Assembly (NCBI GenBank): GCA_032718475.1
Contig: JAUCBJ010008996.1
Coordinates: 33,496 to 97,495 of the forward strand
From: Nemertoderma westbladi
Lineage: Eukaryota; Animalia; Xenacoelomorpha
Length of the DNA: 64,000 nucleotides
Direction: 5' to 3'
The notes under the pieces were generated by a model. That model saw only the letters and a program-made list of their open reading frames with translations, did no database searches and was not told where the DNA came from. This document shows positions 1 to 64,000 of this stretch, in pieces (positions within the stretch are counted from its first letter, which is position 1; the number at the start of each line of letters is the position of its first letter). The position numbers were made by a program, and so were the translations under genes.

Positions 1-130
1 TGCTTGACATTACACTTATTATTATACACTAATACACCATGACCCGTAATATAGTGTCATTTTCTGATGACACGGACCCCCCCCCCCCCCAAATTTTTCT
101 ACAAATCCTTATCATATTGCTTGAACTTTC

Positions 131-826
131 AAACACAACTAGTTCAACTCACCGTGGTTGTTACCACGAAGCCGGAATTTTCGATTTTGCCTTTAAATTT
201 TATTTATAAGCGTTTTAAAAAAGTGTCTTTTGCGAAAACGCACCCTCAGTATCGTGACCATTCTTCGCATTAGTCGTAACTTTTTCATATCATTAAAAAG
301 CTCGCGTTGCAAGGATTCCAAATATGAAACAATATCTGAATTTCGTTGAGAAACAACTGAGATATTGGCGTTCAAAGATCGCAAGAATTATTGTTCGCTG
401 AAGGCCATTTATTAAATTTAATAAATACACAATATTCTAGAACGTGTTATTTATTTTATGAGTTGGTTGGCAACAGCCAATAAATCTATTGCGTAGCTAT
501 TCAGACTTAAACAAAATGTTCCAGAACATTGTGTATTTATTAAATGGAATAAATGGCCTTCAGCGAACGATAATTCTTGCAATATTTGAACGCCAATATC
601 TCAGTTGTTTCTCAACGTAATTCAGATATTGTTACATATTTGGAATCCTTGCAACGCAAGCTTTTTAATGATATGAATTACGACTAATGTGAAGAATGGC
701 TACGATACAGAGGGTGCGATTTCGCAAAAGACACTTTTTTAAAACGCTTATAAATAAAATTTGAAGGCGAAATCGAAAATTCCGGCTTCATGGGGTCATC
801 GACGGTGAGTTGAACTAGTGGTGTTT
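131..826. mobile_element. Foldback/MITE-type non-autonomous DNA element with ~310-bp imperfect inverted arms
   Basis: 131-445 is the near reverse complement of 520-826 (aaacacaactagttcaactcaccg ... cggtgagttgaactagtggtgttt). Related fragments occur near 46500, 46670 and 47820-48693. Confidence 0.8.
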
Positions 827-1121
827 CAACATACACACCAATACCCAGCCATGAATGCGTTGTCTACTGTTAGTAACAGAAAAGCACAACTACTGCAAAA
901 CAAGTATAATAATTGAGCATTTTGAACACCAAATTTCTATACATTTAATGAACCACTTTAAACACCAAAGTTCTTTATAGTGATAGTGAAGCATTATGAC
1001 AACAAAAATCATATGTACTGTAACAGGTGTAGCGATGTAACTGATCTGCACAAAGAAACAAAATAAACCGGTCACCAAGTTATCTATCACCATGAGCTCA
1101 TGACCAACAGAATATATACAA

Positions 1122-1524
1122 TTAGACGTAGCAGACTATGTCACTAACAGTCTCACTGTAGATAACCTCATTGGACGAACCGGTATCCCCAACCTGAACT
1201 TTCGTGATGGGCAGCAACTTCTTATCTTCAACAACAACGGTCTCGAGGCATTCAGGAGCGCTCTGATTGCACTTTGTATTGGTCCCGACATTGAATGGAT
1301 GCTGGCTACCATCACGATCGACAAAACACAGATCGGGGCTGTAGATGTATTGGGTTGAGTTGAGGTGGTAACAGTTTGGATGCAGCGGTCTGCTTCGTCT
1401 ATCAGCCGACGCACTTCCGCATCGCCCTGCTCGTAACTCACTTTGATATCATAACCGCACTTGGCTTCGGGTCCACTTGGTCCAACCTTCTCACTTACAA
1501 ATGTCGCAGGAATAGTAAATTTCC
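1122..1524 (-). pseudogene. Terminal exon encoding a Caspr/neurexin-IV-type fibrinogen-related domain, frameshifted near 1375
   Basis: Acceptor ttttattcctaaag|gg (phase 1). Reads GKFTIPATFVSEKVGPSGPEAKCGYDIKVSYEQGDAEVRRLIDEADRCI, then in a shifted frame NCYHLNSTQYIYSPDLCFVDRDGSQH...DKKLLPITKVQVGDTGSSNEVIYSETVSDIVCYV*. This matches the Caspr-type Y...LI...C-Q...C and LP(V/I)T..GDT...C pattern. Confidence 0.65.
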
Positions 1525-1711
1525 CTTTAGGAATAAAATAATCACAACAGAATAATCAAAACATAAAAACAAATATAATTTCACTATGAAATTATGTGGC
1601 CAGTATACAATCATTGTTGAGCAGTTGTTCAAAATTAGCTTCGAGAACTCCAGGTATTCAGAAATTGAATCACCCTCGTTCTTAACAGTTGTACGGTGCG
1701 AAAAAACTAAC

Positions 1712-1829
1712 CTTTAACGCATTCTTTACAAGACAACCGACAATTCTTAAGCATGTATAAAGGATTTTTCTCACATTGATCACGGGCCGCCCAAGCAGGG
1801 CAATTTGAATTTGATATCTTCACAAATTT
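1712..1829 (-). pseudogene. ShKT (ShK toxin-like) domain exon with one extra base
   Basis: Acceptor ttacag|aa and donor aaag|gttagt. Reads EICED/SNSNCPAWAARDQCEKNPLYMLKNCRLSCKECVK, the canonical 6-Cys ShKT pattern. Length is 118 nt where a phase 1-1 exon needs 117. Confidence 0.8.
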
Positions 1830-1999
1830 CTGTAATTAAATTAAAATATAGTAAGGTTAGTATGGTAATTTTATTTAGACCGTAGATCGTAAAAACAGAT
1901 GTAAACCCAGGACAGTAAGTTATACAATAAATCTAGTTCGGAGAAATATAAGGTAGATGACAACAATCAAATAATTGTAGTAATGCCTCAAAATAATAT

Positions 2000-3146
2000 A
2001 CACGAAGTGGGGCCTTCGCGCAGCACGTGACTTAATTATACTTAGTTATACATTTCGCCCTCTAGCGGCAGACTGGAGGACTCCAGACCGTTTACTGCCC
2101 ACCAAAGACTCAGGCCGACTTCTACTACATATCTGCTACGTTTCAGCTTGAACGGATCATAAATAACGAGATGGGAGAAAGATTTCACTTTCAAACATTT
2201 CGCCCTCTAGCGGCAGACTGAAGAACTGCACACGGATTAGCCTTCAATTCAATTCAATTCAATTCCTTCTTTCAAAGTCACAGCTAATGGTCTAGTACAT
2301 ATCTGCCAAATTTCAGCATAAATGGATTAAAAGCAAAGAAATGGGAGGACATTTAACGTTTAGACATGTGGCCCTCTAGCAGGAGACTATTGCTCTGATG
2401 CTGTCTGAAAGTCTCTCAAACGTCTCAACTTTAGCTCATATTGATACCTACAAATTTTCAACTTGGCAGCTTTAAATCCGACAAAGTTATTAGCATGTCA
2501 AAATCGTAACGACGACAACGATTTCACTTTCAGACCTTTGGCCCTCTAGCGGCAGACTGGAGAACTGCAGATGGATTCGCCTCCTTTGAAAGTCACAGCT
2601 AATGGTCTAATACATATCTGCCAAGTTTCAGCTTAAACGGATTAAAAGCAAAGAAATGGGAGGGCATTTAATGTTTAGACATGTGGCCCTCTAGCGGGAG
2701 ACCATTGCACTGATGGTGTCTGAAAGTCTCTCAAAAATCTCAACTTTTGCTCATATTGATACCTACAAATTTTCAACTTGGCAGCTTTAAATCCGACAAA
2801 GTTATTAGCATGTCAAAATCGTAACGACGACAACGATTTCACTTTCAGACCTTTGGCCCTCTAGCGGCAGACTGGAGAACTGCAGATGGATTCGCCTCCT
2901 TTGAAAGTCACAGCTAATGGTCTAATACATATCTGCCAAGTTTCAGCTTAAACGGATTAAAAGCAAAGAAATGGGAGGGCATTTAATGTTTAGACATGTG
3001 GCCCTCTAGCGGGAGACCATTGCACTGATGGTGTCTGAAAGTCTCTCAAAAATCTCAACTTTTGCTCATATTGATACCTACAAATTTTTAACTTGGCAGC
3101 TTTAAATCCGACAAAGTTATTAGCATGTCAAAATCGTAACGACGAC

Positions 3147-3185
<39 letters not shown>

Positions 3186-3287
3186 AACGACGACGACGAC
3201 GACGACGACAACTATTTGCATAAATTGACCCACCCCCTAACAGTGTCAATTCGCTAAGGCTCCGCCAACTTCGTGGCTCGCCCCACA
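2000..3287. mobile_element. Helentron-associated (HINE/DINE-1/pearl-like) non-autonomous element with ~315-bp tandem core and (GAC)n microsatellite
   Basis: Ends acacgaagtgggg...gctcgccccaca are shared with 3573..4091. Terminal hairpin cgaagtggggccttcg. Core repeats start at 2182, 2521 and 2836. (GAC)n lies at 3140-3210. Confidence 0.7.
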
Positions 3288-3572
3288 GAAATTAAACATA
3301 ATAATACGTGATGTAGTATTGATGCATAGCTACATAGCTAACATGTTCCAGTATAAAAATTAATGAAATATATATTATTTCATATTTTATGATTTTTGTC
3401 ACTATTTTGCGATGCCGACATAGTGGTGTGAAGAACTTTTAGCCACAAGAAATGAAAAAATGGTGTTATTGCAGACGTTTCAATAAACAATGTTTATCTT
3501 TCTCAATGCAGGCTGACAGGTACACTAAATAATACTGAAATCAGGGTACTGAAGTACCGGTACATAATGTAG

Positions 3573-3959
3573 ACACGAAGTGGGGACTTCGCGCAGCACG
3601 AAGTTGGCGGAGCCTTAGCGAATTGACACGGTTAGGGGGTAGGTCAATTTATGCAAATAGTCACGTTGGCCCTCTAGCGGCAGACTGGAGAACTGCAGAT
3701 GGATTCGCCTCCTTTGAAAGTCACAGCTAATGGTCTAATACATATCTGCCAAGTTTCAGCTTAAACGGATTAAAAGCAAAGAAATGGGAGGGCATTTAAT
3801 GTTTAGACATGTGGCCCTCTAGCGGGAGACCATTGCACTGATGGTGTCTGAAAGTCTCTCAAAAATCTCAACTTTTGCTCATATTGATACCTACAAATTT
3901 TCAACTTGGCAGCTTTAAATCCGACAAAGTTATTAGCATGTAAAAATCGTAACGACGAC

Positions 3960-3991
<32 letters not shown>

Positions 3992-4091
3992 CAACGACGA
4001 CGACGACGACGACAACTATTTGCATAAATTGACCCACCCCCTAACAGTGTCAATTCGCTAAGGCTCCGCCAACTTCGTGGCTCGCCCCACA
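3573..4091. mobile_element. Second copy of the HINE-like element (single core unit, ~65-bp subterminal inverted repeats)
   Basis: 3597-3661 is inverted against 4014-4079. Core, (GAC)n and termini match 2000..3287. Confidence 0.75.
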
Positions 4092-4214
4092 ATAAACAGT
4101 AATATACTGTGTAACAAAAATTTTACAGGATTGAAATTTTTAGTTCAAAAATACAAAATTGCAATATGAAGTAAAATTTTTTTTAAAAATCAAACAGTCT
4201 ATTAAGACTAAAGA

Positions 4215-7200
4215 TAGCGATAGCAGGAAGCCAACATTGTTGAATTGAGTTAGCGATAGCAGGAAGCCATCATTGTTGAATAGTGTTAGCGATAGCAGGA
4301 AGCCAACATTGTTGAATAGAGTTAGCGATAGCAGGAAGCCAACACATTGTTGAATAGAGTTAGCGATAGCAGGAAGCCAACATTGCTGAATAGAGTTAGC
4401 GATAGCAGGAAGCCAACGTTGTTGAATAGAGTTAGCGATAGCAGGAAGCCAACATTGTTGAATAGAGTTAGCGATAGCAGGAAGCCAACACATTGTTGAA
4501 TAGAGTTAGCGATAGCAGGAAGCCAACATTGTTGAATAGAGTTAGCAATAGCAGGAAGCCAACATTGTTGAATAGAGTTAGCGATAGCAGGAAGCCAACA
4601 TTGTTGAATAGAGTTAGCGATAGCAGGAAGCCAAAATTGTTGAATAGAGTTAGCGATAGCAGGAAGCCAACATTGTTGAATAGAGTTAGCGATAGCAGGA
4701 AGCCAACATTGTTGAATAGAGTTAGCGATAGCAGGAAGCCAACATTGTTGAATAGAGTTAGCGATAGCAGGAAGCCAACATTGTTGAATAGAGTTAGCGA
4801 TAGCAGGAAGCCAACATTGTTGAATAGAGTTAGCGATAGCAGGAAGCCAACATTGTTGATTAGAGTTAGCGATAGCAGGAAGCCAACATTGTTGAATAGA
4901 GTTAGCGATAGCAGGAAGCCAACATTGCTGATTAGAGTTAGCGATAGCAGGAAGCCAACATTGTTGAATAGAGTTAGCGATAGCAGGAAGCCAACATTGT
5001 TGAATAGAGTTAGCGATAGCAGGAAGCCAACATTGTTGATTAGAGTTAGCGATAGCAGGAAGCCAACGTTGTTGAATAGAGTTAGCGATAGCAGTAAGCC
5101 AACATTGTTGAATAGAGTTAGCGATAGCAGGAAGCCAACAATGTTGAATAGAGTTAGCGATAACAGGAAGCCAACATTGTTGAATAGAGTTAGCGATAGC
5201 AGGAAGCCAACATTGTTGAATAGAGTTAGCGATAGCAGGAAGCCAACATTGTTGAATAGAGTTAGCGATAGCAGGAAGCCAAAATTGTTGAATAGAGTTA
5301 GCGATAGCAGGAAGCCAACATTGTTGAATAGAGTTAGCGATAGCAGGAAGCCAAAGTTGTTGAATAGAGTTAGCGATATCAGGAAGCCAACATTGTTGAA
5401 TAGAGTTAGCGATAGCAGGAAGCCAAAATTGTTGAATAGAGTTAGCGATAGCAGGAAGCCAACATTGTTGAATAGAGTTAACGATAGCAGGAAGCCAAAA
5501 TTGTTGAATAGAGTTAGCGATAGCAGGAAGCCAACATTGTTGAATAGAGTTAGCGATAGCAGGAAGCCAACATTGTTGAATAGAGTTAGCGATAGCAGTA
5601 AGCCAACATTGTTGAATAGAGTTAGCGATAGCAGTAAGCCAACATTGTTGAATAGAGTTAGCGATAGCAGGAAGCCAACATTGTTGAATAGAGTTAGCGA
5701 TAGCAGGAAGCCAACATTGTTGAATAGAGTTAGCGATAGCAGGAAGCCAACATTGTTGAATAGAGTTAGCGATAGCAGGAAGCCAACATTGTTGAATAGA
5801 GTTAGCGATAGCAGGAAGCCAACATTGTTGAATAGAGTTAGCGATAGCAGGAAGCCAACATTGTTGAATAGAGTTAGCGATAGCAGGAAGCCAACATTGT
5901 TGAATAGAGTTAGCGATAGCAGGAAGCCAACATTGTTGAATAGAGTTAGCGATAGCAGTAAGCCAACATTGTTGAATAAAGTTAGCGATAGCAGGAAGCC
6001 AACATTGTTGAATAGAGTTAGCGATAGCAGGAAGCCAACATTGTTGAATAGAGTTAGCGATAGCAGGAAGCCAACATTGTTGAATAGAGTTAGCGATCGC
6101 AGGAAGCCAACATTGTTGAATAGAGTTAGCGATAGCAGGACGCCAAAATTGTTGAATAGAGTTAGCGATAGCAGGAAGCCAAAATTGTTGAATAGAGTTA
6201 GCGATAGCAGGAAGCCAACATTGTTGAATAGTGTTAGCGATAGCAGGAAGCCAACATTGTTGAATAGAGTTAGCGATAGCAGGAAGCCAAAATTGTTGAA
6301 TAGAGTTAGCGATAGCAGGAAGCCAACATTGTTGAATAGAGTTAGCGATAGCAGGAAGCCAACATTGTTGAATATAGTTAGCGATAGCAGGAAGCCAACA
6401 TTGTTGAATAGAGTTAGCGATAGCAGGAAGCCAACATTGTTGAATAGAGTTAGCGATAGCAGGAAGCCAACGTTGTTGAATAGAGTTAGCGATAGCAGGA
6501 AGCCAACATTGTTGAATAGAGTTAGCGATAGCAGGAAGCCAACATTGTTTAATAGTGTCAGCGATAGCAAGAAGCCAACATTGTTGAATAGAGTTAGCGA
6601 TAGAAGGAAGCCAACATTGTTGAATAGAGTTAGCGATAGCAGGAAGCCAACATTGTTGAATAGAGTTAGCGATAGCAGGAAGCCAACGTTGTTAAATAGA
6701 GTTAGCGATAGCAGGAAGCCAACATTGTTGAATAGAGTTAGCGATAGAAGGAAGCCAACATTGTTGAATAGTGTTAGCGATAGCAGGAAGCCAACATTGT
6801 TGAATAGAGTTAGCGATAGCAGGAAGCCAACATTGTTGAATAGAGTTAGCGATAGCAGGAAGCCAACATTGTTGAATAGAGTTAGCGATAGCAGGAAGCC
6901 AACATTGTTGAATAGAGTTAGCGATAGCAGGAAGCCAAAATTGTTGAATAGAGTTAGCGATAGCAGGAAGCCAACATTGTTGAATAGAGTTAGCGATAGC
7001 AGGAAGCCAACATTGTTGAATAGAGTTAGCGATAGCAGGAAGCCAACATTGTTGAATAGAGTTAGCGATAGCAGGAAGCCAACATTGTTGAATAGAGTTA
7101 GCGATAGCAGGAAGCCAAAATTGTTGAATAGAGTTAGCGATAGCAGGAAGCCAACATTGTTGAATAGAGTTAGCGATAGCAGGAAGCCAACATTGTTGAA

Positions 7201-8178
7201 TAGAGTTAGCGATAGCAGGAAGCCAAAATTGTTGAATAGAGTTAGCGATAGCAGGAAGCCAAAATTGTTGAATAGAGTTAGCGATAGCAGGAAGCCAACA
7301 TTGTTGAATAGAGTTAGCGATAGCAGGAAGCCAACATTGTTGAATAGAGTTAGCGATAGCAGGAAGCCAAAATTGTTGAATAGAGTTAGCGATAGCAGGA
7401 AGCCAACATTGTTGAATAGAGTTAGCGATAGAAGGAAGCCAACATTGTTGAATAGAGTTAGCGATAGCAGGAAGCCAACATTGTTGAATAGAGTTAGCGA
7501 TAGCAGGAAGCCAACATTGTTGAATAGAGTTAGCGATAGCAGGAAGCCAAAATTGTTGAATAGAGTTAGCGATAGCAGGAAGCCAACATTGTTGAATAGA
7601 GTTAGCGATAGCAGGAAGCCAACATTGTTGAATAGAGTTAGCGATAGCAGGAAGCCAACATTGTTGAATAGAGTTAGCGATAGCAGGAAGCCAACATTGT
7701 TGAATAGAGTTAGCGATAGCAGGAAGCCACAATTGTTGAATAGAGTTAGCGATAGCAGGAAGCCAACATTGTTGAATAGAGTTAGCGATAGCAGGAAGCC
7801 AACATTGTTGAATAGAGTTAGCGATAGCAGGAAGCCAAAATTGTTGAATAGAGTTAGCGATAGCAGGAAGCTAAAATTGTTGAATAGAGTTAGCGATAGC
7901 AGGAAGCCAACATTGTTGAATAGAGTTAGCGATAGCAGGAAGCCAACATTGTTGAATAGAGTTAGCGATAGCAGGAAGCCAAAATTGTTGAATAGAGTTA
8001 GCGATAGCAGGAAGCCAACATTGTTGAATAGAGTTAGCGATAGAAGGAAGCCAACATTGTTGAATAGTGTTAGCGATAGCAGGAAGCCAACATTGTTGAA
8101 TAGAGTTAGCGATAGCAGGAAGCCAAAATTGTTGAATAGAGTTAGCGATAGCAGGAAGCCAACATTGTTGAATAGAGT
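4215..8178. repeat. 36-bp minisatellite, about 110 near-identical copies
   Basis: Unit gttagcgatagcaggaagccaacattgttgaataga repeated head to tail with no spacers. Confidence 0.98.
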
Positions 8179-8210
8179 GACTGTGTCTGTGTGTGTCTTT
8201 GTCATCGGCT

Positions 8211-8451
8211 CAGATAGGGGTGACTTTCGACTCAATAAAAATTCATCCCTTTCCAGGGGGAATTCGACGCAAATAACAGATTCTCAAAGATAAAACTGTA
8301 ACCTGTTCTATTGTGTTTAGTTTATTGTTTTGGTTAAAATATTGTTCCACTCTAACCTGCTCCTTTCCCTAAATTGAGAATTTAACATTGAGGCGGGATA
8401 TTAATTCGCCAAGGCGGGTTTTGCGTCCAGTTTCACCCCCACCCCTGTCTC
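8211..8451. mobile_element. Short dispersed element, reverse-complement homolog of 42162..42492
   Basis: Ends cagatagggg...cccctgtctc. The interior aligns to 42230-42430 (opposite strand) and partly to 30770-30840. Confidence 0.65.
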
Positions 8452-9293
8452 ATAAATAATATACGAAATTATTTCGTAGTAAAACAAGAAACCACCTACT
8501 AAATATGCATAACACAAAACGTCGCAGCCCAACTGGTAGCCAACGGTTACCATCACAAGTTCTGCTCGTCAAGAAATTGCTGGATATCGAGCCCACTATG
8601 TGTTTGCAATTGGTGTGATAACTCGTGTTCGGAAACCCACTATTACAAGACATGTCCCAAACTGCCGAAACTAAGTACACCGTTGAGACAAGCCTTTTAC
8701 CTCTCAAAATTATAATTGTAATAAATTATTTAATTTTAAATTGCTTTTATCCCGCTTGTATCCCATGTAGTAAATAAACTTAAACTTATCAACTTAACTT
8801 AACTAACACTTTTATAAAAAAAATTGATTTATATATATGCAATGTTTCCTGAGTTTCCTGGTTTTACTTATTTATATCTATTGGTGTTTTTACCGATTTA
8901 TTATAATTAGAAATAAATATATGCCCCTATGGGGCGCTTGCTTCTTCTTTCATAACATAAAATAACAAAATATTAACGAGGGTCAGTTTTTCTACCAGAC
9001 AAAACCCCGATCACTACCCTAATTAATATAATTATAATTATTTTAATTTGGTAATTAGCTTGCTCCATGATGCAACCCCTGGCAATGCCTACTGGTTCAT
9101 CTCACAACTCCATGTAACTATTAAATATATTATAAACTTTCGGAGCGTTGTAGAACACCTAATGTTTCATTTTAGCACAGATTACCGCCTTTGACTTATT
9201 TACTTCACTGAAAAGTTCCACGTTACAATAAATTACTAATGAGATAAATTAATTGTTAATAAGGAATTATACTACAATAAACAGTAGGCCTAC

Positions 9294-9354
9294 CTGATCT
9301 GGAAGTAGAACATATGATAACAAGTATCAGTGACGTTATTGATAACTTCGTCAT
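9294..9354 (-). CDS. Probable first coding exon (signal peptide) of the ShKT/Caspr-like gene
   Basis: MTKLSITSLILVIICSTSRS followed by a phase-1 donor cag|gtaggc. Upstream acceptor ctcatcag| at 9376. Phase is compatible with the ShKT exon, but linkage is inferred. Confidence 0.5.
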
Positions 9355-9671
9355 CTCGACTTGTGATTATGTAACCTGATGAGATTGAAAAAAAATTAAT
9401 TTTAATTTAAATATTAATAAGATTTTGGGGGTTAACATTCATTTCCAGTAATATTTAAGTTCCCCCGATTTCTGTACTGTATGTATCAACCTTTGAAATA
9501 ATTATTTTCAACCTAAAATTCATTGTATCTTCCTACAGTATGTTCCTTGGTCACTGAAGCATATTTATATTTAAAACCATATTATATAGTAACCATTGAA
9601 ACCACCAATACTTCTTGATAACAATGTAGACATTGTTACGGAGCCTATGAAGGAAGAGAGACCAAGCAGTG

Positions 9672-12600
9672 TGACAGCATTTCTGATCACAGTGAAAAAG
9701 AAACCACAGAAATGACAGCATTTCCGATCAAAGTGAAAAAGAACCCACAGAAATGACAGCATTTCTGAGGGAAGTGAAAAGAACCCACATATGACAGCAT
9801 TTCTGAGGCAAGAGAAAAGAACCCACAGAAATGACAGTTATGATCGAAGTGAAAAGAAAAAGAACCCACAGAAATGACAGTATTTCTGATCGAAGTGAAA
9901 AAGAAACCACAGAAATGACAGCATTTCTGAGGGTAGTGAAAAAGAACCCACATAAATGGCATTTATGATCCAAGTGAAAAGAAAAAGAACCCACAGAAAT
10001 GACAACATTTCAGAGGCAAGTGAAACAGAACCCACAGAAATGACAGCATTTCTGATGGAATTGAAAAAGAAACCACATAAATGGCATTTATGATTGAAGT
10101 GAAACAGAACCCGCAGAAATAACAGCATTTCTGAGGGTAGTGAAAAATAACCCACAGAAATGACAGAATTTCTGATGGAAGTGAAAAAGAACCCACAGAA
10201 ATGACAGCATTTCAGAGGCAAGTGAAACAGAACCCACAGAAATGACAGCATTTCTGATGGAATTGAAAAAGAAACCACATAAATGGCATTTATGATTGAA
10301 GTGAAACAGAACCCGCAGAAATAACAGCATTTCTGAGGGAAGTGAAAAAGCACCCACAGATATGACAGCATTTCTGATGGAAGTGAAAAAGAAACCACAT
10401 AAATGGCATTTATGATTAAAGTGAAACAGAACCCACAGAAATGACAGCATTTCTGTGGGTAGTGAAAAAGAACCCACAGAAATGACAACATTTCTGATCG
10501 AAGTGAAAAAGAAACCATATAAATGGCATTTCTGATGGAAGTGAAAAAGAAATAAAGAACCCACAGAAATGACAGCATTTCTGAGGGTAGTGAAAAAGAG
10601 CCCACAGAAATAACAGCATTTCTGATGGAAGTGAAAAAGAAACCACATAAATGGCATTTATGATTGAAGTGAAACAGAACCCACAGAAATGGCAGCATTT
10701 CTGAGGCAAGTGAAAAAGAACCCACAGAAATGACAGCATTTCTGAGGGTCGTGAAAAAGAACCCACAGAAATGACAGCATTTCTGATGGAAGTGAAACAG
10801 AACCCACAGAAATGACAGCATTTCTGAGGGAAGTGAAAAGAACCCACATATATGACAGCATTTCTGATGGAAGTGAAAAAGAAACCATATAAATGGCATT
10901 TATGATTGAAGTGAAACAGAACCCACAGAAATGACAGCATTTCTGTGGGTAGTGAAAAAGAACCCACAGAAATGACAACATTTCTGATCGAAGTGAAAAA
11001 GAAACCATATAAATGGCATTTCTGATGGAAGTGAAAAAGAAACCACATAAATGGCATTTATGATTGAAGTAAAAAAGAACCCACAGAAATGACAGCATTT
11101 CTGAGGGTAGTGAAAAAGAAAACCACAAAAATAACAGCATTTCTGAGGGTAGTGAAAAAGAACCCACAGAAATGACAGCATTTCTGAGGCAAGAAAAAAA
11201 GAAACCACATAAATGGCATTTATGATTGAAGTGAAACAGAACCCATAGAAATGACAGCATTTCTGAGGCAAGAGAAAAAGAACCCACAGAAATGACAGCC
11301 TTTCTGAGGGTCGTGAAAAAGAACCCACAGAAATGACAGCATTTCTGATGGAAGTGAAAAAGAAACCACATAAATGGCATTTATGATTGAAGTGAAACAG
11401 AACCCACAGAAATGATAGCATTTCTGAGGCAAGAAAAAAAGAAACCACATAAATGGCATTTATGATTGAAGTGAAAAAGAACCCACAGAAATGACAGCAT
11501 TTCTGAGGGTAGTGAAAAAGAACCCACAGAAATGACAGCATTTCTGAGGCAAGAAAAAAAGAAACCACATAAATGGCATTTATGATTGAAGTGAAAAAGA
11601 ACCCACAGAAATGACAGCATTTCTGAGGGTAGTGAAAAAGAACCCACAGAAATGACAGCCTTTCTGAGGGTAGTGAAAAAGAAAACCACAAAAATGACAG
11701 CATTTCTGAGGGTCGTGAAAAAGAACCCACAGAAATGACAGCATTTCTGATGGAAGTGAAAAAGAAACCACATAAATGGCATTTATGATTGAAGTGAAAC
11801 AGAACCCACAGAAATGACAGCATTTCTGAGGCAAGAAAAAAAGAAACCACATAAATGGCATTTATGATTGAAGTGAAAAAGAACCCACAGAAATGACAGC
11901 ATTTCTGAGGGTAGTGAAAAAGAACCCACAGAAATGACAGCCTTTCTGAGGGTAGTGAAAAAGAAAACCACAAAAATGACAGCATTTCTGAGGGTAGTGA
12001 AAAAGAACCCACAGAAATGACAGCATTTCTGATGGAAGTGAAAAAGAAACCACATAAATGGCATTTATGATTGAAGTGAAAAAGAACCCACAGAAATGAC
12101 AGCATTTCTGAGGGTAGTGAAAAAGAACCCACAGAAATGACAGCCTTTCTGAGGGTAGTGAAAAAGAAAACCACAAAAATGACAGCATTTCTGAGGGTAG
12201 TGAAAAAGAACCCACAGAAATGACAGCCTTTCTGAGGGTAGTGAAAAAGAAAACCACAAAAATGACAGCATTTCTGAGGGTAGTGAAAAAGAACCCACAG
12301 AAATGACAGCATTTCTGATGGAAGTGAAAAAGAAACCACATAAATGGCATTTATGATTGAAGTGAAACAGAACCCACAGAAATGACAGCATTTCTGAGGC
12401 AAGAAAAAAAGAAACCACATAAATGGCATTTATGATTGAAGTGAAACAGAACCCACAGAAATGACATCATTTCTGAGGCAAGAGAAAAAGAACCCACAGA
12501 AATGACAGCCTTTCTGAGGGTAGTGAAAAAGAAAACCACAAAAATGACAGCATTTCTGAGGGTAGTGAAAAAGAACCCACAGAAATGACAGCATTTCTGA

Positions 12601-22682: not shown

Positions 22683-25600
22683 AGCCGCACTCTTTAAATC
22701 ATATCGCTTTTAAGTAGGCCTACCTGTCTTCAGTCTGCATGTGTGCTATGCACTTCTTACTGGTCCGCACCCCCCTGTCTCGTAAAGTTACGTAATTTTA
22801 CGAAAAGAAATGTAATTGAATTTTGCTTGAAGACTCTTGGTTTGAGGGTACTTGAAATTACATGTGTTCATTGGTTGGAGGGTTATTTCAATTACCGTAC
22901 ATGGTGAAGTGTTCATTGTTTACTTATTTTATTCTTCATATTTGAAGAATAATGGTGAATGTTGTTATAATTATTATTCTGTGCTATGCCCGTTTTCCAA
23001 ATGTATGTATATTTGTGTGGGTGTGGGGTGGGGGGGGGGGGGGATAATAAATTAATCTCAACTGGCCACATTTACATTATTAATAAAATTGCATGAAATT
23101 ACATTTGAATTTATTCAATAAATATGTTTATGTTACAAATGATTTATGCGGTGCAGTAGTTCAAAAGGGACTGTTACACACTAGACTGGGCCAAATATAT
23201 AGGTAAAAAATAATTGTTTTCTTAGATTTGTATATAAGTTAAAGTTATACATATTGTTCCTTTTTCGCTAAATAAATGATCATGGCAAATTTGCATGAAA
23301 TTAAATTTTAATTTAGTCAATAAATTTGTTTATGTTACAAATGATAAAGGGGTAGTTCACACAGTTACACAAAAATATAGGTAAAACAGGCTCATTCGCC
23401 CTGAAATAGTCAATTTAGTAGGTGTAAAGTCTAAACACACACCTTCAAAGTACAGTAGAGTGATATGATCGAGTTTTTCCACAAAGGATAAGGCCAAGTG
23501 AACTCTATCATGGAAGACTGAATCGGCCTATGCCTTTTGTGCACCAACTCAATAACATTATAAACTCTTTTGAGGTGTTTTCACTTTACACAAACTTATT
23601 ATATTGCAAGTCGAATGAGCATGTTGTAAATTATCTAAGGTTTTGTATTTGGTGATAAGTCTCTAATTTCATATCATGTTAAGCCGGCCTGCACCTCTTG
23701 GGAAATATCTCAGGAACTACAGTAGGCCCTACAGTACTGTAATCACTACAGTATTAATTTGAAGGTGCATTTGAATTTGATTTAGTGTACATTAGAAGTG
23801 TCATATTTAGTGGTTATGTATAAATCGATGTGACGCGATGATGTTGAATTGAACATGACAAAGCCTTTTGTACAATATCTTCAACATTATTCACTCTGCT
23901 ACTATTTTGAAAGTGTCTAAACACCGACATCGATCATTGTGGACTAAATAAGTGACCAACAAGTGATGGCTGGCATAAGTACTGAAGAAGTATCATTGAC
24001 ACGAGATATTAATTCGATCACTAAGATGGGATTTGCATAAAGTTTACCCCCCCCCCCCCCCCCCCCACCCCCCCTGTTTCCAAATGGAAGTATGATATTC
24101 TCTGAATTCAATCCTAACAGTTTTGAAGCCAAACTTACAGTTCTTTTCTATGGATGAAATTGTACGATTCTGCCATTTTAAATACAGTAAATAAAAATAG
24201 TTTTTTTTAAATACTCTGAGGTGCTTTTCTAAGCATGGCTGAGTGCACCGCATGAATCTTTTTTAATTATAATTGTATAATACATATTTGTGTTTTCTTT
24301 TAATGTGATCAGATGAATAATAAACATATTTGAATATAAAGGAATCAAATATACAATATGATTTATTTTAATTTACAGCTGGATGCTTTTCTACCGCCAC
24401 AGAACGGTCTTCATGTACCTTATAAAATATTTTGTTGACATAAATTGATGAAGACATCTGACTCTGAAAATGTGCAGTTGACGTCACACATGACAGCGTA
24501 TTACAGTATTATTGCAGTTGCGTTGCAGTTGGCCTACCTAACTGTGTTTGAAGTTTTAGCACTACCCTGCACCAAGGACTACTATACTACAGGACTGGCA
24601 CACCCCTTCATCCGAAGGCGAAGTCCATTGGTTTGGTATTGCTTTATACTGTTATAGACATTGTATCAAAGGAATTTCCTGAAATTTGGTACACAATCCT
24701 AATTATTAATAACATTATATATTTTGGTGTCAAGAAATAAAGGACGAGCGCAGCGAGGCTTGTAACAAAGGGGACGAGTGTTGTGTACTAACTATTCATT
24801 ATAGTCTAGAACGACCGTGTTTAGTACATTGTGCGACAACAACGATGTGAAAAGCATCCCTACTGGTAGGGGAATGACACAGATGATAACGGATTCAACT
24901 AACGGTATATTGTCACGATTGTCTCACCCCACAATATACATGGACCCCCCTCTCTCTATATTCTTTATATCTGGTCATTTACTATACTAAACAGCTAAAA
25001 GTTCTCAAGCCAGGTTCCAGGTACCACCACCACCCCCCCCCCCCCCCCAACTGCCTTTCTGATATTATTACTTTATAGGGCTATTATTATTATGCACTTT
25101 ATATTACTATTAGGTACTTACTTTATTACTAGTAGGTACTCTCTATGTTATTACTTACTATTTATTACGATAGCCGACCCAATATTCCTCACCCCTGAGT
25201 GAAAACACATCAATGGCCCCGATACGGGCTCTTCATTAATATCAAAGTTTTTATGAGTCTCTCCTGGTTCGGACTAAACGTGTGACCCCCTGTAGGCTGT
25301 AGAGAAGTATCTCAGTTCACAGTTTGACGTGATACGAAACGATATCATATTTCCGCCTGGTATACAATAATATTTATTTATTTTGTCCCCTTCCCGTTAT
25401 TCGGAGGAATTTAATTTACTAATTTAGTTTGTGCGGCCGTATCGCCAGAATGCGAGTTGCGCCGTTTCTGCCTTTCCATAGATCGCTTTTGTACTCCATT
25501 AAGAAGGGTGTTTGCTAGGATACGGCAAGCAGCCTATTGGTGGGAGTGGGGAGATACCGTAATAGACCGCAATATTCCAATACAAATAATTACCTTTAGC

Positions 25601-26547
25601 CACGTAGAAACAACGGGTTCAGTCAGCTGCAAAAAGCCCCCAATTAAATCTCGCTCATTGAGAGCCTGAAGGTGGCGTTCCTCAATGGGAGGGAGTTCTC
25701 GTGGAGTGGGGGGTCGCGGTGGAACACACGATAAGGGAAGTAGTCGCGAGATAAGGGAAGTTGGTCGCAACTCGCAAGGAACCGCCAGGGACTTTCTTGT
25801 GCGGAATTCCCGCGGGAAACTCTGGCCAATGTTGAATACAAATGACGGCAGTGCTTCCATCTGTCCATAACTTAAACGGGGAGCCGTCATCTGCCTGCAC
25901 TGCAGCTGCGTCGTGGTAGCGCGGCGATCCACTGATGGCATAATATGCCTAACTGCGTAATACTGTATTAATAATAATTAACTTCTGAACTTGTTCTCTT
26001 AGTACCGGTAGTTTAGCCTAATGTCAGAATGTTGTAATACGGTACCTTCAGATCAGACCTTAAATACCTATTACCTGATTAGGGCCTACTGACTACTGTA
26101 TTATAGGTAACTAGTAGGCCTATAGTAGTTAATGTAGTAGGCCTAACTAAACCAGTAAAACTGTCAATCTGTCTGTTTCTGTGTTTGTAGGTTAAGTATA
26201 CACTCAGATACCTGGATACTGGTATAATAAATCATTCTACGGTAGCAGTATTAGTATTAGTATCAGTACTATTAGTATTAGTATTAGTATCAGTAGAGCC
26301 CTATTAACTACTTATTTGCGTTGTTGAGAGCTTTAACCATTAAAACTCTTTTTTAAATATTTTAAGATTTTAATTTAATTCGCCTTAACTTAAATAAATA
26401 AATATTTTTAATAATAATAAAAATACTACGGTACTTTAAAATGGAATTTGTTCTGTTATATTAGGTGTATTATGTATTTTTGTGTACTATGTATTTTTTT
26501 TTTTTTATTATATGATGAATATGATTGATACTAAGTGAATACTGAAT

Positions 26548-27500
26548 AATACTACGGTATTTTGATTAGAGAGATTAATACTAGGGTATTTTGATACGGT
26601 ATTTTGATTAGAGGTGAACACTAGACAATACTACGGTATTTTGATTTTGATTAGAGAGATTAATACTAGGCTATTTTGATACGGTATTTTGATTAGATGT
26701 GAACACTAGACAATACCACGGTATTTTGATTAGTGGTGAATATAATTAATGCTACAGTATTTTGAATAGAGGTGAACACTAGACAATACTACGGTATTTT
26801 GATTAGTGGTGAATATAATTAATGCTACAGTATTTTGAATAGAGGTGAACACTAGACAATACTACGGTATTTTGATTAGTGGTGAATATAATTAATGCTA
26901 CAGTATTTTGAATAGAGGTGAACACTAGACAATACTACGGTATTTTGATTAGTGGTGAATATAATTAATGCTACAGTATTTTGAATAGAGGTGAACACTA
27001 GACAATACTACGGTATTTTGATTAGTGGTGAATATAATTAATGCTACAGTATTTTGAATAGAGGTGAACACTAAACAATACTACGGTATTTTGATTAGTG
27101 GTGAATATAATTAATGCTACAGTATTTTGAATAGAGGTGAACACTAGACAATACTACGGTATTTTGATTAGTGGTGAATATAATTAATGCTACAGTATTC
27201 TGAATAGAGGTGAACACTAGACAATACTACGGTATTTTGATTAGTGGTGAATATAATTAATGCTACAGTATTTTGAATAGAGGTGAACATTAAATAATAC
27301 TACGTACCGTATGGGTATATATATGTAATACTACGTGTTTATATCGTGGTTGTCTAACATCATATAATTATGTATTTTGATTAGACAGAGGTGAATATGA
27401 TTACCACAGTATTTTGCTTAGAGATGAATATAAGTAATACTACAGTATTTTGCTTAGAGGTGAACATGATTAATACTGTACTACAGTATATTGAATAGAT
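26548..27500. repeat. 73-bp (36+37 dimeric) minisatellite
   Basis: ctacggtattttgattagtggtgaatataattaatgctacagtattttgaatagaggtgaacactagacaata repeated, with degenerate edges. Confidence 0.92.
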
Positions 27501-27519
27501 ATTTCAACCGTATGTTATT

Positions 27520-27809
27520 ATTTCGTCCAATTAATTTGCATATTACTGTATTATGACACTGTATATATTTTCATGTTTTATTTTATCCATATGTAATTTT
27601 AAACGATTTTAAATTTAAGCTGCATAAATCATTTTAAGAGGGGACCTGCATGGAAACGAGTTCTATGAACTCATGCAGTTATCCCCGTCAGAACATTTTA
27701 TTAGATAATCTTTAACATATAAATGTATATTATGTATATGTTCTTATGTATATGTATTTCTGTGTATTTCATGCGTTTCTGACAATAAACAACTTCAACT
27801 TCAACTTCA
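27520..27809 (+). mobile_element. Probable LINE/SINE 3' tail fragment
   Basis: Hairpin ctgcatg...gagttc/gaactcatgcag, followed by aataaa and an (aacttc)3 tail. Confidence 0.4.
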
Positions 27810-29136
27810 GTACAGCTTATAGCAATACTGCAGTATGAAATGAATGGACTTCGCTAGCGAAGTCGGATCAGGCAGTACAGTATGCCAGACCTGCAGTCTG
27901 GTAGTATAGTAGTCCTTGCTGCCTTGCCCTGCACTAAAGAAAGGGATGTACCGGTACTGACTGATACAATGATGGCTACGGTACTCTGGTACTACTGCAG
28001 TTTGTTTTTGTTAAGTGTTCAGGTTGTCAGGCAGTCAGGTGTTATATTTCAGTATTTGATGTCAGGGTTTAACGTTTACCATTCAGCCATTAGCTGATTA
28101 GGCTAGGCATACTGGCCTACTCCTACTGTGTAGTGCAGTAGTGTACTGCATTCAGTTCAGATTCAGGCATTACCGGTCTGCCGGGGGTACGGCTGTACGG
28201 TACCCTGGCACCTGGCTGCCTGGTACCTGGTACCCTGATAAATGTGATTGCAGGATTGTGATCGTGATCTGATTTGGTTTAGGCCTATCAGCCTATAATA
28301 ATAACATCAGACTGTCAGACAGTCAGAACCACTGAGCCCAGTTAGGTAGCACTACCCAGAATGGGGGTGGACGGACACCCCGAAAGGGGGTGGATGTTTC
28401 TGTAAAAATTTGCAATTTAGGCGTATTATCCACCCCGATTTTTATATATCGGGCTGGACTTACTTCCTACAAAATATCAAAGAGCGCCGACTTTGGGTTT
28501 GTCCACCCCGATTTCTAACTAGGCTGGCCTTGGCCTACCATAGCAGGAGCAGCATGACATCAGCCACATAGGTAGTGATTGACAGCAAAGTTATTCAGGG
28601 CAGGGGAATGAGTTGCAGTGTAGCTTGGGCTTACAGTACCCAAAGGTATGCAAATCAAGGTCTGCTCTGAATGTGTAGATGTGGTTGGGTAGCACTGCAT
28701 TGGAGCATTGCCCCAGGCCCAGGCCAATATAGACTAGAGTAATACACCATATGCCATAGGGCAGTAGGGCAGGTTATTAACCTCCAGGCTCCAGCCCAGT
28801 AGTCCACAGTCTTAATCAGTTACTATAGTTATTGTGTGGCATGGTCAAATCTGTGCTGCTGCGTGTTTGTGTATTGTGTGGTGTGGAGGGAATGAATGGA
28901 GTTGAGTCAGAGTCAGGATAAAGTGAGAGTTTAACATTTAATGTGGGATATGGCTATTGATATTAACTTTATCTGGCCCACCCTATAAAACAATTTGACA
29001 TCATGAATAAATATCAACATTTTTTATTTACATTCATTTGATATCATATAACAATAAATTATTTGACTTTTGAAATCATTATATAAAAAATGCAATGCGA
29101 ATGACACATAATTGTCAAATTTAAATGTTATCAATT

Positions 29137-29603
29137 TGCCATTGCATTGATGGTATAAATCTTAAAATCAAATTGATGTACTGTAATTTTGGTGAACTAA
29201 ATTTACTTCAATGTTTGAGATCAACACGGCAAAAGGCGAATGACATGCAAAGGACAAATTTATGCCATTGCATTGATGGTATAAATCTTAAAATCAAATT
29301 GATGTACTGTAATTTTGGTGAACTAAATTTACTTCAATGTTTGAGATCAACACGGCAAAAGGCGAATGACATGCAAAGGACAAATTTATGCCATTGCATT
29401 GATGGTATAAATCTTAAAATCAAATTGATGTACTGTAATTTTGGTTAACTAAATTTACTTCAATGTTTGAGATCAACACGGCAAAAGGCGAATGACATGC
29501 AAAGGACAAATTTATGCCATTGCATTGATGGTATAAATCTTAAAATCAAATTGATGTACTGTAATTTTGGTGAACTAAATTTACTTCAATGTGAGAGATC
29601 AAC
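29137..29603. repeat. 126-bp tandem repeat, about 3.7 copies
   Basis: tgccattgcattgatgg starts at 29137, 29263, 29389 and 29515. Confidence 0.93.
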
Positions 29604-30297
29604 AACTGAACAAGATAGCGGTGAATGAAAAAGATTACAAAAAACAAAGTTTTGTTTTCCTTTGTTTTATAAAATCGTTCGAACAGGTTTGCAAAAGTCG
29701 GGGAAACAAACTTGATTGGGAGTTTTTCTCTGAGTTTTATCGTTTATTGTTTTGGTTCTCTTAACACGCCTCTGTAACCTGCTCATTTACTAACCTGGGA
29801 CCTAACGCTCTTTGGGACCTGTACAAAACAAAGAGATAAAGTCGCGTTAAAGTCGCGTTAGGTCGCAAAGAGCAAGGACGGATCCAGGGGGTGGGCCAAG
29901 GGGGGCCAGGCCATGCCCCCCCCCCCCCCCCCCCCGAAACCGAAAAACTGAAACAAACAGACAAAAGCGCACATCAAATGTGGGTTCCACAAATTCAAGA
30001 CCTGTATTAATGTATAATAATGACATTCTAACCACATTTAGTTACCTAAACAATACAATAAACGAGATTTAACACATGTTAACATGGCTACTGTCGCCTT
30101 ACGGCTAATTTTTTGGGAGATTAGCCGTAACACGACATTAGCCGTACCGGAACTGCGCCGGTACCTTCAACCTGAATAAAGAAACTATATTCCAGGGCAT
30201 GGTGTATAGGAGAGGGGGGTAGGACTCTCGATACACTAAAATACAACAATGACGCAAAACTGCAAAATAACAGCTGATACTAAAATTGCAGCAGCAG

Positions 30298-30660
30298 CAG
30301 ACAATTGCCCCCTGAGGAAAATTGCTCCCCGGGGATATTTGCCCTGAGAACAATTGCCCCCTGGGCAATTTCCCTTAAGGACGATTGCCCCCTGCCGCTC
30401 TGAGGACAATTGCCCCCTACAATTGCCCCCCACTGCCCCAGACAATTGCACCCTGAGGGAGGACAATTGTTCCACAAGGATAATTGCTCTGAGGACAATT
30501 GCCTCCCGGACAATTGCCCCCGAGGACGATTACCCCCTGAGGACAATTGCCCCCTGGACAATTACCCCCGCAATATCTTATCTTTTGTGGGTAAGTGTGT
30601 CATTGGGGGACAATTGTCCTTGGGGCAATAGGCCTAGTCCGGGGGCAATTATCCTGTTAC
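30298..30660. mobile_element. MITE-like segment built from ggacaattgcccc subterminal repeats
   Basis: More than 10 direct copies of (g)acaattgcccc, then inverted copies ggggcaat at 30605-30650. Confidence 0.6.
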
Positions 30661-32359
30661 GGCAGTTTGTTATTAATTATTTAACATTTAATGTCGAACA
30701 AAATAATTAACATTGTTAATTCGCCGAGACAATATTCAAATTCACCAAGGAATTGCGTCATTTGTGCAATTGCGTAATAAGCTGTCATTAGCATCGATTT
30801 TCCCCTGGAGATGATTGAATTTTGATTGCGTCGAGTCTCCCCCCCCCCCCCCCCCCCCCTCCCCTTGATCATCCCCCACCGCCACCCCCCATTCAATTTT
30901 ATTAAAATAAATAAATAATTTAAGTAAAAATATGTAACATATTGCATACATAATCATTTATCAAAATAAATAATGTAGGCTATAGCGTATTCCATTTCCT
31001 GGAAATTGTAGCATAAATATTCCTTAACTTAATCAGTTAATAGCAATCAATAAACTCTTTAATATGTATTGCAGTCCCATCTTTTAATCTCTTTGGTTCT
31101 TAGTCATGGGCATGGCTGCATGGTGAGGTGTTTTGTGATATTAGTAGTGGAGTGGGTCTTGGTAGTATCAGCAGTATTTTATGTAATGTAATGTAACAGT
31201 CTGACAGTGTACTGGCAGACTGGTTCAATTTAATTGTCTCCCACAGCCAATCCATTAAACAGCTCAATACCTCAATATCAATAGCCTAAATATAAAGAGA
31301 GCTCTATGCCAGAACTGCATCTGTCAATCATCATGAGGCTCTCTATCTCCACTACACACTTCTCCAGACTAGTTGAAAGGCAGTGCCGCCTGGCTTTTGT
31401 GTGCTGTTAAAAAAGTGACTGTCCACCGCGAAACGGGGTGGATCATCTTCATTTGCTAATAAAACTTTTTCTATACATAGAAATTTATTTTTGTACATAC
31501 AAAATATGTATTTTGATATGCTCTATCTAATGTTATAAATTTCAATATAACGTACCGAATACGAAACTTTCGTACTTGATTTTTGTAATTTTACATACAA
31601 ATTCAAGTCAAAAATTGCTCAGTTGACGACAGTTGTCCACCCCCTTTCAGGGTGTCCGTCCACCCCCATTCTGGGTAGTGCTCCCTAACTGGAGCCCCGG
31701 CTCACGGCTGCCCGGTCCTTCGAATTACCCAAAAAAACACAAAATTTCCCAAAAATACACAAAAAAAAACACAAAAAAATACAAAAAAAACACAAAAATT
31801 TAGGCCTATCCAAAAATACACAAAAAACACAATAAAACACAAAAAACACAATATTACCTAGGCCTAAAAAACTTACCCTAAAAGACAAAAATTATTTATA
31901 TCCTATAAAAAGGTACGAGGAAGGCCTATAAACCAGTCGGTGATATAGGCGATTTTGGACTTATTCCAATTTTGGAACTTTGTGCGAGGGTAGATTCCGA
32001 AATCGGAATAGGCCCTACACTCCAAAATTGGACTTTTCTAAATTAAAAAAATATATTTTAAAGTCCTGCAAGTATATTTCCATCATAAATTCTATAATTT
32101 TTCAATAAATATATGTTTTTTGTGCCAAATTCATTATTCCTACCATGCTTTTGCAGAAATGTATTGCATACATTCCAAAATTGGACTTTGTTTGCAGAGA
32201 TGCTATGGACAGATGGAGGATGACTGCTGTAACACTAACAGACTAACAAGGTACAGGGGTCCGATCATAAGGCTATAGTATATGGGCATGATGACTAGAG
32301 CTGTACCCTGTACAGCACAGTTCTACGCTAGAAGCACAGCTGCAGCTAGACCCTAGACC

Positions 32360-32690
32360 AAGCTGCAGCTGTATTGGTGACATTCCTGGGCTTCCAATTA
32401 GGAAGACCTGTTTCGATCCCTAGATGGGGCACCGGGCACGCCAGCCTGGGCACGGTATGGTGCACGAGCACGAGGGCAGCACTCTTTGAGCACAGCTGCA
32501 CAGTGCTTTAAATGCTTCAGCCTAGACCATCCCTAGCTTTCATCCTTGTGAGTGGTCGATAAATGGGAACCAAGGCAACTTTGGAAACAAAATGGAAGAG
32601 GTTTACTAGCCTATAGAATATCATCCATGGTGGTGAACAGGCATTCCTTGGCTTAATGAGCCTAAAAAGATTATCCCATTCAATCAGTCA
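32360..32690 (+). mobile_element. Degenerate tRNA-derived SINE with Nin/Deu-like core
   Basis: Box-B-like gtttcgatccc. Core agctttcatcc...ggtcgataaatgggaacc resembles 42690-42730. Confidence 0.55.
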
Positions 32691-32734
32691 ATATCATGAA
32701 TTGGGGTGTTAGCTATGATGGAAAATAAATAGAC

Positions 32735-34950
32735 CTCTTAATCGTTTCAATATATTGTTTTAGTGTCTCATGTGCTGCGCGAAGGCCTTTGAACCGTTTC
32801 AACAGATTGTTTCAGTATCTCACATACTGCGCGAACGCGAAGGTATCTTAAACGTTTCAACAGTTTGTTACACAATGTTGGAGTACGCCACGTGCTGCGC
32901 GAAGGTCTCTCAAACGTTTCAACATATTGTTACACAATGTTACAGTAAGCCACGTGCTGCGCGAAGGTCTCTTAAACATTTGAACAGCTTGTTATACAAT
33001 GTTACAGTGCGCCACCTGCTGCGCGAAGGTCTCTCAAACGTTTCAACAGATTGTTTCAGTACCCCCATGTGCTGCACGAAGGTCTATTAAACGTTTCAAC
33101 AGCTTGTTAACAATGTTACAGTACGCCACATGCTGAGCGAAGGTCTCTTAAACGTTCCAACAGCTTGTTACAATGTTACAGTAAGCCACGTGCTGCGCGA
33201 AGATCTCTTAAACATTTGAACAGCTTGTTACACAATCTTACAGTGCGCCACGTGCTGCGCGAATGTCTCTCAAACGTTTCAACAGCTTGATTACACAATG
33301 TTACAGTAAGCCACGTGCTGCGCGAAGGTCTCTTAAACATTTGAACAGCTTGTTACACAATGTTGGAGTACGCCACGTGCTGCGCGAAGGTCTCTTAAAC
33401 GTTTCAACATATTGTTACACAATGTTACAGTAAGCCACGTGCTGCGCGAAGGTCTCTTAAACATTTGAACAGCTTGTTATACAATGTTACAGTGCGCCAC
33501 GTGCTGCGCGAAGGTCTCTCAAACGTTTCAACAGATTGTTTCAGTACCCCCATGTGCTGCACGAAGGTCTATTAAACGTTTCAACAGCTTGTTAACAATG
33601 TTACAGTACACCACATGCTGAGCGAAGGTCTCTTAAACGTTCCAACAGCTTGTTACAATGTTACAGTAAGCCACGTGCTGCGCGAAGATCTCTTAAACAT
33701 TTGAACAGCTTGTTACACAATGTTGCAGTGCGCCACGTGCTGCGCGAAGGTCTCTCAAACGTTTCAACAGCTTGTTACACAATGTTGGAGTACGCCACGT
33801 GCTGCGCGAAGGTCTCTTAAACGTTTCAACAGCTTGTTACACAATGTTACAGTAAGCCACGTGCAGACGTGCTGCGCGAAGGTCTCTTAAACGTTTCAAC
33901 AGTTTGTTACACAATGTTGGAGCACGCCACGTGCTGCGCGAAGGTCTCTTAAACATTTGAACAGCTTGTTACACAATGTTACAGTGCGCCACGTGCTGCG
34001 CGAAGGTCTCTTAAACGTTTCAAGTTCAACAGCTTGTTACACAATGTTACAGTTCGCCACGTGCTGCGCAAAGGTCTCAAACGTTTCAACAGATTGTTTC
34101 AGTACCCCACTGCCCCATGTGCTGCACGAAGGTCTATTAAACGTTTCAACAGCTTGTTATACAATGTTACAGTGCGCCACGTGCTGCGCGAAGGTCTCTC
34201 CAACGTTTCAACAGATTGTTACACAATGTTACAGTAAGCCACGTGCTGCGCGAAGGTCTCTTAAACATTTGAACAGCTTGTTACACAATGTTACAGTGCG
34301 CCATGTGCTGCGCGAAGGTCTCTCAAACGTTTCAACAGATTGTTACACAATGTTGCAGTGCGCCCGCCGCGTGCTCAGGTGCTGCGCGAACGTCTCTCAA
34401 ACGTTTCAACAGCTTGTTACACAATGTTACAGTAAGCCATGTGCTGCGTGAAGGTCTCTTAAACATTTGAACAGCTTGTTACACAATGTTACAGTGCGCC
34501 ACGTGCTGCGCGAAGGTCTCTTAAACATTTGAACAGCTTGTTACACAATGTTACAGTGCGCCACGTGCTCCGTGAAGGTCTCTTAAACGTTTCAACAGCT
34601 TGTTACACAATGTTACAGTTCTCCACATGCCTCGCGAAGGTCTCAAAAGTTTTAACAGATTGTTTCAGTATTTCACATACTGAGCGAAGGTCTCTCAAAC
34701 GTTTCATCAGATTGTTACACAATGTTACAGTATCGCATGTGCTGCACGAAGGTCTCTTAAACGTTTCAACAGATTGTTTCAGTATCCAACGTGATGCACG
34801 AAGGTCTCTTAAACGTTTCAATAGATTGTTACAGTGCCCCACATGCTGCACGGAGGTCTCTTAAACGTTTCAATGGATTTGTTTCAGTATCTCACATACT
34901 GTGTGAAAAATATTGAAGGTATCTTAATAATTTCAACAGATTGTTACAGT
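32735..34950. repeat. 62-bp satellite, about 35 copies
   Basis: Unit ccacgtgctgcgcgaaggtctcttaaacgtttcaacagcttgttacacaatgttacagtaag. Confidence 0.95.
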
Positions 34951-35066
34951 TCTAGTTTTTAAAATCTATTTACGTATGTACATTGACAAAGTGAAACAAA
35001 ATAGAGTAAATAAGGTAAATTTCATTCAGAAAGACAACTGTGGACTTAAAGTGCTAAGCAGCTAAG

Positions 35067-36369
35067 TAGGGCTCGATCGGAGCTCCGGCCTCCGGCTCCG
35101 GCTCCTGCCATTTTGGCACCTCCGGCTCCTGCTCCGGCTCCGGTAAAAATATTGCCGGAGTTAATTTTTTAATAAAGTATTATATTTCGTGCATATTCTA
35201 ATCTGAACAATTATTTAACACTATAAGTACTGTAGTACAGCTTCAATCTCAAGTATAATCTGATAATACTGCAGTATTTACTTAAAGTCAATGACTGACT
35301 GACTGTACTGCAGTACTGGTACTGGCCAGCTGGCTGACTAGCAGACTATTACAGATAGGCCCTACTTTAAAAAATTGTAAATGCTATGATTGTACACTGT
35401 CAGACTGTACCACTGCAGCCATTTACTGCTGTCATGCCAGCATACTGTACTGCAGTAGCAGTACTGGTACACGTACGGTAGGCTACCTACAGTACACACC
35501 TCTACCACAGTTAGACAGTTAGCGAGTTAGGTACTGTAGGTAATTTTAAGCCGTCAGCGTCAGGCCGTCGCCGTCAGCGTCAGGCCGTCTGTCCGTGATA
35601 AATTAATTACTTAAATTGAAAATTCGTAAATCTATAAATTATGAAATTAATTAGACCTACAGTATGATTGATTATGAGCGATTGGCGAACGATAACCATA
35701 CCGGTACTTTATTTTTTTTTAAATAAATTTTTGAAAATTTTTGATTTTTAAAATTTTTGAAAAACTCCGGCTCCTGCTCCGGCTCCGGCCAAATTGTCCA
35801 ACTCCGGCTCCTGCTCCGGCTCCGGCCAAATCCCAACTCCGATCGAGCCCTACCGGTCCTACGAATTACCCCAAAATACCCCAAAACACCCCAAAATACC
35901 CCAAAAGACCCCAAAATAGTATAAAACTACCCCAAAATACCCCAAAATAGTTTAGAATTACCCCAAAATACCCCAAAATAGTTTAGAATTACCCCAAAAT
36001 ACTTTTTTTTCAGCCTTTGTTTTGGAAATTTAATTTACCCCAAAATATGGCAAAATGACGAATTACCCCAAAATAATGACGAATTACCCCAAAATAATGA
36101 CGAATTACCCCAAAATAATTAAAAAATTTTTCTTCACTCTCGTTTATTGTTTTGGTTAAAAAAACTTGCCACTGTAACCTGCTCCTTTCCCTCGCTGTTA
36201 AAAAACATGGTTAGCTTATTTTGGGGTATTTTGGGGTAATTTTTTAGCCTTTTTGCGGTATTTTGGGGTAATATTTGACTATTTTGGGGTATTTTGGAGT
36301 ATTTTGGGGTATTTTGGGGTGTTTTGGGGTATTTTGGGGTAATTCAGTAATTCGTAGGACCCAGCCCTA
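35067..36369. mobile_element. Composite of two hAT-like MITEs sharing one 8-bp TSD (CAGCTAAG)
   Basis: tagggctcgatcggag...ctccgatcgagcccta (35067-35852) abuts ccggtcctacgaattacccc...gtaattcgtaggacccagcccta (35853-36369). cagctaag lies on both outer sides. Confidence 0.85.
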
Positions 36370-37324
36370 CAGCTAAGTGCTGCTAGTGCTATGTGCTGTT
36401 CAATAGAAACAATACGCTACCCATTCTGCCACTGTCAGACTGTACTGCAGTGTACTGGTGTAACTGTACGTACAGTGTAGTAGGCTACTGTAGTACAGTA
36501 GTATAGCCTGATAGCAGTATAGTGCTGATTGAAAGACAAAATTGGACCTAAAGTCCAAAATTGGATGCGCAAAACTTTAAATGTCGGTTGTCTTTGTGGT
36601 GCACTGTGAAATTTTCTCATGCACGGTTAAAACTCTTATTTTGTAGTAAAGAACATGTAGGTTAAATTTCAGATCCCGTCTGAAAAAATTGTAGGCCGTG
36701 GAAAATTCACTGCAGCACTGTAATTCATATCAAAATTAATTCCGATATTGGAATGGAAGTCCAATTTTGACTTAGCAAGTTCCAAAATTGGATCAAGTCC
36801 AAAATCGCCTATATCACCGACTGTAAACTGATAAGTTAGGCCTAGCTGCCTAGGAGGCCCATAGGCAGATAGGCGTTGGGTTCTTATGTGTTTTGGTATC
36901 GGTAGTGCGATTTAGTATTTTGGTTAGGTGAGTTATTGTGTATTGAACAGTTGAATAGGCCATTCAGCCATTAGCAATATGCAATACATCAATCTGTCAA
37001 TACGATGTCCAAATCAGCTAAGTCAGTAAGTACCGGCTGACCAGTACCGTACCGTAGGCTGGTAGGTCAGTATGTAGCCTAGGTCAACTGCCAACCATCA
37101 GCCGGTTGGAAAAACTGTGGTTTTTGGTTATCGTTTATTGTTTTGGTTAGAAAAGCCTGCTACTGTAACCTGCTCCTTTCCATGCTCCTTTTGGGTAGTT
37201 TTTTTTGGGTAATATTGCGTTTTTTTGTGTAGACCTATTTTTGTGTAATTTTTTGTATTTTTTTGTGTTTTTTTGGGTAATATTGTGTTTTTTTTGGGTA
37301 ATTCGTAGGACACCTGAGCCCTAC

Positions 37325-37751
37325 CCAGGCTGCAAATGAAGTGCAAAAATCGCAACACGCTGGTGGATGAGGTGTAAAAAAGTTTACGTGCATGCAAAGT
37401 GAGAAAAATTATTTGCCACAAAAAATTTCGCTCGCTTCGCTTGTGTTTCTTTCCATTTTTCTTTGCATTGTCAGATTGTTCAAAATGTCTAAATTTCGCT
37501 CACTTTGCTGCTCTGGGTTTTGTTCGTGTTTCTTTTTCATTTTGCGCTGTTAGAATAAAAAAATGTTGCTCACTTTGAGTTTTGCTCGCGTCAGTCGCTT
37601 CGCTCGCGTATGTTTTTCGTTTACATTGTTAAAATGTGGTGTGCGCGTTTTTTTCGGTATGCATGCGCAGTACGGTATATTGTCCAATATTGCGCGGCTG
37701 AAAAATTGTGCGCAGGCGTTGTGCGCGGTTCAGTGGTGGTTTGCAGCCTGG
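37325..37751. mobile_element. MITE with 12-bp TIR and 8-bp TSD AGCCCTAC
   Basis: ccaggctgcaaa...tttgcagcctgg, with agccctac at 37317-24 and 37752-59. Confidence 0.85.
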
Positions 37752-37779
37752 AGCCCTACAGTACTGCAACTGCAATATA

Positions 37780-38565
37780 GTACAAAAGAGTACAATACTG
37801 CAATAAAGTGCTAAAATCAATAGTACAAAAGAGTGCAAAAATAGTACTGGTACATACAGACATAAGAGTACAAACGACAGAACGAGTGAGAAACGCTTCC
37901 AAAACGTGTATACAAGTGTAGGTAGTTCAAATCGTGCAGAGAGGCGCACATGATGTGCAACATAAAACAAAGCATTGTCGGGGCGAGCCACGCATTGAGC
38001 GGGGGGCTGATCTAGCAGTCAGAGAGCATGTACAATATGAGATTTGATGCAGCTTTTTGTGTTCGAAAAACACAAAACTGTCCCACCCGCAAAATTGCAA
38101 AGGGAGAACTCAATGAAGTTGCTAGATAAAGGCATACATTACACAGTCTATCCTTCAGTATAGGCCTATGGGCTACTTTAAGACTATGACCTAAATTTTG
38201 AGTCTCAGTTATACGAGTTTATATCTACCAACCTGGAACCTGCCAACTGCATAGGCCTAGTATGTATGGCATTATATTGTATTATACGAACAGTAGGCCT
38301 AGCCTACTTCTACTGTATACCAGTCAAAATCTACATAAATCAAAGTTCTGCCAATCATTTCATACTTGACCACAGAACCAAGGCTGCTCTATAGCGGCGC
38401 ATATTTCTGTGCCATTGCATTTGCTTACAATTAATTATATTTGTAGGGTGTCGGCCTATATAAGTGTAGTGTATAGGCAGGCCTACTACAGTATTACACT
38501 GGTATACCGGTACACGTTTTGCATGCGTTTCTCACTCGTTTGTACTATATTGTACTTTTTTGTAC
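37780..38565. mobile_element. Older MITE with imperfect inverted arms
   Basis: aacgagtgagaaacgc...aaaacgtgta is inverted against tacacgtttt...gcgtttctcactcgtt. Boundaries approximate. Confidence 0.55.
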
Positions 38566-38741
38566 AGATTCGTCGGACCTATTATTGATGATTATAATGA
38601 TCTATGATTTACATTAACATCGTTTTTTATCTGGATCCGGACAAGTGAGACCGGATGTTAGAAAAATATATTGGGTCGCAATTGTCCTACTGGTCTGGTA
38701 GTAGTCCAAGAAATTGTCCTAACTTCTTATCTCAACAGGCC

Positions 38742-39347
38742 GGGTGACACACCGAACGTAATCAGGATCGAATGTAACATAGTTTTTACGAATCGAACGT
38801 AACCTCAATTATGTTACATTGGATCCTATAACTACTGAACAATGTTACATTCAATCTATAAATTAGTAAGCCTGAATGTAACATACATTTAATTAAGTTG
38901 TGTTTTGATTTCAGGAGTAAACCGATGAAATGCTTTGTATATAGGAAGAAACGGTTTGGTGAGTACAAAACAGAGACCTAAGACCAAATTAAGTAACCTG
39001 CATAATCTTGCTGTCTTCAGGTCTTGTAACATTTGTTAACTTTCGTTTATTGTTTTGGTTACACGCCTCTGTAACCTGCTCCTTTAAATAAAAGTAGGCT
39101 AACCCGCATAATCTTGTAACATGTGTTAACTTTCGTTTATTGTTTTGGTTCCCCCAACACACTGACACACCTCTGTAACCTGCTCCTTTAAATGACAATG
39201 TTACATTCGGGCTTAGTAATTTGTAGATCGAATGTAACATAGTTATAGGATCCAATGTACCGGTAACTTAAATGTGGTTACGTTCGATACGTAATAACTG
39301 AATAACTATGTTACATTCGATCCTGATTACGTTCGGTCATGTATCCC
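38742..39347. mobile_element. MITE with GGG/CCC ends and 8-bp TSD AACAGGCC
   Basis: accgaacgtaatcaggatcgaatgtaacatagtt is inverted at both ends. aacaggcc at 38734-41 and 39348-55. Confidence 0.88.
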
Positions 39348-39446
39348 AACAGGCCTATCCCGGCCCCACTGCCCCAGTCAGCCAATCAATTCAATATCGG
39401 TATATACTGGTTTTATATATTATTCATAATTATTTCGCGTTACGAA

Positions 39447-40005
39447 ATGGATGGTGACACTAGTGACGATAAGAGAGTCTCGTTTTGTTCCGACTCTGAT
39501 GATCCAACTGACATCCTTTGGTCTTCAAACTTTCCTAAACCATCTGTTAAACATAGTGCTTGCTTAGTGGAAGACCAAGGTAACTCTTCTGTCGAAATCA
39601 CGGAGTTCCAACACAGAACCACTCTCTCCAATGACTGGGAAGAAGATGTCTACGACAATGACGTAGATAACATGGCGAATAATCATGACGATAACATTGA
39701 TATTATGGATGAACAAGGTCTAACTGATGGTCCTGCTGAGGTGTTTGAACCTGAAATAACTGCTAACGAAGATGGCAACGGGAGTTCGCGTTTTAGCACC
39801 GATAACGATGACAATAATTGGAGTGATAATAGCGATAATGGTATTGGAGGTAGTACTAAGGTTGAGGCTTTATCTTGTCCACCTAGTCTTCTGCCTGATG
39901 GTGATTCAGACTTCGATGACGAATCTGAAATTATTAATGATGAGAAAGAGACCCCAGCTGATAATAATGATACAGTTGTCGCAGGCAATACTGCTCCAGA
40001 TACGA
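39447..40005 (+). CDS. Multi-zinc-finger protein, coding exon 1 (acidic N-terminus)
   Basis: MDGDTSDDKRVSF..., D/E-rich. The phase-1 donor a|gttagt matches the next acceptor. Confidence 0.75.
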
Positions 40006-41962
40006 GTTAGTGCATTTTTTATTTTACAATTGACTAACTAATCCTATATTAGGCCTAGGCCTATTGATTATATGCATATATGCCAATTTTCTGTATTTGG
40101 TTGGAGGAATGATGCAAACATAAAATTATTGGTTTTATCTCAAAGCAGAGTTACCGGTAGTATAAACGGTATCGGTAACCGCAAACGGTAAACGATAACC
40201 GGTTACCGGTGTAGCAGATAATTTTTACCCCCCATGCAAAATCACTCCCCGGTTAAAATTCCTACTGATTCTGGTTCCCTACTGATTTGGCCCTGGGGTG
40301 TATTTTCCCTAGTGTATTTAAACCCCCTCCAGTGAAAACTGGACCTTCTCTCATTTATCCATTTTCACTCTCTGTCTGTCTGTGCAAATCCATCCTAGGT
40401 AAATCTCCCTAGTGTATCGTCACTCTCGGTGTATTTTCCCATAGTGAATTTTAGCTCCCTCTAGTGAAAACCCATGTTCCCCATTTCCACCTTATTAAAC
40501 ATTGGCCGCCAAGTGCCTTCCTCAAGCCCAGACATTCTACAGTATTACAAATAGTAATGCACAACACATGTAAAATAACTAGGTCGGTCGCGTCATTAGT
40601 TTATTTAACATTGCTTTAGCCATATAGCCTTCCAGGTAACAGCCAAGAGAATAAGATGATATCGCCTTGCACCCGGTGTTTCACGTATCACTGGTTGTTT
40701 ATGATGATTTTATTTATGATTTATGTTATTTATGATTATGGTTTTAAACCTCGTTGCGCTGATCATGTACATTCGACCGGCAAGAATATAGGACCACAAC
40801 ATTCCCGTACGCCTACATTACATAGTACATATAATAATAATAAGAAAATATTTCTTTGCCGGCCTGGCCCTATACATTTTGATAGGCCTATATATGGCGC
40901 TTTGATATATATTATTCAATGTGCTAAACCTGGTCTTTTGGGATGAGACTTCTGGGTAGCGTAGTTTACTCACTCCGCCCATTAAGTCTCGTTGCGCTCT
41001 CCTTGTTTAACAGGTCGCCAAATTTATGTCGCCGATATAAACATCCACATACTACTGACACGCTAAAAATAAAAGAAACTACTGACACGCTATAAACACG
41101 CTACTGATCAAAATATTATAGGGTCTATCTGCTAAACCTGGTCGTTTAGCGAAGTGTGTTATATACTACTGTATATAACTGTATACTTTGAAATGGAATC
41201 ACCGACCGGGAAAACACGGGCGGGCACGAGCAGACAGTCTAGTATCCTTCAAACGTTATAACTGACATTGGAAATTACTATCTCTGGACTAGACGGATCT
41301 ATTGAGATGCGGAGTTTTCCAGGGTGGTTGGTTATCCATTGTTTTATAAATATAATGATGGAGAAATTGAGCACCGGTGTCCAAAGGCATCCCCATGAAA
41401 TTTTATTAGCAAAAAGTAAATTATTAAGCACCGGCCCACAATCCGCAGTTACAAAGAAACAGTGGTTTCAAAGCCACAGCTAACGTTTCAATTATATATA
41501 ATTTATTTTATAATATTTTATTTCATGCATAATTAACTATATGCCGCCCCCATAGTTTATATCTTAAAAATAAAATGAATACCGGTGCGCTACCGCAATT
41601 CAAACTTTACGTGAAAATTATGCTCCAACAAGAGTTGATATATTTGTTTCCTTATTTTTCGATCTATTTTTTATATATTCTGGTTTCTAAATTTGTAGAT
41701 TTGTAAATTTTAAATTTGCATTTATATAATGACCGCTCCGGTCAGTATATAAACTTTGTTTATATCCGATTTAACCTCAGCTTACATTACAATATGTTTT
41801 GTTCATAATATTATATTACAAAATATAGTTTTTTTTTTTAATTTTATTTAAATATAGTTATTGTATAGACATGATTGTACGATGTACGACCAAGATGAGT
41901 TGAGTGGTTTAGTTCCATTATATAGGTCTATACGGTACCGGTACGGTATTTTTTTATTTCAG

Positions 41963-42048
41963 ATATCCCGATTTCATCCGCTGAGTCCAAATATGAAAGT
42001 GATGACATTCTTAACGCCGATTTACTTTCACCAAATGAAATAGAAAAG
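41963..42048 (+). CDS. Multi-zinc-finger protein, coding exon 2
   Basis: ttttatttcag|atatc ... aag|gttaat, 86 nt, phase 1-0, encoding NIPISSAESKYESDDILNADLLSPNEIEK. Confidence 0.7.
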
Positions 42049-42161
42049 GTTAATATTTAAATATAAATATTTAAGTTTAATTAGATAATATATGTTTAAT
42101 GTTTGTTTATTCAAAATGTTGACATTAGATACTCAGCAGTCAGCACCAATGCGTTAGTGTT

Positions 42162-42175
42162 GTAGACGGACGGGA

Positions 42176-42226
<51 letters not shown>

Positions 42227-42432
42227 TCCCATCTCTGCGAATTAATATCCCTCCTCAATGTTAAATTCTCACTTTAGGGAATTGAGCAGGTTACAGTGGC
42301 ACGTTTGTAACCAAAACAATAAACTAAAGTCAATAGAACAGATTACAGTTTTATTTCTGGGAGTAATCAGCTGTTATTTGCGTCAATTTTCCCTGGAGGC
42401 GGATCCATTTTAATTGCGTCGAAAGTCCCCCC

Positions 42433-42478
<46 letters not shown>

Positions 42479-42492
42479 CCTCCCTCTATCTG
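42162..42492. mobile_element. Short element with expanded poly-G/poly-C arms (family of 8211..8451)
   Basis: G-run 42177-42222 and C-run 42427-42484. Interior is homologous to 8220-8415. Confidence 0.65.
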
Positions 42493-42613
42493 TAGTTATT
42501 GACAAGGTGGTTTTTTTATAGCATATTGGAACTTTAGTTTTGAGTACAACTACAACATGCAATTTTTTTTATTATAATAACACATTTGGACAATTATACG
42601 CTACGCAATAGAA

Positions 42614-42900
42614 GGCAGGGTAACTCAGTTGGGTGAGCGCTGAGTCTGCAATAATATTGGTTGTAGGTTCGAGTCCCCGCCAGGGTTCACTCAGCCTTTC
42701 AACCACTGGGGGTCGATGAAATGGGGACCATTTGAATTACTGGAAACAAAACTTTGGATACGAGTAGCGCCCGCCCCTACCCTCGGGTAGTAGCTATCGA
42801 AAGATGAGCCGTCGGGTGGCCTCCGGCTTCGGCCCACTGTTTGCTTTGCTTGCATAGCAAGCAATATCCCAGTGCTGAACAAAATTAATTTACACAACAA
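42614..42900 (+). mobile_element. tRNA-derived SINE with Nin/Deu-like core
   Basis: Box A taactcagttgg and box B ggttcgagtcc, then ctcagcctttca...ggggtcgatgaaatggggacc and an A-rich end. Confidence 0.75.
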
Positions 42901-42979
42901 ATAGGCCTACCCTATTTAACTCAGCTCCTATCTGTGTGTCACTACGACCGCTAACGCAATTCAATTAATTTACTATCAG

Positions 42980-44663
42980 ATTGTGGAAGGTGGATTGTCT
43001 GAAGGACCCGCTGATGATGAGATTAGCCCCGAGGAGGCGACCGAGGACCACGACACCGCAACCGAGACCCACAAGTCAGACGCGGAACCGGCGTCCAGCC
43101 AACCCGACACCTCTCAGTCCTTCGAGTCGGAACTGACGCGAGGAGATTTTCTTCGACAACGTCGACCCAGTCAGCACGGCTACCGACAAAGGCGATTCGG
43201 ACCGCGGATCCCCCCGAATCCGCAACCGAACACGACGCCGCGACGACCAGTAAACCGGTTTTGTTTACCTGCGGATTGTGTAACATTTACTACGTCTCCA
43301 AGGGCGAGTTGTTGGAGCACATTGAGTCGGTACACGGGGCGGACGCACTCGCGGACACGGCTACATCCGTGTTCCACACATGTTGCGAGTGCGGATTGAC
43401 GTTCAAGTTGTACTCGGACTTCGAGGTTCATTTCTCTCTTGAGCACGAGGACAGCGGTAAGCAACCGGTTTGCTAATCAGCAGGTGGACGAGGGGGAGCA
43501 CGCTCACAGGTGTGGCGAGTGCGACTCGTCGTTCACGAGCGAGCGACAACTCGCGAGTCATTCCCGCAGCGCCCACGGCAAGGAGACCGCGGTGGCGGCC
43601 ACGGTGCACCGCTGCACTGACTGTCTGCGACCGTTCGACAGCCAATCCAAGCTGCTGCAACACGTCGCCGCGATGCACCCGAAACGAGCGGAGATCCTCG
43701 ATCGGTACAATACCGCGAAACCGAAACCCAAGAAAGTTCAGCACAACGCGGATAAAAAGCGAAAGGAAGATAAGTTGTCGAGTTTGCGGAAGCGAGTTAA
43801 TGCTCTGGCCGATTCTACAATTCGTGGCTACCGTTGCAATCCCTGCGGGAAGCCGTTCCTCAGTTCGAGATGCGCCAACGAACACATTGTCGCGTCCCAC
43901 GGGGTCAGCGTTCAGATGATTTCCACCTACAAACAGACAGTCAACATGCCTGCCAAGGAGTTCCCCTCCTGCTTCTTTTGTTCCGTTTGCGAGCGCTTCT
44001 TCGGGTTGGAGTTGTCCGCCACGCGGCACGTCTCCCAGAAACACGGCGACGAAGGCGGATCAGTTATAAACATACACGGGGAGTTGATAGAAGACGCCGC
44101 CAGGGCGTGGTCCGGGAATGTGTCCGGAATCGCGAAGCACAGGGAGTCCGGCGAGGTGTCCGGTAAAGCGAGACCGGTTGGTGGGATGTCGCGAGCCAGA
44201 CAGCCGGCAGCGAGCGCAACAGTAGCGGCTGCACACAAATGCGATCATTGCGGGGAATTGTTCAACGATCCGGTTCTGTACGAGGATCATCTGGAGGACG
44301 AACACGGTCCGATAGAGTCGTCCCCCTTTTCTATACAGAAGTGCAACGTCTGTTTGGAGTTGTTCACCGACGTTCACGCGCTCCGACAGCACTCGTTCAC
44401 GCACACGGCGTCCGCGCGCAGTAAGTCCACGAGCGATTCCGGGGGCGGCGGCGATAAACCGCGCGTTGAGTGTCCCAAATGCCCGGAGACATTCCGCAGC
44501 GAACGCCGTCTCAGCGTGCACACCGCTTCGGTTCACAACGCCTCTAACATTCTCGATATCAGCTCCGGGGAGGTTGGCTTGCTAGAATGCACTGACTGCG
44601 CCCGCGCTTTCTACACTAAAAAGGGTCTCAAACATCATCTGAAGATCATGCACAATAAGAAAC
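42980..44663 (+). CDS. Multi-zinc-finger protein, coding exon 3 (10 C2H2 fingers; apparent frameshifts near 43139, 43212, 43470)
   Basis: Acceptor tactatcag|att (phase 0) and donor aac|gtaagt (phase 1). C2H2 motifs fall in two different frames (ORFs 43261 and 43439). Confidence 0.8.
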
Positions 44664-44959
44664 GTAAGTTAAACATTTTGTTTTCCATTAAGTTCACCAA
44701 ATTTTTGTAAGAACAGAACAAGGAAGTAACACGTTTTTGATAAAGTAGTTTTACTCTCAACTTTGCTTTTTCGTATTTAATTAAAATATAAATTATTATT
44801 ATTCAAAGTATTACTCAATAGCAAAAGCTTGGAAGGATCACTTCAATCCAATTGACCCAAATTCGCATTTTTGTCCGATTTAGTTTTGCTGGAGTTTTTT
44901 TCAACTATAGTTACAAGGTGTCGAGTGTATTTCGAGTCCATTATGTTATTAAATACATT

Positions 44960-45530
44960 TATTATAGTAACTATTCTAGTTGTTCTTAACTTCGAATTAA
45001 TAGTTTATTTTAGATAATAACTTTATTTAATTTTTTTTTATATTTTTTATTGGCGCAATTGTAGGACTAAACCCATCACTGGAACAGTTCCTATAATAAA
45101 TCTTGATAAACCTAAAATATATCTCTAGTTTAACATAAAATTATACCTCGAATATACATCTTGCCAACATCTTGTTACTTTAATTAAAATAAAATCTGGG
45201 GCTAGTAAAACAGCAGCTGGGTTTGAAATTCATCGCATATTATATTCAAGAACCTGTGGCCTAGAGGTTGTTGTCTCGGCTTTCACTGCGAGGTCCCAGG
45301 TTCGAATCCGACTCCACGCCAACCGACTCCACGCCGACGCCGACTCCACGCGTACGGTTCGTGGTTTGGTGAGGAGATATAATTTTCATTTTAAAATTAC
45401 GTGATTTCTAAATATGCTGTTAAAAAGTAAAGACCTACAAACAATTGCGGCAATAAAAAATTGGTGTATATAGTGTTGGTTCGGCTGCTATAATTTCCAA
45501 AGTGTGGACGGAAAGGTGTCCGTTATTTAC
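44960..45530 (+). repeat. Left arm of a diverged long inverted repeat containing a tRNA-like module (45256-45310)
   Basis: Aligns to the reverse complement of 55500-55980 (tcaagaac.tgtggcctagag, gttcgaatcc, cgtggtttggtgag, gtgttggttcggctgcta, gtgtgg.cggaaagg). Confidence 0.7.
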
Positions 45531-46006
45531 GCTTCTCTAACAGGGAGCAATTTTATTTCAGTGAGGACGTCAGCAATAAGTTGTACCGGTAGTTTAGTAG
45601 CCAACTCAGTACCGGCTGTATTGTATATAGTCTTTCATTTTAAATCCACCGGTGCAACAACAGTAAACCAAAGTATTTACTTCAGTAAATCGAAAGTGAA
45701 AGTTATCTGAAGTAACTGGTTACTGTTATTACAGTGCGGTATAGTACAGCTACAGCAGCACTTAGGTTTAGGCTGCGTGAATTATTGTTTGTACGATTAT
45801 CTTCAAACAAGTGTAATGGCTTATGTTACATTATGTCAACTTGTCAGCCTCCTAGCGATATACTCGTAACGCAGCAAACGTAACAATAAACTTATCCCCC
45901 ATTGATGTATGTGTTGTGTATTGTGTGTATGGTGTATGTTTATATATCATGAGTATTCCCCATTGATGACAGCCATTGTAGGCGAAGAGTAAGATGGTAC
46001 CGTACA

Positions 46007-46349
46007 GTTTTTGTAATGACTGCAATTAATTGCGTAAAAATAATATGATAATTAAGAATTCAGAACGACGAAAGTCGACAAAGTAACAAAATTACGTACA
46101 CCATTGTGTGAAAGAGTACATATCCAGGGTTGACTCTTGTATATTTAAGGGTAACAGTTCCGTAGAGCACTACATTTTTGTAATGACTGCAATTAATTGC
46201 GTAAAAATAATATGATAATTAAGAATTCAGAACGACGAAAGTCGAAAGTCGACAAAGTAACAAAATTACGTACACCATTGTGTGAAAGAGTACATATCCA
46301 GGGTTGACTCTTGTATATTTAAAGGTAACAGTTCCGTAGAGCATTACAT
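46007..46349. repeat. Recent tandem duplication of ~168 bp
   Basis: ttgtaatgactgcaattaattgcg...cgtagagca.taca occurs twice, nearly identical. Confidence 0.9.
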
Positions 46350-47104
46350 TTTTGTAACATAAATCATTGTTACCATGGTAACATTATAGAGTTCTAGAAC
46401 AAAATATAATTGTTATACACTACTCTAGAACATAATAAAATAAAAAATATAATGTTCTAGAACATTTAACTAATTATTTTTCAAATTTAAAATTTCAAAA
46501 CTGTTCGATTTTGCCTTTAATTTGGTAATTCTGAAGCTATACTGGTTTTCAAGGTCACTGTTCACGATACAACTCGTTGCAAATCATTCGTGGTAACGCA
46601 ACTATCGCTTCTATCGCTACTGGTGCTTGTCTGGTGGGACGAAAAAGACAAGTTGCATAAAATTTCATACGGCAGAAATCGAATTTGGTTGGATAATACG
46701 ATATTTTTAATTGTCATATTCGTGATCAGCGTCCCAGACAACCCATTATGTCTTAAAATCAGGTTGATTTGGTAATGATCTTTAATTATCAAATTTGTGC
46801 TACTTGTATTTTTCGTGCCGCGCAATGACACATATCCAAAAAAAAACCGTAATCAACAAGGTACGATATATTTCAGTGCCATATATTCTTGATCAGCATC
46901 GCAAAACCCATATGGTCATAAAATATTTTTCACTTTTCATTATTTTATTTGCACTACTTGTTTTTTTCGTGCCCCAGGGGACACATTCTAAATTACCAAA
47001 AAATGTCTCGATTATTTAATGTTATATGTTCTATAATCATTATCACCATCCAAAAAACCGCTCTATACTGCAAAGGACGAATTTTAGGGAGCCATAAAGG
47101 TTTG

Positions 47105-47571
47105 TAGGAAGGGATCTAGGGGTCTTTACCTCGAATGATAAGTTTATTTTACCGAAAATAACTTATCTTTAATTGGCGCATTTGTAGGACTAATCCCATC
47201 ACATGCGTACTTTTTAACCGGGTAGTGTACAAATTTAAGAATCGCGTTAAACTACCCGGTTAAAAAGTACGCATGTGATGGGATTAGTCCTACAAATGCG
47301 CCAATTAAAGATAAGTTATTTTCGGTAAAATAAACTTATCATTCGAGGTAAAGACCCCTAGATCCCTTCCTATAAAAATGTATAATAACAAACACAGAGA
47401 AGAGTACGCGATTCTTAAATTTGTACACTACCCGGTTAAAAAGTACGCATGTGATGGGATTAGTCCTACAAATGCGCCAATTAAAGATAAGTTATTTTCG
47501 GTAAAATAAACTTATCATTCGAGGTAAAGACCCCTAGATCCCTTCCTATAAAAATGTATAATAACAAACAC
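47105..47571. repeat. Inverted-plus-direct triplication forming a perfect ~122-bp-arm palindrome
   Basis: 47105-47247 (inverted), 47251-47395 and 47406-47571 (direct) are copies of the same segment. Confidence 0.92.
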
Positions 47572-47865
47572 CTCGAAAAATACAGCTTGCCAACACATTG
47601 TTACTATCAATAATAAAGGTTTGTCGGTTTTCCCAACAAACCTGACTCAAAGATAGAGATGAATTACAAATACTAATTATTACGTAAAACAAAAACAAAA
47701 AAATAATTAAATTTACGAAAAAAAAATAAAAATTACGTAGCTATTCATACATAATCAAAAGGTTCTAGAATATGGTGTATTAATTTTATAGAATAATAGC
47801 CTCACGCAGATGAAAAACCATGCAATATTGGAACGCTCATATAATTGTATAATCAGATTGTGTTA

Positions 47866-48671
47866 TGGGGCGTTCATACAGTATGTCACGCAAATTTTCC
47901 AGTTTTTTGACCCACCCCCCCCCCCCCCCCTCAGTCACAAAAAAAATTTCGTAAATTTATACCCCCCCCCCCCCTCCCCCCTAGACGAAAAATATTATAT
48001 ATCAAAAATTTAATCAGTTAGAAAGCACAATAGAAAGTGAAACATTTTGACTGAAGTAGTTCTTACTAAAAGCCTATACATACTTTAGCAGCTTCAAACT
48101 ACAGCACTGTACATGTACAAGGCAGACTAGACAGGGGTGTCCTGTTAATGTTAGGGATTAAATTCAATGTTATTGAGTTTATTGTTTTTTCCTGAAAGTT
48201 TCCCACTCATCTACAAATGTGTAACCGTCACAAAAGTCACTCCCCCCCCCCCCCTTGTCACAAAATGTCACGCAAGCTCGACCCCCCCCCCCCCCCTGTC
48301 ACAAAATGTCACGAAGCTCGACCTCGACCCCCCCACCCCCCCCCCCCCCCCCCCCCCCCCCTCCTAGTGCGTGACATACTTTAAGGCCTGTTTACACGTG
48401 ACAACTTTACCAGCAACTTTTTGAGCAACTTGGCTAGTTTGACTGTAAAATAGTGGGTCATTTTATCTACTAGCTAGTTTTTGATAATTTAATTTGATTA
48501 TTCGTCAACGCAAATTCCTTTAAGTTGCCGTAAAAGTTGAGCGACTTTTACGGCAACTTTTGTACGTGTTTACTCGGAGCAACTTGATCGGCAACCTGTG
48601 TTGCTCTACAAGTTGCCTAGAAAGTTGCTCTAAAAGTTGCCACGTGTAAACAGGCCTTAATGAACGCCCCC
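47866..48671. mobile_element. PIF/Harbinger-like MITE with TTA TSD
   Basis: ggggcgttcatacagtatgtcacgc ... gcgtgacatact[insertion]atgaacgcccc, with tta on both sides. Removing it restores gttacatatttggaatccttgca as seen at 631. Confidence 0.85.
48385..48656. mobile_element. MITE nested in the right TIR of the previous element, flanked by TTAA
   Basis: ttaa|ggcctgtttacacgtg ... cacgtgtaaacaggcc|ttaa. Confidence 0.88.
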
Positions 48672-49169
48672 TTACATATTTGGAATCCTTGCATGGCCAG
48701 CTTTCCAACTGTATACCACCAAATCACTTTACCGTTTGAAGAATAACTGTGCTGTAACTGGTGCAATATCAACGGAGATTTTCAAACGTTTGTAGCTAAA
48801 GAATGACAGCGAAAATTAAAAATTCCTTCTCACCACGGAGGAGGAGGGAGATGAAACTATCTCTGTTTCAAATTTCATGAAATCTCATTACGATTTGTAG
48901 AAAAATGGGTTGGGGGGGGGGGTCCAGATACCTGAATAACGACACTATATTTCAGGACATGGTGTAACAGATTACAAATAAACCAGGCAAACCACTTAAT
49001 ATTTCGGGATTTATTATTACCATGACGGCAGTAATAAATATATTCTAGAACGGCTCTGCCTATACCGTACGTAGACGATTTTTTCCCATCGTTTTGTCAG
49101 CCACAAAGTTAGTTTACCTTGTAAACGGTTGCCTTACAGTAATTAAATGCTGTACAGTACATAACTACA

Positions 49170-49850
49170 ATGATTTATCTGGATGTAATTATTGTAATCT
49201 TAATTAACTATGGATTTTCCACAGTTCGCGGACTCATCTGTCCAAAAGACTCATTCAGGTGCCGAATACAACTCGATTCTATTCCCTTAAACATAATTAA
49301 TTACAACGAGGGAATCAAACAATGTTTGAATGTTCACAACTTTAATGAAAGGATCTGTGAGACAGAAAGTTATTGTGTGTTTAACTTCACAGTAGCATCG
49401 GGTACACCACCACATCTAAGCACAGGCGCAACGCATGGAAATGTTTATACGATAACTCCTATGTTGCGTTTTTATTGCGACCAAAATAACATCTGCGACG
49501 ATGTGTCGTCCGTTGGAGTAATCGGAGGCCGCGATGAAGTAGATGCGATTTCGTTTACAGTGTGTAACCATGGCACCCACGGGTCTGCAACTGATGTAAG
49601 GGCTGCTGTGCGCGGGTTTACTGAAGTATTGGAACTCACTACCGTCTGTCCGGTTACCGACAATATGACGAGCTGGTGCAACGCCCCGGTTGCTGGCAGA
49701 CAGACCTGCAACTCCAGCTGGGGGTGTTTGTGGGGTCCTGGACGGGCTTCACATTGCGCCAGCCAATCAGAGTGCCCGATGGGCCCACTTACCGTCCCCT
49801 CTTCTAATGTATTCTGCGGTGTGCCAAGAACCTGCAATACCGGTAATTAA
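49170..49850 (+). CDS. Unknown cysteine-rich (16 Cys), probably secreted protein nested in zinc-finger intron 3
   Basis: 226-aa non-repetitive ORF in AT-rich flanks, with an even Cys count and N-glycosylation sequons (NFT, NMT, NSS). It has a hydrophobic N-terminus, or an alternative acceptor ttttccacag| at 49224. Confidence 0.6.
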   Translation: MIYLDVIIVILINYGFSTVRGLICPKDSFRCRIQLDSIPLNIINYNEGIKQCLNVHNFNERICETESYCVFNFTVASGTPPHLSTGATHGNVYTITPMLRFYCDQNNICDDVSSVGVIGGRDEVDAISFTVCNHGTHGSATDVRAAVRGFTEVLELTTVCPVTDNMTSWCNAPVAGRQTCNSSWGCLWGPGRASHCASQSECPMGPLTVPSSNVFCGVPRTCNTGN

Positions 49851-50484
49851 CAAAAAAGCTGCCATCTAACGAACTGCTTTTAATTAAGTAAATTCGATTT
49901 ATTATCTTCGATTGACGTAGAGTTTTGGTATTTTTTATTAACGTGCAATATAAGATAATTCAGGAATGATATAAAGTATTTAACGACCGTAAACTTTGGC
50001 GTTTTCAATTTCTTCCGTTCTACGTTACTACTGTGTTTTGTGCACACTCCCCTCAATTTTTTAAACTAGCTAGTTTTTGTTACTTTTTTTTAATGTTCTA
50101 GAGCATATTATCCTTTAATTTAATATAAACATTTTGTTCTAAAACAAATATTTTTTGTTCTAGAACAAAAAAAAACAAACAACTAGCTAATTTGTTAATT
50201 TTGTTAAATTTTTATTGTATGTTATCTTAGAAGGGTTTTATAATAAAAGTCTTTATTATTATTTTATCATTTGAAGACGTCAGAGGTATTCTATCATGAG
50301 TTACATTAAAGCAAAACTAAATTACAAGAAACCGGTAAACTACATAATATTGTACAAAGTTCGTATATAGAGGAGCTAAAATTCGTAAAACATCAAATTC
50401 TCTCTCAGAGTAAGAAATACTCTAATACGAACAGACGGTCAATCATCCATCTAATGTTATAAAAGTAATCTCAAGTCTCCAAGG

Positions 50485-50673
50485 TTACAGTTTTGTACTA
50501 TCGAGTGTGCTATGCCTCGTCATTTCCGAATTGTAATTGACAGTTCTTTGATTGATAAAAGCCAAGCGCTGTTGGTTACCCCGGCAACAAACGCGACGAA
50601 AGTCCCGACGAAATTGTTGTGACATAATATTATATAATATTGGGTTCACTGCTGAGTTGAGATAAATTAACAC
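50485..50673 (-). pseudogene. Orphan terminal exon of a class A peptide GPCR (TM7, helix 8 and C-tail; TRH/ETH-receptor-like wording)
   Basis: [30 protein letters not shown] contains NPxxY, helix-8 FR..F and CC. It is preceded by ttctcatag. No TM1-6 exons were recognised in the window. Confidence 0.8.
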
Positions 50674-50691
50674 CTATGAGAATTCCTGGAT

Positions 50692-53600
50692 TCAGAGTAG
50701 GAATACCTCATCAAGGCCCGCCTGGTGGGGGGTGGTACCTAGGACAGATGTCGCATTCCCTCTGACCACTGCAATTGAGAGCCGCTGGAAAAGGAATTCT
50801 GTGGACCTAGGTTCACCTGTTTCCTTGGCGATTCTCCGCCCTATCTCCCGCAGTACTGCGGTGCCTTCTGCACCGATTGGGCCTAAGGTCTCTAAGGCAA
50901 TAGTGCGGAATAAGTGGTGGTGCTGGAGCGCAGCATACTTATTTCCTTTACTGGTCTCTGCCATTAAAGCGGCTGCACCTGCAGATTTACTTGTCTCGGG
51001 TAGATAGGAAGGAGCGAGGGTGTCCCTGCAAGTAAAGTCCCAAACGAGTGGGCGGCCTGAGGACCAAGGGGCAAAGGTCAAACCGTCTGGTTTCTTGCCG
51101 TCTTGTGAAAGTCCTCGAGGCTCCAAGGTGGAGGCAATGCCGGCTGATGAGAGTGCACGGTGAATGATGTCATTGGCCTCTGCATGACGGGTGTATTTCC
51201 CATAATTGTGTAAGCAGCTGAGGCCATGACTTCCACTCGTGTCGACTTCCAACCCGCAACCCCTGCAGGAATGCTCCTCGCAAATAGGTGTACCCAAGCG
51301 GAGAGCTGCTCCCACCCGCAGCTGCTCATCACTGAGGCGAAGGCCTAGGGATGATACCGGCAGTGCCCTTAGCCAGTCCCCGGCGTGGTCTGCGGCGGCA
51401 GCTAGGAGACGAGCCTTCTCTTTTGCTGATGAGGCTTTGGTGATCAGTTCATCCTGTCGTGATGAGCACAGCGGGGCATCCCATCCTTTCTGAATGGCTT
51501 GATTGATTGGTTCAGGAAAATCGGTAGGTAGTAGTTGCTTCGCAGCTATTAGGAGTGGGTTGGGGATGCTGGAAATGGAACTGGGTAGTAGGGTGTTAAG
51601 CAGTGGGATGCACCCATGGCTGGAAGCCAGGAAAGCTGGTAAAGCTACGTCGGATGTGCTTCTAACCCCCAGTCCGCCCAAAGATATTGGAAGGGAAGCC
51701 TGGGCCCAAGCATCGCCCCCAATCCTAGTGTTGAGCACAATTTGGCAGCACTGCCGAATCTTATCATCTAGAGACTTCAATCGAGGCGATCCAAAGGCGG
51801 GTGAACACCGCAGCACATACATCAACTTCGGAATGGCAAAGCAATGTCTGAGTAGGTATAGGGCGTCATGCGCCGATAGAAGGTGGAGGCGGTCGGCGAA
51901 CCTAGAGAGGTCTGATTCCTTCTCTTCAAGGATCTTCTCCATGGCTGAATCTCCTAGGGGTGATCCAAGCAACAGCGCATCAGAAAAATCGATTGGTTTA
52001 ATGCTTGGTGTGATGGCATCAAACAGAGCTGTTGTCTCTTCTTTCAGTTCTAAGGGAAAGTGCTTGCCAAAGATTAACTCACACTTGGATGCCTTGACCA
52101 TAAGCCCTAGCTTTGCTGCCTCGGCTATGACCCTCTTCAGGTCAGAAGCAACAACAGATGGTGTTCCACCCAAGGAACCGTCATCCAGGAACCACACGTT
52201 GAGAGGAGATTCCATGCTATCGACAAGTTCAATTGTGTCGTTGCTGAAGAATAGAGAGGCTAGTGGGTCTCCCTGTTGCATACCATCGTCAGAGGCAATT
52301 GTTGTCCCATTGTAGAATAGGAGAGAGGGTTGCGAATATGACTGATATGCCAGGTTGTATAGTGGTGGGAGGTTCTTTAGCACTGCCCTCAAGGCTGGTC
52401 CACGGTGAATACTGTTGAAGGCATTTGAGAAATCAATTTTGATCATGACTGTCTCTCTCTCTATTGACTCACTGAGGAAACGCCTGGCTGCATGTACTGC
52501 TGCTTCTGCACCCCGGGGGGTCCCGAACCCTAGCTGATGGGGTCCTAGCTTTAAACCGGAATGCTTTGCCGCTGAATGGCAGCCTGTTTTGGCGGTAAGT
52601 CGACGCAGAGTGCACCCCACGGCTATGGGGCGAACTCCACCTGCTGGTTTAGTGAAAGCACAAAGCCTGGCGCCATAGAGGTAAGGGAGAACTTCCTGGG
52701 GCACTCCTCCCTTTAGCATGATATTAGCTACCGATGTCATAGCCTTGAGGGAAGCCAGGGCAGCATCCCCCGCTGATGATGAGATCATGTCCTTGAGGAA
52801 CTGAGGACGGCAGTTGTCGGGACCTGGTGCCGAGCCATTGGGGAATAGCTTGATTGATTTTAGAACCTCTGGGTAAGATAGCTCGAGGGTCGGGACATCT
52901 GCTTCCTCTAATGACGGTACTCCGTGGAAGTCATCTGATGGGCGTGTAGGATGAAGGAGTCGGAGGGCTTCAAGGGTCTCTGAGGTGGCTGGGGCTATAG
53001 TGGCTGATGAGGATGCTAGTCGTGCAGCTGCTTTCACATTTCCTTCTTCTATCTTAGAGGCTATCAATTTCCCTAGCATGTCATCCGAGGATTGTTGAGT
53101 CTTGGGCTTCAGATGGGATGGAAGGCTAGTCGTAGGCAGTACTAGTAATTCTTTGGTGTTCTTGACCATCTCTTCAAATTCCAACAGTTGGTCCTTTACC
53201 TTGGCTGTGAGTGATTTGCAGGCTGGACCGATAGCCCTCCGGCCACGTCTGGACCTTGATCCCTGGGAGGGTACTCTGAGAGAGAATGGAAAGGCCAGCA
53301 GGTTTAACCAGTTTGACTGACTGTTGTTGAGGACGATGGCATCACAGAGACTACTGTAAAGTGTGGCTGCTTTTAGTCTTGCACCCCTGGGGATACGAGT
53401 CAGGGTTCTGATCCTAGTGAGGGTTTCGAATGCACTGCTAAGTGAATCTGATATGGCGCTCTGGCTGGCTACCACAGGAGCAGGGGATGGAGTGTCATTG
53501 GTAAACGGTTGGGACAGTAGTCCGGGTGACCCTTGAGACATGGCTGGCTGATTACAGTGTAAGTCGGGTGGAATTGCAGCTTCAGCAGGAGCGGAGGAAC

Positions 53601-54681
53601 CGGTGGCTGGAAATGTAATGATGGAACCTGACCCAGGACAAGAGGTGCCTTCAGTGGATCTGTGTTTGCGCAGCCCTCCCTTGGGGTTGACACAGCATAA
53701 TTTAGAGCAGGTGGTGCATGGGAACTTGAGGGACAGTCCTCCACTGGTAACGGTGGGAGGTTGTCCCGGCTCTAGCGGTGCAATTGATGGAGTATGGGTA
53801 AATAAGGGTGGATGAGAGTTCGGGACCAGAGTGGGGTCTCCAATTTGATTGTTATCCTGGGAGGATTCGGCTGATTGGATTGGAGGTTGTTTCGGCTCTA
53901 GCGGTGAGATTGATTGTGTATGGTTAAGCACGGGTGGGTGAGAATTCGGAAACGGGGTGGGATCTCCAATTGGAGGTGGTGTAGGTGTCGATGCCTTCTG
54001 TTGATTGGCTGACCAAACTAGAGGGGCATTTCTGGAAATATCAGAATACAGATCACTACGATGCTTGGAAATGGTAATATCATTGATATCCTCAAAATCC
54101 GATCGTGAGTAACCTTCAATACACCACTTTGCATACCTACAGATATATACCCCACATTGATAGGTGTTGTATTGAACCTTTTGAATGGAGGGATAAACGG
54201 TAATTGGGGGGAGGTCCACATTGTAATGAATGGCAACAAGATGCACCCATTCTTTGATAGAATCAACAACTGTTTGGTTAGAGCCCCCCAGTGAGTCGAA
54301 AACCCAAATTGCTGACTTTAAAGGGGAGTAAACAGCAAGGGTCCAGTGGCAATTGTTTACATTTATAGGGAAAAATATGAAATCGTTATCAAAAACTGGC
54401 ACTGAAGGGCCCTTGCTCAGACTCTGTATGTTCTTAAAGCCGCCTTCTTGAAAGATGTCAACGAAATGAGAGTTAAAAACTCTTGCATGGCCGTTGTAGC
54501 CTAAACACAAGCTGGATATAACTGCTTCAACAATGTTATCTGTCAACCAGTTTTGCCCATTTAACGATTCTATATCGTGCCTCGAGAGAGGCAGACCTCC
54601 AAATTCGTACATGTCTTCAGATTCGGGAGGTGGGTCTGCTAGAAGCTCACTATCAGTGAGACTAATGCAGGGTATTTCCAT
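50692..54681 (-). CDS. Non-LTR retrotransposon ORF: Ulp1/C48 protease, Zn motif, RT, CCHC and restriction-like endonuclease (CRE-like)
   Basis: Protease WLTDNIV, HWTLAV, FDSLG, QYNTYQCGVY. RT PGPD, RPIAVG, QLGFG, IDFSNAFNS, GMQQGDPL, WFLDDG, GGLG. CRGC-x8-H-x3-C, RH, KPDG...WD...K..KY. Uninterrupted 1329 aa. Confidence 0.93.
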   Translation of the reverse strand: MEIPCISLTDSELLADPPPESEDMYEFGGLPLSRHDIESLNGQNWLTDNIVEAVISSLCLGYNGHARVFNSHFVDIFQEGGFKNIQSLSKGPSVPVFDNDFIFFPINVNNCHWTLAVYSPLKSAIWVFDSLGGSNQTVVDSIKEWVHLVAIHYNVDLPPITVYPSIQKVQYNTYQCGVYICRYAKWCIEGYSRSDFEDINDITISKHRSDLYSDISRNAPLVWSANQQKASTPTPPPIGDPTPFPNSHPPVLNHTQSISPLEPKQPPIQSAESSQDNNQIGDPTLVPNSHPPLFTHTPSIAPLEPGQPPTVTSGGLSLKFPCTTCSKLCCVNPKGGLRKHRSTEGTSCPGSGSIITFPATGSSAPAEAAIPPDLHCNQPAMSQGSPGLLSQPFTNDTPSPAPVVASQSAISDSLSSAFETLTRIRTLTRIPRGARLKAATLYSSLCDAIVLNNSQSNWLNLLAFPFSLRVPSQGSRSRRGRRAIGPACKSLTAKVKDQLLEFEEMVKNTKELLVLPTTSLPSHLKPKTQQSSDDMLGKLIASKIEEGNVKAAARLASSSATIAPATSETLEALRLLHPTRPSDDFHGVPSLEEADVPTLELSYPEVLKSIKLFPNGSAPGPDNCRPQFLKDMISSSAGDAALASLKAMTSVANIMLKGGVPQEVLPYLYGARLCAFTKPAGGVRPIAVGCTLRRLTAKTGCHSAAKHSGLKLGPHQLGFGTPRGAEAAVHAARRFLSESIERETVMIKIDFSNAFNSIHRGPALRAVLKNLPPLYNLAYQSYSQPSLLFYNGTTIASDDGMQQGDPLASLFFSNDTIELVDSMESPLNVWFLDDGSLGGTPSVVASDLKRVIAEAAKLGLMVKASKCELIFGKHFPLELKEETTALFDAITPSIKPIDFSDALLLGSPLGDSAMEKILEEKESDLSRFADRLHLLSAHDALYLLRHCFAIPKLMYVLRCSPAFGSPRLKSLDDKIRQCCQIVLNTRIGGDAWAQASLPISLGGLGVRSTSDVALPAFLASSHGCIPLLNTLLPSSISSIPNPLLIAAKQLLPTDFPEPINQAIQKGWDAPLCSSRQDELITKASSAKEKARLLAAAADHAGDWLRALPVSSLGLRLSDEQLRVGAALRLGTPICEEHSCRGCGLEVDTSGSHGLSCLHNYGKYTRHAEANDIIHRALSSAGIASTLEPRGLSQDGKKPDGLTFAPWSSGRPLVWDFTCRDTLAPSYLPETSKSAGAAALMAETSKGNKYAALQHHHLFRTIALETLGPIGAEGTAVLREIGRRIAKETGEPRSTEFLFQRLSIAVVRGNATSVLGTTPHQAGLDEVFLL

Positions 54682-55499
54682 GATTGATCGTTTGAAGGAA
54701 GGATGCCTTTAGTTTGTTTAGCTAGTCGCATTCATTTGGACGTGCAGACGCACCATCACCGCCTACCATCGACAATAAATGGACATGGTTCTGTTTTTAT
54801 ATACAATCTAACTCAAACTACAGTTTAGCTAGTTTTTTTTTATTCCAGCTATCAACGTTTAAAACTGCGTTTAAAACTCTCCATTTTGTTTTTCATTACC
54901 CATAATTAATCAACAAATAAACAAATCAACAAATCGAATCAAATTCTATCATTGTACTATTACTAGCTAGTAAATAATTCAATAATTAATATGATTTAAT
55001 ATTGATATCTCCATATTGTACTCTATTGTACTCATATCATAAAAAAAATGTTCAAATGTTCTATGTTATCTTTGTATCACATATTTAATAAAAATCACTA
55101 GCTACAATGAAAATTTGTACAGTAGTTGTTAGTAATTGTTTTTAACACTAATCAAATAAAATACGCCTCAATAAAAAGTTTTTTTTTATTGTTCTAGAAA
55201 AAAATATTTGTTCTAGAATAGGTATTACTTTTTACAAAAATGAATAGATGACATTTTTAAAAAAAGTAAAAAAGACTAGCTTTGATAACAACAAAAACAG
55301 AATTAATTAATTTTGTTCGAGAACAACAATTATTTGTTCTAGAACAAAATTAGTAAAAAAATGAATAGACAATATGTTCTAGAATATTTTTTATAAAGTA
55401 ACAAAAAGTATCTATTTTAAAAATTTTTGGGCGGGTCTGCCCAAAACACAGTATCCTTCTTCCAATACCACTTATTGTACTACACATAAACACAAATTC

Positions 55500-55980
55500 T
55501 GAAAAATAAATGACTCCTTTCCGCCCACACTTATGAAACTAGCAGCCGAACCAACACATGCGTACTATTTAACCGCAAATTTTGGTATCGCTGTCGCGCT
55601 TCTAGAACATATATATTATATGATAAAGAATAGATTCTTAGAATATGTTCTAGAAGTCCTTGAATAATATTATAAAATTAAAATCTCACCAAACCACGTA
55701 TAGTTTTCGACCCTATTGGCCATTGGGTCTCATTAGCGTGGTGTTGGATTCGAACGTGGGACCTCGAGGTGGAAGCCGAGACATGAAACTCTAGGCCACA
55801 TGTTCTTGAGATATGAGATGTGAATTTCGCTCTGAAAAATGACGCTACTCGTAATTAATTAATTAACGTAACTAATTTGTACACTACCCGGTGAATAATT
55901 ATGCATGTGATAGCATTAGTACAATTGCGCCAATATAAATTATCATTAAAAATTAGGACCCCTAGAATAGTTCCTATAAG
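55500..55980 (-). repeat. Right arm of the diverged long inverted repeat (tRNA-like module 55746-55799)
   Basis: Reverse-complement homolog of 44960-45530. Confidence 0.7.
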
Positions 55981-56786
55981 AAATTTAATTTTCTCAGAAT
56001 GAATATCCGGTAAAAATATATCGTAAGTTGGTACTTTTTTCAATATTGTCAATTGACCGAAATTCAACTATTCTATCTTCAGTTTTTACTAACCACTTTG
56101 CGATTGTATGATTAGCCGATCTACTCAAATTATATACAATATATTGTTTTGATTTCTGGAGTGTCAAATACAATGGAAATATTCACAAAATAATCGAGTG
56201 AGTCACTACGCATTTTTTAGTTTCAATCGCGGTTTTGATAGATTTTCAAATTGCACATACCGCTAAAAATCCACACAAACCTACTAACAGCAAACTACAC
56301 CTTTGTCATCGAATGGTAAATGCTACTGACACATTTTGTCATCCCAAGAATTCAAGAAACCTAAATAGAAAATAAAGGCTTAACACACCTTAATTCCGAT
56401 TCCTAAGATTTTGAATTAGTATACGTTTAAGTTTGCAGTTTGCACCCATATTTAGCACCAATCTAGAAATGTGTACCATCTATGGTAGTATTGAAAATAT
56501 TAATGCTGCATTCTCCATCTCAAAAAAACCTAACGCAAAGTACAGTTGAAGGCCATCATATCTCTCCCATGGTAACAGGTAAAGTTTTCTGAAAATTTAG
56601 GGATTTTTATATTTTGTAATAATTTACCTGTTCCCTTAGATACGAGGGCGACTGTTCATGACAATCAAATGTTGTAATACCAAGCTATGGATCTGTCACT
56701 ATCTCTATATGAGCGAGCAGGGAGTGACACATCTAAATCCAAGTCTTAAAGCAGATAGGCTAATTATTTATTTACATTTACTTTAG

Positions 56787-59700
56787 GGAATTCGTTACAT
56801 GAGATCCAAGATGAAGATGATTCTGTCCCGGATAACAATAAGAGTAACATGGTGCCGGACGCGTTGGTGCAAGTGACAACCACAACCCTAGATGACGACG
56901 AGCCGGACTTGGATACACCATCGTTACCAAAAATCCCAACACCAAAAAGCAAAGGTCCCAAGGAACAATCCCGTCTGATTCATACAAGTCCGGTGAAACT
57001 CTCCAGTCGTAAACCGAGTGTCGCTAAACCGGGGTTCGCCTGCAGCCAATGCAGCAGCACCTACACCGACAAGAACAGTCTGATGCGACATCTGATGGAC
57101 GCCCACGCACCCCAATACGGGGTGGAGGACCAGGCATCCGATGATAGTCTACCCGGGAGTCCCACAGAGGAAGGACTGCTGGCCTGTTCCGAGTGCGAGG
57201 CATCCTTCACCAAAGAGTCCCAGTTGACTCGGCATTTCAACCAATCCCATAGATGGTTTTGTTCCCAATGCGAAATGCAATTTTGTTCCAAGAAGCAGCT
57301 CAAAAAACACAATAAAAGCGCCCACTTTGCGGGCGTTGCGTCAACTAGATACTCATGTTCGCATTGTTCACTCTCCTTCGCTAGTGAGTCAAAGCTATCC
57401 TTTCATAAAATGAAATCGCACAAAAGGGGGGAAATTAAACATGTAAAAGAGAAGAAAAACATTGCCAAAGATTCTCCTGCTGGTGAAAAGAAATCGCCGT
57501 TCCAGGTTAAGAAAGATACTCTGAGAGAATTGCGACTCAAAGACGCCTTAAAGAAGAAAAAAGAATCTCTTCAAGAGAATAATGATGTATTTAATGACAT
57601 CAAAGCAGCTTTTAAAGAAACTAAAAATATCGAAAAGGAACAAATTGAACCCACTGAGGACTCATTAGATAATGTGAAAGATATTGATGGAAGTGTTAGG
57701 AATGATGTACAGACTGAAGATATGGAAGCATCTAACAAGTCTCCTGTCAGGAAAGAGCCGGATGTGGGGACTGATGTGCAGGACGATAGTTTGATTGATA
57801 ATGAAACCTCTATTGTAGACACGAGTAATGACATCAACATGGATTTAAATTCCGATTACGTTAATGCTAATATCGTTGGCGACACTGAAATGGGGGATGT
57901 TGTTGTTGCTGATGCTATGCTAGACGAAGATCCTTGTATTCCGGTCGGTATTTCCGACACAAGTTATGATGAATCTAAACCAAATAATGAGAGAAAAATT
58001 CAACCAAATGCAGATTTTATGAATGACTCAATGGAAGGTCGTGTTCCTATTAATGATGTGACAGACAGCGAGATTGTCAACGAGTATTCATCTGACATTT
58101 CAGACAATTTAGTTATTGACGAACAACAACCAATTGGCGCTAAAAAATCTAAAATTAATTTATCCAGTCAAACAACTCATCACGGTGTCGGTGATGATTC
58201 GAGTCCCTCTGATGTCGCTAATTCTGTTGGTGGTCAGTTGAATAAGACATCTGATTTCAGTGGCTCCACTGAACACGATTCACACTCCGCGCAAGCAGAA
58301 GTAATTTTTCCACCTATTCCGTTGCACAACTGCAGAAAATGCGATGACAAGTTCGGTTCAATGGAGGAGCTTATAGACCACATTGAAGAGGCTCACGAGA
58401 CACCATCCAAGTATTGTCCAGTGTGTAACCTCCCCGGATATGACTACGCCACAATGGTATCTCACTTCGTACAGCATCACTGCTTCAAGAAGAGTGGGAC
58501 GTGTGTTCCGTGTCAGCGACGTTTCGATGACCTGCCCCGGTTGAAGAAACACGCACAGGGTTCCCACATTAATAAAGTATTCAATAAGTGTAAGATCTGT
58601 GAGATGGGATTCGACTGCCCCAGTCGACTCTATATGCATATGGATAAGGTTCACAGCCACAATGTGCTGCTCGCTCAGTATAAAGCTGGTCACGATAGGA
58701 GTCGACAGCTCGATATTATTTCAACGAAACGGCGGGAGATTGAACGCCAGCAGCAGATTCTCGAGAAGCAAAAGCAACTCTTATTGAAGCTTGAATCGCA
58801 ACAAATGAAAAGTGAAAAAAAGGTTGTGGATTTAAATGTTTTGAAGGAATTTGATTCTCCTCAATTTGAAAAGGAGGCTGTCAAAGCGATTTCTAAATCA
58901 TCTCCACGCGTTTCACATCCAAGTCCTAGTATGTTTTCTAGTCCGGTAAAGTTATCCAGTCAGGGAATGTCCACACTCGGTAAAAAGAAGTCTCGTACTT
59001 CTATACCCTCAATGGAGCCCATAATGTGCATGGAATGTGGTGAGTCGAAAAATGGAATGGAAAGTTTGGTTCAGCATTTTACTCAAGAACACACTCGCAA
59101 TGATAACTTTTGTTATCCCTGTAATCGAATATTTGAGGAACTGTCACGCTTCAGACGTCATACTAGATACCATTGTGAGAAAGCCAGGTATCGCTGCACC
59201 ATATGTGGACAGACTTACGATCGTTCAAACAATCTCTACAAGCATATGGCATCTGCACACAAATCATATAAAACCGAGGAAAACATTGATTATCAAAACT
59301 CAACTCCCAAAATGTCAAATAATATTAGCAACATACCAACATCACAATCAGTTTCTCCATCAGCATCTGGAGGAAAGAAAGGTTTTGGTAAGATCAAGCT
59401 GAGCATCCCAGACCCCAGTGAAAAAGGTGGTGAGCTCTCTTCTGTTAAGGATATTTTGGCAGGAGTCGAGGTCCAGCCATTGGTCCCCCCGGACTATCTA
59501 TGTCGCACCTGCGGCGATAAATTTAAGTCGCTGCCAGCGCTTGACAAGCACCAGTTGTCTGACCATAGTGTGCGAATGGGAACCAGCAAAAGGAAATCCC
59601 GGGTGCCCACAAAACTAATTCTGGACAGTGATAGAACACCTCGAAATGAGGCACAACTGGGTACAAATATGGCTGCTCTGAACGATTCTACAGGTCTGGT

Positions 59701-62700
59701 CTCTGATCCCGATCCTCTTATGGACAACATTGAGAATGTTAGTATTATGATCGGAGATCCATCGGAGATGGGCGGATCCACAGGTCCCGGTTCCTTCGGA
59801 CCCGTATTCGTACCACCTCCTTCCCCAGAACGCCGGCATGGTGTTCACGTCATCAGTTCATATGTTAATATGATCTGTGATTCCAATAACTGCCAGAAGC
59901 AATTCAATTCTTATTTTGACTATGTGGATCACTACTTCAGCGCCCATGGTGAGAATTTAATGTGTTTGACATGCGGGAAACCCTTTCCGGATCAGGATAA
60001 ATACGATCACCATATTAGGGGTCACGTGCGAAAACAGCGGTTCCTGTGCCACTTGTGTCACGTCGGTTTTGATCGCGCCGATAAGGTGTTTCCTCACATG
60101 AGACGGATGCACAACACCACAGTGGAGTTGGACGAAGGAAAACATCTCGCCGAAGCAGCCAGACGAAGACCCAAAGTCCGAACAGAAAGCTCTCTGGTCA
60201 GTTACAATCCGGGAACATCAAACGCATTGGGTAGGTCATTCCAAAGCAAAAGTACTTTCAAATCACTTCTTCATAAAAACACATATTCTATTAATAAGAT
60301 GCATAAGAAAGCCCCGTTTAAAAAGCATCCGAAACTCATGGTAAACAAAACATATACCTGCAAATATTGCCATTTCAAATGCCCAAATAAATCTGTTTTA
60401 TTTGCCCATGTATGTGAAGTCAAGAACGCGGTTGAGTCTACTCCGGTTGGCCAGGACGGCGGTTTAGATTACCCACCCGGAGAGATTACGTGCCACAAGT
60501 GCGACATCTGTTTCATCAACTATGATACATTGGATGAAGCAGAGGCTCACCAGAAAGAAGCTCATGACATTACTGATCCTCCTTTCTACATCAAACGTTT
60601 GAAGACTTGTCCAATATGCATGGTCGCAGTGTTGGCCTCGAATTACACACGGCATCAGGAGCGCGCTCACCCCGAATACTACGCGAGCTACCGGGCTCAA
60701 ACTCGCCAAGAGAGGGTTCATCGGATGAAAGTGAAAAAGATAAAATCTCGACAAATCATAAATAAACAAATTAGTAAAATATCTAACCAACACAAAAAAT
60801 TTCAAATGCACTTTAAATCGAGGGGAACTCTGAGCTCAGAGGGATTGGTTCGACCTACGAAATACGCTCCTTCCGGGCTCCTTAAGATGCGTTTAGCTGA
60901 TTTTCCTGATACTGACGAACTTCTTAATTGCGAGTATTGCGACGAGTCAATAGCTGGGCGACTGATGCATCGTCATCTTAGACAACAACACCCGACTAAA
61001 CTGTACTCCTACCAGTGTCCGGTGTGTAAGATCTGGTGCTGCACGGGTAGCAGTATAAACAGACACATTGTTGTTAAACACGGGAATATATGTGAGGATA
61101 TGGTCACAGGAGACCAAGGCGTTGGACAATATCATATGAGTAATTTCGCTGGGGTCAGAAGTAAGGGGAAGAAGTCAAAAGGACATCATAAGAAATTGAG
61201 ATTGAAGAGGCAGAGGTCAAATCTTCCTTCATCGAGTCACTGGCGTTGCAGTCATTGCGGTCGGACTTTCTTCTCGAAGTGCAATCTCGAGCGCCATCAC
61301 CGGGAGACCGCCTGTCTCCTTATCAACCCTTATCCAATGAAGGAACTCGTTTCCGAGACACCCCCTGCGCCTCCAATAGAAGTAGAGACGGAATCCATCA
61401 AAGAGGACCCGGTAACGAGCAACGGGAATCTATCCGTGTCCGCTGGTGGAGGTGCGAGCGATAAGGTATGTAGTTATTGCAGTCGTGTGTTCGCCAACAG
61501 TAGCAATGTGTGTCGACATCAACGAGAAACACAATGTCTCGTAATTAATGCAAAAAACCGGCAGCATCTAGATCCCCCTCCTCAACCTGTTGTTAAACCA
61601 AAGGAAGAAGTTGTTCCCATGGAATCATTTTATGTGGAACCCCCATCCACCGCTCAGCTGACGCCTCAACATTTTTGCAGCGTTTGTAACCGCGGATTTG
61701 TTAACAGAGGTAATCTGCAACGCCATATAGTTCAGGTGGATTGCGTTCCACCAAACCAATCCACGGCAACCGTACAACAAAGTACGAGTTTACTTTCTGA
61801 AGTTGCAGCCGCTTCGCAACAACGCCAACACCAGGAATTAGATACGATCGATTCACCAACGATTGTCGACTCTGATCAAGTACTGGAGTCTAACACTCCC
61901 GGCCCCATTAAAGTCTTCAATGTCGATGATAAAAGCAATGTTGTGGCTAAAACTGAGACATTCGAAGAATCCACAGGGAAATCTAGCAAAGATAAACCGG
62001 CTGACGACCATCTGTATTGCGACATTTGCGGAATCTCGTTCGAGCGATCGATCGGAATGGTTCTACACGATCGGTTTATCCACGGGATCGTCACGTTGCC
62101 GGTGAAGCAAAGGAAGGGAAAACGTGGGAGCGAATCGGCGGAAGGCGAATCAGCGATGGATGATCAGCCTCCCACCAAACAACAGAAACTCGACGAGGTT
62201 TCCGACTCCGCCGTCGAAAAACTCCAATGTCCGCAGTGTCCGAAAATGTTCTCCAATGCCTCGACTATGGCGATACACGCCAAGTATTCCCACGGCCAAC
62301 ACGGCGTTATACTCTGTGAGGTCTGCAATCAGGGGGTCTATCACGTGCAGTACGCGAGCCACATGGCGAGACACGAGCTCGCCAAGAGGTTACCCACAGC
62401 GGACAGACCGGAAGGCATGGAGAGAACTGATCTTCCTGAGTCAGTGGACCCGGCTTTGTTCCCCTACTCGTGCGACCTCTGCGGGGAGTTGTTCGCCGAA
62501 CGCGACGAGCTGCGCGACCACCAGACAGCCGACCACGACGCCTCGGAGCGCTCCAACCATCGCTGCTCCATCTGCTCCGTCGCGTTCGCCTCCGACACCA
62601 ATCTCTCCGCTCATATGGCGCACGCCCACGCAGACTGCGGCGCCGGGATCCAACGGAAGTCGTCGGTGTTCCGCGGATTCGGATCGCCCAGCGCCAATAA

Positions 62701-63034
62701 CGGACATGACGTCATAGACTTGTCGGCTCTATTGGACTCAGACGAAGGCGAAATGGAGGGCGTCTCCAAGACAACGAATGACGTCAACAGGCGGTTTAGT
62801 AACACGGATTCCAGGAGCGGAACAGAAGGTCGCTCCAAACTCGTCAGTTTCCCGTCGCCAAACACTCGGTTGATGAAACCGAAAACTGAAAGGCATCTGC
62901 CCTTGTCTCCGGTGATCGTGGATAACTGCCCCACCTTCAAATTGACTCCGTTAACTTCCGGGGAAAAATGCGAACAACCTCCAGTGTTCACCTCTAGAGG
63001 GCGCCGCGTCATACCGAAGACTTGGTTAGAGTAG
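56787..63034 (+). CDS. Multi-zinc-finger protein, final 6.2-kb coding exon (about 28 C2H2/C2HC fingers)
   Basis: Acceptor tttactttag|gg is phase 1 and in frame with ORF 56849..63034. Dispersed CxxC-x12-HxxxxH motifs. Confidence 0.92.
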
Positions 63035-63113
63035 CTCTACAGTATTAAATAGGACATTGAATTTTATATTATAAAACTCAGGTCGTTAAATGTTGGAAAA
63101 TAGTTGGCAGGTG

Positions 63114-63355
63114 GGGCGGTTGCGTTTGCGAAAATTTCAAATACTCTACTCTACCTAAATAGAGAGCGCATTATTAAAGAAAGTGATCTTTTTGGCGCTT
63201 GTTTAGTGAAATAAATATTGCAACTTTCAAATAAATTACTTGTGTTTAGTTGTTCTGAGAAACTGCGAGTTTATTTTACTTTAACAACCTGATATCGTAT
63301 TGGTGGTCGGAACTACGCTATTGGCCATCCTCTATATTTCGCAAACCTACCGCCC
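63114..63355. mobile_element. Small MITE-like element
   Basis: gggcggttgcgtttgcgaaa ... tttcgcaaacctaccgccc imperfect TIR. Confidence 0.45.
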
Positions 63356-64000
63356 TGTTATACGAAACATTGCGACCTACTAACTCCGCCGGTTGGCCGC
63401 TGTATTAAACTCGCGACACATTGCGGTTACCCCATTTTTTGTGTATCTATTGTACTCGATATCTTTGTAGATAAATTGTTGGAATTTTAATCGCGTATAT
63501 TTTCATTTTATTTATCAAGGCTTTTTAACGGCGTCAATTAAATATCTAGAATTTAGGATAATATCTCGATTAGTCGATTTAAACCCGTTCTGTTGTTGGG
63601 GCTTGTTTACTGTGTTGTTGTTATTGTTAGCGTTATTATTGGGTTTTGTAATTTTACCTCCAGTTAAAAATGGGTTGTGTGTATAATAGTTCGGCAGAAA
63701 GCCGGTTTTTCCACTGAACCTCGCATGGGAGTATAGTAAAGGTTTTGGATGATTTTGGTGCGGAATTTTATTGTGATCAATAATCCGACAGATGTCCATC
63801 ATTGATGATTTTGTGTAAATAGCAATATAAAGAATTGTCCTCAGTAACGATTAAGACAGTTAATCAGATTGCTACCCATATTTTAGCACTAGATTTGCTG
63901 TTGAAAATGAACAAATGGTACATGATTGCATTACAATTAAACTTACATTACCGGAATTCCTAGCACTTTTTATTTTGGTCGCACCTCGCATATTTTTGCT

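What the first reader, a model, noticed from the sequence alone, without database searches (positions are those of the whole stretch)
50031..55451. Intact non-LTR retrotransposon ORF fused to a GPCR last exon and enclosed by DNA-transposon TIRs
Seen: the RT ORF stop (50692) is followed after only 18 nt, with no poly(A) or normal 3' UTR, by an AG and a same-strand GPCR TM7/C-tail exon. An aataataataaa signal follows near 50250-50263. The rest of the GPCR is absent, and I found no convincing TSD for the retroelement. The whole cassette lies between TA-flanked TIRs. Inference: this is either 3' transduction (the element borrows a host last exon for polyadenylation) or Pack-type capture of a genomic fragment by a TIR element. 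The second case would be a retrotransposon travelling as cut-and-paste cargo.
Basis: partly seen in the sequence, partly recalled or inferred. Interest (0 to 1): 0.8.

Follow-up and report, generated by a model that had tools for sequence, protein, structure and literature searches.

The report
Retrotransposon family carrying a receptor exon
An intact animal retrotransposon with a SUMO-protease-like front end carries the tail of a host hormone-receptor gene right behind its stop codon, likely in 10-20 near-identical copies, and the copy seen here likely jumped into a small DNA transposon instead of being carried by it.

Summary
The parts are real: a 1,338-codon open frame (Ulp1 protease, zinc knuckle, RT, restriction-like endonuclease), 18 nt, a 62-codon class A GPCR TM7/tail piece (TRH/ETH-receptor-like), and TA-flanked inverted repeats that are only 78% alike. 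Public contigs hold the empty 577-bp TIR element joined at that site. The RT-GPCR junction lies on a 978-bp contig with no differences at 15 times flank depth, and the body is 7-21 times flank depth, whereas contigs matching this copy's left TIR arm exactly are at flank depth. So the GPCR piece is likely a fixed 3' tail of a young multi-copy family, and the TIRs likely a one-off nested insertion. Relatives end about 70 nt after the stop in A/TAA runs (38 of 61 loci); none of 308 stored proteins (nearly all RT relatives) has Ulp1. Open: the parent GPCR gene was not found, the splice AG and poly(A) use are untested, and no contig bridges the 3' duplication, so MITE targeting or cargo for some copies is not excluded. 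The scan had not noted this elsewhere. New variant of a known kind; interest 0.42.

The parts
50029..50030 (+). TA next to the left TIR (likely TA target duplication of the MITE)
   Evidence: sequence; a contig of another family member in run X4 also shows TA before a related TIR start (table 7)
50031..50217 (.). Left arm of a 577-bp non-coding TIR element (MITE); TIR 50031-50170
   Evidence: exact-match contigs at flank depth in X2 (35.7) and X3 (20.3, 16.2)
50218..50228 (.). 11-bp direct repeat, 3' copy (likely target-site duplication of the insert)
   Evidence: single copy at the junction of empty elements
50229..50287 (-). 59-bp 3' extension with (TAA)3 and AATAAA (50257-50252); likely donor-flank sequence, or the true tail end
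   Evidence: one X1 contig shares 50262-50324 and then runs on unlike (record 5)
50288..50297 (.). 10-bp direct repeat, 3' copy (candidate duplication of a donor copy)
   Evidence: high-depth contigs start at 50296, 50297 and 50302; chance about 0.01 given that position
50298..50484 (-). AT-rich tail, likely GPCR 3' UTR, shared by high-depth contigs
   Evidence: contigs 50296-50385 at depth 310-424 and 50356-50711 at 415
50485..50673 (-). GPCR TM7 (NPxxY), helix 8 and C-tail, 62 codons plus stop, TRH/ETH-receptor-like, in frame with the RT ORF but behind two stops
50674..50691 (-). 18-nt spacer ending in AG (in frame: five codons and TAG); use as splice acceptor not shown
50692..54708 (-). Single open frame, 1,338 codons (1,329 from Met at 54681)
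51037..51267 (-). CCHC knuckle and restriction-like endonuclease core (RH..E..KPD..D)
   Evidence: (residues 1148-1224); family profile matches R2 proteins, E 2e-20
52072..52650 (-). Reverse transcriptase domain (QQGDPL, FLDD)
   Evidence: Pfam RVT_1 residues 687-879; motifs
53638..53718 (-). N-terminal Cys/His knuckle, also seen in several relatives
   Evidence: sequence; alignment
53756..53974 (.). Two 93-nt copies, 126 nt apart, 81% alike, in a proline-rich linker
   Evidence: D6
54040..54549 (-). Ulp1/SENP-like cysteine protease domain with His, Asp, Gln and Cys in place
   Evidence: Pfam C48 E 5e-14; SENP1 E 5e-12; Atlas score 0.96; joined to the RT on one X2 contig 52367-54594, depth 539
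54682..54942 (-). Likely 5' UTR; 5' end not resolved
   Evidence: sequence; depth of bin 54748-55031
54943..54952 (.). 10-bp direct repeat, 5' copy
54953..55061 (-). 109 bp between the inner and outer repeats; likely donor 5' flank or part of the 5' UTR
   Evidence: inference
55062..55072 (.). 11-bp direct repeat, 5' copy
   Evidence: joint
55073..55451 (.). Right arm of the MITE; TIR 55311-55451, followed by TA at 55452-55453

Best explanation
This is an intact non-LTR retrotransposon (Ulp1 protease, RT, restriction-like endonuclease) that carries a host GPCR end behind its stop codon, likely as the fixed 3' tail of a young multi-copy family, and this copy likely entered a 577-bp MITE by ordinary target-primed reverse transcription, leaving an 11-bp duplication. 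Shown: domain order, the GPCR match, the two direct repeats, the high-depth RT-GPCR and Ulp1-RT junction contigs, the empty MITE junction, flank-level depth of this arm. Inferred: a founder copy lay directly upstream of (or in) the last coding part of a TRH/ETH-like receptor gene, read through, and its offspring kept about 400 nt of receptor sequence in place of the clade's usual 70-nt UTR and A/TAA tail; the GPCR piece is not translated (two stops, no start); this copy also took 109 and 59 bp of a donor's flanks with the donor's 10-bp duplication; the protease would cut the polyprotein or remove SUMO.
For: X3 contig 50386-51363, 978 nt, 0 differences, depth 377.7, bridges the RT stop and the whole GPCR piece; X1 and X2 cover the same stretch with overlapping 0-difference contigs at 415-446 and 561-568. 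Body depth is 16-21x (X1), 7-12x (X2), 10-15x (X3) that of the long right-flank contig. Contigs that match the left arm exactly are at 35.7 (X2, 49990-50088) and 20.3 and 16.2 (X3). Joint 50220 to 55065 skipping 4844 in X2 (79.5) and X3 (65.2) equals insert plus one 11-bp repeat; contigs leave 50228 into sequence like 55073 onward (12 of 14), one of them after 51 exact letters at depth 28.7. Tail contigs leave at 50356, 50305, 50302, 50296 and 50262; the three loose ends whose letters were shown do not match the MITE arm. X4 holds a contig that starts inside the GPCR piece at 50665 behind unrelated sequence, as a 5'-truncated copy would. Control: 38 of 61 related loci have an A or TAA run, median 71 nt after the stop, and 0 of 80 loci match the GPCR. 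Target duplications are reported for CRE and R4 elements (PMC3636483, passages); donor duplications kept inside transductions are reported for SVA (PMC12593883, passages).
Against: No separate parent GPCR exon was accounted for in X1-X3 at 85% likeness or more (depth remainder 0 in X3; one 30-letter overlap only in X1 and X2), so the source locus and the capture route are not shown. No poly(A) at the 3' duplication. Both-sided flank transduction is unusual, and either direct repeat alone could be chance (P 0.05 for 11 bp, 0.16 for 10 bp in zones of this size); the joined empty contigs share only 6 of the 11 letters with both sides. Depth at 50180-50203 of the MITE arm (other alleles included) is 379-461 in X1 and up to 571 in X2, close to the body depth, so many MITE copies could be filled. 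Summed contig depth is not a copy number; X2 and X3 are one sample and X1 may be the source of the window. An unlisted contig at 50682-50711 (depth about 57 in X1, 90 in X2) may be RT copies with another 3' end.
Confidence: 0.65

Rival explanations
1. The family is as described, but this copy got into the MITE at the DNA level: a donor locus (retroelement with 109 and 59 bp of flank) was copied into a break in the MITE by gap filling, giving a single-copy Pack-TIR.
For: Both flanks and an inner 10-bp repeat lie inside the insert and there is no poly(A). Single-copy Pack-TIRs are reported to arise mostly by gap filling with microhomology (PMC8277862, passages).
Against: The empty MITE has one 11-mer and the filled one has two, with no MITE sequence lost (577 + 4844 = 5421; joint), which is what staggered cutting gives; a 4.8-kb copy with the same 11-mer at both breakpoints is less expected from gap repair (inference).
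Confidence: 0.13
2. The retroelement targets this MITE family at a set site, like Tx1 in Tx1d of Xenopus, so many copies are composites made one by one.
For: Most restriction-like-endonuclease elements are target-specific and transposons are among known targets (PMC4640811; Tx1/Tx1d in PMC6719617). MITE inner-arm depth is near body depth in X1 and X2.
Against: No joint from the tail to the MITE arm was listed (2 joints in all); three shown loose ends do not match the arm; about a third of X1 depth leaves at 50356, and at least 215 of 424 (X2) and 72 of 310 (X3) leave at 50291-50296 by my book-keeping.
Confidence: 0.1
3. The whole 5.4-kb TIR-bounded unit was amplified by cut-and-paste, so the retrotransposon travels as cargo.
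For: TA-flanked TIRs enclose everything; copies are nearly identical, and long unbranched contigs (2351 nt in X1, 2228 nt in X2) show few 5'-truncated copies in those stretches.
Against: Exact matches to this arm, from the outer end to the insert, are at flank depth while the body is 7-21 times higher; the two TIRs differ by 21% while the cargo differs from its sisters by at most 5 letters in 1280; empty elements exist; tail contigs leave into non-MITE sequence.
Confidence: 0.07
4. The GPCR exon here, or in one sister copy, is still the working last exon of the host gene, with the retroelement's end forming the end of the intron.
For: No separate parent exon was accounted for in X1-X3; X4 holds RT 3' end plus GPCR piece on contigs of depth 59.5-59.7 that run on for about 950 unlike letters after 50305; the 62 codons are open.
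Against: In this window no other GPCR part was seen in the element and the 5' neighbour beyond it is a C2H2 zinc-finger ORF on the other strand; the parent may simply be more than 15% diverged or filtered out.
Confidence: 0.05

Closest known systems
R2-group (restriction-like endonuclease) non-LTR retrotransposons, CRE-like clade (CRE1, SLACS, MoTeR, FoTeR and unnamed animal relatives)
   Same: One ORF, N-terminal knuckle, RT, CCHC plus PD-(D/E)xK endonuclease; target duplication (PMC3636483; PMC12857005). Relatives at 36-48% identity include records from Mythimna, Plutella, Ephydatia and Folsomia.
   Different: N-terminal Ulp1; about 400-nt GPCR-derived tail instead of about 70 nt plus A/TAA run; motif spacing differs by one or two residues from the published SLACS/CRE pattern and has RHA for RHD/N. 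The label CRE is recalled, not tested against named references.
NeSL and Utopia-1_TSP (Ulp1-bearing RLE elements of nematodes)
   Same: [quoted passage not shown]
   Different: NeSL elements are reported to delete target sequence and to insert in spliced leaders; this copy has a duplication and sits in a MITE. RT relationship to NeSL was not tested.
L1 and SVA 3' transduction; SVA_F1 with its fixed MAST2 piece
   Same: Host sequence enclosed by the new target duplication, donor duplication retained, a host exon that became the standard structure of a subfamily (PMC12593883; PMC6431247).
   Different: Here the carrier is an autonomous RLE element in an invertebrate-type genome, the fixed piece is 3' coding sequence, and no poly(A) was seen.
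Pack-TIRs and Pack-MULEs
   Same: Host gene fragment between TIRs with a TA on each side (PMC8277862).
   Different: The gene fragment belongs to the retroelement, which is multi-copy without this arm; no second TIR-bounded copy was shown.
Tx1/Tx1d composite of Xenopus
   Same: Non-LTR element inside a DNA transposon (PMC6719617, one passage).
   Different: Specific targeting is not shown here and is disfavoured; Tx1 uses an AP-type endonuclease (recalled).

Membership tests
R2-group (RLE) non-LTR retrotransposon | Single ORF with RT followed by a PD-(D/E)xK restriction-like endonuclease | tested here: met
   family profile hits R2 proteins over RT to endonuclease, E 2e-20; definition PMC3636483
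R2-group (RLE) non-LTR retrotransposon | Target-site change consistent with TPRT (duplication or deletion) | tested here: met
   11-bp duplication with an empty form
CRE clade | RT groups with CRE1/SLACS/MoTeR in a tree | not testable with these tools
   no named reference sequences were returned by any search; tree holds only unnamed or uncharacterised relatives
CRE clade | REL motif C-X1-3-C-X7-8-H-X3-4-C-X9-10-RHD/N-X19-33-E-X9-21-R/KPD-X12-14-D/E (PMC12857005) | tested here: inconclusive
   spacings 2, 9, 3, 8, 19, 9, 15 and RHA: all residues in order, three spacings off by one
CRE clade | Sequence-specific target | tested here: inconclusive
   only one full site is known; loose ends are unlike each other
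NeSL/Utopia | N-terminal Ulp1-like protease | tested here: met
NeSL/Utopia | Insertion in spliced-leader or U2 genes, target deletion | tested here: not met
   site is a MITE with a duplication; no Rfam match above chance in 49900-55600
3' transduction | Extra host sequence enclosed by the element's target duplication | tested here: met
3' transduction | Source locus with the element upstream of the same host sequence | not testable with these tools
   no genome held; no separate parent exon accounted for in contigs
3' transduction | Poly(A) tail after a downstream signal | tested here: not met
   no A run before the 3' duplication; shown loose ends have none
Multicopy Pack-TIR | TIRs on both sides of a captured fragment | tested here: met
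Multicopy Pack-TIR | Same TIR-bounded unit at several sites with distinct target duplications | tested here: not met
   exact arm at flank depth, body at 7-21x; composites with other arm alleles are not excluded
MITE of IS630-Tc1-mariner type | Short, non-coding, TIRs, TA duplication, multi-copy, empty form | tested here: met
   577 bp, 22% GC; related members and empty junctions
MITE of IS630-Tc1-mariner type | Autonomous partner transposase | not tested
   superfamily rests on TA alone (recalled rule)
Class A GPCR, TRH/ETH receptor group | TM7 NPxxY and helix 8 closest to this group | tested here: inconclusive
   best hits TRH receptor and unnamed 7tm_1 proteins; 30 aligned residues cannot fix the subfamily; the ETH label is recalled; Pfam gave no hit on the 62 aa

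The most novel reading that the evidence does not exclude
An active restriction-like-endonuclease retrotransposon family has swapped its whole 3' end for the last coding stretch and UTR of a neuropeptide-receptor gene and still spreads without a poly(A) or TAA tail. It would be a snapshot of how this clade keeps gaining host modules at its 3' end (nine relatives carry in-frame USP domains there), and, with its own Ulp1 domain, a third class of ubiquitin-like protease recruited by the clade, pointing to selection for undoing SUMO or ubiquitin silencing.
Probability: 0.3. Interest if true: 0.62.

Novelty: new variant of a known kind. Interest (0 to 1): 0.42.

Why it matters
R2-type elements are thought to recognise their own 3' UTR to prime reverse transcription (recalled). 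A family that spreads with host receptor sequence starting at most 18 nt after its stop gives a natural test of how much native 3' RNA such an element needs. It is also a rare case of a host coding piece fixed in an autonomous invertebrate LINE, which could feed small RNAs against the receptor gene (untested). The cargo idea, which would have been more surprising, is not supported, and nesting in a MITE is ordinary.

Tried and rejected
No genome is held, so no copy-by-copy survey. No RNA holder was listed: expression, splicing and read-through are untested. Parts without cover: 50230-50259 has no contig in any of 4 runs and 50260-50289 little, so no contig bridges the 3' duplication; X4 has no cover from 51624 to 54747. 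The tool filters records, so neither hole is evidence. Tables were cut: 22 of 73 loose ends and 32 of 551 pieces shown; 15 of 167 joints. The query's own peptides found no relative in JGI metagenome contigs (192 pattern matches, 0 confirmed); the family alignment found none in viral contigs (42 matches, 0 confirmed). Search for other Ulp1-RT fusions: 0 of 119 hits carry PF02902, 0 of 315 candidates scored for the Ulp1 region, 0 of 30 proteins picked for long extensions, 0 of 308 other stored proteins and 0 of 80 loci (three weak matches, E 0.24-0.87); many relatives are incomplete at the N-terminus, so this is weak. Rfam: one chance match (E 0.98) in 49900-55600. Read-through RT-GPCR protein rejected: two in-frame stops. 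An X4 contig entering the GPCR piece at 50665 was considered as the parent intron and rejected: no AG at the join and stops in frame (read by eye). Paper searches that found no report of a GPCR piece in such an element or of Ulp1, OTU or USP in CRE-like elements; the library lacks most subscription papers and Repbase, and supplements (for example PMC4640811 S5, PMC12857005 S1) were not read. Earlier scan notes: nothing on this element. No structure or complex prediction was run.
Full report
Observation. On the minus strand one frame is open from 54708 to 50692 (1,338 codons; first Met at 54681). It holds a Ulp1/C48 protease (residues 54-223, E 5e-14), an RT (687-879), a Cys/His knuckle between them, and a CCHC plus RH..E..KPD..D endonuclease core at 1148-1224. 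The protease has His, Asp, Gln and Cys in place and is closest to SENP1 and Ulp1 among solved structures (E 5e-12; Atlas score 0.96). After the stop come 18 nt ending in AG and then 62 open codons in the same frame. These match TM7 and helix 8 of class A GPCRs: TRH receptor E 2.6e-8, and 3 of 13 candidate proteins, all 7tm_1, the best two at 77% over 30 residues. Pfam gave no hit on this short piece. AATAAA lies at 50257-50252. The inverted repeats are real (50029-50170 against 55311-55453, 78.5% over 144 nt, E 5e-25), start with TA, and have no third copy in the window.

Two exact direct repeats bracket the insert: 11 bp at 50218-50228 and 55062-55072, and 10 bp at 50288-50297 and 54943-54952. 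Removing the insert and one 11-mer (4,844 bp) leaves a 577-bp, 22% GC TIR element. Either repeat alone could be chance (P 0.05 and 0.16 in zones of that size; about 0.01 for the 10-mer once the 3' position is fixed), so the read data decide.

Other copies. No genome is held. Six runs were listed, four hold the stretch or part of it, and I laid X1-X4 twice. X2 and X3 are one sample, X1 may be the window's source, all are contigs, and summed depth is only a rough guide to copy number. The long right-flank contigs have depth 21.4, 46.1 and 25.4; the listed body contigs have 342-446, 322-568 and 242-378, or 16-21, 7-12 and 10-15 times more, with 0-5 differing letters over 1-2 kb. One X3 contig (50386-51363, no differences, depth 377.7) bridges the RT stop and the whole GPCR piece; in X1 and X2 overlapping contigs do the same at 415-446 and 561-568. 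One X2 contig (52367-54594, depth 539) joins the protease to the RT. So protease and GPCR tail are both traits of the high-depth family, not of this copy alone.

The TIRs. Contigs that match this copy's left arm exactly are at flank depth: X2 49990-50088 at 35.7; X3 50020-50080 at 20.3 and 50147-50206 at 16.2. Empty elements exist: a joint from 50220 to 55065 skips exactly 4,844 in X2 (79.5) and X3 (65.2), though only 6 letters fit both sides there; several contigs leave 50228 into sequence like 55073 onward (12 of 14 letters for the X3 loose end), and one X2 contig does so after 51 exact letters at depth 28.7 (its 14 further letters were not shown). Against my reading: with other alleles counted, the inner arm reaches 379-461 in X1 and 571 in X2, near body depth, and no contig bridges the 3' duplication, so filled MITEs with other arm alleles are not excluded.

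The 3' end varies. High-depth contigs begin at 50296, 50297 and 50302, at the inner 10-bp repeat. Contigs leave the tail at 50356 (X1 and X2; about a third of X1 depth), 50305 (X4), 50302 (X1), 50296 (X3) and 50262 (X1). The three loose ends whose letters were shown are neither poly(A) nor MITE arm, and neither of the 2 joints listed links tail to arm. By depth book-keeping at least 215 of 424 (X2) and 72 of 310 (X3) leave at 50291-50296 (this assumes 30-letter overlaps). The AATAAA is therefore likely outside many copies. X4 holds RT 3' end plus tail at depth 59.5-59.7 and a second contig (23.1) that enters the GPCR piece at 50665 from unrelated sequence, as a 5'-truncated copy would.

Parent gene. 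In the bin over the GPCR piece the depth is fully explained by the element's contigs in X3, and in X1 and X2 leaves room only for a 30-letter overlap at 50682-50711 (depth about 57 and 90). So no separate parent exon at 85% or more was accounted for. That extra contig was not listed; it is either RT copies with another 3' end 10 nt after the stop or short 5'-truncated copies. The AG is unproven as an acceptor: the in-frame codons before it end in a stop, which fits an intron end or a decayed coding stretch.

Controls from relatives. Homologues are 36-48% identical over RT and endonuclease; the profile matches R2 proteins. Of 80 related loci, 61 reached the ORF end; 38 of these 61 have an A or TAA run within 700 nt, median 71 nt after the stop; 0 of 80 match the GPCR. 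This element has no such run within 600 nt, only (TAA)3 at 50261. No Ulp1 was found in 308 other stored proteins or the 80 loci, a weak negative because many are incomplete. Among 30 proteins picked for long extensions, 8 carry an in-frame C-terminal USP domain and 1 an N-terminal OTU; with P0087 that makes 9 USP fusions among 165 proteins that reach the endonuclease end. Their USP parts are 22-67% alike and fall in two RT groups in a FastTree of 49 of 223 eligible rows, P0267 left out as too short. These are predicted proteins, not checked at DNA level.

Mechanism. Most likely (0.65) a founder element next to the end of a TRH/ETH-like receptor gene read through it, and its offspring, now likely 10-20 near-identical copies, keep that piece as untranslated tail. 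This copy then inserted into a MITE with an 11-bp duplication, likely with 109 and 59 bp of donor flank and the donor's 10-bp duplication. Rivals: DNA-level gap filling into the MITE (0.13), specific targeting of the MITE (0.10), cut-and-paste amplification of the composite (0.07), and a still-working host exon at the donor site (0.05).

Known systems (passages read, no whole texts, no supplements). Ulp1 ahead of RT and RLE is known from NeSL and Utopia-1_TSP (PMC4640811); CRE and R4 make duplications, NeSL deletions (PMC3636483); the REL pattern of SLACS/CRE is close but not exact (PMC12857005); transductions, retained donor duplications and the fixed MAST2 piece of SVA_F1 (PMC12593883; PMC6431247); Pack-TIRs (PMC8277862); Tx1 in Tx1d (PMC6719617). 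The CRE and ETH labels are recalled and not tested against named references. Searches found no report of this combination; Repbase was not searchable. The scan's notes hold nothing on it.

Verdict. A new variant of a known kind: an autonomous RLE retrotransposon family with its own Ulp1 domain and a fixed GPCR-derived tail, nested once in a MITE. The cargo reading is not supported. Interest 0.42.

Noticed in passing
proteins P0087, P0134, P0135, P0148, P0151, P0153, P0159, P0205, P0267; P0152: Nine relatives carry an in-frame C-terminal USP (UCH) domain after the endonuclease and one an N-terminal OTU; the USP parts are divergent and lie in two RT groups. The clade seems to gain ubiquitin-like proteases repeatedly.
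   Followed up: partly
proteins P0126, P0149, P0089, P0046, P0263: Other relatives carry N-terminal PHD and RFX DNA-binding domains or ankyrin repeats.
   Followed up: no
window 51048-51155: A joint skipping 106 nt at depth about 200 in X1 and X3 (side 32): possibly a multi-copy internally deleted derivative.
   Followed up: no
window 50356: About a third of X1 depth, and a contig in X2, leave the tail here into the same other sequence: a second tail subfamily or the parent UTR.
   Followed up: partly
window 50682-50711: An unlisted contig of depth about 57 (X1) and 90 (X2) overlaps only these 30 letters: another 3' end after the RT stop or short truncated copies.
   Followed up: partly
window 54888: Depth at this 5' UTR position is about twice the body in X1 and is present in X4, so this patch is shared with another repeat or a derivative.
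   Followed up: no
window 15595-20943: Intact BEL/Pao polyprotein ORF of 1,782 codons between two pieces of a satellite, with 47-nt and 90-nt direct repeats.
   Followed up: no
window 4206-8178, 9672-15084, 21043-21553, 26535-27499, 32735-34950: Long tandem arrays (72-nt unit at 4206-8178; about 40-nt units at 9672-15084) that give stop-free frames.
   Followed up: no
window 43400-44710 and 56759-63034: Two C2H2 zinc-finger ORFs on the plus strand (436 and 2,091 codons) flank the repeat-rich block that holds the element.
   Followed up: no
window 44944-47583 and 55504-55990; 48381-48660: Further inverted-repeat elements: a family with 154-nt arms at 47094-47559 and related pieces at 45011-45528 and 55504-55990, and a 52-nt-arm element at 48381-48660 with very high contig depth.
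   Followed up: no
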